Virus record (IMG/VR): IMGVR_UViG_3300049004_000016
Span: 32,001 to 96,000 of that record
DNA: 64,000 bases
From: a virus
Lineage: Duplodnaviria; Caudoviricetes
Reading direction: 5' to 3' (one strand)
Made by a program: the position numbers and the translations under genes
Shown: positions 1-64,000 of the stretch, one piece after another
Position numbering within the stretch: the stretch's first letter is position 1
Layout: the number at the start of each line of letters is the position of its first letter
Notes under the pieces: generated by a model
The model's input: only the letters and a program-made list of their open reading frames with translations
What the model was told of the DNA's origin: nothing
Databases searched by the model: none

Positions 1-44
1 TTGACAATGACCCTACACCCAACGCGGGTCGCCGTCACTACCGG

Positions 45-1409
45 TCAATCCCCGATCCGCGCCTGGTGACCCCGCCACCGCAACTCCACCTCACCGCACC
101 GCCCGAACCGATTCTTAGCGATGATCATGGTGATCATCCCAGTCGGCCGGTCCTCCTCATCCGTCTCGTGATGCAACATCAACACCACATCAGCGTCCTG
201 CTCCGTCGAACCCGACTCCCGCAAATCCGACAACCCCGGCTTACGCCCAGCCTTGGAGTTATCCCGGTTGAGCTGCGCAGCCGTCACTATCGGGATGCCC
301 AACTCTTTGGCCAGCAACTTGATCGACTTGGAGATGTGCGCGACCTGCTGTTCCCGCACCACCTTGCGTGACGTCGGCTCCACCAACTGCAAATAATCGA
401 GGAACGCCAACGCCAACCCGCTATTGCGCACCAGCGACCGGCACACCTGGGCGATGTACTCGATCGTCAACCCAGCCCGATCAATCACCCACAACGGCAT
501 GTCCCGAAAGGACTCCCCGTACTCCGTGACCCTCCGGTGAGTCTCATCCGACATCGCGTACTTGACGATTTCGGTGTACTCCGCCGCGCCACCAGCCGCC
601 AGGATCTTCCCCGTCACCTCAAACGAGCTCATCTCAGCGCTGACCACCAACGCCGGAAACCCCGCCTCAGCCGCCCCCGCCGCGATGTTCAACCCACCCG
701 TGGTCTTGCCGGCGCCCGGCCGCGCCGCGATCAGATACGACCTACCGGGGTGGAACCCACCACCCAACAGAACGTTGATCTCCGGCCACGGCGTCGGCAC
801 CACCTCCCCGACCTCGATGCCCCCGGCCATCTGCTTGGTCCAGGCGTCGTACAGATCCCCGAACTGGACCACGTCACCGTCATGGTCACCGGTGGTCGTG
901 GCCGCCTCCACTTCCTTGCGGACGAACGCCAGCACGTCAGCCATCGACGCACCCCGGTTGCCGTGCTCGGCGAGCTGCCTGATCCGCAGGCCCGCTTCCC
1001 GGACTCGGCGTAGCACCGCCTTGTCGGCCACGATCCCCGAGTAGTACGTGACGTTGCTCGCCGTGGGCACCACCTGGGTCAGGGTGTGCAGGTACGGGGC
1101 GCCACCACACCGGGTCAACTGGCCGCGTGCCTCCAGCTCGTTGGCCACGGTCACCGGGTCCACCGCCTCGCCCTTGGCCCACAGCTCGGTGATCACTTCC
1201 CAGATTTGGCCGTGCGTCGGGCGGTAGAAGTCCTTGACGGTCAACCCGCCCGCGATCTCATCCAACGCCCGGTGGGAGATCATCACACTGCCCAGAACCG
1301 CTTGCTCCGCGCGCAAATCCTGGGGTGGTTGGGTGTCCTCGGTTGGTTCCGGGTCCAGGTCCTCCTCCGGTGGTGGCTCCGGTGGTAGGTACTCCTCGGT
1401 GATGGTCAC
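45..1409 (-). CDS. dnaB: DnaB-like replicative DNA helicase
   Basis: N-terminal AEQAVLG...DFY..H domain, Walker A AARPGAGKT, SAEMS, DYLQL, QLNR, SDLRESGSTEQDAD, KNRFG. Confidence 0.95.
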   Translation of the reverse strand: MTITEEYLPPEPPPEEDLDPEPTEDTQPPQDLRAEQAVLGSVMISHRALDEIAGGLTVKDFYRPTHGQIWEVITELWAKGEAVDPVTVANELEARGQLTRCGGAPYLHTLTQVVPTASNVTYYSGIVADKAVLRRVREAGLRIRQLAEHGNRGASMADVLAFVRKEVEAATTTGDHDGDVVQFGDLYDAWTKQMAGGIEVGEVVPTPWPEINVLLGGGFHPGRSYLIAARPGAGKTTGGLNIAAGAAEAGFPALVVSAEMSSFEVTGKILAAGGAAEYTEIVKYAMSDETHRRVTEYGESFRDMPLWVIDRAGLTIEYIAQVCRSLVRNSGLALAFLDYLQLVEPTSRKVVREQQVAHISKSIKLLAKELGIPIVTAAQLNRDNSKAGRKPGLSDLRESGSTEQDADVVLMLHHETDEEDRPTGMITMIIAKNRFGRCGEVELRWRGHQARIGD

Positions 1410-2050
1410 GACCGGCGCCGGTCTGCGCCTTTGAAGCTCACCGTCGTTGTCATCGCACGCAACCGTGACGCCACCCGCTCACCCAGCGTCGGCTCCAGCT
1501 CACGCGGCAGCAGGTTGCTGGTGATGATCGTCGGCTTGTTCCACGCATACCGGTGATCCAGCAGCCGGTAGTTCTGCTCAGCCGCCCACTCCGTGTCCTT
1601 CGACGCACCCATGTCGTCAATGACCAACACCGCGACCTTGGAGTACCGCTCGAACTCCTCCTCAGAGTCGATACGCGGTCGCGGTCGCAGCTTCGCGACG
1701 AACCCAGCCTCAGTGATGCACTCCCACCGGCACCGCGCACCCGACTGGACCAGCGCCTGGATCGCGCCGTACGCGGCGTAGGTCTTGCCCGTGCCCACCG
1801 GACCCAGGAACAACAGCGACGGGCCGCGCACGATCGCCGGGCACGGGCTGCGGTCATCTTCCCTCGCCAACCGCACCAGCGCCTGCATCCACCCCAGGAT
1901 CAAGGGGTGCTCCACGGTCGCGCCCACGTACAGCGGGGGCACCCGCGTCCGCACCGACGCCGCACCCTCGGTCAGGTTCTCCTCGATCAGGTGCCGATCG
2001 AAAACCGGGTTGTCGTCCCCGGTGACCGACCCGAGTTCATCGGTGCTCAC
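1406..2050 (-). CDS. DnaC/IstB-like AAA+ ATPase (helicase loader)
   Basis: Walker A GPVGTGKT, Walker B VIDDMG, TIITSN, GERVASRL. Overlaps the dnaB start. Confidence 0.9.
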   Translation of the reverse strand: MSTDELGSVTGDDNPVFDRHLIEENLTEGAASVRTRVPPLYVGATVEHPLILGWMQALVRLAREDDRSPCPAIVRGPSLLFLGPVGTGKTYAAYGAIQALVQSGARCRWECITEAGFVAKLRPRPRIDSEEEFERYSKVAVLVIDDMGASKDTEWAAEQNYRLLDHRYAWNKPTIITSNLLPRELEPTLGERVASRLRAMTTTVSFKGADRRRS

Positions 2051-2283
2051 AGGGCCACCGCCCCAAGCTCGACGCGCCGGGCGCCTTCACTCGCAGCCCT
2101 GTACCTGGTGCTGAACGCCAACCCCGGCACGTCGGGGTGGGCGTAGAAGTAGCTCCCCACAGACGTGCGTTGACGGTGCCCAGCCCGGTGGGACGCTGCA
2201 AGGCTGGCCCGCTGCTCGCTGGTGTACCGCTGGAAGTACCGCACCACCCGCTTGGCCTCGATCTTCACCGCTTCGTCATCCAT
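2047..2283 (-). CDS. Hypothetical phage protein
   Basis: ATG at 2283 is preceded by the GACACGGAGG leader and a GTAAC-N18-GAT promoter motif. An alternative GTG start lies at 2358. Confidence 0.6.
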   Translation of the reverse strand: MDDEAVKIEAKRVVRYFQRYTSEQRASLAASHRAGHRQRTSVGSYFYAHPDVPGLAFSTRYRAASEGARRVELGAVAL

Positions 2284-2326
2284 CACTGCCTCCGTGTCGT
2301 CGCCGGGACGTCCCCGGTCATCGGGT

Positions 2327-2354
2327 GTATCGCTGCTGGTAGGCACGGTGTTAC
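2327..2354 (-). promoter_or_regulatory. GTAAC-N18-GATA promoter-like motif (copy 1)
   Basis: Reverse strand reads GTAAC accgtgcctaccagcagc GATAC, with the same spacing as four other copies. Confidence 0.6.
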
Positions 2355-3404
2355 TCACCACGCCTCGTCGTAGACGCCCTGGTCGGCCAGCGCTGGGCTC
2401 TTGAAATCCCTGATCCGGTTCGGCTGCGCCTGCCGATACCCCGCGACCCGCGCCGCTGCCGTCAACTCCCGCTCCAACGACCACCAACCCTGCCGGCCAG
2501 CGGTCTTCGCCGACTCGATCAGCCGCTCCACCGAGTTCCCTGCCGCTAGGAGCGCCTTCGCTTCCTTGCCGACCTGCCCACACCGGTAGCCGGGTGGCTC
2601 CGCACCGGTCGTGCGGTAGGCATCGACCCACGCCGCCACAACGTCACCGGCGTTCTTCGCGCGGGCCTCAGCGTCAGGATCGGGCGCCTTGCCGCGCTTA
2701 CGGGACTTCCCGGCCGGAGGCTGACCGCCGAAGAGGTCGGTGACCGTCGCCCCCTCCCCGCCCATGATCGACTCGGCGGGACTTTGGGTACCAACCTCCG
2801 GTGGTGCCGTCCGGCTGGTGCGCCTAGCCGTTGCCGTTGAACCCCCGGCCTCGACGGTGGGATCAACTCCGCCCGCATCGGCGCGAGCCGTTGCGGAAGG
2901 TTTTGAGGTTCTTGGTTGTACTTGTTGTGTTTCAACTTGTAATCCTTCTGACCCCCCTGAGGGGGGTGACCGGTCACCCCTGATTTCGGGGTATCCCCCC
3001 CCCGAACGGGTGACCCCTGATTTCGGGGTACCCCCCTGACGTGCTGCGTAGTAGGAGGTCCGGTCTCGCGGCCCCCGGTCGTAGTCGGGCGGTGGCGACA
3101 GGTGGACCACATAGCGGTTGTGCCGGCCGTGTTGAGCGGCGACGGTTTGGACGTCAACGGCGCCGATCTCGACCAGTTCCTTGATCGCGTTCTGGATGGT
3201 TTCGGCCTTCTTGACTCCGAGCATGGACGCCAGCGTTCGTTGCGATGGCCATGCTTCGTCGTCGTTGAGTCCGTCGCAGTGCATCCGCAGGAGGCCGTAG
3301 ACGCGTACGGCGCGGTCAGAGATCGGCGCTAGGAGGACCCAGTCGCCTACGGAGGTGTAGCCGCTGGGTCGTCCGGTGCGGACCTCGAACTGGGTAGTGC
3401 TCAT
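2355..3404 (-). CDS. Phage replication initiator (N-terminal HTH)
   Basis: ISDRAVRVYGLL..AWPSQRTLASMLG..TIQNAIKELVEIGAV winged HTH. Upstream of loader and helicase. ATGA overlap at 3401-3404. Confidence 0.8.
   Translation of the reverse strand: MSTTQFEVRTGRPSGYTSVGDWVLLAPISDRAVRVYGLLRMHCDGLNDDEAWPSQRTLASMLGVKKAETIQNAIKELVEIGAVDVQTVAAQHGRHNRYVVHLSPPPDYDRGPRDRTSYYAARQGGTPKSGVTRSGGGYPEIRGDRSPPSGGSEGLQVETQQVQPRTSKPSATARADAGGVDPTVEAGGSTATARRTSRTAPPEVGTQSPAESIMGGEGATVTDLFGGQPPAGKSRKRGKAPDPDAEARAKNAGDVVAAWVDAYRTTGAEPPGYRCGQVGKEAKALLAAGNSVERLIESAKTAGRQGWWSLERELTAAARVAGYRQAQPNRIRDFKSPALADQGVYDEAW
2899..3036. repeat. Putative replication origin: iteron-like repeats plus AT-rich tract
   Basis: Identical 18-mers ACCCCTGATTTCGGGGTA at 2976-2993 and 3013-3030, palindrome at 2951-2967, T-rich tract at 2899-2949, all inside the initiator gene. 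Confidence 0.65.
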
Positions 3405-3679
3405 CTGTCCACCGCCATGGCTGGGATGTTGAAGATCAGGTACTCCCCGTTGATTTGGCGGGGGTCGACCTCGATCTCTCGGATGTCGATCAGGCTGTTG
3501 ATGGCGCGGCCCACCGCTGAGACGCTGGGTAGCGCGCACATCTGGGCGATCGTGGGGTAATTGGGGACGACGCCTTCGCCGTTGGTGTCTGCGTTGTGGG
3601 CGAGGGCGAGGAACACCAGCCGGTTGGTGCCGCGTGTCTTGGAGTTCAGCCAGACCCACGCGGTGGCTTCCTGGCTCAT
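3401..3679 (-). CDS. Small HTH DNA-binding protein
   Basis: LVFLALA..A...G...P...TIAQMC....AVGRAINSL pattern typical of phage replication-region HTH proteins. Confidence 0.7.
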   Translation of the reverse strand: MSQEATAWVWLNSKTRGTNRLVFLALAHNADTNGEGVVPNYPTIAQMCALPSVSAVGRAINSLIDIREIEVDPRQINGEYLIFNIPAMAVDR

Positions 3680-3858
3680 CGGGTCACCTCACCGTCTGCG
3701 GTGAGAGCCCCGGCATAGACAAGCTCAGCGTCGGGCGATGGGTGTCCGCAGAAGGGGCATTGCTGTTCCCGCATGCGGTTCAGGGTTTGGGTGTAGCTGT
3801 CGGTGCAGTTCCCGCAGGTGACTTCGCGGGTTGCTACGGCGGCGCTCATCGGGTCCAC
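3676..3858 (-). CDS. Small zinc-ribbon protein
   Basis: CGNC and CPFC motifs, translationally coupled to its neighbour. Confidence 0.55.
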   Translation of the reverse strand: MDPMSAAVATREVTCGNCTDSYTQTLNRMREQQCPFCGHPSPDAELVYAGALTADGEVTR

Positions 3859-4185
3859 CGCCCGCTACCAGCGTCGGTGCCCAGGAAAGAAAACGGCCCC
3901 AGAGCACGCTGTCCAGGCGGCTCTGGGGCAACTGCTTCGTTGCACCCGCTGAGAGGTGACGGTGGCAGTGTAATGGATACAGGAAAATCGGTGCACGTCA
4001 TGGGCGTTCCTCTCAGCGGTGGCCTGACCTCTCGCCCGGTCGGCCTAGTTGGTCGCCTTACCGGCCTGGACACCCGGTAACGCGCGGTTGGTAACACTAC
4101 CTCGGATCAACTCCACTGATGGTGTCGTTCCGTGGTCCCGCTACGTTACGCCTAGTGGTCGACTGTCACGCCAACCACTAGACTG

Positions 4186-4214
4186 TTGACACTGACCCGG
4201 CAGGGGGTTAGGTT
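4186..4214 (+). promoter_or_regulatory. Housekeeping-sigma-type promoter TTGACA-N17-TAGGTT
   Basis: Matches the actinobacterial SigA/HrdB consensus at the start of the rightward early region. Confidence 0.7.
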
Positions 4215-4258
4215 GGTGTTGGTGGTTGACGGACCACCCCAAAGACACGGAGGCCCTG

Positions 4259-4591
4259 ATGGGAACCACATGGCACGCCAAATACCCTGGCCAGCCCGAC
4301 GATGAGCCCGGCTTGCACATCGGCAAATTCTCTGGTGGGTGGGAGTTCTTGTTCCGCGCGCACACCGAGTTGGGATTGACGTCGAGCACCGCGTGGCGCC
4401 GGTTCTTAGACCACCCGTGGGTGACGATCGTCGCTGAGACTGGCGTGGAGGTCACCGCCAGTGAGTTCTGGGAAGACGTGGCCCGCCGGTCCGGTCACCG
4501 CCAGCACGAGGAAGACGCCCAGGCCCAGTTGGGTGACCGGATGTGGCGCGACTCCGCTGGTCATGTGTTCTTCAACGTCGAGTTCTGCTGA
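4259..4591 (+). CDS. Hypothetical phage protein
   Basis: GACACGGAGG RBS leader. LHIGKFSGGWEFLF and terminal FFNVEFC look like a conserved phage family. Confidence 0.7.
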   Translation: MGTTWHAKYPGQPDDEPGLHIGKFSGGWEFLFRAHTELGLTSSTAWRRFLDHPWVTIVAETGVEVTASEFWEDVARRSGHRQHEEDAQAQLGDRMWRDSAGHVFFNVEFC

Positions 4592-4670
4592 TCTACCCGG
4601 TGGGCAAGTCCTGTGCGAGAGGGCCTGGACCGCTGCCCACCGGGGTTACACCGACACGGATGGAGAGGCA

Positions 4671-5126
4671 ATGATCGACATCACCAGCAGGCCGGAGTAC
4701 AACCCGCTCGGCACCGTCAGGGGCAGCATCGGTGGCGGCTCCTGGGTCCTGACCGGTGTGTTCCTGCCAACCCCGGCACCCAACATGTGGGTATCGGTGC
4801 TCACCGGTGAGCATGTGACGCACCTGATGATCTCCCTGTCAGGGATGCCCGTGATCGGTGCAGTGCCAGGCACACCAGCGTGGGAGCTGTGGAAGAACTA
4901 CCGGATGTCCGTCGACACACAGTGCACGGCAGAGACGGATCTGGCTGACGGGCCAACCCGGTGCACGTTCGACGCCGACCACCGAGGGCAGCACTCATTC
5001 CAAGACCAGGTCATCAGACTGTGCGCCATCCAGCGCAGCGGCAGCTACTGCCGGCGGTTACGCGGCCACGACGGCCCCTGCGCCTGGCCGCCAGACGATG
5101 GCGACCACGAAGACACCTACCAGTAA
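4671..5126 (+). CDS. Hypothetical protein with two C-terminal C..C...H.G.H/C motifs
   Basis: GGAGAGG RBS and Cys/His-rich C-terminus. Confidence 0.6.
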   Translation: MIDITSRPEYNPLGTVRGSIGGGSWVLTGVFLPTPAPNMWVSVLTGEHVTHLMISLSGMPVIGAVPGTPAWELWKNYRMSVDTQCTAETDLADGPTRCTFDADHRGQHSFQDQVIRLCAIQRSGSYCRRLRGHDGPCAWPPDDGDHEDTYQ

Positions 5127-5139
5127 CGGAGCGTGCGTT

Positions 5140-6366
5140 GTGAAGATCTATGACCTGCTGGACATGGAAATGCTGGTCCACGCGCTGATCCCTGGCGGGT
5201 ACATCAGGGCACAGACCCACCCCGCGTGGCCTGACCTGGTGATCCTGAACTACACCGAGAAGTGCGCGTTCGAGCGCGCGTGGAACAAGATCACCAGCAC
5301 CTGCCGTGGCTTGATCTACAACGTGGCCACGGGGGAGGTCCTGGCGCGCCCGTTCCCGAAGTTCTTCAACTACGGCGAGCCCGGCGCACCGGAGATCCCC
5401 TTGGACACGCGGGTGGAGGTCACGGACAAACTGGACGGGTCACTCGGGATTCTGTACCCCACCCCGGATGGTGAGTGGGCGGTCGCGACTCGGGGCAGCT
5501 TTGATTCCGAGCAGGCACGCCACGCAACCAAGGTGTGGCAGCGCCGGTACGCGGACCAGTGCGGTCGGCTGGGGATTCCCTTCGCTGGTATGACGCTGCT
5601 GTTCGAGATCATCTACCCCGCCAACCGGATCGTGGTCGACTACAGCGACCTCGATGACCTGGTGCTGCTGGGTGCGGTGGAAATTGAGCACGGGTACTCG
5701 TTCAGCCCGTATGAGGATGAGGCAGTCGGCGACTGGCCCGGCCCGCGTGCGGTGTCCTTCGGGCATCCGACGCTGGCTGATGCGTTGGCGATGAAACCCC
5801 GTCCCGGTGCGGAGGGTGTGGTGGTGCGCCGGTGGCACTCCGAGGACAGGATCAAGCTCAAGCAGGACGAGTACGTGACCTTGCACCGTTTGATCACAGG
5901 GTGCACGGCGCGTCGGTTGTGGGAGAGCCTGGCGGTCAACGCGTGCGCGCCGCTGGGTGACACCAAGTCCCTGACCCGGCGGTTGTTCCTGGCACCGGAC
6001 CGTATCAACGGGATTCTGGAGATCGGCCCCGGCTGGTTGGAGCCGTTCACCACGCAGGTACCGGAGGAGTTCCGGGACTGGGTGATCCAACGGGTCCAGG
6101 AGATGACTGACGCGATCGAGCGCCGCCGGATGATGCTGGAGTTCAGCTTCGGGTTCCTCCTGTCCCAGGCTGGCCTCCCGATCAACGCGCCACGGGACCG
6201 GGAGACCAGCAAGCGGTTCGTGGAGGTCGCCCGCGCACAGGCAGGGGATGACTTCAACCTGATGATGTCGTTCTGGCGCGGCCACGAGATCGAGTCCACG
6301 TTGTGGCGGGAGATCCGCCCGGAACACGAGCTGCCCTACCGGGCAGTGGATGAGTCGGTGGCGTGA
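5140..6366 (+). CDS. T4 Rnl1-like RNA ligase
   Basis: CRGLI, ARPFPKFFN, motif I TDKLDGSLG, ATRGSF, FEIIYPANRIVV, EGVVV, RIKLK. Confidence 0.9.
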   Translation: MKIYDLLDMEMLVHALIPGGYIRAQTHPAWPDLVILNYTEKCAFERAWNKITSTCRGLIYNVATGEVLARPFPKFFNYGEPGAPEIPLDTRVEVTDKLDGSLGILYPTPDGEWAVATRGSFDSEQARHATKVWQRRYADQCGRLGIPFAGMTLLFEIIYPANRIVVDYSDLDDLVLLGAVEIEHGYSFSPYEDEAVGDWPGPRAVSFGHPTLADALAMKPRPGAEGVVVRRWHSEDRIKLKQDEYVTLHRLITGCTARRLWESLAVNACAPLGDTKSLTRRLFLAPDRINGILEIGPGWLEPFTTQVPEEFRDWVIQRVQEMTDAIERRRMMLEFSFGFLLSQAGLPINAPRDRETSKRFVEVARAQAGDDFNLMMSFWRGHEIESTLWREIRPEHELPYRAVDESVA

Positions 6367-6606
6367 TGCCGGCGCGGCGCGGGACTTGGCACCCGCCTCG
6401 CCCGGCGAGGAAACGCAAAGGCATCAGGCCGGGCATGTTGGTGATCTGCCCGTGGTGTGAGCGGTCGGGTGTGCACGTCACCAAGAAGGGTTTGATCGAG
6501 CATCCCGGTAGGGACCTCGACACCGGTGCGCCACCGTGTGTGGGGTCGGGTCAGCGGGTCGCTATCGGGGCGTTCGGTCGGATCATCAAGGAATCGGAGG
6601 CACGCA

Positions 6607-7020
6607 ATGAGCAGGCACAGGCACAACCGGGATCACTACCCCAGGAGGCCACGGCCGGTGAACCGGCCACCGGAACGGAAACCGGAGCTGGCCGCGACGA
6701 CTCCCAAGACGCGGAGGAGCCGACCCCCGGTGATCCGGTACGTGCCGGTGGTCAGGCACCTGCGTCGGCCCAAGCCCACACCGGTGGACCCACCCACTGA
6801 CCCACCGACGTTTGAGGTGGAGATCGAGTACCGGCACCGGCAGGTTGTGTGGTTGGAGGTCGCGTTGCTGATGGCGGTCACCGCATGGATGGGCTACTAC
6901 GTATACGTCCAGCACTCGACCTCGGTGTTCTTCCCCGGCGACGCTAAGTGGGTGTTCTGGGTGATGGTGGGAGCCACAGTGTGGACCACGATCGACAAAC
7001 TCGTGGATGAAAGGGAGTAG
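6607..7020 (+). CDS. Hypothetical membrane protein
   Basis: Basic N-terminus followed by two hydrophobic segments. Confidence 0.5.
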   Translation: MSRHRHNRDHYPRRPRPVNRPPERKPELAATTPKTRRSRPPVIRYVPVVRHLRRPKPTPVDPPTDPPTFEVEIEYRHRQVVWLEVALLMAVTAWMGYYVYVQHSTSVFFPGDAKWVFWVMVGATVWTTIDKLVDERE

Positions 7021-7025
7021 GAGCG

Positions 7026-7724
7026 ATGGACGTTCTGCTACTGGGGGTGGTCGGTTCCCACGCCTACGGCATGGCCCGCCCAGACTCCGACGTCGACACG
7101 TTGGGGGTGTACGCCGAGGAAACGATCAAGTTCCATGGGCTGAACCCACCGACCCGCGACCAGGCCACCAAACACACCACCAACCCGGACCTGACCATGC
7201 ACGAGGCCGGCAAGTTCGCGCGCCTCGCCCTGGCGGCCAACCCCACGGTGATGGAGCTGCTGTGGCTGCCGAAGTACACCGAGGCCAGCGCACTGGGGTA
7301 TCGGCTCGTGGGGTTGCGTCGCCAGTTCCTGTCCCAGCGGCTGGTCAAAGATTCCTACCTGGGGTACGCGACCCAGCAGTTCGTCAAGTTGAAGCAGGCC
7401 GGGAGGTTCCCGGACGTGCCGGTCGCGCGGGTCGCCAAGCACGCCCGTCACTTGCTGCGTCTGGTGGAGCAGGGCACCCATTTGTGGGTCACCGGTGAGC
7501 TGGTTCTCAAGGTCCCCGACGCCAAGCGCGTGTTCGACTTCGGTGACCGGGTCGCTGATGGTGATGTCGAGGCAGCGAAGTGGGTCATGAAGCGCGCTGA
7601 GGAGACTTTCGCCCACTCGCCCACGGTGCTGGCGACCGCACCGGACGCCGCTGCGGTGGAGTCGTGGCTGTTGGATGTCCGCGCGGCGTATTACCCGAGG
7701 GCCACAGCCTCCGCCAGCGGTTGA
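7026..7724 (+). CDS. Pol-beta superfamily nucleotidyltransferase (YcgL/NrdC.11-like)
   Basis: GSHAYG...DSDVD.LGVY signature, NPTVMELL, KHARHLLRL. Confidence 0.85.
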   Translation: MDVLLLGVVGSHAYGMARPDSDVDTLGVYAEETIKFHGLNPPTRDQATKHTTNPDLTMHEAGKFARLALAANPTVMELLWLPKYTEASALGYRLVGLRRQFLSQRLVKDSYLGYATQQFVKLKQAGRFPDVPVARVAKHARHLLRLVEQGTHLWVTGELVLKVPDAKRVFDFGDRVADGDVEAAKWVMKRAEETFAHSPTVLATAPDAAAVESWLLDVRAAYYPRATASASG

Positions 7725-7749
7725 CCTTGACCCCCCATGGGGGTAGGTT
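7721..7749 (+). promoter_or_regulatory. Promoter TTGACC-N17-TAGGTT
   Basis: Same architecture as the promoter at 4186, upstream of the PNK gene. Confidence 0.6.
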
Positions 7750-7796
7750 CATGGCTGTTGGCGACGGTCAACGACACGATACGGAGGGACAACGCA

Positions 7797-8756
7797 GTGA
7801 CCAAACTGATCATCACACGTGGGTTGCCCGGCAGCGGCAAAACCACCTGGGCACGGGAGTACCTGGCCAGCCAGCCACGCGGGTCAGTGATGCGCCTGAA
7901 CCGAGACGACCTCCGGCGCATGGGCATAGACGCCGGGTACGGCAAGCCGGAACGCGCCGTCGAGCAACGCATCAGCGTCGCCCGTGACGCAGCCCTACGG
8001 GACCTGCTGCGATCTGGGTGCGACGTCATCGTGGACGACACCAACCTGCGATCTAAGTACGTGCGCGACATGATGATCGTCGCCCAGGCCGCCGGTGCCG
8101 ATGTGCAGATCATGAACTTCACCTACGTCTCGCTGGAGGAGTGCATCCGCCGGGATTCCTGCCGGGAGTGGCCTGAGTGCGTCGGTGAGGAAGTGATCCG
8201 TGGGATGCACCTGCGGTACCTGGCCCAACACCACGGCAAGCCACCACCGGTGCCCGTGGTCGGGCCGCCCACCGCCACACCAGCGGCACCGGTGAAGGCG
8301 TACGTCCCACCGGCCCGGCCCGCGCCCCACGCTTTCCTGGTCGATCTGGACGGCACGCTGGCGTTGATGAACGGCCGGGGCCCCTACGACGAGACCTGTG
8401 TGATCGATGACCTGCCCAACACTCCAGTCATCGAAACGGTGCGTGCGTTGATCGGAAGGAGCTGGGACCCGATCTTCATGTCCGGTCGCACCGATGGGTG
8501 CCGGGCCGACACCGAGGTGTGGCTACTCAAGCACGTATTCGGGTCGGAAATGATCACCCCACGGCTGTACGCGCCGCTGCTGATGCGCGCTGCCGGTGAC
8601 ACGCGGCCGGACTCGGTGGTCAAGCTGGAACTGTTCAACGCCCACGTCCGCGACCAGTACAACGTGCGCCTAGTCCTCGATGACCGCGCGAGTGTAATAA
8701 AAATGTGGAGATCACTTGGCTTAACCGTGTTCCAAGTTGCGGAGGGGGACTTTTAG
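7797..8756 (+). CDS. Polynucleotide 5'-kinase/3'-phosphatase (T4 PseT-like)
   Basis: GLPGSGKTT, NRDDLR, VDDTNL, then HAD domain DLDGT, SGR, DDR. Confidence 0.93.
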   Translation: MTKLIITRGLPGSGKTTWAREYLASQPRGSVMRLNRDDLRRMGIDAGYGKPERAVEQRISVARDAALRDLLRSGCDVIVDDTNLRSKYVRDMMIVAQAAGADVQIMNFTYVSLEECIRRDSCREWPECVGEEVIRGMHLRYLAQHHGKPPPVPVVGPPTATPAAPVKAYVPPARPAPHAFLVDLDGTLALMNGRGPYDETCVIDDLPNTPVIETVRALIGRSWDPIFMSGRTDGCRADTEVWLLKHVFGSEMITPRLYAPLLMRAAGDTRPDSVVKLELFNAHVRDQYNVRLVLDDRASVIKMWRSLGLTVFQVAEGDF

Positions 8757-8794
8757 TCGTGCATTCTGATCAATACACGGAGGATCAACCGATC

Positions 8795-9451
8795 ATGAAC
8801 ACCGAGTACCAGAAGGTCAACACAGTGTGGAAACGCGACCCGCGCGGCCGGGTCCTGGCCGGTGAGTACTCCTGCCCGGAGTTCGGGTACCTCGCCGAGC
8901 TGGATTGGTTGTGGACGGAGAAGGTCGACGGCACCAACATCCGGCTGCGCTACGACGGCACCGAGAACTTCCGCGCCAACACCCACACCTACGTCGCGGG
9001 CCGGACCGACAACGCCCAACTACCACCGAAACTGCTCAATGTCCTGATGGCGATCATGGAAGACGCCCCGTTTGAGGTGCTGTTCGGTGACGGCCGAAAC
9101 GACGTGACCCTCTACGGGGAGGGGTACGGCGCCAACATCCAGAAAGGTGGCGGCAAGTACAAACCGGACGGCTGCGACTTCGTCCTGTTCGACGTCAAGA
9201 TCGGCAACTGGTGGCTGATGCGCTCCGACGTCGAGGAGATCGCCACCAAACTCGGGCTCGACGTCGTCCCGATCATCGGCACCGGCCCCCTGCAAGCCGC
9301 GATCGAACTGGTCGCCGAGGGGTTCCCGTCCGCGCGGTGGCCCGGAGTCGACATCGCCGAGGGCCTGGTATGCCGGCCACAGGTGGAACTGATCGACCGT
9401 GGCGGCCACCGCATCCTCACCAAGATCAAGCACAAGGATTTTCGCCGGTGA
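8795..9451 (+). CDS. Second ATP-dependent RNA ligase (compact, Rnl2-like nucleotidyltransferase domain)
   Basis: TEKVDGTNI, LYGEGYG, FVLFDV, VVP, EGLVCRP, TKIK. Confidence 0.85.
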   Translation: MNTEYQKVNTVWKRDPRGRVLAGEYSCPEFGYLAELDWLWTEKVDGTNIRLRYDGTENFRANTHTYVAGRTDNAQLPPKLLNVLMAIMEDAPFEVLFGDGRNDVTLYGEGYGANIQKGGGKYKPDGCDFVLFDVKIGNWWLMRSDVEEIATKLGLDVVPIIGTGPLQAAIELVAEGFPSARWPGVDIAEGLVCRPQVELIDRGGHRILTKIKHKDFRR

Positions 9452-9981
9452 CCACCACCGAGCCGGACGGCGCATCCTGGCGGGAATGGTCAGAGTGGTG
9501 GGCACACCAACGGCCATGGACCTGGATCGCGCTGTTCGGCATCGGCATCGCCACGATCCTGCTGCACATCCAAACCTGGATGTGGTCGGCGTTCTCCCTC
9601 GCAGCCGTCCTGGCCATCGTCATCAACGGGTGGCGCCACGACGCCACACTGTGCGCCAGGTGCGCCGCGAAGACACCCCTGAACCCACAGCCAGTGGTGG
9701 CGCGCGCCAGGTGGGCGCTGTGGCTGCACCACCAGAACAACTGGGCAGCGGTGATCGCCATCGCGCTGATCATCTCCCGCGACTACGTACCCAAACCGGT
9801 CGACGCTGCCATTGTGGTCGCGCTGTTCGTGGGTGTGTCGCTGTTCAACGCGGTGGCGTTGCGGCACCGGCCGCTGCAACGGTGGTGCCCGTACTGCCCC
9901 AGGTGGGGTGGTGGGGATGACGGGCCACGAGAGACCACCCCGGTGGGACCACCCCAACCGTCTGGGGTGAAGCAGGCATGA
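9448..9981 (+). CDS. Membrane protein with CxxC motifs
   Basis: Four hydrophobic segments plus H...CARC and H....WCPYC. Confidence 0.65.
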   Translation: MTTTEPDGASWREWSEWWAHQRPWTWIALFGIGIATILLHIQTWMWSAFSLAAVLAIVINGWRHDATLCARCAAKTPLNPQPVVARARWALWLHHQNNWAAVIAIALIISRDYVPKPVDAAIVVALFVGVSLFNAVALRHRPLQRWCPYCPRWGGGDDGPRETTPVGPPQPSGVKQA

Positions 9982-10271
9982 CCCAGTACATCCAACGGGC
10001 TGACCCACCACTGCCCCACCTCGCGAAGGGCAGGGTGGACGCGACCCAGTGGACGGGCACCAACATTGACCAGCTCCGCGCGGACTTCCCCGAGGCCGGC
10101 ATCAGGATGCACAGCGACGGGCGCCCGAACCACCTGATAGCCACCGTGACCGGCGGCGAATTGTTCCTCCGGGTCGGCCAGTGGCTGATCCGCACCGAGG
10201 GCGGCAGCGTCCACGCCATGTTCCGTGCCGCGTTCGCCCACCAGTACGAGCTAGCGGAGGAACCATCGTGA
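9978..10271 (+). CDS. Hypothetical protein
   Basis: Translationally coupled ORF with ATQWTGTN and GQWLIR motifs. Confidence 0.6.
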   Translation: MTQYIQRADPPLPHLAKGRVDATQWTGTNIDQLRADFPEAGIRMHSDGRPNHLIATVTGGELFLRVGQWLIRTEGGSVHAMFRAAFAHQYELAEEPS

Positions 10272-10471
10272 CTCGCCCGTACTGGTTCATCACCGACCTC
10301 CAGCGGTGCGGGAACAAGCTGTGCGACCACCAGGTGCGCGGCGCGCTCTACTGCTGCTGGGCGTGCGGCAACGCCGATGAGCACCACTATGAGATCCACG
10401 AGGACGGGCCGCTCGGTCACTCCCCCGACTGCATGGAGCGGCACACCGAGCGTGGTCCCAGTGGACGGTGA
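10268..10471 (+). CDS. Small Cys/His-rich protein
   Basis: C...C, YCCWAC and H..C. GTG overlaps the previous stop. Confidence 0.55.
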   Translation: MTRPYWFITDLQRCGNKLCDHQVRGALYCCWACGNADEHHYEIHEDGPLGHSPDCMERHTERGPSGR

Positions 10472-10634
10472 TTTCCTACGGCTCCGTGACCAGACCCACC
10501 ACTGCCCCACCCCACGGGGGTCGGGTACTGGGCCGGGCACGGTGTGGCGGTGCCGCTGCAAACGCCGGTGGACGCTCGGCACGCACCGGGGTGAGCTGGT
10601 GTGGCGCCGCCGGTACTGGCCGTGGCCACGATGA
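10461..10634 (+). CDS. Small Cys-rich protein
   Basis: HHC..GTVWRCRCKRRW pattern. Confidence 0.45.
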   Translation: MDGDFLRLRDQTHHCPTPRGSGTGPGTVWRCRCKRRWTLGTHRGELVWRRRYWPWPR

Positions 10635-10646
10635 GAGGGTGACCCG

Positions 10647-11033
10647 ATGGAGACACCGCAGGCGCTAAGCAAATTCATTCCCAGATACAGGAACGGCAAG
10701 ACCGCGCTCGGTGTCCTGCTGGCATTCGGGCTGATCTTGGCGATCAACCTGGCGTTGTTCGCTCTGCTGGCCAAAGCCAACCCACGCGCGCTGGGTGATG
10801 CTGTCCAGGGAGCGTTCTACCTCGGCGCGCTGTTGGGATTCATCAACCTCAGTGGCCGGGTCGCGAAGCTGGAGAAGGCGCGCAAGGCGGCCGATCCTGG
10901 TCCGCTGGTCAACATGATCGCTGACGCGAAAGCCGCCGCGCGCCTAGCCGGGTACGACGAAACCCAGGTCGATGCGGTCGCCAAGGAAGTCTTGACTACG
11001 TGCGTTAAGGCGTCTGGTGGGTGGAAGGCGTAA
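10647..11033 (+). CDS. Hypothetical membrane protein
   Basis: Two hydrophobic segments and GAGGG RBS. Confidence 0.6.
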   Translation: METPQALSKFIPRYRNGKTALGVLLAFGLILAINLALFALLAKANPRALGDAVQGAFYLGALLGFINLSGRVAKLEKARKAADPGPLVNMIADAKAAARLAGYDETQVDAVAKEVLTTCVKASGGWKA

Positions 11034-11050
11034 CGGCCTCGAGCCCGCTA

Positions 11051-11078
11051 TTGACAACGACCGGGCAGAGGGTAGGGT
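11051..11078 (+). promoter_or_regulatory. Promoter TTGACA-N16-TAGGGT followed by GGGCCGCCGGG/GACACGG leader
   Basis: Consensus -35/-10 boxes and the repeated leader motif. Confidence 0.6.
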
Positions 11079-11125
11079 CATGGGTGTGGGGCCGCCGGGC
11101 ACCACGGACACGGGAGACAGAAGCT

Positions 11126-11395
11126 ATGAGCGCACCACTGAGTCAGACATTCCCTTGCAGTTGGCTGGTCGACACTCGCCAGTACGACGAGGACGGGGCG
11201 TCGATCATCGTGGAATGCGACGCGCAAGCCACCGAAACCGAACGCGGCTGGACCTGCACCAATGGACACAGCCACGTTCACTCCGAGTACCGCACCGCTG
11301 AGGGTTGGGACTACGCGTCAGACCCAGGTGAGGCAGCCCAGTTGACCAAGTACGGCACGTTCCCCGTCCTGATGGACGGCACCGGACCGTTCTGA
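11126..11395 (+). CDS. Hypothetical protein (Cys/His motif)
   Basis: Leader-associated ATG and GWTCTNGH motif. Confidence 0.65.
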   Translation: MSAPLSQTFPCSWLVDTRQYDEDGASIIVECDAQATETERGWTCTNGHSHVHSEYRTAEGWDYASDPGEAAQLTKYGTFPVLMDGTGPF

Positions 11396-11537
11396 TGGAC
11401 ACCGCCACGGCTGGCCGGGTGCGGATCGAGTGGGTGCCGTGCCCCCGGTGTGGCCAGCCGGTGTGTGACTACGGAGATTTCGTGGTCGACACCGACCGGG
11501 CCGGACAGGCACTAGACGTCGAGCACGAGTGCAGTAA
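11395..11537 (+). CDS. Small zinc-ribbon protein (not in ORF track)
   Basis: MDTATAGRVRIEWVPCPRCGQPV...EHEC. ATG overlaps the previous stop. Confidence 0.45.
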
Positions 11538-11542
11538 CCAAT

Positions 11543-11750
11543 AGGGCCGCCGGGCTCACTGGGGCAAGGTGCCCACGGCGGAGGGAAGCCGGAGGAAGCG
11601 ATGCCAGACCCGAAACTCAAGCGATGTGGCGCCGAGAAAGGAACTAGCTGCCCCTGCAAGGGGATACAAATCGGAGGTCAGCAGGAAGGCCGAGACCCAC
11701 TCGGGGGAATCCCCCCAGCGCAACCATGGACTCCCCCGACACGTCGGGAC
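11543..11750 (+). ncRNA. Candidate structured non-coding RNA
   Basis: Purine-rich gap without a convincing ORF, containing several short perfect hairpins. Confidence 0.3.
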
Positions 11751-11812
11751 ACGGAGGAGTAACTAGACATGCCACAGGGCCGTCGGGCCCACCGACACGA
11801 CAAGGACAAAGA

Positions 11813-12088
11813 ATGATCAAGAACCTGGTCCAACCGACCGCGACCGCCGCGTACTTCACCAACCGCGACCGTGGCCGCCACCCGATGATCGTCAGCGTGT
11901 TCGCCCCCGACACAGGCTGGGTGTCCGTGCCGATCAGCAAGGGAGCCGACCCCGCCAAAGACAGTCGCGTCACAGCAGCCAGTTGCCGCGCTATGGCACG
12001 CATGGGGGTCACCGCTGTGCAGGTCCTGGGCTGGCACCACGGTGACCGCGCCGCGCTGGCCGACTTCCAAATCACTGAGCTGATCTGA
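11813..12088 (+). CDS. Hypothetical protein
   Basis: AAGGA RBS after a GGGCCGTCGGG..GACACG leader. Confidence 0.6.
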   Translation: MIKNLVQPTATAAYFTNRDRGRHPMIVSVFAPDTGWVSVPISKGADPAKDSRVTAASCRAMARMGVTAVQVLGWHHGDRAALADFQITELI

Positions 12089-12128
12089 CCGGCCCACACG
12101 GGGCCACCGACACGGAGGAGTACTAGAC

Positions 12129-12518
12129 ATGCCATCGAAGCCTCAGCTCCTGGCGCTGCTACGCCGCTTCCACATCGTGGACAACACCACCACGGTGGGC
12201 CTGGAAGACGTCACCTTGCGCGGCAACGTCACACAGGAGGAGTTCACCGAGCTGGGCGAGGTCCTAGCCCAGCCAGAGACCCCACCGGACCCCCCGCTGG
12301 ACGCGGCAGCGATCGAAGCCATCGCCGGCAACCTCCGCCAGTACTCGGATATGGGCGTAATCGACTACTACCTGCCCACCATCCCGGAGGGTGAGGAGTT
12401 CGTGGTCGGCCTGAAAGGCCAAATCCTGAAACTGGACCAGGACAACGTGGTCGCGTTCCTGGCCGGGTGCACAGCGGTCGCGGAGTTCTCCGCCCGCCGA
12501 TTGGGAATGAAGATCTAA
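12129..12518 (+). CDS. Hypothetical protein
   Basis: GACACGGAGGAG leader and typical codon usage. Confidence 0.7.
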   Translation: MPSKPQLLALLRRFHIVDNTTTVGLEDVTLRGNVTQEEFTELGEVLAQPETPPDPPLDAAAIEAIAGNLRQYSDMGVIDYYLPTIPEGEEFVVGLKGQILKLDQDNVVAFLAGCTAVAEFSARRLGMKI

Positions 12519-12557
12519 CAATCGCCATTAACGCGCTGGCCGGTTAGCCTCCCCACT

Positions 12558-12686
12558 ATGAGCGCAACACGGAGACTGGCAGCGATAGCCCTGACGGTGG
12601 TGTCGGTGGCGTTGTTCGGGGTGATGGCGGTGGCGAGCGCGACTGATCCACCACCGTGCTCGGAGTTCACCTGCGGAGGGTTGTAA
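12558..12686 (+). CDS. 42-aa putative secreted peptide (not in ORF track)
   Basis: MSATRRLAAIALTVVSVALFGVMAVASA|TDPPPCSEFTCGGL, a Sec-type signal peptide with an AxA site. Confidence 0.5.
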   Translation: MSATRRLAAIALTVVSVALFGVMAVASATDPPPCSEFTCGGL

Positions 12687-12711
12687 CACCGGGAGGTGGC
12701 CCGGCGATATA
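12682..12711 (+). promoter_or_regulatory. GTAAC-N18-GATA promoter-like motif (copy 2)
   Basis: TGTAAC accgggaggtggcccggc GATATA. Confidence 0.65.
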
Positions 12712-12758
12712 GCGGGTAGAAGATCCCGCCGGGGCCACCAACCGAAAGGGAGCCAGCC

Positions 12759-13082
12759 ATGGCTACTGCCAGGAAGACTTCCAAAGCCCGTACGACTGTG
12801 CTGCGCTTGCGGGTTCGCGAGTTCAGCACCTCCCAGGCCGCGTACCCCCTGCACGAGGTGGTGTGGCTCCACGCCGGCACCGAATCGGCCACTGGCGGTT
12901 ACGTCACCAAGCGCGACACGGCCGGTGTGGCAACCGGTGGGCCGGGTCAGTGGTGGGTGGGGATCTGCTGGTCTACCGATCAGGAACACGGCCCGTACCT
13001 GACTCTGGCCTCGGCGAGGAAAGCGGTCCAGACGGCCCAGGTGATCACGCCCACCCTGGTTGCTCAGGGGTTCAAACCATGA
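12759..13082 (+). CDS. Hypothetical protein
   Basis: GAAAGGGAG RBS. Confidence 0.65.
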   Translation: MATARKTSKARTTVLRLRVREFSTSQAAYPLHEVVWLHAGTESATGGYVTKRDTAGVATGGPGQWWVGICWSTDQEHGPYLTLASARKAVQTAQVITPTLVAQGFKP

Positions 13083-13549
13083 CCGGCTACGTCCAGCAGG
13101 ACCTCTTCGGTGAGGTCGACGCCGCTGAGGCCCGGCAAGCCCGGATCGACGCGTACTTCGCCGAACTCAAGTTGGACTGCTGCACCGGTGAGCTGCCCGT
13201 ACCGGGGTGGGTCGATGACAACTACGGCGACGGTCGCGGCCACGAGTACGCCCAGCAGCGGTGCCCCCGGTGCGGTGAGCTGGACAGCATCGGCAGCTTG
13301 ATGGTCAACCACGACCGTGGGTGGTGTGGCTGCCCCAAGGATGACGCCACCAAGGTGGTGACCGAGGGCAGCGCGCCGAACCCCGCGTTCCGTCACCTCA
13401 CGGACGCACAGATGCGGGACCGTCACGACCGTGTCCACCACCGGGATTGTGTGTGCGGTGACCCGTGGGGTCTCCACGATGATGGTCACTTGCCGGAGGA
13501 GTCGCGGTGCTCGATGCACTGTGGTTGCCGGGGGTACCGGTCGGTGTAA
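13079..13549 (+). CDS. Cys/His-rich hypothetical protein
   Basis: QQDLFG N-terminal motif, CPRC, CVCG...H, CGC. Confidence 0.65.
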   Translation: MTGYVQQDLFGEVDAAEARQARIDAYFAELKLDCCTGELPVPGWVDDNYGDGRGHEYAQQRCPRCGELDSIGSLMVNHDRGWCGCPKDDATKVVTEGSAPNPAFRHLTDAQMRDRHDRVHHRDCVCGDPWGLHDDGHLPEESRCSMHCGCRGYRSV

Positions 13550-13615
13550 CGAACCGGGTGCCGGCACCGATACACCAGTTGTAAGCGTTGACATTGACCG
13601 GCAGCGGGGTAGGTT
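13545..13615 (+). promoter_or_regulatory. Tandem promoters: GTAAC-N18-GATA (13545-13573) and TTGACA-N16-TAGGTT (13588-13615)
   Basis: Both repeated motifs are present ahead of a GGGCCGCCGGG..GACACGGAGG leader. Confidence 0.65.
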
Positions 13616-13659
13616 AGGTAGTGGGCCGCCGGGCCCCGCAGACACGGAGGACAGCAGCC

Positions 13660-13809
13660 ATGAAGACCTTCCAGTTCGCAAGCGACAGCAGCATCACCGG
13701 CCTGGTCATCGAGGAACACCCCGTGGTTTGCAGGGTGCAGTTCGACGGCGTCGATGGCCACAACTGGGCCGCCACCGCATCACTGATCATCACCGAGCAG
13801 GTGCGTTGA
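13660..13809 (+). CDS. Small hypothetical protein
   Basis: Full leader motif and ATG. Confidence 0.6.
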   Translation: MKTFQFASDSSITGLVIEEHPVVCRVQFDGVDGHNWAATASLIITEQVR

Positions 13810-13811
13810 CT

Positions 13812-14081
13812 ATGGGACTCAAGCGCCCTTTCAAAGTCACCTACCACTACGACCCCAGCCCAGCACGGGCACAAACAATCGACGGCACCGAGTCATCCCA
13901 CGACCTGAGCAAGGTCCGGGAACTGGCACGGACAGTGAGCCGGGCCGGTGGCTGGGCACGCGTGTGGACCTGCGACCCGACGAACGGTGAGGAGTACACG
14001 CTGCGCAGCTACGCGCCGTACGAGTCCGCGCTGAATGACCTGGTCGACGGCATTGTTCACGATCTGATGTATGGGCTGTAA
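13812..14081 (+). CDS. Hypothetical protein
   Basis: ATG 2 nt after the previous stop. Confidence 0.55.
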   Translation: MGLKRPFKVTYHYDPSPARAQTIDGTESSHDLSKVRELARTVSRAGGWARVWTCDPTNGEEYTLRSYAPYESALNDLVDGIVHDLMYGL

Positions 14082-14106
14082 CACCAGCGCCCCGGCGAGC
14101 GATATA
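14077..14106 (+). promoter_or_regulatory. GTAAC-N18-GATA promoter-like motif (copy 4)
   Basis: TGTAAC accagcgccccggcgagc GATATA. Confidence 0.65.
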
Positions 14107-14149
14107 CCAGTTGAGAGGGCCGCCGGGGCCAACGAACACGGAGGCAGCC

Positions 14150-14482
14150 ATGTGGGGAATCGACGTTATCCACCCGATCACCGGGGTAGCAGCCCGAATC
14201 CACTGGATAGGCCACGCCTACGACAAAGACGGGAACGTTCAGATGGTCCGCGTTGAGGGGTTCTGTGTTGGGCTGGCGCGCAGCCTCAGCGGGTGCAGAC
14301 ACCCCAAGCGCCTGGACGTGGCCATTGCCCGCGCCCGTCAGTTGGTCGGTGACTACGACTGCCAGGGATGCGGTCGACCGATCCACTGGATCGCCGAGCC
14401 GCGCCGGGTGTACGTCCACAACGACACCATGGACGTGGCGTGCCCGGCTGGTGGCGTGGCCGGCATCGAGGAAAGGGTCTGA
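14150..14482 (+). CDS. Hypothetical protein with zinc-ribbon motif
   Basis: Leader motif and CQGCGRPIHW...H....C. Confidence 0.65.
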   Translation: MWGIDVIHPITGVAARIHWIGHAYDKDGNVQMVRVEGFCVGLARSLSGCRHPKRLDVAIARARQLVGDYDCQGCGRPIHWIAEPRRVYVHNDTMDVACPAGGVAGIEERV

Positions 14483-14487
14483 CCGTC

Positions 14488-15012
14488 ATGGGCATGGGTG
14501 TCGAAGCGGAGCTGGTCGCAGCAGCGACCCGTATCTACGCAACCAAGACCGAAACCGGCGACATCCAACGGTGCGACGACAACGGCAAGGTCTGCTACCG
14601 CGACATGGCTACAGCGGACGCTTGCGCCGTGGAACTCAGAGCGGCACAGATAGAGCAGGTGCCGTACCCATGCCGTGGACACGACCACTTCCACCTAGCG
14701 ACCGCACGTCGCCGACCGAACAAAGACGAAAGACAGCAGTGGACCGCCAAGTTCGCCCAAGTCCTCCTGGCCCTCGGCACGCGGGGTTCAACAAGGGATG
14801 ATCTACGCAAGGCGCTGGGCTGGGACGTGAACCAGCCAAAGAAGTTCCGGCAAATGCTGGCCGCTTTCGAGCGAGCCCGGTTGGTCGACTGCGAAGGGCA
14901 GCAGGTCTTGGTGCGGGAAAGGCGTCGCCCGGTTCTGGTGCAGGTGGCCCTTACCGGTCGCCAGCCTCAGTCATGTCAGGCGCTTGACTCTGCCCCAGGG
15001 TTTGGCGACTGA
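14488..15012 (+). CDS. Hypothetical protein (Zn-binding N-terminus, possible winged HTH C-terminus)
   Basis: C...GKVCY...YPC...HFHL followed by a helical domain. Confidence 0.6.
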   Translation: MGMGVEAELVAAATRIYATKTETGDIQRCDDNGKVCYRDMATADACAVELRAAQIEQVPYPCRGHDHFHLATARRRPNKDERQQWTAKFAQVLLALGTRGSTRDDLRKALGWDVNQPKKFRQMLAAFERARLVDCEGQQVLVRERRRPVLVQVALTGRQPQSCQALDSAPGFGD

Positions 15013-15438
15013 CACCGCCACCAACGCGACCAACGCGACCAGGGCGCAAGACCGCGCGACCAGCACCGAACGCGGGTCAAGCAGGCCCGCGAGGTTGACC
15101 AACCCCACCACGGTGAGCATCGCCGAGATCTGCAACTTGCAGATGATCCACCGCCACCGCAGCAACCCCCACGGGCTGCCCACCGCCAGCACCACACCGG
15201 TGGCCAACCCGGTAACAGCCATCGGGGTCAGCACCCACGTCCCGACCAGGTCCAAGATTGGGTTCGGTTTGGACCTGGTTTGGAGCTGGCCCACTGCGAC
15301 CTGAAACACCACCAGCGCGCCGGTCACCCCGAACATGCCCACTGATGTGATCACATGAATGGTCACCACCACCAGGCGCGCCCGTTGGGTCAGCCGGGGG
15401 CCAACACCAGCTCGACGTGTGGCAAGAGCATGGGCCAC
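14971..15438 (-). CDS. Multi-pass membrane protein (DUF2269-like)
   Basis: HVITSVG, TGVVL...SPWGLLRWRWIICK and terminal SVAKPWG. Confidence 0.75.
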   Translation of the reverse strand: MAHALATRRAGVGPRLTQRARLVVVTIHVITSVGMFGVTGALVVFQVAVGQLQTRSKPNPILDLVGTWVLTPMAVTGLATGVVLAVGSPWGLLRWRWIICKLQISAMLTVVGLVNLAGLLDPRSVLVARSCALVALVALVAVSVAKPWGRVKRLT

Positions 15439-15515
15439 CTGACCACCCTCCTCGGCAAGCTAACAGGCAACTCACGGCAACCACCAGTAACTCTCACGCG
15501 TCAACCTGATCAAAC

Positions 15516-16403
15516 ATGTGGGTGGTTGAAAGGCGGACGGTCTTGGGTAAATGCGTCCGCTGTACAGCCACATCAGGTGACCTAGCCCTGTGCAATGGGT
15601 GCATCGTCGGCCTCCGCATGGAACTGGCCGACGTCGCCGGCATCCTGCCCGACGCCCACGGCAAGGGCTACACACTGACGTCGCTACCCGAAGACCTCGA
15701 CACCAGCCTGTCCCGTCAAGACCAACTGACCGACCCCAACGCACCGCACCACGGTGGCGGGGAAACACCGCTGGTGTTCCGGCCGCACATCGGGGAAGCA
15801 GTGTGGGTGCTCCACCAGGTGCTCCGCATCTGGGCTCGAGAAATTGGGTTCGACCCCTCCGGTAAGTCCCCGGCTGGGTTGGCGCGGTGGCTGTTGGTGA
15901 ATCTTGACCGGGTGCAGAAATCACCGGACGCCGCCGATCTGGCCGATGAGGTCACCGACGCGATCCACCAAGCACGCCGGGCCCTCGACCGCCAAGACGA
16001 TGACCGGATCTACCTCGGCCCGTGTGGTAATCAGGTGATAAATAACAGCGCCTATGCAACACGCCCCCCGGTGACCTGCGAAGAGGAGTTGTACGGGGTG
16101 CCGTGGCTCGATCGAGCGCAGTGCCTTGCGTGCGGCGCGGAGTACCGCATCACCGACCGGCGGGAGTGGTTGACGGCCCGTGTGTCCCACTACTCCGGGA
16201 CAGCACCGGAGATCGCGGGGTTCCTGACGTTGACTGGAGTGAAGTGCACACCGTCAATGATCCGGGGGTACGCCTACCGGCATCCCGATGAGCTACCGGC
16301 GGTGTGGGCCAACTCCCGACGCCATCCCGAGTACCTGATCAGTGATGTCCTGGACGCACTCCGGGATCGTTACACACGGCGAAAGGCTGATAGCAGCCTG
16401 TGA
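15516..16403 (+). CDS. Conserved actinophage Zn-finger/HTH regulator (possible late activator)
   Basis: CxxC pairs, YLGPC..C..ELY...CLACG and a C-terminal HTH. Located at the end of the early region. Confidence 0.7.
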   Translation: MWVVERRTVLGKCVRCTATSGDLALCNGCIVGLRMELADVAGILPDAHGKGYTLTSLPEDLDTSLSRQDQLTDPNAPHHGGGETPLVFRPHIGEAVWVLHQVLRIWAREIGFDPSGKSPAGLARWLLVNLDRVQKSPDAADLADEVTDAIHQARRALDRQDDDRIYLGPCGNQVINNSAYATRPPVTCEEELYGVPWLDRAQCLACGAEYRITDRREWLTARVSHYSGTAPEIAGFLTLTGVKCTPSMIRGYAYRHPDELPAVWANSRRHPEYLISDVLDALRDRYTRRKADSSL

Positions 16404-16565
16404 GGTCACGGTGTGTCGCGGTGGCCGGTGTTGCTACCTCCACAACCGAACGGTACCTTCGCCGAAACTGGTAGCGGTGGGTGATTAACCAGCCCGATCC
16501 AGCAAGTGGCCCCGGCGGTGTGCAACCACCCCAGGGCCTGGCCAACCTGATGAGAGCAGGTCGAC

Positions 16566-17165
16566 ATGGCCCATCTTAGGGCACCGTTCGTGACGTCAGG
16601 GATCTCCCCGGAAGCTGCTGCGACTGCGGTCCGCCAGTTGTCTACCTGCACAGCGCAGCTAGGTGACGGCGCCTTGTGCGGCAAAGGAAGCATGAAGGGC
16701 GCGCCGTTCCCGATCTGTGCTGAACACGCGATTCTGGTCTACAGGCATCTCGAAACAGTGATCAACGAACACGCCGTGAACTCGGTTGGAAGAGTGAACG
16801 ATGTCGCGACGGTAGACCTGAGGCCGGGTCGGCGAGGTAGGCCACGTGCTGGGCACGCACCGGGCGGTCTCACGGCTGAGATTATGAACGGCTGGCCGTC
16901 CGTCGTTTACTATGCTCGCATTGGTGATCACATCAAGATCGGCTGGACCAAGCAACTGCACCACCGGATGCGCTGGTACCCACCATGCTCCCGCTTACTC
17001 GCCGTTGAGCCAGGTGATGAAGGCACAGAACGAATCCGGCACAGACAGTTCGCCCATTTGCTTGCAGCCCGCACGGAGTGGTTCGCGCCGGGAGCTGACC
17101 TAATGAAGCACATCAGGGAGCTGGCGCGGACTGGCCTGCCTCATTCACCCTCCGGTGCGATCTAG
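16566..17165 (+). CDS. GIY-YIG/T5orf172-family protein
   Basis: VVYYARIGDHIKIGWT...E...HRQF......EWF. Confidence 0.8.
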   Translation: MAHLRAPFVTSGISPEAAATAVRQLSTCTAQLGDGALCGKGSMKGAPFPICAEHAILVYRHLETVINEHAVNSVGRVNDVATVDLRPGRRGRPRAGHAPGGLTAEIMNGWPSVVYYARIGDHIKIGWTKQLHHRMRWYPPCSRLLAVEPGDEGTERIRHRQFAHLLAARTEWFAPGADLMKHIRELARTGLPHSPSGAI

Positions 17166-17390
17166 GTACAGTGGCGGTTCCTGGGAGATCAATCGCCGCG
17201 CAACCCCGATCGCGGCGACCCCCCACCTCCTGGGGTTGAGCGATCCGTCCCGACACACCCGCCCCCGAGCCGGGGCGGATCGCTCGTTTCGTGCCTGTGT
17301 AACTGACCGGGTGCACCGGGGAACGTCACAGTCCGTGAGGCGTCGTTATCTGGTAGTGGGGCAACGACGCCCCGGACCGGAAGGACTGTG

Positions 17391-18212
17391 ATGGTGTCTC
17401 CACGCAGACTGCTAGGCGGAGCTGCTGTCGGCTCCGCTGTTGTGATCTTGTCCGCGATGCTGTCCGGCTCGGCTGTCGCCGCCGCTGACCCGCCAGGTTG
17501 CAGCAACGAGAACGCCGGTGCTGCCGGTCAGACCCTGACCAACTGCGGTAGTGGCCTGCTGCACCTGGGTGTCCACCTGCCGCCGGTGCATGTCGGTGCC
17601 AACGTGAACGTGCCGAGCTGCCCGGACGCCACTGCCGCGCTGGTCGAGGCGCACGTGATCGTCGGTGGGACCAACGGCAAGGCTGGGACGTCGCGGCGCC
17701 TGGCTGATGCTGAGGCAGCGAACGCGGCAGCGATGAAGAACCTCGACGTGATCGCGAAGCAGTACTACCCGGTGCGCGACGCGGCGACCGCAGCGACCGA
17801 CGCTCTGACCAAGTACGACGCCACCCACGGCGCCAAGGGCCAAGACCCGGTGGACCCGATCGCCCACGCATCTCTGGTCACGGAGCGTGATCACGCAGCG
17901 GCGACGCTCAAGACCGTGGGGCAGCAGTTCTTCGACGCCACCTCAGCGGTCTACGGCCCCAACGGCACCAAGGCCAACCTGGAGACGTGCCGCAAAGCTG
18001 AGGGCACCGCAGAGCAAGGTGTCGTAGACGCCGAGGTCGTCATCGGACAGGCGTGCAAGACACACCCCGTCCCCCCACCGGCCGCCGCGCCACCAGCACC
18101 AGAGGCACCACCCGAGCAGGGCCCATCGGTGATCATCTATCCGGGAACGCCCGGCCAGCCACCGACCGCCGATAGCCAGACCGTGGTAACTCACCTCCCG
18201 GTGACCGGCTAG
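17391..18212 (+). CDS. Secreted protein ending in LPVTG
   Basis: Signal peptide, helical body, Pro-rich tail. Confidence 0.7.
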   Translation: MVSPRRLLGGAAVGSAVVILSAMLSGSAVAAADPPGCSNENAGAAGQTLTNCGSGLLHLGVHLPPVHVGANVNVPSCPDATAALVEAHVIVGGTNGKAGTSRRLADAEAANAAAMKNLDVIAKQYYPVRDAATAATDALTKYDATHGAKGQDPVDPIAHASLVTERDHAAATLKTVGQQFFDATSAVYGPNGTKANLETCRKAEGTAEQGVVDAEVVIGQACKTHPVPPPAAAPPAPEAPPEQGPSVIIYPGTPGQPPTADSQTVVTHLPVTG

Positions 18213-18600
18213 GCCGTTTGCTCCCCGCCCGGTGGCCCCTACTTCCGAGGGGGGTCACCGGGTCTCGGGATACCGGCCTGATGGACCGGGTCACACCCCA
18301 GACAGCACACGCACCGGCAGCCGGAGCGGAACCCCCAGAGCGTCCCGTGGGCGACACCAGCAACGAACCCTGATAGCGGCTGCACGTGCATCTACGATCT
18401 CGCCTCCGTGGTGGGGGCACGAGAATACGTTCCAAGCACTGCCGGCGCCGCCGCAAGCGCGGACTGTGGCGTGTCGTCCAGGTCCTGGGGCTAGCCGCTG
18501 GACTCGCAGTGTGCGCGCTGCTGGTGGCCATGATCGTGGCCGGTCTGCTGATCGGGTTGTTCGCTCTAGCGTTCGGTTAAGGACCCACTAAGGTGCCCCG

Positions 18601-18918
18601 GTGCATGAATCACCGTCCGGTGATCTTGAGGCGCGGGTCGAAGAATTGGAGCGCAAGGTGGCGGAGCTGATCGCAACGTTGGAGCAGGCACAGGCAGCGG
18701 TTGATGAGCTGGAGTCGCTGGTCGACGCGAAGGACGCGGCCACGATCAGCGTCACAGCCGCGTTGACGGAGCGGGTCAAGGCCCTCACGGAGCGGGTCAA
18801 GGACACCACCCCCGGTAACGGTGCCGGTCCGGCTGTCTCCGACAACCCCACCACCACGAGCTCTGATGGTGCCGCACTCGACACCGGCACACCGTGGAGA
18901 AGTGGATCTATCCTGTAG
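18601..18918 (+). CDS. Coiled-coil hypothetical protein
   Basis: Heptad pattern LEARVEELERKVAEL. Confidence 0.55.
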   Translation: MHESPSGDLEARVEELERKVAELIATLEQAQAAVDELESLVDAKDAATISVTAALTERVKALTERVKDTTPGNGAGPAVSDNPTTTSSDGAALDTGTPWRSGSIL

Positions 18919-18936
18919 CAACCGAGGAGGCACCCG

Positions 18937-19092
18937 ATGATCGTTCTAGGTTTGATCCTGCTGGTGGTCGGATGGCTGTTGCCGATCTCACTCCTGGTCA
19001 CACTGGGCATTATCTTGATCGTCGTCGGGGTAATCCTGGAGATCATGGGAACCATGGGGCGTCCCGTTGGCGGTCGCCGCCACTACTACTGA
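18937..19092 (+). CDS. Small membrane protein (DUF6131-like; not in ORF track)
   Basis: MIVLGLILLVVG...GRPVGGRRHYY with GAGGAGG RBS. Confidence 0.75.
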   Translation: MIVLGLILLVVGWLLPISLLVTLGIILIVVGVILEIMGTMGRPVGGRRHYY

Positions 19093-19103
19093 GGACGGCC
19101 TGA

Positions 19104-19394
19104 ATGAGTGATCTGCCACCGGGATGGGACAAGACGTTGACCGCAGCGAAACGCAAAATGACCGGCCAGCAGGAACCGACTGTCGGCCGGGCGGTCCACT
19201 ACGTCGCCCACGGCACCACGGACTGCGTCGCAGCGATCATCACGAAGGTCTTCCCCGATCCCACCGATGGGCCACCGATCGGGCGGTGTGAACTGGTGGT
19301 GTTCAGCAGTGACCGGCCGTCGCCGCTGTACCGAAACGCCGACCTGGTGGCCACCGGGTCGGTTGACTCCTGGCACTGGCCGACCATCACGTAA
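19104..19394 (+). CDS. Hypothetical phage protein
   Basis: PTVGRAVHYV...AAIITKV...WHWP pattern common in phages. Confidence 0.7.
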   Translation: MSDLPPGWDKTLTAAKRKMTGQQEPTVGRAVHYVAHGTTDCVAAIITKVFPDPTDGPPIGRCELVVFSSDRPSPLYRNADLVATGSVDSWHWPTIT

Positions 19395-19414
19395 GCGAGA
19401 GGATTTCGGGGCAA

Positions 19415-19828
19415 GTGGGGCAGGTAGCGACGTTCGCGTGTGCAGTGATCTTGTTTGTGCTGGCTGGGATGGCGGTGCTGGCGTGGACCGACCCCGACCG
19501 CAAGCGCCGGCACCGACCTGGGGTCACGCTCGACACCGAGTACAACATCCGCCCGGTGGCCCAAATGCCACGGCAACCGGCCACCCCGAGCCACGCCACC
19601 CAGGTGATCCGTAGCCGAGGGCTGCCAGCCGGGTACGACCCGCCGACCACCATGCTCCGTCCCGCGCCGCGCGGTTACGTCGCATCGGACGGCCGACCGG
19701 AACCGCTGACCCCACCGCGCGCACCGTCCGGGGTGTCCCGCCCCTACGTCGCGCCGGTGCCGTCCCAGGCGAGCCGGGTCCACGACCGGTTCCACTGCCC
19801 CGGCTGCATGTGCGGACACCGCACCTAA
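19415..19828 (+). CDS. Membrane-anchored Pro-rich protein
   Basis: N-terminal TM segment and C-terminal CPGC. Confidence 0.5.
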   Translation: MGQVATFACAVILFVLAGMAVLAWTDPDRKRRHRPGVTLDTEYNIRPVAQMPRQPATPSHATQVIRSRGLPAGYDPPTTMLRPAPRGYVASDGRPEPLTPPRAPSGVSRPYVAPVPSQASRVHDRFHCPGCMCGHRT

Positions 19829-19891
19829 CACGCCTGTCGCGGAATGCCACCGATCGGTCACACGTAGTCATTCGTGCCGTTCGTCCCGTAA

Positions 19892-20655
<764 letters not shown>

Positions 20656-20656
<1 letters not shown>

Positions 20657-21354
20657 TGGCCGGTAAGCACCGCGCACCGTCCCCGTTCCGACCTAAGGTG
20701 CCCCGGTTCGCTGTCGGTGCCGTCGCCGCGTCGGTGGCGTTGACCGCAGTGTCATCCACGGTGATGCCGATGGCGACCATGGAGCCGATACCGCAACCGA
20801 CCGTCCCCGCACCCGCGCCGGTGCTGCTGTTGGAGATGCCACCGTGGACCACGTCGCTGGCCGCGCTGTACCTGCCCCACCTCGACACCCCACCCGTGGT
20901 GCACCCAGTGACCCTGGCCGCTGACACCCATCCCACCGACGCGCCCCACCAGACCAAGCACCCCGAGCCGGTCACCGTCAAGGCCGCTGGTGTCGCTGGT
21001 GGGCTCGCCGCCCGCGCCATCACCGCAGCCATGGGCCAGCAAGGTGTCCCCTACGTCTACGGCGGCAACACACCCGGTGGTGGCCTGGACTGCTCATCGC
21101 TGGTCCAGTACGCCTACCGCACCGCCGGCATCACCCTGCCGCGCACCGCCGGTGCCCAAGCCTCGATGGGTCGCACCGTCAGCCTGGCCGACATCCAGCC
21201 CGGTGATCTCCTGTACTTCTACAGCCCGATCACGCACGTCGCGATGGCACTCGGAGGCGGCAAGATCATCGAAGCCAGCCAGCCCGGCCACCCCATCGCG
21301 GTCCGGTCGCTGTACACCAACGGCCTGGCACTGATCAAACGCCTCATCGGGTGA
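20656..21354 (+). CDS. Secreted NlpC/P60 (C40) peptidoglycan endopeptidase
   Basis: GVPYVYGG..GLDCSSLV, LPRT..Q, PGDLLYF..HV. Translationally coupled to rpf. Confidence 0.93.
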
Positions 21355-21359
21355 CAGCG

Positions 21360-21605
21360 TCAGAACGCCACCACCAGGCCGGTTTCCCTCCTGATGTCAG
21401 CCAGCGCCTTATGCCTGACCCGACCGCAGCTCTCACCGCCGGAGACGAAGGCGACTCGGCTGGGACTCCTGGGGTTGGTCACCCTGAAATGCCCGTTAGC
21501 TGTCAAGGTGTACTGCCCGCCAGCGTCGGTGATGGCTCTCGCCAACTTCCTGGAGTAGCTGTTCTGGAACTTCCGGCCTGCTCGACGTTTGCCCATGCAC
21601 AGCAT
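21360..21605 (-). CDS. HicA-like small basic protein
   Basis: Helix-(GHFRV) beta-sheet-helix pattern of about 75 aa. Confidence 0.5.
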   Translation of the reverse strand: MLCMGKRRAGRKFQNSYSRKLARAITDAGGQYTLTANGHFRVTNPRSPSRVAFVSGGESCGRVRHKALADIRRETGLVVAF

Positions 21606-21949
21606 GATCCCACGAGAAACACAGGTCAGTAACAGTGACGAAGGAACAACACTGGGGTCTGCGTATCACTGATCGGCTCCTGCACACCAGCCACGTCATC
21701 GACTACGGACCCAACCAGGCCGACGCCGTCAACGACACCCACATCCCACGCCGCGACTTCATGTCCGTCGAGCTGATGGCACGCACCGCGACCTACACAG
21801 AGTGGGAAACCGCCCCTTCCCAGGAGCGGCCACCACTCAACGGCTGACCAACACCACCAGCGCCATCGCAACCATCACCAGCGGAACCACACTGACCACC
21901 ACAATCCTGTTCAACAACCTGCGTCCCATGATCGTTTCCTCCTGGCCTG

Positions 21950-22258
21950 TCAGTTGGGGTAGCTGGTGAAGTTCACCGCGTTGGCCGGTGCGCCGGTCAC
22001 GTCGCCACAAATCTTCTCGGTCGGCAAGCTGGCCTTGACCTCATCCCAGCACCCCAACCCACTCACCGGCCGGTGCTGCCCAATCGCGAACAAGTGCCCC
22101 ACCGTGGCCACGATCCCGTCCCACAGTCCCCGCACCAGCTCCGTCGCGAAGCTCACCACCGCCGGACCGTAAGCCAAGATCAACGCCCCCGCGATGGTGG
22201 TCACAACCACAGGCAGTACGTAGGTGGTGGCGTTCCGGCGAATGGTGTTGGCGTTCAT
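21950..22258 (-). CDS. Hypothetical membrane protein
   Basis: Own GTAAC-N18-GAT promoter, GACACG leader and GGGAG RBS. Confidence 0.65.
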   Translation of the reverse strand: MNANTIRRNATTYVLPVVVTTIAGALILAYGPAVVSFATELVRGLWDGIVATVGHLFAIGQHRPVSGLGCWDEVKASLPTEKICGDVTGAPANAVNFTSYPN

Positions 22259-22305
22259 GACTGGCTCCCTAGTTCGTGTCGGCCGGTGTTGGCCTCTCAC
22301 TCCCT

Positions 22306-22334
22306 ATATCGCCCGCCCGACCTGCGGTGTTACA
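22306..22334 (-). promoter_or_regulatory. GTAAC-N18-GATA promoter-like motif (copy 5)
   Basis: Reverse strand TGTAAC accgcaggtcgggcgggc GATATA. Confidence 0.65.
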
Positions 22335-22632
22335 CATCCCCGAAAACGGTCCGGCCCGGTGACCGCAACGCCGCCAACCGCACCGCCAACGCGTGCTTCT
22401 CCACCCGCGTCAACGCATCCACCGGGTCCTCCAGAGACCCCCACACCACATCCCGCATCACCCGCTCCGCCCGCCACACATCCACACCCTGCACCAGCAA
22501 CGACACCTCCAACCGCCCCAACATCCCCCGCGCCCACTTCACCTGGGTGTGAAACAACGGGTCACGCATATAAGCCTCACCCGCCCCAAACACCGTCACC
22601 AAGTACTCCTCGATCAACCTCTCCGCGATCAC
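22330..22632 (-). CDS. Hypothetical protein
   Basis: GAGGAGG RBS before GTG. Confidence 0.55.
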   Translation of the reverse strand: MIAERLIEEYLVTVFGAGEAYMRDPLFHTQVKWARGMLGRLEVSLLVQGVDVWRAERVMRDVVWGSLEDPVDALTRVEKHALAVRLAALRSPGRTVFGDV

Positions 22633-22697
22633 CCGAACCTCCTCGCGTCAACAGCACCGACACCACAGCTCACCACGGCATGACCAGGAGGTTCGCC

Positions 22698-23321
22698 ATG
22701 AGCACCACGCGCGTGAAAAACGGGCACCGGTTGTGCGCCGCGAAGGCCAAACACGGGCGTGGTTTGTGCGGTGGCTGGGCCCTCAAAGGGTCGGATTATT
22801 GCGATGACCATTTGATCAACCCCGAGGCTAGGAGGAGGGCTGCTGTGCGCGCTGAGTTGGAGCGGTGGGGTCTCGGTGACACCACCATTGATCCTGGTGA
22901 GGTGCTGTTGCGCCTGGTCAGCCAGTCAGCGAACCGCGCGGAGTTCTTGTCGGGGTTGCTGGAGGAGCAGTACCGGCGTGTGGAGTCCGGTGAGTCGACT
23001 ACGACGTTGCCGGCGCGCCTGTCGGTGTTCGTTGGTCGGACGTTCGCCCTGAACCGCAATGGTGAGCCGGTGCCGGTCGCGGAGGCGATCCGTGCCCTGG
23101 TGCAGCTTGAGGGTGAGGAGCGGGATCGGTGCGCGAACTTCGCCGCTAAGGCCGTGGCCGCTGGTTTGGCTGAGCGTCAGGTGCGTCTCGCCGAGCGGCA
23201 GGGGGAGATGATGGCTGAGGTCCTTCGGGCAGTGCTCGGCGATGAGGCGCTGGGTTTGTCTGAGGCGCAGGTCGCGATGGTGCCGGTGTTGCTGAGGGAG
23301 CACCTGGCGATCGCGTCTTGA
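22698..23321 (+). CDS. Putative terminase small subunit-like protein with N-terminal Zn-finger
   Basis: C.A.....C...A..G...C..H followed by helical ERDR..AGLAERQVRLAE. AGGAGG RBS. Confidence 0.55.
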   Translation: MSTTRVKNGHRLCAAKAKHGRGLCGGWALKGSDYCDDHLINPEARRRAAVRAELERWGLGDTTIDPGEVLLRLVSQSANRAEFLSGLLEEQYRRVESGESTTTLPARLSVFVGRTFALNRNGEPVPVAEAIRALVQLEGEERDRCANFAAKAVAAGLAERQVRLAERQGEMMAEVLRAVLGDEALGLSEAQVAMVPVLLREHLAIAS

Positions 23322-23358
23322 TGGTTGCCCACCGGGGCTAGCCGTTAGAACGGGCCAC

Positions 23359-26300
23359 CTAGCTGCTGGTGGACAGTTGCACCGCACCGTGGGTCTTGAT
23401 CAGGTCGATCAGTTCCTTGGTCTGGTCGTACAACGGCCCGGACGCCGCCACGGCGAGGACACCACGCAAGAACGGCAGCATGGTCTTGTCGATGCTGATC
23501 CAGTCGGAGCTCAACGACCCGTCGTGGTTGAACACTTCACGGGCGATCACGTACTTGAGTTGGTCGCCGAGCCGGTTGCCTTCCGGGACGTTGGGCACTG
23601 GCCGCCAGTACAGGTTGGTGCTCATCGGTGGTTCTCCCCGGCCACGCACCTAGCGTTGGTGCACACCCCGGTGTCGGGCAGCGGTTGTCGGCACACGCAG
23701 CAGTCCACACCGAGTAGCCCCGGCAACCCCAGGGACGTCAGGTACCGGTGGCGTTCGGTCGCGTAGGAGTTGAGCCGCCGGGCGGTGCCAGCGGTGCCTT
23801 CGGTGCTGGTGTCGTTCACAGTGCCTGCCCCGTCTGCCGTCCGAATCCAACCCGGCGGTGCCGGCCAAGGTGGTCCAGGCCAACCCGTAGCGCACCGGGC
23901 TGCCCACCGGGGGACCAGTCGTTGGCGCCGCACAACGGCACCCGGCATGACCAGTACCAGGTGCCGGAGCTTGGGTCTTTGTACACGGTCAGTGGCCGCA
24001 CGGTGGTCGTTCCTCTTCCTGGCCGGTGCCGAAGTCCACGGGGCCCATGATGATGCTGTCGGGGTCCACGCCATACAACTCGGCGAGACGCCGCGTGCAC
24101 AGTGTCATCAGCGCCGCCAGGTTGCGTTGCGCCCCGGCGTCAACGTTGACGGTGCACACGGTCTCACCGCCCCGGTCGTTCACCGATGATGCACTCACAG
24201 CCACGGCAGTCCCAGATCAGCAGCCCACCGAACACCCACCGGATGTGGCCTAGCCACGGGTGCCCACAGGTGCAGTGGAGCGGTTGGCTGGTCATCGTTG
24301 ACGCCCTGCTGGTCGTAGGCATATGTCGAGGATGGCGAACGAGTCGCGCCGGACTAGGACACCGTCGCCATCATCGTTGATAGCCACCAGCGCCCACTGG
24401 TCACGGCCGACCAGACACGGCACCTTGACCCGGAATGCCTCTCTGGTGGCGTCGTCCGCGAACGTGGTTGTGATGTGGAAAGACCCGGAGAACCCCAGGT
24501 CAGCGAACGCCTTGGGCACCTCAATGGTCACGACAACCCGCTCCCCGTCCACACCCTGGGTAGCGGTTCCGGCCCGTCATAGCTCAGGCACGGGCACGGC
24601 ACCCACTCATGACCGTTGCGGCTGCCGTTCGACCAGTAGTGGGGGCGCTCGATTTGCGCCGCGCACTTCTTCCCTTCCTCGTGGATGCCATACCCGTGGG
24701 TGCAGGAACACACTGCGACCTCTGGGGTTACTGATGTCTGCGTCCTCCTGGTCTGACGGCCGGTGACCCATCCCGCTAGGGCTAGGGCGCCACCTACACC
24801 GAGGGTGATCGGATCGAACATGGTCAGCCCTTCCCCACCCGCTCAGCCAGCCGGGCAGCGAACTGGTCGAACGTCTCACCGTCGCTGTGCCGGTCATCAT
24901 CGGTGACCACGATCCGCAGGAAGCTGGTTTCCTTGCCCGTGGTCCACCCGATGCCGTAGAACTGCTCCGCCAACACCAGCAGCACATCAGCCGTGCCCGG
25001 TGTGGCCTCGGTCGCTGGCACGTACCGGACACCATCGATGACCACCACCGGCCGCTTCACTGCCATGGCCGTTTCCTTCGCTCTAGCCAAGGTCGCGGCG
25101 TCGCGCTCAGCGTCGGCCTGTGGTTGCATGGCGCGGTCCAGGTCGCGTAACTCTTCCGGGACCTGATGGTCTGTCACTGGTCAGCCCTCCGTTGGTTGGT
25201 GGCCTAGAACAGCGGTGCCTTGACGTACTCATTACCGTCGCGCACCAAACGGTCACGACTGGTCGCGATCCGCCCGTTGCGCCGCTCAAACGCCGCCAAC
25301 GCAGCGACGGTCCCACCGGGGTCTTCCTCATAGTCCCTGGCAGGGTCGGTGGGGAGGAGGAAGTTAAGCAGTCTCATGATCGAAGTCTCCTTAGAATAGT
25401 GGTGTCTTCTCATCCGGGGGTGCGAAGACGCCCGGTCAAGGTGAGGGGGCTGCGGCCATCTTTTGTTTCCACCCCTGGGGCGGAGGGGCGGCACGACTGA
25501 TTCCCGCTACATTCGGGCTCTCCGCAGTACCCGCAACTGGAATTGGAATTGCTGCCCCCGGATGGCGTAAACGGCCACATGGTCATTCCCTTCCTTCGGT
25601 TTGGGTTCGTAGTTCCTGACAACGTGCCTGGTCATGGACCCTGACAACGATGTTGCAGACCCCGTCCTCAACGTCACCGGATACGACCTCCACCCACCGC
25701 TTCCACGTATCAGCCGGGTCGCCATCACGGGTGGATTCCAGGACCACGATCCGGGTACCGCAGCACTCACACTGCTGGTGGAGGCCGTCTGACCACGACC
25801 CCCACACCAGCAGTGACCGGCCGCGCGCGTCTGCCCCCGCCCATCTGTCTTGGAGGAACTGCCACGCGGCTGCGGTGATCATTAGTCCTTCATCAAGTCC
25901 GCGTCGGACGTCCTGGACATCAAATCGTGGACGCCTTCCAGGGCTGCCCGGTTTTCGTCGGTCACCACGATTTCCTGCTCATCTGCCATTGCCTTCTCCT
26001 TTCCTGTCATCCATCTCTGGGCCTGCTCACACCGGGTGCACCGGTTGCAGGTGTCTATGCCGGTCGGTTCGTTCTCCAGGTGGTCATCGATGGTGATGAA
26101 CGACCCGCACACGGTCCGTCCCACCTCGGTGTTCTCCTGGTTACGTGGCCGGTGCCGGTCGTCACGGAGTAGGTGGCTGGTCAGCCATCGTTGCTTCTTC
26201 ACCCACCGCCCGCCCATCACCGGCCGCCGGATTCTGGTCGCGGGTGGACACGGTCAACGGACACCAGGCACGGCTCGAACTGGATCTCCACCAGCGGGTT

Positions 26301-26638
26301 GGTCGGTGTCGAGACCTTGGTGACGGTGGCGAACCCGAAAGGCGCGGTGTCGTCGTAGCGGTCTTCCGAGATCCACACCCGGTCGCCGGGCTTGAGCTGG
26401 CTCATGATCGGTTGCCGATCGACTGGACCAGCTTGACGTGGCTGACGCTCATACCGACGCGCCTGGCTACAGCGGTAGGCCCGTCGTCGGCTAGCAGCTT
26501 GAGGATCGCAGCGTCGCGTATGCGGTGTGCCTCGGTCCGCTTCTCGGCGATCTGTTCGTCGTACTGCTTGACTGCGGCCACCAGCTCCGCTGGATCGTCC
26601 AGTTCCCTGATCTTGTCAAGGGTCCACGGTGCGGTCAT
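23359..26638 (-). other. Inverted block of about 14 small coupled genes (e.g. 23359-23625, 23622-23819, 23816-24001, 23989-24159, 24164-24295, 24292-24552, 24528-24821, 24824-25177, 25204-25377, 25583-25882, 26217-26405)
   Basis: Chain of overlapping start/stop codons on the minus strand, many with CxxC or CxC motifs. Confidence 0.6.
26402..26638 (-). CDS. Small HTH transcriptional regulator heading the inverted block
   Basis: IRDAAI..L....GPTAVARRVGMSVSHV. Confidence 0.7.
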   Translation of the reverse strand: MTAPWTLDKIRELDDPAELVAAVKQYDEQIAEKRTEAHRIRDAAILKLLADDGPTAVARRVGMSVSHVKLVQSIGNRS

Positions 26639-26788
26639 CCGCTAACCATATACCCGATAGTCGGCTAACTCAACAACCGCCAGTGAGCTGGGCAAACGCC
26701 TCTTACCGGTGCCGGTCTCCCACGGGCCGGTGACCGCACGACGTAACGTGCACGCCGACACCGTCCATGCCCAACTTTGGAGGCCACA

Positions 26789-26944
26789 ATGCCTGGACTG
26801 ATCATCGGACTGCTGATCCTGTGGGCGATCGTCGCGATCATCGGTTTCGCGATCAAGGCCCTGCTGTGGCTGGCCATCGTCGGCTTGGTCTTCTTCGCCG
26901 TGACCATGATCGCCGGACTGATCGCCCACGCACGGAAGCGGTAA
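26789..26944 (+). CDS. Small two-TM membrane protein (not in ORF track)
   Basis: MPGLIIGLLILWAIVAIIGFAIKALLWLAIVGLVFF...HARKR with GGAGG RBS. Confidence 0.7.
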   Translation: MPGLIIGLLILWAIVAIIGFAIKALLWLAIVGLVFFAVTMIAGLIAHARKR

Positions 26945-26964
26945 CCCCGAGGAGTTGAGCGCGC

Positions 26965-27576
26965 ATGCCAGCACCACCAACACTGGAGATCACCTACTAC
27001 CCGGTGACCGATCTCCGCCCGTACTACCGCAACGCCCACAAGGGCAACACCGGCCGCATCCGTGGATCGTTGCGTGACCACCGCCAGTACAAAACGATCA
27101 CCGTCAATAAAGGAACCCACACCGGGCGCCCCAACGAGGTCCTGTGCGGCAACCACACCCTGGACGCCGCCGCCGCTGAGGGCTGGCCGACGCTGGGCGC
27201 GGTCACCATCGACGTCAGTGACGACGAAGCCGCCCAGATCAACCTGATCGACAACCCCCGCGCCGGCAACCCCCAGGACCTCGACTACGACGAACGCCTG
27301 CTGCTGGAGTTGCTGACCGGGCTGCCCAGTTTGGACGGCACCGGGTATGACCCCCACGACATCGCGAACCTGGCCGCGCTGCTCGACGAACCAGCGTGGG
27401 GCACCGGTGGTGGCGGGTCCGGTGGTGACCACGGTGAACCGGACGACACCCAGTTCTGGCCCCAGATCAAAATGCGTGTCCCCCCGGTGGTGTTCGACCA
27501 GTGGCGGACCCTGATCGACGGCTACGACGGCAAAGACGACATCGAGAAGCTGACCGCGATGCTGGCCGACCGGTGA
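26965..27576 (+). CDS. ParB/Srx-like N-terminal domain protein
   Basis: L.PY.RN..KG....I..SL....QY..I.V...VLCGNHT..AA...DN. Confidence 0.8.
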   Translation: MPAPPTLEITYYPVTDLRPYYRNAHKGNTGRIRGSLRDHRQYKTITVNKGTHTGRPNEVLCGNHTLDAAAAEGWPTLGAVTIDVSDDEAAQINLIDNPRAGNPQDLDYDERLLLELLTGLPSLDGTGYDPHDIANLAALLDEPAWGTGGGGSGGDHGEPDDTQFWPQIKMRVPPVVFDQWRTLIDGYDGKDDIEKLTAMLADR

Positions 27577-28646
27577 CGACACCCGTCCTGCCGGTGATGA
27601 ACATGCTGTGGTCCTACGTCTACGCCCGCAAGACCACACACCTGGACACGTTCCTCGGTGGGTTAGCGCCGCAACGGATGCGCGTGTTCGCTGACTCCGG
27701 TGCCCACTCCGCCCGCACCCTCGGTTTGCACCTCGACATTGACGACTACGGGCAGTGGCTGACCAAATGGCATGAGTGGTTCACGATCTACTGCAACCTC
27801 GACGTCATCGGTGGCCCCGAAGGCACCTGGCGTAACCAAATGCACCTGGAGCAACGCTTCAACCTCCACCCCATGCCGGTATTCCACACCGGTGAGGACT
27901 TCGACGTCTTGGAGCGCTACATCGACGCCGGGTACACCTACATCGCACTCGGGAAGCTGCTGGGCAACAGCGTCAAGGCCCTGCAACCGTGGCTGGCGAA
28001 AGCGTTCCGGGTCGCTGACGGGCGCGCGGTGTTCCACGGGTTCGGGATGACGGTGTGGCGGCTGCTGCTGGAGTTCCCGTTCTACTCCGTGGACTCCAGC
28101 TCCTGGGGTGCCGGCGTCAGGTACGGCAACATGCGGTTGTTCCACCGTGGCCGCTGGGTCCACATCCGGTTGCGTGACCTCGATGACGTCAAAGCCAACC
28201 GTGGTGTCCTCGACGCCTACCAGATCCCTTACCGGTCGTTGACTGGTGACGGGTATGACCGGGACATGGTCGCCGGTGCCTGTGCTGCCGCTATGTACCG
28301 CGCGGCGCGGTGGGTCGCGGACGTCCACGGGCATGTGGAGCTGCCACCCGGTAAGGGGTACCCGCCACCGAACCAGACGGAGAAGGTCCTGCCGGCCCAG
28401 GGTGACCCCGGTTTGCACACCTACCTCGCCGACACCGCCACCAAGGGCCACCAGCTCAACGCCGCCGGTGCTACGGGGTTCCACACCTACCTCGCGGACA
28501 CGCTGGCGATCGGGCATCAGCGCAACGCCCTGGGCGCTACGGGGTTCCACACGTATTTGGCGACGACTGGGGTGGTGGAGCACACCAGGCATTCCAGTGG
28601 GATGCCCCGCGCGGCCGACCCTGATGAGGTGGTGGCCCCGTGCTGA
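27573..28646 (+). CDS. dpdA: DpdA-like DNA 7-deazaguanine transglycosylase (TGT fold)
   Basis: FADSGAHS, NLDVIG, PVFHTGE, YIALG, HGFG, YSVDSSSW. Clustered with queD/queE/folE. Confidence 0.8.
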   Translation: MTTPVLPVMNMLWSYVYARKTTHLDTFLGGLAPQRMRVFADSGAHSARTLGLHLDIDDYGQWLTKWHEWFTIYCNLDVIGGPEGTWRNQMHLEQRFNLHPMPVFHTGEDFDVLERYIDAGYTYIALGKLLGNSVKALQPWLAKAFRVADGRAVFHGFGMTVWRLLLEFPFYSVDSSSWGAGVRYGNMRLFHRGRWVHIRLRDLDDVKANRGVLDAYQIPYRSLTGDGYDRDMVAGACAAAMYRAARWVADVHGHVELPPGKGYPPPNQTEKVLPAQGDPGLHTYLADTATKGHQLNAAGATGFHTYLADTLAIGHQRNALGATGFHTYLATTGVVEHTRHSSGMPRAADPDEVVAPC

Positions 28647-29035
28647 TCCGCACTATCACGGTGGGACCTTTCCGGGTGTATTTCGGCAACGTCAACGTCC
28701 CGATGGGCATCCGGGGCCATTACCACACCGCTGACGTGTCGCTGGTGTATTCGGTGGGCCCATCCCGCCACGGGTACCCCTCGTTCAAAACCACGAACGA
28801 CGCCATCCGTGACCAGTTGCAGAAGCTGACCAAAGGCATATTCCGGGACGCCACCAACGAGGACGTCGCTGACCGTTTATTCCATGCGTTCGATGGGTGG
28901 GTGGCACCGGAATGGGAACCGTGGGGTGGTGACTACAAACTGGCCGCTGTCCACCTCGACGTGATGGGTGTGTTGGATGACATCGGCCATGACGATTCCA
29001 CCACCAGGTACACCACGGCGAGAGGCCCCGAGTGA
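28640..29035 (+). CDS. Divergent QueD-like T-fold protein (candidate DpdL-type enzyme)
   Basis: GHYH metal motif and ATNEDVA resemble QueD HGH and PTTENIA. Coupled between dpdA and queD. Confidence 0.5.
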   Translation: MLIRTITVGPFRVYFGNVNVPMGIRGHYHTADVSLVYSVGPSRHGYPSFKTTNDAIRDQLQKLTKGIFRDATNEDVADRLFHAFDGWVAPEWEPWGGDYKLAAVHLDVMGVLDDIGHDDSTTRYTTARGPE

Positions 29036-29445
29036 GCGCGTTCATAGCGGTACGGCACAACATTGAGGTAGCACACCGGCTGCACCGGCTACCAGGGAAG
29101 TGCGAGAACATCCACGGCCACTCGATGTGGGTCCAGTTGGAGCTCACCGGGCAGCTCGATCACCGTGGCCTGCTCGATGGCCTGGACTTCGGTGCGGTCA
29201 AACGCGAATACCGCAAGCACCTGGACACCAAGTACGACCACCGGCTGCTGCTGGATGTGGATGACCCGCTGACCTCGGTGGGTGCGGTGAAGCTACCGGG
29301 GTTGCGGCCCACGGCCGGGCAGCCGACCACGGAGAACATCGCCCGGTGGGTCGGTGAGTGGGCGGTGGAGAACTTCCCGTCCGCTACCGGTGGCACGGTC
29401 ACGGTCCATGAGACCCACGTCAACCAGGCCGGGTGGTTGTGGTGA
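29032..29445 (+). CDS. queD: 6-carboxy-5,6,7,8-tetrahydropterin synthase
   Basis: AHRL, CENIHGHS, DFG, DH, PTTENIA, ET. Confidence 0.92.
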   Translation: MSAFIAVRHNIEVAHRLHRLPGKCENIHGHSMWVQLELTGQLDHRGLLDGLDFGAVKREYRKHLDTKYDHRLLLDVDDPLTSVGAVKLPGLRPTAGQPTTENIARWVGEWAVENFPSATGGTVTVHETHVNQAGWLW

Positions 29446-30161
29446 CCGACGACCGGCTGCCGATCTCGGAGATCTTCGGACCGACGATCCAGGGTGAAGG
29501 ACCGGCCGCCGGGCAGTGCGCGACGTTCGTTCGGTTTATGGGCTGCAACCTGTCCTGCTCGTGGTGCGACACCGCATACACCTGGGACGGTGACCGGTTC
29601 GGTTTACGCGTCACCACCAATTGGTGGACACCAACCCAGATCCTGACCGAGGTAGCCAACAGATCAGACACCGGCATCGTTGTCGTCACCGGTGGTGAGC
29701 CACTGCTACGCCAAGACCACCCCGCATGGTCGGAGCTGCTGGCCGGGTTGATGGATGGCGGGTGGCGCCTGCACATCGAAACCAACGGCACCCTGGTCCC
29801 CACTGCGGAGACCTTGGCCGCCGCTGAGTTGATCTGCGTATCCCCGAAACTGGCCAACGCCGGGGAGCACCGGGGCCACCAGAACCCCACACCGCGCGCG
29901 GAGTTCGTGGACCTCGCCCACGCCCACCAATGCCTGCACCTCAAGGTCGTGTGCCAGGACGAGGGTGATGTGGAGCGCGCCGCACGCATGGCTCTGGCCC
30001 TGCGTTGGCCCTGGGGCCGTGTGTGGGTCATGCCGGAAGGCACAACCACGGAGGTCCTGAACCGCCGCTGGCCGGTGATCGCCAGTGCAGCCGCCCGACT
30101 GGGCATCAACGCAACCCACCGACTGCACGTCCTGGCGTGGGGTGACGAAAGGGGCCACTAG
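29442..30161 (+). CDS. queE: 7-carboxy-7-deazaguanine synthase (radical SAM)
   Basis: ISEIFGPTIQGEG, FVRFMGCNLSCSWCDT, TGGEP, IETNG, SPK, RLH. Confidence 0.95.
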   Translation: MTDDRLPISEIFGPTIQGEGPAAGQCATFVRFMGCNLSCSWCDTAYTWDGDRFGLRVTTNWWTPTQILTEVANRSDTGIVVVTGGEPLLRQDHPAWSELLAGLMDGGWRLHIETNGTLVPTAETLAAAELICVSPKLANAGEHRGHQNPTPRAEFVDLAHAHQCLHLKVVCQDEGDVERAARMALALRWPWGRVWVMPEGTTTEVLNRRWPVIASAAARLGINATHRLHVLAWGDERGH

Positions 30162-30721
30162 TGGACGCCGAGCACTACGCGCGGAAGCTGATCGAGGCCC
30201 TGGACATCCCGGAAACGGAATCCACCAAGGACACACCCCGACGCCTGGTGGCTGCGCTCGAGGAAATGACCGCCGGTGTCCGCTTGGACCCCGCCCGGCA
30301 CCTGGCGGTGACGTTCCCCGCTGAGTCCCCCGATCCCGGCATGATCGTGGTGACCGGTATCCCGTTCATCAGCCTGTGTGAGCACCACATGCTCCCGTTC
30401 ACCGGGACCGCGACCGTGGGGTACCTGCCGGCGCCCGCTGCCCGCATCGTGGGGTTGTCGAAGCTGGCGCGGGTGGTCCAGGAGTACGCCGCCCGCCCGC
30501 AGGTCCAGGAACGCTTGGGTGACCTGATCACCACAGCGATCACCACCAACCTGGAGACGCTGGGTGCCGCGTGCGTGATCCGCGCCCACCACTCCTGCCT
30601 GACGTTGCGTGGTGCCCGTGCGACTGGCGCGAGCATGGTCACGTCCCACCTGTCGGGGCGGTTCCGTGATGAGCCGACTGTGCGCGCGGAGTTCCTGGCG
30701 CTGGCGGTGAACACCAACTAG
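30161..30721 (+). CDS. folE: GTP cyclohydrolase I
   Basis: TPRR, SLCEHHMLPF, GLSKLAR, QVQERL, H.C..LRG, RAEFL. Confidence 0.95.
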   Translation: MDAEHYARKLIEALDIPETESTKDTPRRLVAALEEMTAGVRLDPARHLAVTFPAESPDPGMIVVTGIPFISLCEHHMLPFTGTATVGYLPAPAARIVGLSKLARVVQEYAARPQVQERLGDLITTAITTNLETLGAACVIRAHHSCLTLRGARATGASMVTSHLSGRFRDEPTVRAEFLALAVNTN

Positions 30722-30735
30722 CTGGGGGTAGGCCG

Positions 30736-32250
30736 GTGACAGCGACGATTACCGGCCTTGACCTCGCCGCGTGGTCCAGTGCCTTGGACCGTTTGGACCC
30801 ACCACAGATCGATGTGTTCGGGAAGCTGGAATACGTCCCGACACCCAAACAGCAAATGTTCCATGACGCTACTGAGTTCGATGTGCTGTTCGGTGGGTCC
30901 CTCGGTGGTGGCAAGACCCGCGCGTTGACCATGGAAGCGATTAGGGCGTGCATCCGGTATCCCGGTATCCGGGTCGGGGCGTTTCGGAGAACCTACGGTG
31001 AGCTGAAAGAGTCGCTGCTGGCTGAGCTGATGCAAATCAACTACGCGGCAGCGGTGCGCGCGAAGTGGAACGGGTCGGATTACGAGCTGCGGTTCCCCAA
31101 CGGCTCGGTGATCATGTTCCGGTATGCGGAGTCCATGCAAGACGCCACCCGGCGTCAAGGTGGCCAGTACCAGTTGCTGATCTTCGATGAGCGGACGTTG
31201 ACACCCCCGGATGTAGTGTCCTTCCTGGAGTCCCGGCTGCGATCCGGCCGCAAGTCCATCCCGGTGCTCGGTATCAGATCCAGCGCGAACCCCGGTGGAC
31301 CTGGGCACGGCCGGGTGCGCGTGAAGTACGTCGATGCCACCAACTACGGCACCAAAGTCGTCCACGACGAACGCGGCCGGACCATCCGGTTCATCCCGTC
31401 ACGCATGGAAGACAACCCCCACCTGAACCCCGAGTACGAGAACGACCTCCTGGCGCTGCCTGAGGTGTTGCGGCGTGCCCTGCGTGAGGGCGACTGGGGT
31501 GTGTTCTCCGGTCAGGTGTTCTCCGAGTTGTCCCGTGACCGCCATGTGGTGGCACCGATCAACCTGCCGTTGTCGTGGCTGCGGTACAACGGCGTGGACT
31601 GGGGTTACGCCAAACCGTGGGCTGTGCTGTGGGCTGCCGTTGATGAGGACGGCCGGGTGTGGATCTACCGGGAGCTGTACGCCACCGGTGTGGGGGAAGC
31701 GGAGCAGGCCAGACGCATCCTGGCCGCTGAGGCCGACGATGAGAAAGTCACGGTCAGGTACGCCGACGACGCCATGTGGGCGACCCGTGGTGACGCCAAA
31801 CCGATCTCCGACATTTACGCCGAGAACGGTGTCCACCTCACGGAGGCCGGCAAGGGCGCCGGGTCGCGGATCATCGGCTGGCAACGCATCCACTCCTACC
31901 TGGACAACGGGCCCGCGTGCCCCCACCACCGTGCCCTGGGGTGGACCGAGTGCCCGATGCTCCACATTTTCGACACGGTGGAGAACCTGTGGCGGGAGCT
32001 GCGGGACCTCCCACACGCCACCAAAGGTGACCCTGAGGACGCGGACACCACCGCATCCGATCACGCCGCTGACGGGCTGCGTTACCTGCTGATCAACCTG
32101 GGGACCGCGCCACGGTTCCATTTCCCGCCCACCCAACCGGAGGTGACGGTGCTTGACCCCGCCGCCACCGGGCCACGTCCACCGCAGCCACTACCGACGA
32201 TGTACGGCGGGTTCCCCGTCGCGACTGAGGGGACGTCGATATGGGGCTGA
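30736..32250 (+). CDS. terL: Terminase large subunit
   Basis: Walker A GGSLGGGKT, Walker B IFDE, ANPGGPGH, DNPHL, VDWG, DHAADGLRY. Confidence 0.93.
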   Translation: MTATITGLDLAAWSSALDRLDPPQIDVFGKLEYVPTPKQQMFHDATEFDVLFGGSLGGGKTRALTMEAIRACIRYPGIRVGAFRRTYGELKESLLAELMQINYAAAVRAKWNGSDYELRFPNGSVIMFRYAESMQDATRRQGGQYQLLIFDERTLTPPDVVSFLESRLRSGRKSIPVLGIRSSANPGGPGHGRVRVKYVDATNYGTKVVHDERGRTIRFIPSRMEDNPHLNPEYENDLLALPEVLRRALREGDWGVFSGQVFSELSRDRHVVAPINLPLSWLRYNGVDWGYAKPWAVLWAAVDEDGRVWIYRELYATGVGEAEQARRILAAEADDEKVTVRYADDAMWATRGDAKPISDIYAENGVHLTEAGKGAGSRIIGWQRIHSYLDNGPACPHHRALGWTECPMLHIFDTVENLWRELRDLPHATKGDPEDADTTASDHAADGLRYLLINLGTAPRFHFPPTQPEVTVLDPAATGPRPPQPLPTMYGGFPVATEGTSIWG

Positions 32251-33899
32251 GGTCGTTCGTGCGGGAGGTGTTCGGTCGCAGCGAGGTGCAGGAGAAGCCC
32301 GCCGCTACGGCACCGGTCCTGGAGCCACCAACGCCCAAGCAGGCCCGCCGCGCTGGTTTCGAGTACGGCATCCCACTGGGCAACGGTGGTGGTGGCCTGG
32401 ATGTGTCCCGTCAGGTGTCGGCTGGTGCGGAACGCCAACAGACCCTGGCGCAACTCCACCAGCTCTACATGACCTGCGACTGGGTTTCCAGCTCCGTGGA
32501 TGTGGTGGCGCGGACGGTCACTGCCGGCGGGTTGCAGGTGGTGTCAGAGTCCGACGTCCCGGAAGGTGAGCAACCGGCTGATCCCCCGGAGGTCCAGCGC
32601 CTCAAGCGGTTGATGAAGTTCTGCAACCCGCGTGAGGACATGATCCAGTTGCTGCGCAACGTGGTCACGGACCTGGAGTTGTTCGGGGACGCCTACCTGG
32701 AGATCGTGGTTCTGCTGGGTGAGCCGATCGCCCTGTACACGCTCGACGCCACCACGATGACGGTGCTGTCCGATGAGCACGGGGAGGTCAACGGCTACCA
32801 CCAGGACGTTGACGGAGTCCGCACGGCCACGTTCGGCCCCGACGAGGTGATCCACTTCTCGTTGGACGCGCCCCGTGGTGGTTTGTACGGTGTCGGACCG
32901 GCGCAGAAGGTGCTGTTCCCGGCTACTGCGTGGCTGTTCGCCATGGCAACCCTCAAGGAATGCTTCCGCCGGGGTGACCCCCCGCGTATCCACGTTGACC
33001 TGGGTCATTTCCAGGACGGTGACGTGCAGCGGTGGCGTGAGCAGTACATGGTCAACAACCTGGGGCCCAAAGCTGTCGGCACCCCCATCTTGACCACTGG
33101 TGGTGGCGGGGTTCAGGTCCTCGACCCCCACAAGGTCGGGGATTACCTGGAGGCGTGCCGCAGCCTGCGGGATGAGATCGTTTCCGCGTTCGGTGTGCCC
33201 CCCGCGAAGGTCGGCATCATTGAGACCGGCAACCTCGGTGGTGGCACTGGTGAGGCGCAAGACAAAACATTCCGCATCAACACCATTATCCCCATTACCG
33301 CGATCATTCTGGAGAAACTGAATTTCCACCTGCTACAGGTCGGTTTCAAAATAACCAATTACGTCCTGGAGTTCAAAGAGATCGACTACCGGGATTCAGA
33401 AGTGGTGGAGAAGATCCGTGACATGCGTTTGCGGAATGGCTCCTACACCCTGAACCGGTACCGGGATGAGATTGGTGAACCACCGGTTGATGGTGGTGAT
33501 GATGCTGTCCTGGTCGACCGCACCCACATCGTGGCGTGGGTCGATATGGAAGCGATGTCCAAGGCGACCATCGCGACCGCTGTGGCGCCGTTGGTCACGG
33601 CCGGTGTCAACGGGTATGTGCCTGGTGTGCCGGACGCGGAGGAACCGGAACCACCGGCGGCACTGGCTGGTGTCCACCCTGCCGCGCTTGCTGACCCCAA
33701 GGCAGCACCGGGTGGCGCGAAGGACGCGACCCAGGGCAAGGCCCCACCGGAAGGCAAGGACGGCCAAGGCAAGGCACCGAAGGAAACACTGGATGTGCGT
33801 GATCAGCGCCGGTTGTCAGAGTCGTGGCAGCGGGCCTACCGTGCTCGCCGCGCCCAGGCGTTGCGTGAGCTACCTGACCGGGAGTTGATCGACGCATGA
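32241..33899 (+). CDS. Portal protein
   Basis: Follows terL. GDAYLEI, EVIHF, EIVSAFGVPP, TLN.YR..G.PP..GGD. Confidence 0.9.
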   Translation: MGLRSFVREVFGRSEVQEKPAATAPVLEPPTPKQARRAGFEYGIPLGNGGGGLDVSRQVSAGAERQQTLAQLHQLYMTCDWVSSSVDVVARTVTAGGLQVVSESDVPEGEQPADPPEVQRLKRLMKFCNPREDMIQLLRNVVTDLELFGDAYLEIVVLLGEPIALYTLDATTMTVLSDEHGEVNGYHQDVDGVRTATFGPDEVIHFSLDAPRGGLYGVGPAQKVLFPATAWLFAMATLKECFRRGDPPRIHVDLGHFQDGDVQRWREQYMVNNLGPKAVGTPILTTGGGGVQVLDPHKVGDYLEACRSLRDEIVSAFGVPPAKVGIIETGNLGGGTGEAQDKTFRINTIIPITAIILEKLNFHLLQVGFKITNYVLEFKEIDYRDSEVVEKIRDMRLRNGSYTLNRYRDEIGEPPVDGGDDAVLVDRTHIVAWVDMEAMSKATIATAVAPLVTAGVNGYVPGVPDAEEPEPPAALAGVHPAALADPKAAPGGAKDATQGKAPPEGKDGQGKAPKETLDVRDQRRLSESWQRAYRARRAQALRELPDRELIDA

Positions 33900-34210
33900 C
33901 AACGCATGTCGACCAAGCGATGCCGGTGCACCACCCTGGTGTGCCCAGTGTCCAGGCTGCTGTGCGTGCCGACCTGGTGGCACGGGAGGGGGTGGGTGTC
34001 GAGCGGTACGGCACCCCACTCCAGCCGTTCAACGGACGCAGCGCACTACGGGACGCCTATGAGGAGGCGCTGGACTTGGCGTGCTATCTCAAGCAGGCGC
34101 TGATCGAGCAGGAAATGAGGGCAACCCATGGTGGGGACACAGTCGTGTGGTGTGGCACCGCTGGTGATCACCCCGGTGCGGGAGGTGCCGGCGATCCAGT
34201 GGCCGGATGA
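33896..34210 (+). CDS. Small phage protein, possible MazG-like alpha-helical NTP pyrophosphatase
   Basis: G.ERYGT.L...AYEEALDLACYL. Confidence 0.5.
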   Translation: MTTHVDQAMPVHHPGVPSVQAAVRADLVAREGVGVERYGTPLQPFNGRSALRDAYEEALDLACYLKQALIEQEMRATHGGDTVVWCGTAGDHPGAGGAGDPVAG

Positions 34211-34524
34211 GTCACCGAGCCCAGCGTTCTGGGCCTGGTACCTGGCACGTTTCGATCATGAGCGGGAGGCGGATTCATGAACGAGCAAGGCCACCCCACC
34301 AGGGCCCAGGACGTCACACAGTTGATCCAGAAGCGCATCGGGTAATTCCCCCTAGATCCCACCCAATGAATAGGGGTGTGGCGCGGTCCGGTGCACCGGG
34401 TCCACCCGCGCCACACCCCACCTAAGCTGCCTGGCCGTGGCCGGGTGGGTGGTGCTGTGGGTGTCGCTGGTCGCCGGGCTGGTAGCGGCACTGTGGTGGC
34501 AAGCCACCCGGTAGCTTCACTGGG

Positions 34525-34833
34525 GTGCTGTTCCCCGCGTTGACTGACTGGCCGGTGTGGGTGTTCTCGATCGGCACGGTCGTCGCGGTGTGCCTATGCC
34601 TGGGGGAACCGGATGGTGACGGAGGCGTTCTGCCTGGCGTGGTCCCTGCTGGTGTTTTCGACGGTCGGACTGGGGTGGCTGACGTGGACCCTGCTAGCCA
34701 TGGCCATCCCTCGCCCGCGTGGATCGAAACGATGATGCAGTGGATCAACAAACCGTCGATGGTGGTGGCGTTGGGTCTGCTAGCGCTCGGTGTGGTGCTG
34801 ATCATCGTGTTGCGGCCCCGTGACCGGCGGTGA
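34525..34833 (+). CDS. Hypothetical membrane protein
   Basis: Two hydrophobic segments and a basic tail. Confidence 0.4.
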   Translation: MLFPALTDWPVWVFSIGTVVAVCLCLGEPDGDGGVLPGVVPAGVFDGRTGVADVDPASHGHPSPAWIETMMQWINKPSMVVALGLLALGVVLIIVLRPRDRR

Positions 34834-35024
34834 CCGCTCCCAGGGTGGGTGGGTGTTCACCACCGTGGGCGGTGAGCTGTTCATCCCCTGGCCCATGTCC
34901 AGCACCAAAGCCGAACGCCTCGCCGAGGACTTCTGCCAGCGCGTCGGGTGGCCATCACCATCCACCCAACGATTCCTGATCCCCGCGCCGGTCACGAAGG
35001 CGACCAAACCGAAAGGAACCGGCA

Positions 35025-36542
35025 GTGGACGGCGGAATGATCGCGCTACTCCCCGAAGACCCCACCGCGCTGGTCGTTGACAGTAAGAACGCGGAACCGG
35101 CCTCGGAAATACACCTGACGCTGGTCTATCTGGGTGATGACCTGACCGGGTGGGACGACGCCAAACAGGAACGGTTCATCACCCACATCTCCAACGCTGT
35201 CGACGGTGCCGGCGCCATCGAGGCGCGGGTCATGGGCCACGCCACGTTCAACCCTGATGGTGGCCCGGACGGTGACCGTGAGACGTGCGCGGTGCACCTG
35301 GTAGGGGACAGCACTGAGCTCTACCCCCTCCACAAGACGCTGGCCGACACCAGCCGGGCGCTCCTCGGCGCGGACTTTCCCCAACAGCACCAGCCGTTCC
35401 TGCCCCACATCACCGCCGGGTACGGGCTGGCCGCCGGGGATTTGACCTACACCGGGCCGATCGTGTTCAACCGTCTAGTGGTGGCGTTGGCCGGGCGGTG
35501 GGCGGAGATCTCCCTGGTGCCCCCACCGGGGGATGAGGCGATCGCCCCCTACGCCCGCACCGCCTACGCCCAGGGGTGGGCCGCATCCGGGGGGCCGATG
35601 ACCGAACGGGTCCGCGCTGGGTGTGTCGCCGCTGTGGAGTTGGCCATCATCAACGCCGACCAGCCGGGCATCCTTGAGGCCACCATGCAGCTCGGCAAGC
35701 TGGAAGGCACGTGGGCTGCGGTGTACGCCCGCCGGGAGGCTCTGGTCGCCAAGCACCTGCCGGTGGTGCTGGCAGCGTGGCGCCGCGCCGCGCACATGCT
35801 CAACGTCAACGCAGCCATCGACCGGTACAGGCAATCCCTCGGTGTCACTGAGGCCGTGGACATCGACAACACCGACCACCGGCGCATGGTCGCCAACAGC
35901 ATCGCCCAATCCGTGGCGTCGGCTATCGCTGGACCGGATGCGTTGCCGGCCGACCGGGAAACGATCGTGATGGCCGTCGCCGACGCACTGCGGGACGCGC
36001 AAGCGGAGGGCACCGCCGGGGCGATCGTCGCTGGAGCGGATCAGCTCGGTGTGGCCGGGACATCATTCGACCTGGCATTCGCTGACGCCCACCAGGCCCT
36101 CGGGGATCTGGGTAACTACTGGGGTCAGGGCAGTGGGTGGGTCGACCGCATGGTGTCCGGTACCGCCACGGACCTCGGTGGCCGGTTGTCGACGCTGGCC
36201 GCTGACAAAGCCAGCTACGACGACATGCTGACGGCCGCCATGGACGTCATCGGTGGTGACGACATCCGGTCTGTGGAGACCATCCTGGATTTGGCGATGG
36301 GCCAGTCATTCAGTCGTGGCGCCCTGGCGCTGTATGGGCGTGAGGGTGTGACCCAGGTCGATTACGTGACCGCTGGTGGGGAGAACGTGTGCCCGTTGTG
36401 CATCAACGCTGAGTCGGGGAGCCCGTGGGATCGGACGTCGGCGCCGGTTCCACCGCTGCACCCCTATTGCCGGTGCAACCTCCAGGCCACCAACCCCATG
36501 CAGGGCTTGACGGGGTTACTGACCCAGTACCTCGCCAGTTAG
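35025..36542 (+). CDS. MuF-like head protein fused to an N-terminal 2H phosphoesterase domain
   Basis: HLTL and HITA (two HxT motifs) at the N-terminus, CPLC...PPLHPYCRC at the C-terminus. Confidence 0.85.
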   Translation: MDGGMIALLPEDPTALVVDSKNAEPASEIHLTLVYLGDDLTGWDDAKQERFITHISNAVDGAGAIEARVMGHATFNPDGGPDGDRETCAVHLVGDSTELYPLHKTLADTSRALLGADFPQQHQPFLPHITAGYGLAAGDLTYTGPIVFNRLVVALAGRWAEISLVPPPGDEAIAPYARTAYAQGWAASGGPMTERVRAGCVAAVELAIINADQPGILEATMQLGKLEGTWAAVYARREALVAKHLPVVLAAWRRAAHMLNVNAAIDRYRQSLGVTEAVDIDNTDHRRMVANSIAQSVASAIAGPDALPADRETIVMAVADALRDAQAEGTAGAIVAGADQLGVAGTSFDLAFADAHQALGDLGNYWGQGSGWVDRMVSGTATDLGGRLSTLAADKASYDDMLTAAMDVIGGDDIRSVETILDLAMGQSFSRGALALYGREGVTQVDYVTAGGENVCPLCINAESGSPWDRTSAPVPPLHPYCRCNLQATNPMQGLTGLLTQYLAS

Positions 36543-36551
36543 GGGGGACCT

Positions 36552-36797
36552 GTGGGCACGATGCGAGAGCGCATGATGGCCCGCCGGGCCGCTGACCGTG
36601 ACCAGGACGCCACCGATGAGCTGGCGGAGGTCATCACCGATGTGGTCGCGGAGATCTTCGATGAGTTGCTGATCGAGGCGCTGAAACAGCCGGACATCCG
36701 CACCGCCATCAGCAACCTGGTGTCGGCCAGCAAACGCCCGGTGGCTACCCGGATGCCGGCGCGTGCGTCTGCGGTGAAGGCCCAACGCCACCGGTAA
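36552..36797 (+). CDS. Hypothetical protein
   Basis: ORF between MuF and protease with RBS. Confidence 0.45.
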   Translation: MGTMRERMMARRAADRDQDATDELAEVITDVVAEIFDELLIEALKQPDIRTAISNLVSASKRPVATRMPARASAVKAQRHR

Positions 36798-37065
36798 CGC
36801 GGCCCTTGCGGTGTCGCCCACCGGGCTGCGACTCCAAGATCACAATGCGGGTTGCAGGCCACTGACCAGCTAGCCGGTCGGTCTCAGCCAGCAGGATCTT
36901 GCGGCGGATGTCTTCGATAAGGGCCATGACGTCCCCCTCCGGGCGCGCGGTCACCAAGGTGTTCAGCCACATGGCCCGAGCTGGACTCGCGCAATTTAAC
37001 GCTACTGACCGTCATGGCGCACCGCCGGACGGTTACTTGCTGGTGAGCTAAAGAGGGAGACACCC

Positions 37066-38877
37066 GTGACTGACGGCACTATCGCGACCATCAACGGGAC
37101 GATGCTGGTGCCCGGTGTGTCCCTGAACCGTCGCCTGTACACCCCGGAGCTGATCGAGAAGACCGTCAAGCGCATGAAGGCCCGCATCGCTGACCCTGAC
37201 GGTCTGCCGATCGTGATGCGGACCCACCACGGTGCTGGTGATGACTCCAAGCTGATCGTGGGGCGGATCTCTGATGTGAGCCTCGGTGAGGGTGGGGCAG
37301 CGAAGTACAAAGCTGACCTGTACGACACCCACGCCGGTCGTGACATCGCCGCGCTGGCCACCCCGAAGAAGCCGGCACTGCGGTCCACCAGCATCCACGG
37401 GTACTGGCTCGGTCCGGTCACGACCGTCGACTACGACGGCCAGCGCGTGGAGACAGCCGATGACCTGGACATCGACGCGATCGACTTCACCCACACCCCT
37501 GGTGTGACCGGTGCGGTGTTGGACCTGGCCCCGGCTGGTGCTCAGGAGTCGGTCGCTGTGCGGACCCCGATCCAGGAGACGGTGGATGCCACGGTTACAC
37601 CGGCGGTTAATGAGATCGGTGAGGCGATTATTGAGGCTAAGGACCCCAAGAAACCGTATGGGGATGTCCAATACGCCGATCCTGGTTATCAGAAGGACGG
37701 CAAAAAACGGTACCCGCTGGACACTAAAGCCCATATCCGTGCCGCGTGGAGCTATGTCAATCAGGCCGATAACGCGAAAGAGTACACCCCTAAGCAACTG
37801 GCCCGCATCAAGGCGAAGATCAAGGCGGCCATGAAGAAGATCGGAGCGGATGTGGCGAAGGAAACCGAAACAACCCGGTGGGGTGAATTGCGGGAGTACT
37901 ACCCTGACGGTCCTGATGGTCAAGCCGGGTTCTGTGTGGACGCCTACAACGGGCCTATTTCGTTGACGGTGCGCGCGTATTCGGTTGACCCCTCTGATTT
38001 GCGGGCTGTTGCTGGTGCCGCGATGACAGCGGCGTGTGATGCGTTGCAGGCACTGGACCCCGATATGGACGGTGATATTGACGTCGGAACGGGGGAGGCC
38101 ACACCGGACGGTGAGACGCCCGCGACGGAGGCCGTCCACATTCAGACGGCAGGAACTGTGGTCACCGGTCAGGACCTGACCGAGGAGACCCAGCGCGCCC
38201 TGACGCGCACCACACCGGTCGCTGAGGCCCAGGCGCCGCCCGCTGACCCGCCCACACCCCCACCGGCGCCCGCCACTGAAACGTCCCCCGCCCAACCGGT
38301 CGAGGGCAGCACCAACACCGAGAAGGAGCCCGCCGTGAGCGAGCCAACCCAGGCGGCCGAAACCACGGCAGCCCCGACCCGCACTCTGACCGACGCTGAC
38401 GTTTCGGCGATCGGTGAGACCATCGGCGCGGCTTTCGCTGCCGCGTTGAAGGCGAACACCCCACCGGCCCCGGCGCCCGTCGCCGCCGCACCGGCCCCAG
38501 CCACCGCACCAGCGACCGAGACCGCTCCCCCCGCCACCGAGGCTGCACCGAAGGTGGACGCTGGGCAGGCGTTGAAGGAAACCGCTGCCGCTGCAATCGC
38601 TGAGGCCACCGCAGGGCTACGCACCGAGCTGACCACGTCAGTGCAGGAGACCGAGGGTCGCATCCTGACCGCTGTGCGGGAGGAACTGCAACGCCTCGGG
38701 ATTCGCCCGTCGCGTCAGGGCTTCCGTGTCCACGAGAACGACCAGGTGGACCCGACGCCTGCCGCAGCGTTCGAGGACCGCGCCAACATCCTGTTGGGTG
38801 ACTTCGCTAAGACCCCAGTGCCCCACGCCGGCACCGGCATCGCCCCGGCAGCTACTGGGGTCACCGCCACGGGCTGA
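37066..38877 (+). CDS. Capsid maturation protease/scaffold fusion with DUF6582-like insert
   Basis: G.S.N.R.Y, H, SIHG, IDFT..PG protease-like N-terminus, KKPYGDVQYADPG..RYPLDT..H.RAAWSY insert, Ala/Pro scaffold tail. Confidence 0.75.
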   Translation: MTDGTIATINGTMLVPGVSLNRRLYTPELIEKTVKRMKARIADPDGLPIVMRTHHGAGDDSKLIVGRISDVSLGEGGAAKYKADLYDTHAGRDIAALATPKKPALRSTSIHGYWLGPVTTVDYDGQRVETADDLDIDAIDFTHTPGVTGAVLDLAPAGAQESVAVRTPIQETVDATVTPAVNEIGEAIIEAKDPKKPYGDVQYADPGYQKDGKKRYPLDTKAHIRAAWSYVNQADNAKEYTPKQLARIKAKIKAAMKKIGADVAKETETTRWGELREYYPDGPDGQAGFCVDAYNGPISLTVRAYSVDPSDLRAVAGAAMTAACDALQALDPDMDGDIDVGTGEATPDGETPATEAVHIQTAGTVVTGQDLTEETQRALTRTTPVAEAQAPPADPPTPPPAPATETSPAQPVEGSTNTEKEPAVSEPTQAAETTAAPTRTLTDADVSAIGETIGAAFAAALKANTPPAPAPVAAAPAPATAPATETAPPATEAAPKVDAGQALKETAAAAIAEATAGLRTELTTSVQETEGRILTAVREELQRLGIRPSRQGFRVHENDQVDPTPAAAFEDRANILLGDFAKTPVPHAGTGIAPAATGVTATG

Positions 38878-38902
38878 CCGCTAGGCACCACCCACCACCC
38901 GT

Positions 38903-38933
38903 CCCGCCATGCCGTGAGTGTGGCGGGTTTTTT
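38903..38933 (+). terminator. Intrinsic terminator-like hairpin before the capsid gene
   Basis: CCCGCCA/TGGCGGG stem followed by T6. Confidence 0.65.
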
Positions 38934-38953
38934 CATGCCAAGAAAGAGCCACA

Positions 38954-40312
38954 ATGCCTAGTGAACTCCAGGAGGCACTGACCACCGCAGGGTCAGTGAC
39001 CCCCTTTATCCCAAAGTCTATTGACCCGGTACTCCTTGAGTACCAGCGTCGGTACGCGCCATTGCTGGCCGCTATCCCAACCAAGCAATGGAATAGCACC
39101 CAGTACTTCTTCAACCGTCGTGTCGCGCGCCCCGATTCCGGTGGTGTCGTTGACGGTGGTGCTAGGCCGATCGGTAACAGCGTTTACGAGCAGGCAGTGT
39201 TCAACATTCGCCTGTTCCAGGCCGTGGGTTCGGTGACCGGGTTCGCCCAGACCGTGACTCGTGACCTTGTCGGTGACCTGCGTCAGATGGAACTTGACGG
39301 CACGGTCACCAGCATGATGTGGACGCTGGAGAACACCCTGATCTGGGGTCACGACGGTGCCACAGTCGCCGGTCAGTACCCGATCTGCTCCGGTCTGGAC
39401 TACCTGGTGTCCAACTGGGTCGCCGGGTCTGGTTCCAATGCGTTCGTCAACTCCATTGATCAAGCCGGTGGCACTTTCGTGCTGCGGTACCTGGACCAGT
39501 TGATGGACATTGTGGAAACCAACGCCGCGATGCCGGTGGGGTCTTCCCACATGTTCCTGATGTCGCCGCGTATGGCGTCGTCTGTGTCGCAGGTCCTGAT
39601 GTCTCAGCAGCGTTTCGAGGCCCCCACCACCACCATTGGTGCCGGCCTGAACGTGCCGACTTACCGTGACGTGCCGATCGTGAAGACGTCGTTCCTGTCT
39701 CCGCGCGCGAACCAGCAGGGCACCGTCACCACCGGCACCGCGACCACTGGTGGGACGTTGGCCGCTGCCACGTACTCCTACAAAGTGGCGGCAGTGATCG
39801 CGCGGTTCGGTGAGATCCAGGCCAGCGTTGAGGTGTCCCAGGCGACCACCGGTTCCACCTCCACCGTGACCCTGACCGTGGCTGCACCGGCGAACATGCC
39901 TGATGGTGCTGCCCCGATCCTGTACAAGATCTACCGCTCCACTTCCACCGGCGCGGAGACCCTGCTCGGTGTTGTGGACGCGTTCGACACCACCGGTGCC
40001 GCTGTCACCACCATCACCGACACCGGCACCAACCTGCTCACCAACGGTTCAGGCAACACCGGCCCGGCTGCCTACCAGGGCACCAACGTCGGCGCGCTGC
40101 CGCGCACTGGGGTCCATGAGGACGTGTACCTGGTGCCACGGGACCCGAACTTCCTTGTTCGCCCCTACACCCGCGACATGCAGATCATTCCGCTGTCGCC
40201 CACGGTGACCGCCCCGGACACCCTGCCGTTCGCCGTCTTGACGGACACGTGCCTCGCGGTTCGTGCACCCAAGTACGTCGGCCGGTTGTCCCGTGTGATC
40301 GCCAGCCTGTAA
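38954..40312 (+). CDS. Major capsid protein (with Thr/Gly-rich beta-sandwich insertion)
   Basis: Position after scaffold, ENTLIWG..GLD and YRDVPIV HK97-fold-like motifs, highly biased codon use. Confidence 0.8.
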   Translation: MPSELQEALTTAGSVTPFIPKSIDPVLLEYQRRYAPLLAAIPTKQWNSTQYFFNRRVARPDSGGVVDGGARPIGNSVYEQAVFNIRLFQAVGSVTGFAQTVTRDLVGDLRQMELDGTVTSMMWTLENTLIWGHDGATVAGQYPICSGLDYLVSNWVAGSGSNAFVNSIDQAGGTFVLRYLDQLMDIVETNAAMPVGSSHMFLMSPRMASSVSQVLMSQQRFEAPTTTIGAGLNVPTYRDVPIVKTSFLSPRANQQGTVTTGTATTGGTLAAATYSYKVAAVIARFGEIQASVEVSQATTGSTSTVTLTVAAPANMPDGAAPILYKIYRSTSTGAETLLGVVDAFDTTGAAVTTITDTGTNLLTNGSGNTGPAAYQGTNVGALPRTGVHEDVYLVPRDPNFLVRPYTRDMQIIPLSPTVTAPDTLPFAVLTDTCLAVRAPKYVGRLSRVIASL

Positions 40313-40395
40313 TCCCCACCCGGACTCCCAGGGGGCGTGGCCTACCGCGCTCGGCTGCGCCCCTTGGGTCCATTTCACTGGAGACGAGGTTCCTT

Positions 40396-40713
40396 GTGTT
40401 CGCTGCCCGTTCAGTGATCATCCCCAGTAATCACAAGGCCGTGGAGTTGACCGCAGGGCTGGACACCACCGGCAAGTACACGATGCTGGTGCGGTTACGG
40501 CCGACCACGACCAGCGGCAACGGTGTGTTCGTCGGTGGGCCTGATGTGGGAATGAACCACGGGTTCCTGCTGTCGAATGACTCCTCAGTGGATTCAACGA
40601 TCACCCCCAACCCGCAAGTCACCGCCACATTGCAACCCGGTGAAACAGTGTGGGCCGCCCAATTCACTGGATCCCAACAGATCGTTGACGTCTTGGTGTA
40701 TTCCGCCGACTAA
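40396..40713 (+). CDS. Virion structural/hypothetical protein
   Basis: Beta-rich ORF after the capsid gene. Confidence 0.55.
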   Translation: MFAARSVIIPSNHKAVELTAGLDTTGKYTMLVRLRPTTTSGNGVFVGGPDVGMNHGFLLSNDSSVDSTITPNPQVTATLQPGETVWAAQFTGSQQIVDVLVYSAD

Positions 40714-40729
40714 CAGATAAGGATTCGCC

Positions 40730-41056
40730 ATGGGTGCACCTGCTGTGACCCTCGTTGATGCCGGTGGGTTCCCCGTGTCGGCATCCAGTTCCGGTGTCGT
40801 CGCCGCTGGCGCGGGCACGACCGTTATCAAGAACGGGCCGGGGCGTTTGGGGCGTGTGACCGTCACCGGTGCAGTACCGACCGGTGCCCTGACGTTCTAC
40901 GACAATGCGTCAACCGGTTCTGGCACTGTCCTGGCCATTATCCCGGCTAGTGGTGTCACCTCCGGTCAGACTTTCGATGTCCAAATGCCAGCAGCGAACG
41001 GGATAACAGCCGTGGGCGCTGTTGGTTCCGCTGCTGTGACCGTCAGCTACAGCTAA
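40730..41056 (+). CDS. Virion structural/hypothetical protein
   Basis: Gly/Thr-rich with LTFYDNA..SGT motif. Confidence 0.65.
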   Translation: MGAPAVTLVDAGGFPVSASSSGVVAAGAGTTVIKNGPGRLGRVTVTGAVPTGALTFYDNASTGSGTVLAIIPASGVTSGQTFDVQMPAANGITAVGAVGSAAVTVSYS

Positions 41057-41076
41057 ACGGAAAGCGAGATCACGTC

Positions 41077-41412
41077 ATGTCGGTTTGGTTGAAGAAGCGC
41101 ACTGCTGGTTCCGCTCCCGGTGTGGAGTGGACCAAAGACGGGGACGTACAGGAAGTCCAGGACGAGGACATGGCCAGAGAACTGCTGGACCGTGGTGATG
41201 GGGAGTTCACCGAGGCGAAGCGCCCGGCAGGTGCCCGCCCCTCCGATGAGGCCAACGCTGATCGTGTCGGCCGGGAGGTCTCAGAGACCGGGACCGGGAA
41301 CGCCGCGAAGGCCGACGCAGGTCCGGCGGCCACCCCCGTCAAGGCCACCACTGGTGCCGTGATTCCGGGTGACACCACCACCAACCCCACCAGCACCAAG
41401 GCCGGGAAGTAG
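41077..41412 (+). CDS. Hypothetical protein
   Basis: ORF in the head-completion region. Confidence 0.6.
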   Translation: MSVWLKKRTAGSAPGVEWTKDGDVQEVQDEDMARELLDRGDGEFTEAKRPAGARPSDEANADRVGREVSETGTGNAAKADAGPAATPVKATTGAVIPGDTTTNPTSTKAGK

Positions 41413-41437
41413 CCGCGCGGCGTCCAGGGGGTGACGT

Positions 41438-42100
41438 ATGAGCCTTGACCAACCGATCCCCCTGGCCACCGCAGCCCAATTCACTGAGGGCCCGTTCGCC
41501 AACCTGGTTCAGGGGTTCACCGCCCAAGCACTGACCAACCTGATGCTGACGGCCACCAGGTCGTGTGAGTCGGCGTGTGACCGGCGGCTGGTGCCGTTCA
41601 CTGGGCTGTTGGAGACGATGCGCGCGGAGTCCGTCGACGTTGAGGACGCGATCGACGCCTACGTGCCACTGGACCCCACCGCCCAGCTCGGTGCGTCGCG
41701 TGCGGCGTCACTGGGGTCCACGATGCTGGTGCGGCACTTCTGGGTCCGGGAGTACCCACCCCGGTACCCCGAACTGTGGACTGGCGCGATCCAGTCGATC
41801 AACCTTTACCGGTCGTTCGCTGGGCAGCAGGCCGTCCAGCCGTCCACGATGCAGTTCGAGCCGGACACCGGGCACCTGCGGTTCCAGCTTGGGACGTTCG
41901 TGCCCCAGGGCACCACCATCGCCATCGCCTACTCCGGTGGGTACGGCACCATCCCAGCGGATCTGGTGGAGGCTGGTCGGTTCATGGCCGCTTCGATCGC
42001 GGTCAAGCAACTCGATCCCGTCGACGGCCGGTCCGGGCATGACCCGGATGCGTTGCGCGCTGAGGCGATGGAGATGTTGGCTCCGTACGTCCGCCGGTAG
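41438..42100 (+). CDS. Head-to-tail adaptor
   Basis: AT...E..C.R, YSGGY.TIP.DL..A, terminal L.PY. Confidence 0.75.
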   Translation: MSLDQPIPLATAAQFTEGPFANLVQGFTAQALTNLMLTATRSCESACDRRLVPFTGLLETMRAESVDVEDAIDAYVPLDPTAQLGASRAASLGSTMLVRHFWVREYPPRYPELWTGAIQSINLYRSFAGQQAVQPSTMQFEPDTGHLRFQLGTFVPQGTTIAIAYSGGYGTIPADLVEAGRFMAASIAVKQLDPVDGRSGHDPDALRAEAMEMLAPYVRR

Positions 42101-42117
42101 GCCAGAGGGGGCGTGGC

Positions 42118-42771
42118 GTGGCCAAACGCAAGGGGCACAAGCTCAGCGCGGCCACCAAAGCGAAGATCTCCGCCAAGCTCAAAGGCAAGAAGCACCCTGG
42201 GCACAAAGGCACCCACAAAGGTCACCCGATGTCAGCGGCGACCAGGGCGAAGATCTCCGCCGCGCTCAAGGGGCGCCACACCGCAGGCCATAAGGGCCAC
42301 GCGATGTCCTCGGCGACCCGCGCGAAGATCTCGGCAGCGTTGAAGGGCAAACACCACGCCGGGCACGCGATGTCAGCAGCGACCAAAGCGAAGATCAGTG
42401 CCGCGCTGAAAGGCAAAACCCACAAGGGCCACCCGCTGTCCGCTGCGTCACGGGCGAAGATCTCGGCTAGCTTGCTGGCCCGCCACGGCCGCACAACCCC
42501 GCTGCATCCCGTCAACCACACACCGGGGGCGAAACGGGCACGGACCACTCACCACGGGACCAAGACCGGGGCGCACAAGCAAGCGTCGCTGCACCGTCCA
42601 GCGCACCCGAAGTCCCGCACCGGTGGGCGTCGCGGGCTGATCTCCGCGCACACCCGGCGTCACCTCAAGGGGTTCCTGCACAAGGGGATTCGCCATCACC
42701 GTCACCGTCCGGTGTTGCGCCGCCGTGCGCGGGCTCACCGGGTGTGGAAGCGACGGAGGCGGTCACGGTGA
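42118..42771 (+). CDS. Extremely basic NUMOD3-like repeat protein
   Basis: Five H.(M/L)S.AT(R/K)AKISA.L repeats and no Asp or Glu in 217 aa. Confidence 0.75.
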   Translation: MAKRKGHKLSAATKAKISAKLKGKKHPGHKGTHKGHPMSAATRAKISAALKGRHTAGHKGHAMSSATRAKISAALKGKHHAGHAMSAATKAKISAALKGKTHKGHPLSAASRAKISASLLARHGRTTPLHPVNHTPGAKRARTTHHGTKTGAHKQASLHRPAHPKSRTGGRRGLISAHTRRHLKGFLHKGIRHHRHRPVLRRRARAHRVWKRRRRSR

Positions 42772-43060
42772 GGTCCCCGATGGTCTCCGGGGTGTGATCC
42801 AACGGCTGAGGGTTCTCCGGCAGCGGCTGGTCACGCCACTCATCACGATCGGTGATCAACCTGTCCACGTAGTGGGGGTCCAGACCGGTCGCCCGGACAC
42901 CAACGAACTGGACTTCCCCACCGGGGTTGAGCCCTGACACGTAGGCCCACGTCATGGCCTCAGCAAAGGTGTCGGCTTCGGTGTTGAGCCCACCGAGCCA
43001 CTGAGGCCCGTCAGGGTGCTCGGTGTCGACGAAAGACATGTGCCAGTAGGTCCGTGTCAT
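42665..43060 (-). CDS. Inverted hypothetical gene (moron-like)
   Basis: YWHMSFVD...WLG...GLNPGGEV pattern, opposite to the structural operon. Confidence 0.55.
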   Translation of the reverse strand: MTRTYWHMSFVDTEHPDGPQWLGGLNTEADTFAEAMTWAYVSGLNPGGEVQFVGVRATGLDPHYVDRLITDRDEWRDQPLPENPQPLDHTPETIGDLTVTASVASTPGEPAHGGATPDGDGDGESPCAGTP

Positions 43061-43093
43061 CCGATGATCGTAGGCAGTAACGAGGAGGAACCG

Positions 43094-43357
43094 ATGGCCA
43101 GCGAAGACAACGACGCCCACCCCAACCCTGGTGCGGTCGGTCACGAGCACCAGGTGGCTGTCCACGCCGGGTATGACCAGGAGACGGAGCTGGAGTTGGC
43201 CCGGCGTGCCACCGCTGAGGGCCTGATCGGTGACGGGGGCGACAAGGACCCCGAGGGGTACCCCGTCCACGCCGGGCACGCGCACGTCGCGGGTATCGAC
43301 GGACCCCAGGATGGGGAGTCGGGCGTTGACGACGACACCGGCCACAACCAGGACTGA
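43094..43357 (+). CDS. Small acidic protein
   Basis: GAGGAGG RBS, D/E/H-rich. Confidence 0.55.
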   Translation: MASEDNDAHPNPGAVGHEHQVAVHAGYDQETELELARRATAEGLIGDGGDKDPEGYPVHAGHAHVAGIDGPQDGESGVDDDTGHNQD

Positions 43358-43428
43358 CCTAGCGAGCGACGGCCCGATCCTCCCCTACTCCGGGGGTCGG
43401 GCCGTCGCCGTACCCAGGGGGTGATCGG

Positions 43429-43920
43429 GTGAACACCGCTGACGCGTGTGATCGGGAAGCGGCGTGGCTGTCGACGGCCGGTGATGGCCTGCCGACGCTG
43501 CCGGCCACCGCTGGTGGCCCCTTCGGGTTGATCCAGGCTTACTGGCCCCGGACCCCCGGTAAACGCAACGCCGGGCAGTTGTATGTGCTGCGCAGGACGA
43601 TCGAGGAGAAGCGGTTCGCTAACCAGCGGCGCATGGCCACCCACCACCTGGTGCTCAAGCTGGTATGGCCGTTGACGTCCGGGTCCGGTAACGCTGAGGC
43701 CGATCAGCGTGGTTTCGATGCGGCGATCGATCTGGTCATTACCCGCATTGGTGGGTTCGTTGGTGACAAGACCCACGGTGGCCGGTTCCTGTCGGTCGCT
43801 GAGGGCGACCACTCCGGTGTGACGGTCCATTTCGATGACCCGGCGTCCACGTTGCCACCGGGAGCGGAGTTCCGCGCGGAGATCATGTACTCCGCTGATG
43901 ATCAAGACTTCACTGGCTAG
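43429..43920 (+). CDS. Tail terminator/neck protein (putative)
   Basis: Size and position before the major tail gene. Confidence 0.6.
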   Translation: MNTADACDREAAWLSTAGDGLPTLPATAGGPFGLIQAYWPRTPGKRNAGQLYVLRRTIEEKRFANQRRMATHHLVLKLVWPLTSGSGNAEADQRGFDAAIDLVITRIGGFVGDKTHGGRFLSVAEGDHSGVTVHFDDPASTLPPGAEFRAEIMYSADDQDFTG

Positions 43921-43989
43921 CTCGTTTCACCCCCCATTCCCACCCGGTGCCGCCGGGTGCTCCCGCGCGCTCCCGGAAGGCGAATCGCC

Positions 43990-44292
43990 GTGCTCCAACG
44001 AAACACCAGCGGATACCCAATCGGACTGCCCACGCTCGGTCTTGGTCGCCAGATCCACCCCGGTGAGGACTTCGACCACAAGGAGCGCCTGGCCGGGTTC
44101 ACCCCGGTTGATGAGTTGGACCAGGCCGAAGACACCGACGCGCAGCCGGACGCCGAAACCGAGCCCACCAGCGACCAGGACGCCACCGCAGCCAGCGACG
44201 ACGCACCGCAGCTCGACGCGCAGCCGTCACCGGTGGCAGTCGACTCCATCCCCGTCCGCGACACCACCGAGCAGCACGCCGAGGAGGCGTAA
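43990..44292 (+). CDS. Acidic hypothetical protein
   Basis: ORF immediately before the tail tube gene. Confidence 0.5.
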   Translation: MLQRNTSGYPIGLPTLGLGRQIHPGEDFDHKERLAGFTPVDELDQAEDTDAQPDAETEPTSDQDATAASDDAPQLDAQPSPVAVDSIPVRDTTEQHAEEA

Positions 44293-44295
44293 CCG

Positions 44296-45465
44296 ATGAC
44301 CGCCCTTTCGCGCCTCGCGCACCTGGGTATCGCCAAGGAAACCGTGATCGGCACCTACCTGGCGCCCACCGTGTTCGTGCCGTTCACCAAGGCCGACTAC
44401 GAGGACATGTACACCGAGATCAAAGACGAGTCGATCCGCGCGAACGACTCGGTGTTGCAGGGCATCTACCAGGGCCCCGTGGAAGCCGACTGGTCGATTG
44501 ACCTCATGGCCTACCCCGACGTTGTCGGCCACTTCCTACGCGGCTCCATCGGCCCCGACACCGTCGCGACTGGGGTGTCCACCACCGTGGCCACCGGCGG
44601 GTCAGCGATCGGCGCCACCACCCTGCCGTCCACGGCCACCATCCCCGCGCTGTCGTACATCAGCGTCGGCACCGGCGCCACCCAGGAGTACGCCTACGTC
44701 ACCGCAGTGTCCGGTGCCGGCCCGTTCAACCTGACGGTCACCACCGTGGTCGGTCAGGCCATCGGTTTGACCAAGGCCCACGTCGCGACCGAACCGCTCG
44801 TGTCCCAAACCACCCACACTTTCAAGCAGTCACCGTCAGCGGCCAAGGCCACGTACTCCCTGACGGTGTACGACACCTCCAGCGGCACCCCGACGCTGGG
44901 GTATGTCGGTGCCGCGTTCTCCGATGTGGGATTCAAGATCGACCCCAAGGGCTCGGTCAGCCTGAACACCAAACTCAAGGCACTGCCAGGGGTAGCCCAG
45001 TCCACCCCGACACCGACCTACACCGCGCTGCCGCCGGTACTGGGTTGGCAGTGGGTGATGACCAACGCCGGTGGTGCTTCCACCCGTGGCCTGTCCCTGG
45101 ATTTGAGCATCAAACGCGCGGTGGAGGCCATCCACTCCAGCAACGGGTTGCAGGCACCACGGGAGATCTTCCAGGGCGCCCTGGATGTCGACGGCACGTA
45201 TAAGGCGATCTTCGAGAACCTGACGGACCTGAACCTTTACACCAACTACACCCAGACCCCGACTACCGCGACGCTACTGCAACCAGCGGTGTTCGGTGGC
45301 GCTTCCCTGGCGTTGAACCTTTCCCAATCAGGGTGGTTCAAAGGAAAGCGTGACCTCGGCTCCGCATACGTCCAGGCGGCATTCAGCCTGGCCGGTATTT
45401 ACAACGCCACTGACGCCGGTTCTGTCAGCGCAGTGTTGAAGAACTTCCAAACGGCCAGCTACTGA
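44296..45465 (+). CDS. Major tail (tube) protein
   Basis: LGIAKET..GT start, THTF, Thr-rich, position before TAC and TMP. Confidence 0.8.
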   Translation: MTALSRLAHLGIAKETVIGTYLAPTVFVPFTKADYEDMYTEIKDESIRANDSVLQGIYQGPVEADWSIDLMAYPDVVGHFLRGSIGPDTVATGVSTTVATGGSAIGATTLPSTATIPALSYISVGTGATQEYAYVTAVSGAGPFNLTVTTVVGQAIGLTKAHVATEPLVSQTTHTFKQSPSAAKATYSLTVYDTSSGTPTLGYVGAAFSDVGFKIDPKGSVSLNTKLKALPGVAQSTPTPTYTALPPVLGWQWVMTNAGGASTRGLSLDLSIKRAVEAIHSSNGLQAPREIFQGALDVDGTYKAIFENLTDLNLYTNYTQTPTTATLLQPAVFGGASLALNLSQSGWFKGKRDLGSAYVQAAFSLAGIYNATDAGSVSAVLKNFQTASY

Positions 45466-45503
45466 GCTGGGTCGTCCCTTTCGAGCGCAAGGGGTGATCC
45501 CTG

Positions 45504-45980
45504 ATGGGTTACGCCAACACCGTCGTGCATATGGACTTCTCTGACCTCAGCGAAGACCCAGTGGGCGATCCGATCTGGATTTCGGTCCGCAACTTCAAAA
45601 TGATGAGCCCCGGTGAACTGGCGCCACGGGACATCCCGCTGGACGCTGACGGCAAACCGAAAGACCCAGAGCAGGCACAGCAGGCCATGTATGAGGTCCT
45701 GGCCAAGACAATCATCGGGTGGCGTGTGTATGACGCCAACTCCCTGGCAGTCGACCCCGAGACCGGCACCCCGCTACCAATGCGGCGACTGGAATCACCC
45801 CCGACACCAGCACGGGTGGCGTGCCTACCCGTGGAGATCATCAACCGACTGTCGGACGAAATGGCCAAAGCAGTAAACCCTCCCTCGGACTCGGCGAGCC
45901 CTATTACGAAGACGTCATCCTCGTTGCCGAGTCCATCTACGACGGAACTTGGGGAGGCGGGGCAGTCCCTGGCGAGCTGA
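45504..45980 (+). CDS. Tail assembly chaperone (G)
   Basis: Position and slippery A AAC CCT at 45875-45881. Confidence 0.75.
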   Translation: MGYANTVVHMDFSDLSEDPVGDPIWISVRNFKMMSPGELAPRDIPLDADGKPKDPEQAQQAMYEVLAKTIIGWRVYDANSLAVDPETGTPLPMRRLESPPTPARVACLPVEIINRLSDEMAKAVNPPSDSASPITKTSSSLPSPSTTELGEAGQSLAS

Positions 45981-46138
45981 TCGACTTCGAGTTGATGCGC
46001 CAAATGAGGTGGTCCTGGGCGGAACTCCAGGCGTGCCCGATCTATGTGCGCCGGTACGTGTGGGACTTCCTGGAGATCCGGGCACAAGCCGAACGCGACG
46101 CCGCCGAAGACCAACGCCGGAGGCACCGTCATGGCTGA
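45875..46138 (+). CDS. Tail assembly chaperone -1 frameshift extension (GT)
   Basis: Overlapping -1 frame ORF with LMRQMRWSWAELQACP. Confidence 0.65.
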   Translation, partial: KPSLGLGEPYYEDVILVAESIYDGTWGGGAVPGELIDFELMRQMRWSWAELQACPIYVRRYVWDFLEIRAQAERDAAEDQRRRHRHG

Positions 46139-46577
46139 GTTGCTGCCTGGTGTCCTGCCGGCCATGTTGACGCGGATCGCAGCGGTCAGCGAAGTGAAGT
46201 CCCGGTCGGCGTTGACTGCCGTCGCGTTGGCCGTGGAGAAGCAAGCGAAGATCAACGCCAGTAGTGGTCAGCACCGGCGTGGCACCAAGACACCAGCGTC
46301 ACGGGGGTCCGGTCCGGCCCGGATCTCCGGGACGTTGGTCAGGTCCATCACCCACACCCCTGCCGTGATGGGCCTGTCGGGGTGGGAGACCCGCGTCGGT
46401 GTCGCCGATGGGTTGTTCTCGCCGTACAACCACCGAACCCAGTCCAGCACCTACGGGAAGTATTTGGAAACCGGGTTACGCGGCGGGGGCACATACCCAT
46501 TCCTGGGACCGGCTTTCCACATGGTGTCCAGCATCTCCATCTACACGATTTTCAAGGCTGTGTTCTCGCTGGGCTAA
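46131..46577 (+). CDS. HK97 gp10-like tail/neck protein
   Basis: P..ISGTLVRSI, YGKYLETG, YPFL.PA. Confidence 0.7.
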   Translation: MAELLPGVLPAMLTRIAAVSEVKSRSALTAVALAVEKQAKINASSGQHRRGTKTPASRGSGPARISGTLVRSITHTPAVMGLSGWETRVGVADGLFSPYNHRTQSSTYGKYLETGLRGGGTYPFLGPAFHMVSSISIYTIFKAVFSLG

Positions 46578-46598
46578 TGGATGGGGGCTTGCCGGGTC

Positions 46599-49500
46599 AT
46601 GCAACTCGATGAGCTTTACATCCTGATGCGGTTGGACAACCAACAGGTTAACGCCGGGTTCGTGGAATCCGGTGCCGCTGGGGACGCCATGGCCGTCCAG
46701 GTCGCGACCGCGATGAAGGAAATCGAAGCGTCGGTCGCGAAGGTCGCCGAGTCCACCCGCATGGTGACCACCGCCGGTGACGAGATGGCAGTGGCGTGGG
46801 AACGCGACATCGCCGCCATGCGCGCCGAGACAGCCACCCTGGCTGAGGGCATGGCCGCAGCCGAGGCCAAGGCCACCGCCAGCACCGCTGAGATGTCCGC
46901 AGCGATGGACGCCCAGGCAGCTAAGAGCTCCGGTCTAGCGGGGGCACTGGGCGTCAGCAACGCGGCCCTGATGGGTGCTGGTGTCGTCGCGGCTGGTGCC
47001 GGCATCGAGTTCGCCAAGATGGCCGGTGACTTCAACATGGCCACCACGCGGCTAGTCACGTCCGCTGGTGAGACCCAATCGAACCTGCAAATGGTTCGTG
47101 ACGGCATCCTGGCCATGGCGGGGTCGGTTGGTTACAGCTCCGATGAGCTGGCCGCTGCGATGTACAAAGTGGAGTCCGGTGGCCAGCACGGCGCTGCCGC
47201 GCTCAAGGTCCTCCAGGCAGCAGCCCAGGGCGCTAAGGCCGAAAACGCTGACCTGACCACCGTGTCGGATGCCCTGACCAGCGCCATGGTCGACTACAAA
47301 GTGCCGGCGGATCAGGCAGCCACGGTCACCAGCAAACTGGTCGCGGCGACAAGCCAAGGCAAGATGACGTTCGAGGAACTAGCCAGTTCCATGTCAGCCA
47401 TCCTGCCGGTGGCCTCAGCGAACCACGTGTCGCTTGACGACATTCTTGGTGATCTGGCGAGCATGACGGTGCACGGCATGTCCGCGCAGCAGGCCACACA
47501 GAACCTCGCCGACGCTATCCGGCACATGGCGGCACCGACCCAGGTGCAGGCCAAGGAACTGGCCTCCCTCGGTATGAACGCCACCGAGGTGTCCAAGTCA
47601 CTGGGCGCTCAGGGCCTTTCCGGGACCATCAACGAGATCTCTAACCGGATCACGTCACAAATGGGTCCTGACGGAATGGTCGTCCTAAACCTGACTAACG
47701 CACTGAAAGGAATGTCACCGGCGGTCCAGGACCTGGGTGCGAAAGTGCTTGACGGGTCCATGTCGATGAAGGACTTCACTGCCTCAGCCAAAGGCATGGA
47801 TGTTATTAACGCCAAGCAGGTGACTAGCTTCGCCGCGCTTGCCGGAACAATGCACGGTATCGGGACCGAAGCGAAGTCAGGTGCTGACGTCTACCAAACG
47901 TATTCCCAGGCCATGCAAAGGGCCATGGGTGACGCCACCGGCATGAACGTGGCGTTGATGATCGGTGGGGAGAACGCCACCACCACCGCCAACGCCATCA
48001 AGGTGGTGTCTGGGGCGACCGCTGACGCCAGTGGCAACGTCAAGGGGTTCGCGGAGATCCAGCAGGAGTTCAACTTCAAACTGGCAGCAGCCAAAGACGG
48101 GCTCGGTGCCCTGGCCATCAGCATCGGCGAGAAGCTACTGCCGGTCCTGACCCCCCTGGTGGGGATGCTGGCGACCGGCGCCACCTGGCTGGCCAACCAC
48201 CAAGCGGCGGCCACCACCCTGGCGTTCATCATCGGTGGTGTCCTGGTCGTCGGCCTGGTGGCCGCCACCGTGGCCACGTGGACATGGTTCAGCGCGCTGA
48301 TGGCGACCAACCTGGCGCTGATCGGCATCGAGGCACCGCTGTGGATCGTGATCGGTGTCGTCGCCGCGCTGGGGTTCATCGTTTATGAGGTAATCCAGCA
48401 TTGGCAAGGGGTCGCGGACTTCTTTAAGGGCCTCTGGAAAGACGTTGTCGCGGTATTCGATGGCGCCAAGAACCTGATCTTGGCACCGATCCATGCCATC
48501 GAGGGGGCATGGGACTCGTTCGTCGGTGGGTTCACCAACCCGGCAGCTAAACTGGCCGACTCGGTGAAGGGCTTCGACCGGTTCTTCCTCGACATGGGTG
48601 CGTCCGTCAAACGCGGGTTCGATGCGGTTCTCAAATTCTTCACCCAATCACCGGCCCAAATGGCATTCGAGTTGGGTCAAGGTCTCGGTAAGGCGACCCG
48701 CGCTGTGGTCGATTTCGTCACGTCACTACCACAGAAAATGGGGAACCTGGAGCATTTCCTGGTGCAGAAAGGCAAAGACCTCCTCACCGGGATGCTGCAT
48801 GGCATCGAAGACGGAGGCAAGGCTGTTGGCTCGTTCTTTATGGCCCTGCCAGGTAACGCTGTCCGTTGGGTTGGCAACGCCGAGAGCTGGCTTGTGCAGA
48901 AAGGCAAGGACGCCCTAATCGGGATGTGGCACGGAGCCGAAGACGGCGCACAAGCCGTTTGGGATTTCATGAAAGCACTGCCCGGTCACGTCATTGACTT
49001 CTTTGTGGCCGCGCCGAGCTGGCTTTATGACGCAGGAGCTAACATTCTCAAGGGGTTGTGGAACGGCTTTACCGGGTTCGTTGGGACCGTTTATGACGGT
49101 ATCAAGAACTTCATCAGCAACTTCATCAGCGGGTTCATGTCCGGTTTCGCGATGTCGTCCCCCTCCCAAGTGATGATGAACATCGGTGGGAACATCATTC
49201 AGGGCCTGTGGAATGGTGTAGTGGAACGGTGGAACGCATTCTGGGGCTGGGTCGGTGGTATACCCGGCTGGATCGGCAACATATTCAGCAACTCGGCTAG
49301 CTGGTTGATCAACGCCGGATACAACATCGTGGTGGGTTTGTGGAACGGCATCGCGTCCGGGTGGAGCTGGCTTAGCGGTCAGGTGTCCAACCTGGCCAGC
49401 TCACTGCTCGCCACAGCCAAGGGCGCGCTGGGGATCTCCTCACCGTCGAAGCTGTTTGCCACTGAGGTCGGTGCGTGGATCGCACCCGGTCTCGCTGAGG

Positions 49501-49796
49501 GCATCGCCGCGACCACCAAGGTGGCCACCGGTGCGGCAACCAAGCTGGCCCAGGACGTCACCAAGGCAGCGCAGGGCACGACGGTGGGTGGCCTGGCAGT
49601 CGGCTCCGGTGGTGCCGGCGCGATGTTCGCCCTTGGTGGTGCTGGTGCTGCCGGTGCCGGTGGGGGAGTGAATATCCACCTCAACGTCGCGGGCAGCGTG
49701 TGGTCCACCGGTGACCTGGTGAAGGAAGTCCAGCAAGCGATGCTGCGCCACGGCATCCGCAATAACAATCCCGGAATCAATTACGCCTACGCCTGA
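46599..49796 (+). CDS. Tape measure protein
   Basis: About 1065 aa Ala-rich helical protein with TP901-type core, TM segments, W/F periodic repeats and LGISSPSK. Confidence 0.93.
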   Translation: MQLDELYILMRLDNQQVNAGFVESGAAGDAMAVQVATAMKEIEASVAKVAESTRMVTTAGDEMAVAWERDIAAMRAETATLAEGMAAAEAKATASTAEMSAAMDAQAAKSSGLAGALGVSNAALMGAGVVAAGAGIEFAKMAGDFNMATTRLVTSAGETQSNLQMVRDGILAMAGSVGYSSDELAAAMYKVESGGQHGAAALKVLQAAAQGAKAENADLTTVSDALTSAMVDYKVPADQAATVTSKLVAATSQGKMTFEELASSMSAILPVASANHVSLDDILGDLASMTVHGMSAQQATQNLADAIRHMAAPTQVQAKELASLGMNATEVSKSLGAQGLSGTINEISNRITSQMGPDGMVVLNLTNALKGMSPAVQDLGAKVLDGSMSMKDFTASAKGMDVINAKQVTSFAALAGTMHGIGTEAKSGADVYQTYSQAMQRAMGDATGMNVALMIGGENATTTANAIKVVSGATADASGNVKGFAEIQQEFNFKLAAAKDGLGALAISIGEKLLPVLTPLVGMLATGATWLANHQAAATTLAFIIGGVLVVGLVAATVATWTWFSALMATNLALIGIEAPLWIVIGVVAALGFIVYEVIQHWQGVADFFKGLWKDVVAVFDGAKNLILAPIHAIEGAWDSFVGGFTNPAAKLADSVKGFDRFFLDMGASVKRGFDAVLKFFTQSPAQMAFELGQGLGKATRAVVDFVTSLPQKMGNLEHFLVQKGKDLLTGMLHGIEDGGKAVGSFFMALPGNAVRWVGNAESWLVQKGKDALIGMWHGAEDGAQAVWDFMKALPGHVIDFFVAAPSWLYDAGANILKGLWNGFTGFVGTVYDGIKNFISNFISGFMSGFAMSSPSQVMMNIGGNIIQGLWNGVVERWNAFWGWVGGIPGWIGNIFSNSASWLINAGYNIVVGLWNGIASGWSWLSGQVSNLASSLLATAKGALGISSPSKLFATEVGAWIAPGLAEGIAATTKVATGAATKLAQDVTKAAQGTTVGGLAVGSGGAGAMFALGGAGAAGAGGGVNIHLNVAGSVWSTGDLVKEVQQAMLRHGIRNNNPGINYAYA

Positions 49797-49843
49797 CCAT
49801 TCCAGGCCCTGGTTCCCGTTACTGATAGAGGAGTCGATTCACC

Positions 49844-50227
49844 ATGCCCATTATTCACCTGGGTAATTCCCAGGCCGTCCATCACGTGGTCGGTGCGTCC
49901 GGGGAGGCGGAGCGGACACCACTGGAAGGCGACCAGGTCACGGAAATCAACCTGCCGGACGGGGTGTACACGCTGCGGGAGCAGATCCGCACGGTCACCC
50001 ACCGCGATGGGATTTGGCCCGCGCATTCCGACGCTGACCGCCCCTCGTGGGTCCACTGCTCGGACCCCGAGCTGGAGGCCGCGCTGATGGATCACTGGGG
50101 GTGCCGTGCCGGCGGCCCGGATGACTTCATGCACCGGCTCGATGAGCTGCACCTGGTGCCGCGCCGTGACCAGGCGTCGTCCGAGCTGACCGAGGGTCCC
50201 GGCAGTAGCGAAGGGGGCGATGCGTGA
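49844..50227 (+). CDS. Hypothetical protein
   Basis: AGGAG RBS, directly after TMP. Confidence 0.6.
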   Translation: MPIIHLGNSQAVHHVVGASGEAERTPLEGDQVTEINLPDGVYTLREQIRTVTHRDGIWPAHSDADRPSWVHCSDPELEAALMDHWGCRAGGPDDFMHRLDELHLVPRRDQASSELTEGPGSSEGGDA

Positions 50228-50856
50228 TGCGCGTTAACAAGGGCGCTGACATGCAGAGCGCTGAGATCGGTGGTGGTGTCTATGGGATCGGTGGCACCGC
50301 TACCGCCACCTCGGCGACCAGCCTGACCGCTACTGGCACACCGTTCGTGGCCAGCGCGCTGATCGGTCAGATCGTGGCGGCCGGTTCCGTCTACGGCGTG
50401 ATCCTGTCCAACACCACCTCGGTGTTGACCATCGACCAGTGGTACAACCCGGCCAGCCCGAACTCCACACCAGGCTCCACTCCTAGCTCCACCGTTGTGT
50501 ACTCGGTGCTGCCTGGTGCGGCCCCTGCGATGTTCATGGCGATCACTACCGACGCTGCCGCCGCATCGGCCACGGACACGGTCTTGGCGTCTGAGGGCTC
50601 CACTGCGGGGTCCGGGATGCTGCGCAAGCCTGGGACGTACGCCCACACCACCAGCGCCACCAGCTACACGATGGCGGTCACGTACACCTACACCAGCACC
50701 GACAACGGGACAACTCGGGTGTTCGCCAAGATCGGCATGTTCAACAGTGTTGTTCCGGTCACCGGGATTATGCAGTTTGAGACGCTGATGAACTTCACCG
50801 CTTCCCTGTCGATTACTGGTGACGCGGTCACGGTCACCCAGACCGTCACCGAATAA
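50227..50856 (+). CDS. Virion structural protein
   Basis: Thr/Ser-rich with IGMFN and GD.VTVT.TVT motifs. Confidence 0.65.
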   Translation: MRVNKGADMQSAEIGGGVYGIGGTATATSATSLTATGTPFVASALIGQIVAAGSVYGVILSNTTSVLTIDQWYNPASPNSTPGSTPSSTVVYSVLPGAAPAMFMAITTDAAAASATDTVLASEGSTAGSGMLRKPGTYAHTTSATSYTMAVTYTYTSTDNGTTRVFAKIGMFNSVVPVTGIMQFETLMNFTASLSITGDAVTVTQTVTE

Positions 50857-50869
50857 GGGGGCTCGCTGA

Positions 50870-51418
50870 ATGAGCCTCCAAACGTGGGGCGAGACCCTGA
50901 TCTCCTCCCAGGTCGATGGCACAGCAGTCACTGGCACGACTGCTGCTGCTGTTGAGCCACCCGCAGCGCGCTTCACTCTCCCGGCGAACTTCTTTGTGCC
51001 CGGCAAGGTGCTGCGTGTCAATGCGTGGGGTCGGATCTCAAACATCGTTACCACGCCCGGCACTCTGACTCTTGATGTTCGTTTCAATACGTCCTCGGTG
51101 GTATTCAACGGTGGCGCGGTCAGTCTTAACGTGGTGGCGAAAACGAACGTGGCATGGCGGCTGATCATGATGCTCACGTGCCGCACCATCGGCAATGGCA
51201 CAGTCGCTACGTTACTTGGGCAGGGTGATTTCACCTCAGAGTCTGTGGTGGGGTCGGCTGCCGGTATCGCTAATGACGCAATGTTGCCTGCGTCGGCCCC
51301 GGTGGTCGGTACTGGTTTCGACTCGACGGTTGCCCAGACCGTGGATTTGTTCGCCACGTTCTCGTTGACGGGTAACAGTCTCACGTCACACCAGTACACG
51401 TTGGAATCAATGAACTAG
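50870..51418 (+). CDS. Virion structural protein
   Basis: Beta-rich ORF in the tail region. Confidence 0.65.
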   Translation: MSLQTWGETLISSQVDGTAVTGTTAAAVEPPAARFTLPANFFVPGKVLRVNAWGRISNIVTTPGTLTLDVRFNTSSVVFNGGAVSLNVVAKTNVAWRLIMMLTCRTIGNGTVATLLGQGDFTSESVVGSAAGIANDAMLPASAPVVGTGFDSTVAQTVDLFATFSLTGNSLTSHQYTLESMN

Positions 51419-51436
51419 CGATGGGGCGAGTTTGCT

Positions 51437-54400
51437 ATGCCGATTCGTCTTGACGTAGCAAGCTCGCCCGCCTCGATCAAAGTCGCCGGGGTAGGACCCA
51501 CCGCCACTTCCGGGTCATTCACACCCAAAGCCGGTCAAACGGTCGTAGTGATGGCAGCGGCAGGGTGGTGTGCTACTCCCCCCGTATCCATTGCGTGTAG
51601 TGACTCCGGCGGCCATACGTGGCTCACCCCACCGGGGGCCACAGCAACGGGCGTCACTACTAACAATGGTGGTTGCGCGCAACTGTTTTACTGCTATTTC
51701 CCGGTGTCCCCGGGGGCTATTACCGTCACGCTCACCTACACAGGGTTGAGCACTGGCGGCGGAATGTTCGCGGACATTCTACTGATGTACGGCGCCAACC
51801 CGGTACAAAACGGTGCCACTGCTAGCAGTGTTGTGGGTTCGCCGGGTAGCGCCGCCGGTACCGTCTCGATCACGCCCCAGTTCTTGCGGTCGTGGATTTT
51901 CGGGGTGTCGGATAACACATCCAACGGCACGAGCACGTGGACAGCTTTCAACGCCAACACGGTCTCTGACGTCAACTGGGTTGATGCCACTGACGGCATT
52001 ATTGCGGTCGCTTGGGTCAACACAGCGGATCTCCCGCCCGGCACCGCGTTCACCATGGGTGGTACGTGGTCGACCGCCACTGTCGCATCGAATAACGCGG
52101 CAATGGAGATGGTGCCCGCGCCTGATGTGGGAAAGACGGGTACTTCCTGGCACCCAGGGAAAGGCCCCAGCAAACGGGCACGGTTCTATAAGACTGCCCG
52201 TGATACGACCGCTGTGACGGCGTCCAACGTCAACCTGATCGCTGCTGTCAGCGACAACGCACCAGTGTCGGACACGGTCGCGGCCAGCGCGATCATCACC
52301 ACCCGCGCGGTCTCCGACGTCGCCCCGGCGTCCGATGTGGTCGCCACGTCCGCAGTGGTGGTTTCCCGGACCTGCTCGGACACCGCCAGCGCCAGCGACG
52401 CTGTTGTCCGGTCCACGGTGGCCACCAGCAGGACGGTCACCGACACAGCGGCTGCCAGTGACGCGGTCACTCGTGGGGTCCAGGGCTTCACCCGTGGGGC
52501 CTCGGATTCGGCACCGGCGGTTGACGTGGTCGCCCGTGGGTCGGTTGTGGTGTCCCGGTCGGTCAGCGACACAGCGTCGGCGTCCGATTCCGTGGCGCGC
52601 GGCGTGGTGTCGGTGTCCCGCACCGTGGCCGATGCCGCACCAGCCAGCGACACGGTGGTGCGCTCGGTGGTGGTGCGGGCCCGCACCGTCAGCGACACAG
52701 CGGCAGCGGTGGATGCGGTCACCCGCTCTGTGGTGGCCGTTTCCCGATCTGTCAGCGATGCGGCCAGCGCGGCTGATTCGGTCACCCGCAGTGTGGTCGC
52801 CCCGGTGCGGGTGGTCGCGGATTCGGCGCCGGTATCCGATGCGGTCACGCGCGGACCGGTGTCGCCCACACGGACGCTCACCGACAACGCACCGGCCGCT
52901 GACACGGTTAGCCGGGGGATCACGGTCGGTCGGGCAGCGGCTGACTCAGCGCCAGCTACCGACACCGTGGCCCGGTCGGCCCGGTCGTCAACACGGGTTG
53001 TCGCGGATACCGCCAGCGCGGCCGACAGTGTTGTGCGCGGTCTGGTGGTGGTGGCGAGGTCGGTCACTGACGCGGCCTCAGCGGTCGACTCAGTGGCGCG
53101 CGGTGCCAAGTCCAGCACCAGGACGGTGGCCGACCTCGCACCAGCGGCAGACGCGGTCACCAGGGTCCAGGTCCTGACTGGTCGTACCGTGGCCGATTCG
53201 GCGCCCGCGTCGGATGTGGTCTCACGGGCACCCGTGGCGCGGGCTCGCACGGTGGCTGATGCGGCCTCAGCTAGCGATGTGGTGGCCCGTGGGTTGGTGG
53301 TGGTGTCCCGGTCGGTCGTTGACACGGCTGGGGCGGCAGACGCGGTCGCACGGGCAGCGGTCGTGGTGTCGCGGGCAGTGGTCGACACGGCACCTGCGGT
53401 TGACGTGGTCACCGTGGTGGCTTCTCACCGCGCCGTGGTCACCGACGCTGCACCAGCGGCCGATGTGGTGGTGCGGGCAGCCCAGACCAGCACCAGGGCT
53501 GTTGCTGACACTGCGACGGCCAGTGATGTGGTGGTTCGTGGGGTGGTGGTCCCGTCCAGGGTGGTCACCGACGCCGCACCAGCTAGCGATGTGGTGGCGC
53601 GCGCGGTTTTGTCTCTTACCCGCACGCTAAGCGACAACGCACCAGTCAGTGACGTGGTGGCCCGTTCGGTCACCTCGGTGTCCCGGACCGTCACGGACAC
53701 CGCCCCGGCAGTCGATGTGGTCGCCCGCTCGACGGTGGCCGGCATCCGGGTCGCAGCCGACACGGCACCAGCCAGTGACGCTGTCGCTAAGGGCGTCCAG
53801 GCCCGCACCCGGACCGTGGCCGATACCGCACCGGCGTCGGACGTTGTTACACGGGCTGGTGTGGGTTTGCCCCGGACCGCCACCGACAACGCACCTGTCA
53901 GCGATGCGGTCTCGAGGGCGCCCGTCGCGCGGGCACGGATCGTGTCGGATCTGGCGCCAGCCCTCGACACGGCCAGCCCAGGCAACGTCACCGCGATAAC
54001 CGACAGCGCACCAGCCAGCGATGTGGTGGCACGGTCACCGGTATCTCGGCAACGCACAGCCGCTGACACAGCGTCGGCCGCTGACGTGGTGACCCGTGGG
54101 CCTCGCCTGTCGCTGCGCCTGGTGTCGGATACCGCGTTGGCCGCTGACGCGGTCACACACAACATCGCGGTCCTGCGGGCCTTGGCTGACTCCGCGCCAG
54201 CGTCCGACGTTGTCACACGGGCGTTCGGGTGGACCCGCACCGCCACAGATCTGGCCACCGCCAGCGACCTGGTGACCCGTGGGCTGATCAACGAAGGCCG
54301 CACCGCAGCCGACACCGCCCACGCGGTCGATGGCATCGCCGGTCGGTTCGTGTTGTTCGTGCGGACCGTCATCGACTCCGTACCCGTCAGTGACATCGCC

Positions 54401-54631
54401 ACCAGCAGCGAAGTCGAAGTCGCTGCGGTGTGGCCACCGGCGGTACGCGGTGCGGTGATCACCGGCGCGATCGCGGCGACCAGCGCCACGGTGGCCAGCG
54501 CCATGACCGGCATCACCGGGATGGTCACCGGCCCCGCGTCAGGGGTCTCCGGGGTGGTGACGACTCCAGCGACTGCCACCGGTGGGTCGGTCACCTCCAC
54601 CAGCACCGCGACCGGCGGGTCCGTCCACTAA
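51437..54631 (+). CDS. Long repeat-containing fibre-like protein
   Basis: N-terminal beta domain, then roughly 35 copies of an about 20-aa R.V.D.A.A.D.V.R repeat. Confidence 0.75.
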   Translation: MPIRLDVASSPASIKVAGVGPTATSGSFTPKAGQTVVVMAAAGWCATPPVSIACSDSGGHTWLTPPGATATGVTTNNGGCAQLFYCYFPVSPGAITVTLTYTGLSTGGGMFADILLMYGANPVQNGATASSVVGSPGSAAGTVSITPQFLRSWIFGVSDNTSNGTSTWTAFNANTVSDVNWVDATDGIIAVAWVNTADLPPGTAFTMGGTWSTATVASNNAAMEMVPAPDVGKTGTSWHPGKGPSKRARFYKTARDTTAVTASNVNLIAAVSDNAPVSDTVAASAIITTRAVSDVAPASDVVATSAVVVSRTCSDTASASDAVVRSTVATSRTVTDTAAASDAVTRGVQGFTRGASDSAPAVDVVARGSVVVSRSVSDTASASDSVARGVVSVSRTVADAAPASDTVVRSVVVRARTVSDTAAAVDAVTRSVVAVSRSVSDAASAADSVTRSVVAPVRVVADSAPVSDAVTRGPVSPTRTLTDNAPAADTVSRGITVGRAAADSAPATDTVARSARSSTRVVADTASAADSVVRGLVVVARSVTDAASAVDSVARGAKSSTRTVADLAPAADAVTRVQVLTGRTVADSAPASDVVSRAPVARARTVADAASASDVVARGLVVVSRSVVDTAGAADAVARAAVVVSRAVVDTAPAVDVVTVVASHRAVVTDAAPAADVVVRAAQTSTRAVADTATASDVVVRGVVVPSRVVTDAAPASDVVARAVLSLTRTLSDNAPVSDVVARSVTSVSRTVTDTAPAVDVVARSTVAGIRVAADTAPASDAVAKGVQARTRTVADTAPASDVVTRAGVGLPRTATDNAPVSDAVSRAPVARARIVSDLAPALDTASPGNVTAITDSAPASDVVARSPVSRQRTAADTASAADVVTRGPRLSLRLVSDTALAADAVTHNIAVLRALADSAPASDVVTRAFGWTRTATDLATASDLVTRGLINEGRTAADTAHAVDGIAGRFVLFVRTVIDSVPVSDIATSSEVEVAAVWPPAVRGAVITGAIAATSATVASAMTGITGMVTGPASGVSGVVTTPATATGGSVTSTSTATGGSVH

Positions 54632-54647
54632 CTAAAGGGGGGTGGCC

Positions 54648-55037
54648 GTGGCGTTAATTGCCGCGTCGATTCTGCAACTGAACCTGAATTTCAAGCAGGG
54701 CGCGGACGCGCTGGTGGCCCTGACGGTGGTCGACGCCAACGGTGCACCGATCACCAACCCCACCGGCTACTCGGTACGCGCCCAGATCCGGGTCACCCCC
54801 ACCGGGCCGGTGTTGTTCGAGTGGAACACCACCCCCGGTGCCGGCATCGGCACCGCCACGATCACCTACACCGAGATGACCCAAACCACGACCGTCGCCC
54901 TGGTCCTGACCAAAGCCCAGTCAGCGCTGTTCACGTGGGGTTCGGCGCTGTGGGACTGCGTGGTGACCAGCCCAGCCAACCAAACCGCGTGCATCGCTGA
55001 GGGAACCGTGGCGATCGACCCAGCGATCACCTACTAG
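54648..55037 (+). CDS. BppU-like/tail accessory protein
   Basis: QGAD, GYSVRAQIR, WD......EG.V...P.IT. Confidence 0.6.
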   Translation: MALIAASILQLNLNFKQGADALVALTVVDANGAPITNPTGYSVRAQIRVTPTGPVLFEWNTTPGAGIGTATITYTEMTQTTTVALVLTKAQSALFTWGSALWDCVVTSPANQTACIAEGTVAIDPAITY

Positions 55038-55046
55038 CCGGGGGAG

Positions 55047-57647
55047 GTGCCTGTGGCCACGGTCTTGGCTAACCCCAACTTCCCCATCGGATCGTTTGAG
55101 GTGGACTTCGGGTCCGCGAACGGCCCCCCGGACACCCCCACCACCGCCCGGTTGAGCATCAACGCCGCGTACCGGCGGCTGGCCGTGCGGGAGTTCTCCG
55201 TCGACCGTGGCCGGCAGTACGAGCTCGACCAGATCCAGGCCGGGACGTTGGTCGCTAACGTGTTCGATCCCCTGGAGCTGTTCAACGTCGCCAACGCGTC
55301 CAGCCCGTTCAACACCGGCGGCAACATCGTCACCCCGTACCGGCCGGTGTGGAACTGGTGGATGTGGCCTAACCAGCCGGGGTCCGGGAACATCATCAAC
55401 ACCGGTGTCCACACCGACTATGACCCCTCTTTCGAGCTGAACCCCGATAGCGCCCTCGGGTTGTGGGTCGCAGCCGGGGGCACCACCACCCTCGCGCGGT
55501 CCACGGTGCAGCACTTCGACGGCACCCACGCACTGCTGATCACCCAGTCCGCTGCCGGTGCCGGGTTCGGGGCACAGAACACCTTCCGTACCGCCCCGGA
55601 CCTGACCTACACGTTCTCCTGCTACGTGTTCCTCACCGCCCAGACCGGCCTGACGGTCACGGCGCGTGTCGTGGACGCCAACGGTGCAATCCACACTTCG
55701 ACGTCCACGAGCACCCAAGGATCGTGGGTGCGTCTGTCGGTCACGTGGAACACCGTGGACACCTTGGAGCCGGTCACCGTCTATGGGACTGGTGTCGCGG
55801 CCCCGACGTTCTACCTCGACGCCACCATGTTGGAGTTCGGGGCAGCCGTCAGCACGTTCACCACGACCGGGCCGACCCTGTACGTCCTTTACTCGGGGTG
55901 GGTGGAGCGGTTCCCCACGACCTATGACATGTCGGGGTTCCGTGCCACCAGGCCCCTGGCTGCGGTGGATGCCCTCGCGATCCTGTCCCGGACCGCTGTC
56001 TCCCAGTCGTACACGGCAACGATCACCGCTGACGCCCCAGTGGCCTACGCACCGATGAGCAACAGCAAACCCGCCACCTCCGGTGGTGCGTTGTCCACCG
56101 GCAGCGAAACCGCGAAGATCACCGGCAGCAACATCACCGGTAACCCCATCTACCACCCGTCCGACTCGGGGACAATCAACTGGGGTGGCGACTCCCAACC
56201 AGACGGAACCACCTCCGTGGTCCTTCAACAAAACAACCCATACAACCCACCCAAGGTCGGTCACACGGTCGGCACCTACCCCGATGAGCAACAAAGCGTG
56301 TTCGATGTGATCCCAGCCGGGATCACCGTGGCTAACACAGCCGCGACAATCGAAATGTGGGTGAAGTTCTCCCAAGGTGTTGTGCTGTTGATGCAGCTCC
56401 TTTCCACAGCGGTCCACGGTGGTGGATTGAACACCGAATTGGGGTTCTTCGCGTCCAATTCCCAGAACCATTTAGAGCTTTACACCTCCGGCGGGAAACT
56501 CCTATTCCATATTGTGGATGCGGTAGCTGGGTACGCCAACCTGTTTGACGTCGCGAACTTCACCATTCCCGGTGCCGGGTTCCCTGATGAGCAATGGCAT
56601 TACTACGCGATCACGTTCTACAGCGCATCGGGCTCGCCAGGTGTGGCGTTGACCTATGACGCTGTCGAAACCGACGTGGTCGCACCCACAGGGGTCAGGA
56701 ACTACGGGTTCACGAACCTGCACCACGAAGCGACCACAGACTACGGCGACACCCAGTCCCAGGCCAGCATCGCCCGTTTCGCGGTATACAACCGGGACAT
56801 CGGGGCCGCCGCGCGCCAAGCACACTTTCAGCGCGGCGTGGGGTGGATCAACGAGATCTCCGGGTCGCGGGTCGCCCGACTGCTGGGCCTGTACTGGGGT
56901 GGGGCCACGTCGGTCGCCCCTGGGGTGATGGCGTTAGCGCCGGACTTCGAGTACGACCCCGGCGACGGGTCCCAGGCCAGGGTAATGCTCGACATACTCC
57001 AAGAGATCCAGGAGTCCGAGCGGGGTTTGGTGTACGCCGCGAAAGACGGCACGGTCGTATTTGAGGACCGCACCAGCCGGTACACGGCAGGCCAGACCGC
57101 TTTGTGGGTGTTCGGGGAGAACCCCGCTGGGGCCAGCCCAGTGGAGTACCCCTATTTGGATTACGCCGAAGACGTCGATCCCACCTACACGTTCTCCCAG
57201 GCGAACTTGTCTCGCCCGGCGAACAATAACTTCGCGCCGATCGTCAATGCCGCGACCCAAGCGAAGTACGGGCAACGGATTCTGACCCAAACGGTGCAGT
57301 GCAACACCGATGAGGATTTGACCCAGGCTGGGATCTTCTACACCAGCCGGTATGCCACGCCGCTGCCACGGATCGCGAAGCTGACGCTTAACCCGGCAGC
57401 GAATCCGGTGTTGTGGCCGGTGGTGTTGTCCCTGGAGATCTCCCAGCGGGTCACGGTGAAGCGCCGCAACGCCGGGTTGACGGTGTCGCGGGACTACTAC
57501 ATCGAGAAGGTCTCTCACAAGGTCAACTCTGACGACGGCACCTGGATCGTTGATCTCCAATTGTCGCCGGTGTTCGTCACGTCAGCGTGGGTGCTGGCTG
57601 ACGCCACTTACGGGGTGCTGGGGACCACGACCACGCCTGTCTACTAG
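55047..57647 (+). CDS. Minor tail protein with CBM-like and LamG-like domains
   Basis: RGRQYELDQIQAG, YTFSCYV...WVRLSVTW, TIEMWVK...WHYYAIT. Confidence 0.8.
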   Translation: MPVATVLANPNFPIGSFEVDFGSANGPPDTPTTARLSINAAYRRLAVREFSVDRGRQYELDQIQAGTLVANVFDPLELFNVANASSPFNTGGNIVTPYRPVWNWWMWPNQPGSGNIINTGVHTDYDPSFELNPDSALGLWVAAGGTTTLARSTVQHFDGTHALLITQSAAGAGFGAQNTFRTAPDLTYTFSCYVFLTAQTGLTVTARVVDANGAIHTSTSTSTQGSWVRLSVTWNTVDTLEPVTVYGTGVAAPTFYLDATMLEFGAAVSTFTTTGPTLYVLYSGWVERFPTTYDMSGFRATRPLAAVDALAILSRTAVSQSYTATITADAPVAYAPMSNSKPATSGGALSTGSETAKITGSNITGNPIYHPSDSGTINWGGDSQPDGTTSVVLQQNNPYNPPKVGHTVGTYPDEQQSVFDVIPAGITVANTAATIEMWVKFSQGVVLLMQLLSTAVHGGGLNTELGFFASNSQNHLELYTSGGKLLFHIVDAVAGYANLFDVANFTIPGAGFPDEQWHYYAITFYSASGSPGVALTYDAVETDVVAPTGVRNYGFTNLHHEATTDYGDTQSQASIARFAVYNRDIGAAARQAHFQRGVGWINEISGSRVARLLGLYWGGATSVAPGVMALAPDFEYDPGDGSQARVMLDILQEIQESERGLVYAAKDGTVVFEDRTSRYTAGQTALWVFGENPAGASPVEYPYLDYAEDVDPTYTFSQANLSRPANNNFAPIVNAATQAKYGQRILTQTVQCNTDEDLTQAGIFYTSRYATPLPRIAKLTLNPAANPVLWPVVLSLEISQRVTVKRRNAGLTVSRDYYIEKVSHKVNSDDGTWIVDLQLSPVFVTSAWVLADATYGVLGTTTTPVY

Positions 57648-57653
57648 CTGGGG

Positions 57654-58220
57654 GTGCCGCCGGTGACCATGCCCACGTTCACTGACGGCACCATTCCCAC
57701 CGCAACGAACCTCAACGCCATCGCCACCGGCATCAACAACCTGGGGACCCTGCTCACTGGGATCGCCGCCACGAGGCAGTTCATTCCCTCAGCGTCCGCG
57801 TACATCAACACCACCCACCCGATCCCCACCTCAGCGGACACCATCGTCAGCTTCGACACCACCACCATCAACGACGACTACCTGTGGATTCCCTCCGTGG
57901 GCCACCACGTCGTCAACACCGCCGGGAACTACATCTGCTGGGCTCAAGTCAACTTCGACTACAACGCCACCGGCATCAGGGCCGCGCACCTCCTCCTCAA
58001 CGGCACATCAGTGGGCTCCAACTCGATCGCCGCCGGGTCCGGTAACCCCGCCAACGTGGTCGGCAACATCGGCACCGCGTTCCTGTGCATCAGCCCACCA
58101 CTGGCCCTGGCTGCCGGCGCCAACGTCTACCTGTCGGTGTTCCAAAGCTCCGGGGGGCCACTGAACCTGATCCCCAACGAGTCCGGGACGTCGCTGTCAC
58201 TGATCAGGATCGGTGACTGA
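57654..58220 (+). CDS. Tail tip/receptor-binding paralogue 1
   Basis: MPTF.DG N-terminus plus C1q/TNF-like beta domain. Confidence 0.7.
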   Translation: MPPVTMPTFTDGTIPTATNLNAIATGINNLGTLLTGIAATRQFIPSASAYINTTHPIPTSADTIVSFDTTTINDDYLWIPSVGHHVVNTAGNYICWAQVNFDYNATGIRAAHLLLNGTSVGSNSIAAGSGNPANVVGNIGTAFLCISPPLALAAGANVYLSVFQSSGGPLNLIPNESGTSLSLIRIGD

Positions 58221-58780
58221 TGACGACACCGATGCCCACGTTCGTTGATGCCACGATCGTCCACCAGTGGCAGCTCAACCGGCTCGCCAGCGGGATCTCG
58301 AACCTGTCCCTGCTGCTTAACGGGGCCGCCCCGCCGCGCACCTACATCCCGGCCGTGTCGGCGAACATCAACGCCTCACAGTCCATCCCCAACGCAGTGG
58401 ACACCACCGTCGTGTGGAACACCACCGGCATCAATAACGACGCCATGTGGGCTTCCGCGCTTGGGTCCCAACTGACCCTGCAAACAGGTGGGGTGTACAT
58501 CGCGCGGGCACAAACCCATTTCGCGGTCAACGCCACCGGCACCCGCGCCTGCCACATCCTGCTCAACGGGACCAACATCATCGCCAACTCGGTGGCGGTC
58601 ACCGCAGTCAACGCAGTTGGGGTCAGTGCCGACACCCTTTTCACCGCCATGACCCCACCGATGCGCCTCGCCCCCGGTGCGACTTTGTACTTGTCGGTGT
58701 TCCAGAACTCCGGTGGAGCATTGAGCCTCATCACGACCCTTTCCGGGACGTCCCTGTCGCTGATTAGGATAGGGAACTAG
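58220..58780 (+). CDS. Tail tip/receptor-binding paralogue 2
   Basis: Homologous to paralogue 1 along its full length. Confidence 0.7.
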   Translation: MTTPMPTFVDATIVHQWQLNRLASGISNLSLLLNGAAPPRTYIPAVSANINASQSIPNAVDTTVVWNTTGINNDAMWASALGSQLTLQTGGVYIARAQTHFAVNATGTRACHILLNGTNIIANSVAVTAVNAVGVSADTLFTAMTPPMRLAPGATLYLSVFQNSGGALSLITTLSGTSLSLIRIGN

Positions 58781-58783
58781 CCC

Positions 58784-59338
58784 ATGACGATGCCCACTTT
58801 CCTCGACGGTGTCCTAGTCCACGCCGTGTCCCTGACGTCCCTTTCATCAGGGGTGAACTCCCTCAACTCCCTGCTGACGGGTGCGGTCGCGCCCCGCGCC
58901 TATGTGCCCACCTCGACAGCCCACATCAACGCCCTGCAATCGATCGCGAACAACACCAACACTGTGGTGACTTGGGGCTCAGCTGGGCTCAACAACGACG
59001 CCATGTGGGCTTCCGGTTCGCCCACGTTGTTCACCGTCAAAACCGCTGGGGTTTACATCGCGTGGGCGCAAGCCCATTTCAGTGCCGCAGCCGGTGGGGT
59101 CCGTGCCTGTTACATACTCCTCAATGGCACCAATATCGCCACCAACACTGTGGCATCCGCGTTCCGTAACCCACTGAATGCCGGTGACGGCAACTTCTTT
59201 TGCTGCGTCACCCCACCGATGCAGCTCGCTGTCAATGCGACGTTGGCCGTCGCGGTGTATCAAAACACCGGCGGTTCTCTGAGCCTGGACAACACCGACT
59301 CCGGGGCGTTCATGGGAGTCACCCGTATCGGCAGCTAG
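58784..59338 (+). CDS. Tail tip/receptor-binding paralogue 3
   Basis: Homologous to paralogues 1 and 2. Confidence 0.7.
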   Translation: MTMPTFLDGVLVHAVSLTSLSSGVNSLNSLLTGAVAPRAYVPTSTAHINALQSIANNTNTVVTWGSAGLNNDAMWASGSPTLFTVKTAGVYIAWAQAHFSAAAGGVRACYILLNGTNIATNTVASAFRNPLNAGDGNFFCCVTPPMQLAVNATLAVAVYQNTGGSLSLDNTDSGAFMGVTRIGS

Positions 59339-59350
59339 GGAAGGACCTTT

Positions 59351-59833
59351 GTGCTCGCCATTCGCGTAACCGTGTTCCCTGACGTTGGTGGGTTCCCGCC
59401 CGCGTCGTTCGACCATTTGCGGCACCTGGAAGTGCACCTCCCCGGTTTGGACCCCGGATGGGTGCACACCCTTGTTGACGCCCAGGTCGCCGCCGGTGGT
59501 GGCAGCGCGGACCTGACCTTGCATTCCCAACCCCGCGTGGGTGTGGCCCTGGACCGTGGGCTGCGGATCGTGACGTGGCAACCGGCCGCGCACATCCGCG
59601 CGCTCGCCGAGGACGGCACCGAGCTGGCCGTGACCAAACTCGATGCCCCCCTCCAGGTCGGCCAGCGCGTGGAGGTCGCCGGTGAGCGCCACAGGGTGGT
59701 GGAGGAGTCGTGGCCGGGCCGACACCCACGCACGGGGGTCTGTCACGAGGGCCTGGACTACCAGCACGTGACGTTGGTCCCGGACCCCGAACCGCTACAC
59801 CATCCCGCTGCGGTGAAGGAGCAGGCACAGTGA
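59351..59833 (+). CDS. Hypothetical protein
   Basis: GAAGGA RBS. Confidence 0.6.
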   Translation: MLAIRVTVFPDVGGFPPASFDHLRHLEVHLPGLDPGWVHTLVDAQVAAGGGSADLTLHSQPRVGVALDRGLRIVTWQPAAHIRALAEDGTELAVTKLDAPLQVGQRVEVAGERHRVVEESWPGRHPRTGVCHEGLDYQHVTLVPDPEPLHHPAAVKEQAQ

Positions 59834-60249
59834 CCCATTCAACGGAACAACCCGAGCTGACCAAGACCGAACGCCTCCCGATCCCCACCCTGTGGGTCAC
59901 GGCGGTCCTGATGGCGTTCGGGCTGGCGTTGATCTTCCAGTCGGATCGGTGGACGAAGACACCGGCCTACGGCAACTTGCTGTCCGTGTTCAGCGCTGAC
60001 ACGTGGGGTTATATCTACGTCGGTGGCGCGGTGTTGATGGCCGCCGGGTTGGCGTGGCGCAAGATCCGGCCCATCAGCGTCGCCGCCCACGCCGTGGCTT
60101 TCGCGTTGTTCCTGGGGTGGGAGTTCGGTTTCGATGTCCGGTACTTCACCGACAAATCCACCACCATCGCCAACGTCATCGCGTGGCTGACATACGCCGG
60201 TTTGGTCCTGTGGTCCGGGCAACTAGTCGATCGGCACGATAAACGGTGA
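59830..60249 (+). CDS. Four-TM membrane protein (holin-like)
   Basis: Hydrophobic segments, lysis region. Confidence 0.6.
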   Translation: MTHSTEQPELTKTERLPIPTLWVTAVLMAFGLALIFQSDRWTKTPAYGNLLSVFSADTWGYIYVGGAVLMAAGLAWRKIRPISVAAHAVAFALFLGWEFGFDVRYFTDKSTTIANVIAWLTYAGLVLWSGQLVDRHDKR

Positions 60250-60611
60250 GTGCCACGCTCTATACGATCCTCGGTCTCATCATCGCCGCTGTCGGGACGA
60301 TCGGTTACCCGATGTGGCGCAACAGGAAGAAGGACCAGAACGCCGCCGCTGAGAGCGCCGCATTGGATTCCAGATCGGTGGCTGGAATGTTCAAAGAGGA
60401 ACGGGACCGGCTGCAACTGCGGGTTGACACCATGGCGGCAGCGCACCAGCGGCAGATCCGGGATTTGCGTGTCGAGTATGACGCTGCACTGGCCAGAGCC
60501 GAAGCGAAATGGAACGCCCAGCATGAGGCTGACCAGGCCCAGATCGCTGAGCTGCGCACCGAGGTGACCGGGTTGTACCGGCAGCTCAACGCGCAACGAC
60601 CGGCGCCGTGA
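60246..60611 (+). CDS. TM plus coiled-coil lysis-region protein
   Basis: N-terminal TM segment and heptad repeats. Confidence 0.65.
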   Translation: MSATLYTILGLIIAAVGTIGYPMWRNRKKDQNAAAESAALDSRSVAGMFKEERDRLQLRVDTMAAAHQRQIRDLRVEYDAALARAEAKWNAQHEADQAQIAELRTEVTGLYRQLNAQRPAP

Positions 60612-61414
60612 GCGTCGGCCTGCTGGGGGGTTTGCTGCTGGCGGTGTCACTGGTCAGTGTTTTGACGTACATGGTGGCGATCGGGCAGCTCCTCAGTGGG
60701 CCCCGGCGTCCGGGATTGGTGCGTACCGGGTTCTGCCGGTTGGCCGCTGCCCTGCTGTACGTCGGGGTGGGCCTGTTGACATTGCACACCCACACCCAGG
60801 GCCCCCTGGTCGGTCTCGGTGTCTTCACCATTGTCCAAATCATGTGGCAAGCCAACTCGGTCGCTGATGTGCGGTTAGCGCGACGATCCAGGAGAGAAGC
60901 GATGAGCGATCCATTCGAGGGTTTGGGTGTCACCGAGCCGGTGCCTAACTACGCGACCCCGTTGCCGCCGGAAGTCGTGTCCGCTGAGATCGATCGGCTT
61001 TCCACTGCCCTCGGGAAGGTGAATAAGACTGTGACCGCGCTACAGAAAGGGTCGACGGCAGCGGCGAACGCCCAGCGGTACGCGATCGGTGCTCTGATTC
61101 TCGCCTTGCTGCTGGGGTTGACCGGTGTGATCTTCGGGCTGGTGGTGTTCAACCGCGCGGACTCCGCTGTCGCCCAGGCCCAGCAGAACGCGATCATCAT
61201 TCAGCAGCTCAAGGACACCCAGTCTCAACTGGCCAAGTCGATTCATGGGCAGTGCAGCACCTACGGCCTCCTGATCGGCACGTACAACGTCAAGTCCCGT
61301 GCGACGTACGCCCAGGGTGGGGAGACCGCCTATGACGACGCGTTCCGCAACATGCTGACGGAGGCCAACGCCCTCAACTGCGGTATCCCCACGCCGAAAG
61401 ACCTGCCGAAGTGA
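60608..61414 (+). CDS. Multi-TM lysis-region protein
   Basis: Four TM segments plus an external domain with two Cys. A possible internal start lies at 60902. Confidence 0.6.
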   Translation: MSVGLLGGLLLAVSLVSVLTYMVAIGQLLSGPRRPGLVRTGFCRLAAALLYVGVGLLTLHTHTQGPLVGLGVFTIVQIMWQANSVADVRLARRSRREAMSDPFEGLGVTEPVPNYATPLPPEVVSAEIDRLSTALGKVNKTVTALQKGSTAAANAQRYAIGALILALLLGLTGVIFGLVVFNRADSAVAQAQQNAIIIQQLKDTQSQLAKSIHGQCSTYGLLIGTYNVKSRATYAQGGETAYDDAFRNMLTEANALNCGIPTPKDLPK

Positions 61415-61426
61415 CCGCACCTGGAG

Positions 61427-62431
61427 GTGGTTGTCGTGGCCCAGATGGGAGTTGATTACGCCGGGGGCCGACCGAGCCCGGCCGCGTTGGTGGCGCACGG
61501 GTACTCGTTCGCTTGCCGGTACCTGTCACCTGGTGGCCCAGCGCTGCCGGGGAAGCTGCTGACCCCTGAGGAGTACATCGCGTTGACCGCCGCCGGTGTC
61601 GCTGTGGTCGCGAACTGGGAGACCGTTAGCGACCGGATGCGCGGAGGCCGCGACGCTGGTGTGTCTGACGCGGTCAACGCCACAGCGGCGCTGATCAAGG
61701 TGGGGCACCCGTTGGACCGGCCGGTGTATTTCTCCGCTGACTTCGATGCCACACCGGGCGATCAGGTCGCGATTGACGCCTACCTCGGTGGTGTCGCGTC
61801 GGTGATCGGCCTGAACCGCACCGGGGTCTACGGGGGGTACTGGGTGGTGAAGCGGTGCCTGGACAACGGGACCGCGCGCTGGGCGTGGCAGGCGACCGCG
61901 TGGTCCGGGGGGCAAGTCGACCCGCGCGCGCACATGCTCCAGCACGTCGCTGCTGTCGTGGTCGACGGCGTGGAATGCGACGTCAACGAGGCACTCCAAC
62001 CTGACTACGGTCAGCACCCCACCGCGACTCCCCGTGCCCACTGGAAGGAACACCAGGTTATGGACCTGTTGCCTGCCACACCCACACCGGCAGACCCCAA
62101 GAGCGACCCCAAGACGTGGCCGCAACGCAACTTCGACGTCGGTTTCGATGTCGCCGGTGGCTGGGAGGGTGACTTCGCGTTCGAGTTCGGTGTCCAGGAC
62201 TTCGGTGGGCGCGCATCAGATGATGTACGCGGATTCCTGTACCTGGCGTCCTGGCATACACCTTCTGGGTTGGTGCCGGCCGACCCGGTGTACACCGTCG
62301 CTGGTGGTGGCCGGGCGATCCACAACCACGCCCCCACGGTGTCGCTGGTGGCCCCGAAGGGTGCGACAGCGTTGACGCTGAACTACGCCGCACCGGGTGG
62401 CGCCTATGTCACCGAGGGCCGCTCCGCGTGA
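61427..62431 (+). CDS. Endolysin, DUF1906/Rv2525c-like glycoside hydrolase
   Basis: GVDYA, RYLS, VYFSADFD, GVYGG, WQATAWS, CDVN. Confidence 0.85.
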   Translation: MVVVAQMGVDYAGGRPSPAALVAHGYSFACRYLSPGGPALPGKLLTPEEYIALTAAGVAVVANWETVSDRMRGGRDAGVSDAVNATAALIKVGHPLDRPVYFSADFDATPGDQVAIDAYLGGVASVIGLNRTGVYGGYWVVKRCLDNGTARWAWQATAWSGGQVDPRAHMLQHVAAVVVDGVECDVNEALQPDYGQHPTATPRAHWKEHQVMDLLPATPTPADPKSDPKTWPQRNFDVGFDVAGGWEGDFAFEFGVQDFGGRASDDVRGFLYLASWHTPSGLVPADPVYTVAGGGRAIHNHAPTVSLVAPKGATALTLNYAAPGGAYVTEGRSA

Positions 62432-62529
62432 CCGAGCCGTTCACCCCGACGCCGCTGTCTCGTGTCGTGGGTGGCGTCGTGTGGGCGATCGTCATCATCG
62501 TAATGATCAACCTCGTGTTCGTCCTCTGA
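62428..62529 (+). CDS. 33-aa single-TM peptide
   Basis: GTG overlaps the endolysin stop, hydrophobic C-terminus. Confidence 0.45.
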   Translation: MTEPFTPTPLSRVVGGVVWAIVIIVMINLVFVL

Positions 62530-62538
62530 GGAGACCCC

Positions 62539-63531
62539 ATGCCTGAATTGATCACCAACAGCTTGCCGATGGGGCGGTTGGCGCCGTACCCCGAGGAGAC
62601 CCACGCGCGACTGCACTTCGGGGAGTTCCTGACCGCGACAGCCACGATCAGCGTGCCACCGGTGGTCGACTACCTGTTCTCGGTGCCGTCGTTCCCGATG
62701 TTCGGCAATGACACCCTGTCTGACTGCACCGCTGCCGCTGCCGCGCACCTGCGGGAGGTGTGGACCGCCTACGCCCAGGGCGCCGCGTCGGTCACCAGCG
62801 AAGCCGACGTGATCAAGTTCTATGAGGTGTGCTCGGGGTACAACCCCGCCAACCCCGCCACTGACCGTGGTGCCGTCATGCAGGACTGCCTCGACGTGTG
62901 GCGCAAGACCGGCCTGGCCGGTGACAAGATCCTGGCGTTCTTCCAGATCAACCCCACCGACCTGGCAGAGATCAAGGCCGCGTTGTACCTGCTCGGCGGC
63001 AGCTACGTGGGGGTGAACTTCCCCCGGTCGGCGATGGCCCAGTTCAACGCCGGGCAGCCGTGGACCTACGACCCGCGCGCGGACAACACCATCATCGGTG
63101 GGCACTGCGTGCACCTCGGTGCCATCGACGCCAACGGGCTGATGAAGGTCACCACGTGGGGCCGGACCCAGGTCGTGACCGCTGACTGGTGGAACCGGTT
63201 CGTGGAGGAGTGCTGGGGTGTGGCGTCCAGCGACTGGATCAAGAACTCCCAGGCGCCCAACGGTTTGGACACCGCCAAGCTCAACGCCGCGTTCTTCCAG
63301 ATCACCAAGGGGCAGCCGGGCCCGTTCCCGGAGGCTCCCGCACCAGCACCCGTGCCGGCGCCACCTGCCCCGGTGGACCACAACCGGGAGCTGTGGACGG
63401 TGGCCCAGCCGTGGACCCAGCGGTGGCACGTCCCCAACTCAGACACCTCCCGTGTGTCTGACGCGCTCAAGGCGTGGGGGGATGCGACGTTCCCGAAAGG
63501 TATTGACACCAACCAGGAGGAAGCACGATGA
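62539..63531 (+). CDS. Papain-like cysteine peptidase-fold protein
   Basis: GND...DCTAA (Cys), GGHCV (His), TTWG. Confidence 0.75.
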   Translation: MPELITNSLPMGRLAPYPEETHARLHFGEFLTATATISVPPVVDYLFSVPSFPMFGNDTLSDCTAAAAAHLREVWTAYAQGAASVTSEADVIKFYEVCSGYNPANPATDRGAVMQDCLDVWRKTGLAGDKILAFFQINPTDLAEIKAALYLLGGSYVGVNFPRSAMAQFNAGQPWTYDPRADNTIIGGHCVHLGAIDANGLMKVTTWGRTQVVTADWWNRFVEECWGVASSDWIKNSQAPNGLDTAKLNAAFFQITKGQPGPFPEAPAPAPVPAPPAPVDHNRELWTVAQPWTQRWHVPNSDTSRVSDALKAWGDATFPKGIDTNQEEAR

Positions 63532-64000
63532 CCACCGCTACAGAGGCGCCGAAGGACAAGGGTCGGGCCGACTCGGCTCCGGCCGCTGACGCCATCGTTA
63601 CCGAGCGCGGGAAGCGTTTCGAGGAGGACCAGGACGCCAGCGCGCGTACCGGTCGCCATGAGGGGCCCAGCACCGGAAGCGACGCTGACGCCGAGGGCAC
63701 AGAGGCCCGTGAGGAGGAGGGGCCCACGGAGGAGGACCGCGCCGCGAAGCGCCTACGGTTGTCCAACGTCCACCACGGTCACGTCCTGACCCACCTGCGT
63801 TTGCTGTACAAGAACACCGGTGAGGACGGCACCGTGTCCCGTGGTGAGCTCGGCGAGCTGCTGGAGCTGATGGAAGCCGCGCATTCCAACCCCACCCCGC
63901 AGCCGGAGTCCGGTTCGGTTGTCCACGGCACCGCCGGTCCTGGTGCTCCACCGGACATTCACCACACCCCGTTTTCCCATACTGAGCGCAAGCGCCTGCC
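63528..64000 (+). CDS. Hypothetical protein, truncated by the window end
   Basis: AGGAGG RBS and open frame to 64000. Confidence 0.55.
   Translation, partial: MTTATEAPKDKGRADSAPAADAIVTERGKRFEEDQDASARTGRHEGPSTGSDADAEGTEAREEEGPTEEDRAAKRLRLSNVHHGHVLTHLRLLYKNTGEDGTVSRGELGELLELMEAAHSNPTPQPESGSVVHGTAGPGAPPDIHHTPFSHTERKRL

Follow-up and report, generated by a model that had tools for sequence, protein, structure and literature searches.

7-Deazaguanine bases shield phage DNA from restriction enzymes, and the base that is installed is set by the tailoring enzyme together with the specificity of the transglycosylase DpdA. Which base, then, might be installed by a phage that encodes DpdA, FolE, QueD and QueE, and in which a small protein of an unnamed family occupies the slot of QueC? 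The question is raised by a 64,000-nt stretch of DNA (the window). The virus record from which it comes is complete, at 115,285 bp, and has direct terminal repeats; the window covers its bases 32001-96000.

A QueC-less module upstream of terL

The module consists of six overlapping or abutting genes on the plus strand. These encode a ParB-like protein of 203 aa with the ParB/Srx fold (26965..27576; PHROG 723, 4.9e-39), a DpdA-type DNA guanine transglycosylase that is DpdA1-like (27573 or 27597..28646; PHROG 887, 1.2e-49), a 131-aa protein (28640..29035) classed as a T-fold protein from its AF2 fold, QueD (6-carboxytetrahydropterin synthase, 137 aa, 29032..29445; PF01242, 7.5e-23), QueE (7-carboxy-7-deazaguanine synthase, a radical SAM enzyme of 242 aa, 29433..30161; PHROG 2076, 1e-63), and FolE (GTP cyclohydrolase I, 186 aa, 30161..30721; PF01227, 2.3e-53). 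The genes for the large terminase, TerL (30736..32250, plus strand; PF03237, 4.9e-10), and the portal (32241-33899; PF04860, 1.3e-26) follow. As read from the sequence, there is a GTGA overlap between the ParB-like and DpdA genes if DpdA starts at GTG 27573, which overlaps the ParB stop, the other possible start being ATG 27597. The DpdA gene overlaps the gene of the 131-aa protein by 7 nt, the latter is translationally coupled to queD by a further GTGA overlap, queD and queE overlap by 13 nt, queE and folE overlap by 1 nt, and the gap of 14 nt between folE and terL contains a G-rich RBS. The ORFs and junctions thus confirm the coupled set, ending 14 nt before terL, that had been described in an earlier note on this DNA.

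The catalytic motifs of the three biosynthetic enzymes are kept. In QueD, CxxxHGH is present as CENIHGH at residue 24 (the match to TIGR03367, 2e-19, is below the cut-off of that model); in QueE, CX3CX2C is at residue 38 (PF04055, 3e-11; TIGR03365, 7.2e-30, which is again below the cut-off); and in FolE, which scores above the cut-off of NF006826 with 177 bits, CEHH is at residue 73. By sequence, FolE, QueD, and QueE are intact and should turn GTP into 7-carboxy-7-deazaguanine (CDG). The complete phage preQ0 pathway (FolE, QueD, QueE, and QueC) is not encoded, since QueC is missing: PF06508 gave no candidates in the complete record, an HMM built from four actinophage QueCs found no match in the six frames of the genome, and tblastn with the Rosebush QueC was negative. 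There is no match to PF14489 (QueF) in the whole record either, so the claim in the earlier note that the window has no queC or queF holds for the complete genome. With PF01242, QueD is the only match in the complete genome, which leaves no second QueD. Finally, searches of Pfam, NCBIfam, and PHROG gave no sign, for any of the six coupled genes, of an ATP-grasp enzyme, a methyltransferase, an amidotransferase, or a glycosyltransferase.

The 131-aa protein and its fold

The 131-aa protein has no match in Pfam (even at E 10), NCBIfam, PHROG, or PADLOC. Its AF2 model (pLDDT 92.8) has the beta-beta-alpha-alpha-beta-beta topology of a T-fold, and VIA-align gave PTPS/QueD as the best structural match, with Z of 10-11 (PTPS 2dj6: Z 11.0, rmsd 2.9, 100 aligned; QueD 3qn0: Z 9.9, rmsd 3.1, 103 aligned); SCO6650 (Z 10.2), QueD2 (Z 10.0), and QueF-L (Z 9.5) also matched. 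The protein belongs to a family with 87 representatives, across which H27, H29, P47, E74, D113, H117, and Y124 are conserved. The family motifs are HxH, TNE, and GH(x)D; the consensus around the first of these, L-x-G-H-S/Y-H, reads G-I-R-G-H-Y-H-T-A in the protein here. There is an Asn-x-Asn on strand 1, and the third His lies in the beta3-beta4 loop.

The earlier note had spoken of an extra QueD-like paralogue. This is borne out by the predicted fold, and two of its motifs, the HxH that opens strand 2 and the T-N/T-E that opens helix 2, share their register with QueD/PTPS (PF01242), but it does not survive the comparison of sequences: the PF01242 match, CxxxHGH with its catalytic Cys, and the AHRL-type first His are all missing, and the assignment to QueD/PTPS by sequence was rejected. 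QueF and QueF-L use a catalytic cysteine that forms a thioimide intermediate. They were also rejected, because the protein has no cysteine at all and the genome has no PF14489 match.

A precedent is DpdL, the QueD-like T-fold protein that is the proposed CDG decarboxylase of the QueC-less phage phiST, in which dDG accounts for 100% (PMC10516641). The two systems are alike in that FolE, QueD, and QueE occur near a DpdA, without QueC, and with a small, Cys-less, QueD-shaped protein containing HxH. However, homology could not be detected: hhalign of the family profiles gave a probability of 0.05-1.7%, and a DpdL HMM (120 sequences) found no match at E<=1 in the genome or in 47 T-fold loci. Whereas the DpdL signature that replaces the CxxxHGH of QueD is LxxxHRHxF (LGSPHRHLF in ACP17), that of the T-fold protein is GxxxHYH; DpdL has a His on strand 1 where the T-fold protein has Asn-x-Asn; and the partner of DpdL is DpdA3, whereas here the partner is DpdA1-like and the hosts are Actinobacteria. 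CDG decarboxylation by DpdL is itself undemonstrated, and heterologous tests of it failed (PMC10516641).

The family, which differs by sequence from QueD, DpdL, QueF, and FolB, appears to be undescribed. The function of the 131-aa protein is read partly from a modelled fold, and a shared fold is insufficient to establish function, but the protein is a candidate CDG-tailoring enzyme. What had been treated as a side detail in the earlier note, a conserved T-fold protein in the QueC slot, is instead the key feature of the locus.

Related loci and the DpdA pocket

The T-fold protein was found with DpdA, QueD, QueE, and FolE in 41 loci and in six more distant ones, in three gene orders; distinct loci of actinobacterial phages and prophages number about 40. 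Among the loci examined, it is always alongside these four proteins and never alongside QueC (0 of 47), and PF06508 was absent from all eight of the T-fold virus genomes tested. The same gene order, ending in the terminase, occupies gp1-gp9 of the cluster-Y-type mycobacteriophages Bipper, Typha, Cracklewink, Hilltopfarm, and Nadezda, where QueC was again not found. In Bipper, the slot of the 131-aa protein is filled by gp4, a 141-aa protein with 55% identity to it, which is annotated as hypothetical and for which no discussion was found in the searchable literature. The Bipper group differs in that a further small ORF separates ParB from DpdA, an 'RNaseE' ORF precedes the terminase, and the genomes are of 76-78 kb with the module at the left end, compared with the 115-kb DTR genome here. 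Hutinet 2019 reported QueC to be the sole component missing from Bipper and suggested CDG as a possible base (PMC6884629). A QueC-less arrangement is therefore not unusual for an actinophage, contrary to the earlier note, since the module also occurs in these five mycobacteriophages and in the actinobacterial loci; what appears to be new is the T-fold family.

In a second group, Rosebush, Finch, Sour, and Nicole72 (which include a Mycobacterium phage, Rosebush, a Rhodococcus phage, Finch, and a Gordonia phage, Sour), the preQ0 module has the order ParB-DpdA-QueC-QueD-QueE-FolE, with which the present module is syntenic except that the T-fold protein is in the QueC slot. TerL directly follows FolE in Rosebush, Sour, and Nicole72, whereas other genes do so in Finch.

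To judge from its sequence, DpdA is of the 9g/Rosebush type (DpdA1), with the three catalytic Asp present, those expected as general acid/base, base-binding residue, and nucleophile. By tblastn, it has 57% identity to Bipper gp3 and 36% identity to the experimentally tested 9g DpdA (gp03) over residues 2-180 (E 1e-23); DpdA2 is reportedly not retrieved from 9g DpdA by PSI-BLAST. In the AF2 model (pLDDT 80), residues 1-246 match the arcTGT 1iq8 (Z 15.1, rmsd 2.9, 234 aligned) and the DpdA 7ui4 (Z 14.6, rmsd 3.3, 238 aligned), while the C-terminal ~75 aa contain three 22-aa repeats. D33 (DSGA), D69 (LDV), and D166 (VDSS) are invariant in 38 aligned DpdAs, including those of 9g and Rosebush, and were assigned to Asp95/130/256 of 7ui4 by motif order and spacing, without superposition. 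In the DpdA of S. Montevideo, the base is sandwiched by Phe99 (PMC10164549). The equivalent position here lies four residues beyond the first Asp and is occupied not by the conserved hydrophobic residue but by His37, the spacing of D33/H37 agreeing with that of Asp95/Phe99. Rosebush-type DpdAs, which have only ~35% identity to the one here, have Phe after DSGA. Of the 32 T-fold-linked DpdAs, 28 have His at position 37, three have Tyr, and one has Trp, whereas all six QueC-linked DpdAs have Phe there, a contrast that involves only these six QueC-linked sequences and counts uncorrected for phylogeny.

In nearly all of the related loci, the ParB-like gene immediately precedes DpdA, often in 2-3 copies. 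The Dpd core of S. Montevideo likewise has a TGT-fold DNA transglycosylase (7ui4) beside a ParB-like protein, and there the ParB-like ATPase DpdB is needed by DpdA (PMC10164549). By analogy, the ParB-like protein here is possibly the functional counterpart of DpdB. It has no Pfam, NCBIfam, or PADLOC match, and no NTPase motif could be established in its 203 aa; the PADLOC Dpd models gave no match here, DpdC and DpdD-K being absent.

The base that may be installed

The reading that we favour, with rather more belief than doubt, is that of a phage module that swaps the guanine of its own DNA for a 7-deazaguanine and in which a small T-fold enzyme acts in place of QueC. CDG made from GTP by FolE, QueD, and QueE would be bound by the T-fold protein at a putative His/His/His + Glu site (H27, H29, H117, and E74) and converted to the base that DpdA exchanges for G, and the change from the stacking Phe to His in DpdA would reflect the altered base substrate. 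The parts of this reading are not equally secure. With no QueC, kept motifs, a 9g/Rosebush-type DpdA, and related prophages whose hosts mostly have no QueC, a CDG-derived base other than preQ0 or G+ is the most economical prediction; QueC is replaced at the same position by a QueD-shaped protein, and the DNA is therefore probably without the usual preQ0, a point held with good confidence. It is somewhat less certain, if still the better bet, that the T-fold protein determines the base. As to its reaction, the decarboxylation of CDG to 7-deazaguanine, which would yield dDG in the way suggested for DpdL, is the likeliest single candidate but a tentative one.

Another explanation, which is unlikely, is that DpdA inserts CDG itself to give dCDG, as proposed for Bipper (Hutinet 2019; PMC6884629), and that the T-fold protein is a CDG carrier, a non-catalytic QueD hetero-oligomer partner, or unrelated to the base. 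No extra enzyme would be needed because the DpdA2 of VH7D inserts CDG directly in an E. coli queC mutant, and dCDG occurs naturally in a Sulfolobus virus (PMC10516641). The exchange of the stacking Phe for His could suit a carboxylate, and the translational coupling to QueD would be in keeping with this explanation. However, CDG insertion is about 40-fold less efficient with the tested DpdA, and QueC-less phiST contains no dCDG (PMC10516641). Moreover, the T-fold protein lies in the slot of a CDG-consuming enzyme, it has been kept in about 40 loci despite the shuffling of gene order, and its His/Glu/Asp constellation is typical of an active site. Less probable again is a product that is not DG, not CDG, and not among the eight 7-deazaguanines known so far, or a T-fold protein that acts on an earlier pterin intermediate, with DpdA inserting a new base. 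The distinctness of the family, its differing motif set with the Asn-x-Asn and the third His in the beta3-beta4 loop, and an altered pocket in a DpdA of another subfamily than that of the dDG phages would fit such novelty. But the six coupled genes include no cofactor-dependent partner enzyme, and, with CDG as the sole input, few reactions beyond decarboxylation would be available to a metal-binding T-fold protein of 131 aa. A wider formulation, in which a new T-fold family replaced QueC and, with the Phe-to-His change in DpdA, brought a base new to actinophages and possibly beyond the eight known derivatives, is also doubtful.

It is very improbable that dPreQ0 is still the end product, with the QueC or another PP-loop ATPase of the host converting the phage CDG and the T-fold protein being irrelevant. 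The earlier note had proposed a search for queC in the rest of the genome and in the host. The genome of this uncultured phage proved negative; a true full-length QueC was found in 2 of 10 genomes hosting related prophages. The other eight have none, nor does M. smegmatis, the host of Bipper, which has no Q genes (PMC6884629). Both Bipper and Typha grow on its strain mc2 155. Furthermore, phages of the same hosts that make preQ0 bring their own QueC, which was in no case found alongside the T-fold protein.

If the favoured reading is correct, actinophages have a recurrent, compact form of the module where one small T-fold protein takes the role of QueC and a residue of the DpdA pocket changes alongside. 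The T-fold protein and DpdA would then be a testable pair for shifts in the substrate specificity of DNA transglycosylases, and the former would be a second candidate, unrelated in sequence to DpdL, for the still unproven CDG-consuming step. By analogy with phages that have been tested, the modification would serve to protect the DNA from host restriction. Least probable of all is a cluster that does not modify DNA, either because it is inactive or because it serves tRNA or nucleotide metabolism. The mycobacteriophage Orion does encode a DpdA while its DNA is unmodified (PMC6884629), but Orion is without the biosynthetic genes, which here are all intact, coupled, and conserved, alongside a DpdA that keeps its catalytic Asp residues. 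In Rosebush, which has the homologous module, dPreQ0 replaces 28% of G (PMC6884629).

Gene layout and the absence of QueC

The module at 26965-30721 comprises six genes on one strand, for a ParB-like protein, DpdA, a 131-aa protein, QueD, QueE, and FolE, in a complete IMG/VR virus record of 115,285 bp with direct terminal repeats, of which the window (~65% GC) covers bases 32001-96000. The ORF calls and the reading of the junctions show that each gene overlaps or abuts the next, with a GTGA overlap at T-fold/QueD (the T-fold being the 131-aa protein) and, if DpdA starts at GTG 27573, at ParB/DpdA, and remaining overlaps of 7, 13, and 1 nt; a 14-nt gap containing an RBS then precedes the start of terL. 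QueD (PF01242), QueE (PHROG 2076, 1e-63), and FolE (PF01227, 2.3e-53) are intact, with their respective CxxxHGH, CX3CX2C, and CEHH motifs present. The ParB-like protein (26965-27576; PHROG 723, 4.9e-39) and DpdA (PHROG 887, 1.2e-49) were recognised by PHROGs alone. No match to the cluster was found by megablast among 50,697 phage records. The ORFs directly upstream (22224-26645), which encode 126-365 aa, have no PHROG function: 22224-23321 gave the sole match, to PHROG 3678 of unknown function, and the PHROG search with the ORFs at 23377-26645 was empty.

The earlier note described this module as QueC-less and saw no queC or queF motif anywhere in the window. This is borne out for the complete genome, in which PF06508 (QueC) gave no candidate, tblastn with the QueC of Rosebush and a profile HMM of four actinophage QueCs were likewise negative, QueF is absent, and PTPS has a single match. 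The note also proposed looking for queC in the rest of the genome, which proved negative, and in the host. Among hosts of related prophages, full-length QueC was found in two of the ten prophage-bearing bacterial genomes (one Lentzea, one Spongiactinospora). Those without it gave only N-terminal PP-loop matches of 22-25 bits among the first five genomes and no match among the second five, which were searched at E <= 1e-6. Since QueC is present in so few of these hosts and queuosine genes are missing from M. smegmatis (PMC6884629), completion of the pathway to preQ0 by the host is unlikely as a general rule.

A T-fold protein between DpdA and QueD

The 131-aa protein (28640-29035, + strand) has no match in Pfam, NCBIfam, PHROGs, PADLOC, or PDB sequences, and searches of PDB sequences with HMMs of its family profile returned only chance matches. 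Its fold, predicted with 40 homologues (pLDDT 92.8), contains a beta-beta-alpha-alpha-beta-beta unit, and Foldseek and VIA-align place it among the T-fold pterin/purine enzymes: PTPS 2dj6 (Z 11.0), SCO6650 (Z 10.2), QueD2 (Z 10.0), E. coli QueD (Z 9.9), and QueF-L (Z 9.5), followed by FolX, FolB, and FolE. The ESM Atlas gave NdhM, a probable chance match, while FolB/PTPS came up only as weak leads. The description of this protein as an extra QueD-like paralogue is therefore right for the fold, the closest structural neighbours belonging to PTPS/QueD, but finds no counterpart in the sequence, for which hhalign against the QueD profile gave a non-significant probability of 0.4%. In the global alignment its HxH nevertheless lines up with the HGH of QueD, and its T-N-E with the T-T-E.

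The protein contains no cysteine, which excludes the chemistry of QueD, QueF, and QueF-L; it was thus rejected as a QueF or QueF-L and, having no Pfam match either, as a second QueD. In a set of 1.84 billion proteins, its family has 87 representatives at the 50% identity level, and the residues conserved in it (H27, H29, P47, E74, D113, H117, and Y124) would suit a putative metal/acid-base site.

A comparison can be made with DpdL, the proposed decarboxylase of 7-carboxy-7-deazaguanine (CDG) in QueC-less phages of the phiST/ACP17 type. The DpdL of Acidovorax phage ACP17 (ASD50405, L007:11833-12216) was found via the published motif LxxxHRHxF (PMC10516641), which reads LGSPHRHLF in this protein. 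HMMER detected no match between ASD50405 and Pfam PTPS even at E 10, and none of the listed matches among its 3,246 homologues (at 90% clustering) carries a precomputed Pfam domain. The DpdL of phiST is, like the T-fold protein, Cys-less and QueD-shaped, but no sequence relationship between the two is detectable: profile-profile comparison by hhalign gave a probability below 2%, which is not significant, and the DpdL HMM had no match in the T-fold loci (32 homologues in alignment A2, 120 in the HMM). Filing the T-fold protein as DpdL or as QueD was rejected because hhalign was not significant for either. Given these negative profile comparisons, it is unlikely that its homologue in mycobacteriophage Bipper, gp4, was within reach of the psiBLAST retrieval of Cui et al. 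2023.

Distribution in actinophages and prophages

Among isolated phages, the nearest relatives are the mycobacteriophages Bipper, Typha, Cracklewink, Hilltopfarm, and Nadezda. The order in the Bipper group is ParB-like, small ORF, DpdA, gp4, QueD, QueE, FolE, 'RNaseE', and terminase, without QueC; gp4, which is annotated as hypothetical in SEA-PHAGES records, is 55% identical to the 131-aa protein. Rosebush, Finch, Sour, and Nicole72 have a syntenic module in which QueC occupies the position between DpdA and QueD where the T-fold gene sits here, and 28% of the G in Rosebush DNA is replaced by dPreQ0 (PMC6884629).

Scans of viral and genome collections yielded 41 T-fold loci, from genomes that include Streptomyces, Kibdelosporangium, Lentzea, Actinocrispum, Nonomuraea, Spongiactinospora, and Gordonia, and the order ParB-DpdA-T-fold-QueD-QueE-FolE is kept in nearly all of them. 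A further six, more distant (39-48% identity), are arranged in other orders yet retain DpdA, QueD, QueE, and FolE; with duplicates removed, the two sets make ~40 distinct loci. Searches for QueC came up empty in both sets and in each of the eight T-fold virus genomes searched whole; no T-fold gene turned up in the four QueC-type loci. Locus searches from two single distant family members, P0252 and P0296, found no related loci.

Several loci depart from this layout. QueE appears as two tblastn pieces ~840 bp apart at L032:8688-10367 and L039:6693-8366, which suggests an insertion within queE, perhaps an intein or a homing endonuclease. In the Streptomyces hazeniae locus (L042), genes for the T-fold, QueD, and FolE are present and QueE gave no match, and two others (L021, L023) gave no tblastn match to QueD; these may be decayed modules or contain genes too divergent for detection. 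In the Microbacterium phage Nicole72 (L059:2744-4775), two ORFs of 75 and 140 aa that lack annotation and PHROG matches lie between the QueC-like gene and QueD. The QueC-like protein itself, at 462 aa, is roughly double the normal length and so may be a fusion.

The lack of QueC in Bipper was already noted in 2019 (PMC6884629), and a QueD-like decarboxylase was proposed in 2023 (PMC10516641). A literature search turned up no publication on this T-fold family of actinophages. The module is of the DpdA1 type, with a T-fold protein unrelated in sequence standing in for QueC.

The transglycosylase and the putative pathway

DpdA is 57% identical to Bipper gp3 and 36% identical over 180 residues (E 1e-23) to the DpdA of phage 9g, for which the insertion of preQ0 has been shown by experiment. 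A phmmer search of the PDB gave no match, and residues 1-246 of an AlphaFold model made from 32 relatives (pLDDT 80) match TGT (Z 15.1) and the bacterial DpdA crystal structure 7ui4 (Z 14.6). D33, D69, and D166 are unchanged across 38 aligned DpdAs and, mapped by motif order, would be the counterparts of the aspartates that serve S. Montevideo DpdA as general acid/base, base binder, and nucleophile (PMC10164549). In that enzyme, the base is sandwiched by Phe99, and the spacing from Asp95 to Phe99 is the same as that from the first catalytic Asp here to the fourth residue after it (PMC10164549). This residue is His in 28, Tyr in three, and Trp in one of 32 T-fold-linked DpdAs and Phe in all six QueC-linked proteins compared, a small sample in which the counts ignore phylogeny and the mapping to S. 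Montevideo DpdA is by motif spacing; a His-for-Phe switch correlated with T-fold versus QueC is a lead only. The C-terminal 75 residues contain three tandem 22-aa repeats, each with HTYLA (28410-28620; residues ~270-340 from the ATG at 27597), and this stretch, with an AF2 confidence below 50, lies outside the TGT-like barrel.

With FolE, QueD, and QueE intact and QueC absent, GTP would be converted to CDG, which the T-fold protein conserved in the QueC position would consume, and its product would be inserted into DNA by the catalytic-looking DpdA. Our first choice for the T-fold reaction is the decarboxylation of CDG to 7-deazaguanine. This is favoured because the cluster contains no cofactor-dependent partner enzyme and because in phiST dDG goes together with a comparable QueD-shaped protein that likewise lacks Cys. 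The main rival is the direct insertion of CDG by DpdA; decarboxylation is preferred over this since the DNA of phiST contained dDG and no dCDG (PMC10516641). Another possibility is that a new base may be made and inserted.

The ParB-like gene adjoins DpdA upstream both in T-fold-type modules (nearly all of the ~40 loci) and in QueC-type actinophage modules. This pair parallels the DpdB-DpdA of bacterial Dpd systems, in which DpdA requires the ParB-like ATPase DpdB (PMC10164549), and the ParB-like protein, which has no match to the PADLOC DpdB model, may assist DpdA as DpdB does. Upstream of their T-fold gene, five loci from Streptomyces prophages or IMG-VR (L012, L018, L020, L039, and L040) have two tandem DpdA paralogues, 47-50% identical to the DpdA of the window, together with two or three genes for ParB-like proteins; the tandem DpdAs may represent two target specificities.

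What the first reader, a model, noticed from the sequence alone, without database searches (positions are those of the whole stretch)
35025..36542. 2H phosphoesterase (Acb1-like) fused to the MuF head protein
Seen: an N-terminal domain of about 165 aa with two intact HxT motifs (HLTL, HITA) joined to a MuF-type C-terminus. Known: the anti-CBASS protein Acb1 is a 2H phosphoesterase that degrades cyclic oligonucleotides, and MuF proteins are low-copy head components that can carry effector domains. Inference: a virion-delivered nuclease against cyclic-nucleotide immunity. Alternatively it is a 2',3'-cyclic phosphate healing enzyme complementing the RNA repair genes.
Basis: partly seen in the sequence, partly recalled or inferred. 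Interest (0 to 1): 0.7.

Follow-up and report, generated by a model that had tools for sequence, protein, structure and literature searches.

The report
Phage head protein carrying 2H phosphoesterase
The gene after the portal in this 115-kb actinobacterial phage fuses an apparently active two-histidine (2H) phosphoesterase to a MuF-type minor head protein; this is a common, already published kind of capsid-loaded enzyme whose substrate nobody has tested.

Summary
ORF 35025-36542 (+, 505 aa) has an N-terminal 2H phosphoesterase domain (about residues 1-166; HLTL at 30-33, HITA at 128-131). It matches Pfam PF13563 above the cut-off, the AF2 model has pLDDT 93, and the fold match to Thermus LigT has Z 15.

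The C-terminal part (about 172-505) is a MuF/SPP1-gp7-type minor head domain. It carries the PPLHPYCRC motif, 11 of 55 homologues match PF04233, and its fold matches predicted minor capsid and head-morphogenesis proteins.

Both catalytic histidines are invariant in 55 fused homologues. The 2H module is optional: 43 of 80 related viral loci have it, and 37 have the MuF part alone with no 2H gene nearby.

"Acb1-like" is only loosely true. The clade lies between ThpR/LigT (hhalign P 1e-10) and Acb1 (P 5e-7), nearer ThpR. This protein does not match the Acb1 Pfam model and has no free C-terminal lid.

The RNA-repair alternative is not favoured. The Pnkp, Rnl1 and Rnl2 genes lie about 26-30 kb away, and Pnkp presence does not track the fusion (3/10 against 3/12 records).

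2H-MuF and 2H-portal fusions, and the injected counter-defence idea, were published by Iyer et al. in 2017 and 2022. This scan has already noted the theme 55 times on other DNA. It is a new member of a known kind with an untested substrate.

The parts
35025..36542 (+). Whole gene: 505-aa 2H phosphoesterase-MuF fusion (GTG start; stop included)
   Evidence: ORF list and translation. The same continuous ORF occurs in 43 related IMG/VR loci.
35013..35017 (+). Shine-Dalgarno-like AAGGA, 7 nt before the GTG start
   Evidence: Read directly from the sequence. An ATG at 35037 (M5) is an alternative start that would remove only 4 residues.
35025..35522 (+). 2H phosphoesterase domain, about residues 1-166
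   Evidence: PF13563 at 32.1 bits, cut-off 27. phrog_2659 at 4e-30. AF2 pLDDT 93. Foldseek and VIA match LigT, CPDase and Usb1 at Z 13.7-15.0.
35112..35123 (+). First catalytic motif, H30-L-T32-L
   Evidence: H30 and T32 are invariant in 55 homologues. They align to the first HxT of PH0099, ThpR and T4 Acb1 H44/T46.
35406..35417 (+). Second catalytic motif, H128-I-T130-A
   Evidence: H128 is invariant and T130 is at least 90% conserved. They align to T4 Acb1 H113/T115 and the ThpR second HxT.
35517..35537 (+). Pro-rich linker, about residues 165-171 (VPPPGDE), between the two domains
   Evidence: pLDDT falls to 58-85 at the end of the N-domain model. The C-only homologues begin just after this point.
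35538..36539 (+). MuF / SPP1-gp7-type minor head domain, residues 172-505: mostly helical with a small Cys-rich end
   Evidence: AF2 pLDDT 89.5. BFVD matches to minor capsid and head morphogenesis proteins and MuF-ART fusions, E down to 2.8e-6. PF04233 in 11 of 55 homologues. About 335-aa stand-alone homologues, some named SPP1 gp7 family.
36390..36476 (+). Conserved C456-x2-C459 ... P-P-L-H479-P-Y-C482-R-C484 MuF end motif
   Evidence: C459, H479, C482 and C484 are invariant; C456, P480 and R483 are at least 90% conserved. The TIGR01641 and PHROG minor-head sub-threshold hits fall on residues 417-486.
32241..33899 (+). Context: portal protein, the expected docking partner of MuF
   Evidence: PF04860 at 1.3e-26 and phrog_12 at 9e-40.
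30736..32250 (+). Context: large terminase
   Evidence: PF03237 Terminase_6N at 4.9e-10.
37066..38877 (+). Context: 603-aa head-module protein (DUF6582; Ala/Pro/Thr-rich tail), probably a scaffold and/or protease
   Evidence: PF20223 at 6.3e-16 only. Its role is inferred from its position between MuF and the capsid gene.
38918..40312 (+). Context: major capsid protein
   Evidence: phrog_752 at 8.4e-31 and PF17236 SU10_MCP.
4858..9451 (+).
   Evidence: PF09511 at 7e-15; PF25109 HAD_PNKP at 4.6e-47 plus AAA_33; PF09414 at 1.9e-17.

Best explanation
The gene encodes an optional enzyme cargo attached to the N-terminus of a MuF/gp7-type minor head protein. Shown: an intact, strongly conserved 2H active site on a LigT-like fold; a MuF-type C-terminal domain; a position in the late head operon after the portal gene; and facultative presence of the 2H module within this MuF family. 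Inferred from SPP1 gp7 biology: the MuF part binds the portal, so one or a few copies enter the procapsid and leave with the DNA at infection. The protein is also made late, together with the capsid proteins. Inferred chemistry: the two HxT motifs catalyse metal-independent attack on a phosphodiester next to a ribose 2'-OH. The most likely targets are host-made immune nucleotides (3'-5' or 2'-5' linked cyclic or linear oligonucleotides of CBASS, type III CRISPR or related systems) or RNA ends and 2',3'-cyclic phosphates created by host RNases. In either case the enzyme would serve counter-defence rather than head assembly. I put about 0.3 on nucleotide signals specifically and about 0.3 on RNA or RNA ends.
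For: Catalytic tetrad: H30, T32 and H128 are invariant and T130 is at least 90% conserved in 55 fused homologues and in 45 differently built members of the clade. Fold: pLDDT 93, VIA Z 15.0. MuF identity: plus the motif. Optional module: 43 of 80 related IMG/VR loci are fused, and 37 carry the MuF part alone with no 2H ORF within +/-6 kb. The domain is therefore dispensable for assembly, as expected of an accessory effector. The same 2H clade is repeatedly attached to other capsid-targeted proteins: Phage_portal 7, Portal_Mu 1, Phage_Mu_F 4 and prohead proteases 4 of 45 sampled. It also occurs alongside ADP-ribosyltransferase, NUDIX and Zeta-toxin-like domains. In cultured actinophages it lies just after the portal (ScottMcG gp92, Phrappuccino gp50) or inside MuF or protease fusions (Xkcd426 gp12, Ali17 gp16). 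SPP1 gp7 is targeted to the procapsid interior by the portal in a few copies and supports initiation of infection (PMC6316719, section 3.8; PMC5576092). The hypothesis is published in PMC5512222 and PMC9503650. Acb1 shows that a phage 2H enzyme can destroy CBASS signals (PMC9117128).
Against: There is no direct evidence of virion incorporation, ejection or any substrate for this protein or any homologue. My literature searches found no proteomic or biochemical test. MuF copy number is low, 1-2 per capsid in SPP1, so an injected dose would be tiny. Known MuF cargo (polymorphic toxins) sits C-terminal to MuF, whereas here it is N-terminal. The nearest solved relatives are RNA-end enzymes (ThpR/LigT, CPDase, Usb1), not signal nucleases. 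The Acb1-specific lid and base-stacking residues could not be found.
Confidence: 0.6

Rival explanations
1. It is an RNA-end healing enzyme: a ThpR-like 2',3'-cyclic phosphodiesterase that works with the phage's Pnkp and RNA ligases to repair tRNAs or mRNAs cut by host ribonucleases, and is possibly delivered early by the virion.
For: The closest solved structures and profiles are ThpR/LigT and CPDase: Z 13.7-15.0, PDB profile hits at 2e-7 to 1e-5, and hhalign against actinobacterial ThpR at P 1e-10. The genome encodes Rnl1-like, Pnkp and Rnl2-like genes. Nine of 45 other members of the clade carry a P-loop kinase next to the 2H domain, reminiscent of kinase-CPDase healing cassettes.
Against: The repair genes are about 26-30 kb away in a different module. 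Pnkp's own phosphatase domain is a known means of healing such ends. Pnkp is present in 3 of 10 fusion-bearing records and 3 of 12 records with MuF alone, so there is no association, although the sample is small and partly incomplete. TIGR02258 scores 15.4 bits against a cut-off of 65.7. The fused kinases score as Zeta-toxin-like (57-78 bits) rather than Pnkp-like AAA_33 (20-36 bits). Iyer et al. 2017 report that this kind of 2H domain never associates with RNA ligases (PMC5512222).
Confidence: 0.2
2. It is an offensive RNase of the Usb1 type that trims or degrades host RNAs after injection. This is the first of the two options proposed by Iyer et al. 2017.
For: Human Usb1 ties with LigT among fold matches: Z 14.6, rmsd 2.8, 151 residues aligned. 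The architecture parallels PBECR RNase-MuF/portal fusions (PMC5512222, section 'The 2H phosphoesterase domain').
Against: Sequence identity to Usb1 is 8%, and no sequence-level hit to Usb1 appeared in the Pfam or PDB profile searches. A fold match alone does not separate 2H activities.
Confidence: 0.1
3. The 2H domain has a role in head assembly or maturation, or is a non-catalytic structural appendage, and has nothing to do with host conflict.
For: It always sits in head-module proteins (MuF, portal, protease) in many actinophage lineages.
Against: The catalytic residues are invariant, which argues for catalysis. Thirty-seven of 80 close MuF relatives lack the domain altogether, with no substitute nearby, so it is not needed to build heads.
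Confidence: 0.07

Closest known systems
2H phosphoesterase domains fused to MuF or portal in phage 'polyvalent' or head-packaged proteins (Iyer, Burroughs, Anand, de Souza, Aravind 2017, PMC5512222; Iyer, Burroughs, Anantharaman, Aravind 2022, PMC9503650)
   Same: The same two domains in one polypeptide in the head module, with the same proposed logic: packaged in the head, injected, and then degrading nucleotide signals or acting as an RNase.
   Different: Nothing in kind. This is an uncultured 115-kb actinobacterial phage member. The domain order is 2H then MuF, and the protein is a simple two-domain one rather than a long polyvalent chain.
Actinobacteriophage head-associated 2H domains (phrog_2659, phrog_18402): Streptomyces phage Xkcd426 gp12, Gordonia phage Ali17 gp16, Mycobacterium phages ScottMcG gp92 and Phrappuccino gp50
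   Same: The same 2H clade at 31-44% identity, found in 382 cultured actinophage records. It is always just downstream of the portal or inside head proteins.
   Different: In Xkcd426 the order is MuF (residues 121-241), then 2H (about 270-434), then more sequence, in a 1178-aa protein. In Ali17 the domain is inside a 920-aa 'head maturation protease'. In Bixzunavirus and Phrappuccino it is free-standing. No cultured phage in the collection shares this C-terminal MuF domain beyond weak local hits.
Acb1 (T4 gp57B, Erwinia phage FBB1; Pfam PF23474; PDB 7T26/7T27)
   Same: A phage 2H enzyme with an HxT/HxT tetrad. hhalign gives P 5e-7 over 91 columns spanning both motifs. Extra positions are shared: G71-H72 = T4 G69-H70, H122 = H105, D95-S96 = D87-S88 and Y133 = Y118.
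   Different: Acb1 is a compact stand-alone protein of about 152 aa with a free C-terminal lid (W147) and defined base-stacking residues (PMC9117128). This protein gives no PF23474 hit. The fold match is weaker than to LigT (Z 10.8, 126 residues aligned). No free C-terminus or conserved Trp exists after the domain.
ThpR/LigT RNA 2',3'-cyclic phosphodiesterases (TIGR02258; Thermus TT0787 1IUH, Deinococcus 5H7E, Pyrococcus PH0099 1VDX, E. coli 5LDI)
   Same: These are the best fold and profile matches, with the same 'HxTLxFLG'-like first motif and similar domain size.
   Different: They are cellular stand-alone enzymes. TIGR02258 scores only 15.4 bits against a cut-off of 65.7. This domain has family-specific H72 and H122, which are absent from PH0099 in the alignment.
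MuF polymorphic toxins (Jamet et al. 2017, PMC5576092) and SPP1 gp7
   Same: A MuF/gp7 scaffold used to carry an accessory domain into the capsid. Relatives of this very MuF family carry ADP-ribosyltransferase and other extensions (P0113; L027, L049 and L078).
   Different: In those toxins the cargo is C-terminal and is a toxin. Here it is N-terminal and is a phosphoesterase.

Membership tests
2H phosphoesterase superfamily (Pfam PF13563 / LigT clan) | Two H-x-T/S motifs | tested here: met
   HLTL at residues 30-33 and HITA at 128-131. H30, T32 and H128 are invariant and T130 is at least 90% conserved in 55 homologues.
2H phosphoesterase superfamily (Pfam PF13563 / LigT clan) | Profile match above the curated cut-off | tested here: met
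   PF13563 at 32.1 bits against a cut-off of 27, E 1.5e-7. Forty-five of 55 homologues match.
2H phosphoesterase superfamily (Pfam PF13563 / LigT clan) | 2H fold | tested here: met
   AF2 pLDDT 93. VIA Z 15.0 / rmsd 3.3 / 156 residues aligned to 1IUH, with 44 solved 2H entries at Z >= 10.
ThpR/LigT equivalog (NCBIfam TIGR02258) | Score at or above the equivalog cut-off | tested here: not met
   15.4 bits against a cut-off of 65.7. Streptomyces prophage homologues reach 38-45 bits, while genuine ThpR genes in the same genomes score 104-114 bits.
Acb1 anti-CBASS nuclease (Pfam PF23474) | Profile match to PF23474 | tested here: not met
   No hit at E<=1 for this protein. Eighteen of 55 homologues match weakly, best E 7.1e-6. 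The two relatives whose PF23474 scores were printed gave 22.9 and 24.4 bits, below the cut-off of 27.
Acb1 anti-CBASS nuclease (Pfam PF23474) | HxT/HxT catalytic tetrad (H44, T46, H113, T115) | tested here: met
   hhalign aligns H30/T32 and H128/T130 to T4 H44/T46 and H113/T115.
Acb1 anti-CBASS nuclease (Pfam PF23474) | Compact stand-alone fold with a free C-terminal lid (residues 145-152, W147) | tested here: not met
   The chain continues into MuF. There is no conserved Trp or other conserved residue after F148 in the 28-sequence domain alignment. The VIA alignment to 7T26 stops at model residue 157.
Acb1 anti-CBASS nuclease (Pfam PF23474) | Base-stacking Y12, W74, F107 and adenine-reading E141 | tested here: inconclusive
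   The hhalign alignment covers T4 residues 27-119 only. W74 falls next to invariant F75, F107 lies in a loop that is shorter here, and Y12 and E141 are not aligned.
Acb1 anti-CBASS nuclease (Pfam PF23474) | Cleavage of 3'3'-cGAMP and other cyclic oligonucleotides | not testable with these tools
   This needs biochemistry.
MuF / SPP1 gp7 minor head protein (PF04233, TIGR01641) | Profile match | tested here: inconclusive
   This protein gives no PF04233 hit at E<=0.1, and TIGR01641 scores 15.5 bits against a cut-off of 39.65, at residues 417-486. Homologues: PF04233 in 11 of 55, best E 6.6e-6, and some sources name them SPP1 gp7 family.
MuF / SPP1 gp7 minor head protein (PF04233, TIGR01641) | Conserved C-terminal H-P-x-C-R-C end of the domain | tested here: met
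   PPLHPYCRC with H479, C482 and C484 invariant. The same motif is found in other MuF-bearing clade members.
MuF / SPP1 gp7 minor head protein (PF04233, TIGR01641) | Fold like other MuF proteins | tested here: met
   BFVD Foldseek gives 29 hits at E<=1e-3, with about 280-320 aligned columns. The named hits are minor capsid or head morphogenesis proteins, plus one MuF-ART fusion. No solved structure is available for comparison.
MuF / SPP1 gp7 minor head protein (PF04233, TIGR01641) | Gene next to the portal gene in the head module | tested here: met
   The order is TerL, portal, about 1.1 kb of small ORFs, this gene, scaffold-like gene, major capsid gene.
MuF / SPP1 gp7 minor head protein (PF04233, TIGR01641) | Binds the portal and is present in virions | not testable with these tools
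   This needs virion proteomics or pull-downs.
MuF polymorphic toxins (Jamet 2017) | N-terminal MuF followed by a C-terminal toxin domain | tested here: not met
   The accessory domain is N-terminal and is a phosphoesterase. The protein ends 21 residues after the MuF motif.

The most novel reading that the evidence does not exclude
The 2H domain is a pre-made immune-signal nuclease carried in the capsid. It would enter with the DNA, and would also be co-produced with the capsid proteins that trigger CBASS-type sensors, destroying cyclic oligonucleotide or 2'-5' oligoadenylate alarm signals. That would make it the first virion-delivered anti-signalling enzyme, from a 2H clade distinct from Acb1 and found in thousands of actinobacterial phages.
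Probability: 0.25. Interest if true: 0.6.

Novelty: new member of a known kind. Interest (0 to 1): 0.3.

Why it matters
If tested, this clade could show whether phages load signal-degrading or RNA-end enzymes into their capsids. The profile search found 7,809 protein clusters at 50% identity, and the domain occurs in 382 cultured actinophage genomes. The mechanism has been predicted since 2017 but never demonstrated. The many SEA-PHAGES isolates carrying the domain make the test easy. As a finding in this window it is ordinary: the architecture and the hypothesis are in print, and the scan has met the theme many times.

Tried and rejected
- Megablast of 30000-42000 against cultured phages found nothing. 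The phage has no close cultured relative.
- Foldseek of the C-domain against the PDB gave no hit at E<=0.001. Only predicted viral structures helped.
- I looked for a split form, a separate 2H gene next to MuF-only homologues. There was none within +/-6 kb in 37 loci.
- I tested linkage to RNA repair through Pnkp co-occurrence in 21 related records and found no association. The sample is small and several records are incomplete.
- Literature searches found no virion proteomics or biochemistry for 2H-MuF proteins ([bad term], 49, 63, 64, 65).
I took context from the search for related loci instead.
- A single-sequence comparison first suggested that Acb1 was closer than E. coli ThpR. With proper family profiles the order reversed. 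The first ThpR alignment contained one mis-framed row (L159), so I removed it and repeated the run, with the same result.
- Loci from the two unpublished genomes (G024, G041) were not used in any alignment or claim.
- I did not pursue the idea that the fused Zeta-like kinases are polynucleotide kinases, because they score far better as Zeta toxin than as AAA_33.
Full report
**Observation.** The window is bases 32001-96000 of a 115,285-bp IMG/VR virus record with direct terminal repeats. GC is about 65%.

It lies in a standard late head module:
- QueD, QueE and FolE at 29032-30721
- large terminase at 30736-32250
- portal at 32241-33899
- about 1.1 kb of small ORFs
- this gene
- a 603-aa scaffold-like protein at 37066-38877
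- the major capsid protein at 38918-40312

**N-terminal domain.** Residues 26-139 match Pfam PF13563 (2'-5' RNA ligase/2H superfamily) at 32.1 bits, above the cut-off of 27. Residues 2-164 match phrog_2659 at 4e-30 and phrog_18402 at 8e-27. The two motifs are HLTL (30-33) and HITA (128-131).

In an alignment of 55 full-length homologues from metagenomes, H30, T32 and H128 are invariant and T130 is at least 90% conserved. The same holds in 45 differently built proteins carrying the same domain.

An AlphaFold model of residues 1-178 has mean pLDDT 93. The fold matches are as follows:

| Structure | VIA Z | Foldseek E |
|---|---|---|
| Thermus TT0787 (1IUH) | 15.0 | 2e-6 |
| Deinococcus CPDase (5H7E) | 14.9 | – |
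| human Usb1 | 14.6 | – |
| Pyrococcus PH0099 (1VDX) | 14.3 | – |
| E. coli LigT | 13.7 | 1e-6 |
| rotavirus VP3 | 12.6 | – |
| Acb1 (7T26, 126 residues aligned) | 10.8 | 6e-5 |
| Burkholderia phage BCSR5 phosphodiesterase | 10.8 | – |
| penguinpox cGAMP PDE | 10.3 | – |

The domain is a genuine, apparently active 2H phosphoesterase.

**C-terminal domain.** Taken alone, residues 172-505 give no Pfam hit. They give only weak PHROG hits to minor head and head morphogenesis families at residues ~437-487, and a sub-threshold TIGR01641 (SPP1 gp7) hit of 15.5 bits against a cut-off of 39.65.

Family-level evidence settles the assignment:
- PF04233 Phage_Mu_F matches 11 of 55 homologues, best E 6.6e-6.
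- Several stand-alone homologues of about 335 aa are named SPP1 gp7 family by their sources.
- The conserved end CxxC...PPLHPYCRC is present, with C459, H479, C482 and C484 invariant.
- The named weak tblastn hits in cultured phages are mostly MuF-type genes: 'portal and MuF-like fusion protein', 'MuF-like protein', 'minor head protein' and MuF-ADP-ribosyltransferase fusions.
- The AlphaFold model (pLDDT 89.5) matches predicted minor capsid, head morphogenesis and MuF-ART proteins in BFVD down to E 2.8e-6.
- No solved structure matches it.

**Distribution and architecture.** About 60 protein clusters at 90% identity share the full 2H-MuF architecture. Many others are the MuF part alone or carry different extras, including an intein, or PI3/4-kinase-like plus ADP-ribosyltransferase domains.

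Among 80 related IMG/VR loci, 43 encode the fusion and 37 encode only the MuF part. A script using HMMs of both halves found no separate 2H ORF within +/-6 kb in any of the 37. The 2H domain is therefore a facultative add-on, not a part of head assembly.

Prophage copies occur in Streptomyces and related genera, so the host range is Actinomycetota.

An exhaustive profile search with the 2H domain alone found 7,809 representative clusters at E<=1e-3 and 243 at E<=1e-30. Protein lengths ran from 129 to 3,693 aa, with the domain at the start, middle or end. In 45 sampled members that are not of the ~500-aa type, the partner domains were:
- Phage_portal 7
- Portal_Mu 1
- Phage_Mu_F 4
- prohead proteases 4
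- Zeta-toxin-like P-loop kinase 9
- ADP-ribosyltransferase 3
- NUDIX 1
- inteins

In cultured actinophages (382 records) the domain takes several forms:
- free-standing just after the portal (ScottMcG gp92, Phrappuccino gp50)
- embedded in a 920-aa 'head maturation protease' (Ali17 gp16)
- placed after the MuF domain in the 1178-aa 'capsid maturation protease and MuF-like fusion protein' of Streptomyces phage Xkcd426 (MuF at residues 121-241, 2H at about 270-434)

The window protein has the opposite order, 2H then MuF.

**Is it Acb1-like?** Only loosely.
- This protein has no PF23474 hit at E<=1. Eighteen of 55 homologues match weakly, against 45 for PF13563 and 25 for LigT_PEase.
- A PDB profile search gave PH0099 at 2e-7, TT0787 and drCPDase at 1e-5, and Acb1 (9Q2G) at 0.0019.
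- I built a 28-sequence alignment of the domain, a T4-type Acb1 alignment and an actinobacterial ThpR alignment (loci from the unpublished genomes were left out). The hhalign results are in the table below.

| Comparison | Prob | P | Score |
|---|---|---|---|
| this clade vs ThpR | 97.0 | 1e-10 | 68.5 |
| this clade vs Acb1 | 92.4 | 5e-7 | 46.2 |
| Acb1 vs ThpR | 36.5 | 3.7e-4 | – |

The head-associated clade thus lies between the two families, nearer ThpR. It is a member of neither: TIGR02258 scores 15.4 bits against a cut-off of 65.7.

It does share a few extra positions with T4 Acb1 that PH0099 lacks: G71-H72, H122, D95-S96 and Y133. Acb1's defining free C-terminal lid with W147 (PMC9117128) cannot exist here, and nothing is conserved after F148.

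**RNA repair alternative.** The window does encode an Rnl1-like ligase, Pnkp and an Rnl2-type ligase. They are about 26-30 kb upstream in another module, and the genome has only this one 2H domain. Among related viral records, Pnkp is present in 3 of 10 with the fusion (including this genome) and 3 of 12 without it. That gives no sign of linkage, though the sample is small. Iyer et al. 2017 made the same point for this class of 2H domains.

**Mechanism.**
- Shown: an intact 2H active site on a MuF carrier in the late head operon, optional within the family, and recurrently attached to capsid-targeted proteins.
- Inferred from SPP1 gp7, which is targeted to the procapsid interior by the portal in a few copies and is needed for efficient initiation of infection (PMC6316719, PMC5576092): the protein is packaged and leaves with the DNA.
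- Inferred: it performs metal-independent cleavage next to a ribose 2'-OH on host immune nucleotides or RNA ends. I add, as inference only, that late co-expression with capsid proteins could matter as much as injection.
- The substrate cannot be decided by computation.

**Prior knowledge.** Iyer et al. 2017 (PMC5512222, section 'The 2H phosphoesterase domain') describe 2H fusions to MuF or portal. They propose either a Usb1-like RNase role or degradation of nucleotides made by nucleotide-activated defences. Iyer et al. 2022 (PMC9503650, section 3.4.5) state that such fusions suggest head packaging and injection to counter signalling by SMODS, cyclic mononucleotide and CRISPR systems. I found no experimental test.

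This scan's own index holds 55 earlier notes on the same theme in at least 53 other genomes, with the same conclusions. I reached mine independently before reading them.

**Verdict.** Its interpretation is plausible, but it is already published, untested, and too specific in naming Acb1. I classify it as a new member of a known kind, of modest interest.

Noticed in passing
window 29032-30721, with upstream ORFs 27501-29035: QueD (PF01242), QueE (radical SAM) and GTP cyclohydrolase I sit directly before the terminase, forming a 7-deazaguanine DNA-modification module. The ORFs just upstream (27501-28646 and 28640-29035) have no Pfam match. Earlier notes of this scan already cover this module as a QueC-less cluster.
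   Followed up: partly
P0142, P0155, P0169, P0178, P0183, P0187, P0216 (proteins): Nine of 45 other members of this 2H clade combine it with a Zeta-toxin-like P-loop kinase in proteins of 639-1600 aa. The kinase-plus-2H pairing recalls kinase-CPDase RNA-healing cassettes, but the kinases score as Zeta toxin (57-78 bits) rather than polynucleotide kinase (AAA_33, 20-36 bits).
   Followed up: partly
window 35538-35615 (residues 172-197): The most conserved stretch of the whole protein is the start of the MuF part, IAPYARTAYAQGWAASGGPMT. It forms the extreme N-terminus of the homologues that lack the 2H domain. Its role is unknown; it could be portal docking or a processing site.
   Followed up: no
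window 37066-38877: A 603-aa protein lies between MuF and the capsid gene. It has only a DUF6582 match (residues 193-265) and a long Ala/Pro/Thr-rich tail. It is probably a scaffold or protease-scaffold, but no protease family was detected by Pfam, PHROGs or NCBIfam.
   Followed up: partly
L049:5501-12967 (IMGVR_UViG_3300047160_017214): One relative carries the same 2H-MuF unit at the start of an open frame of more than 2,400 aa that runs off the locus, a giant polyvalent head protein.
   Followed up: no
L095:1592-2411 (phage T4, NC_000866 73591-74410): T4 acb1 (57B) lies immediately next to ipI, the gene for an internal virion protein that is injected with the DNA. This is a curious neighbourhood given the head-cargo theme, and the record still annotates 57B as 'RNA ligase'.
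   Followed up: no
window 33896-34210: A small ORF after the portal matches several PHROGs of unknown function (phrog_11184 at 3e-15) that are also found as C-terminal parts of longer phage proteins.
   Followed up: no
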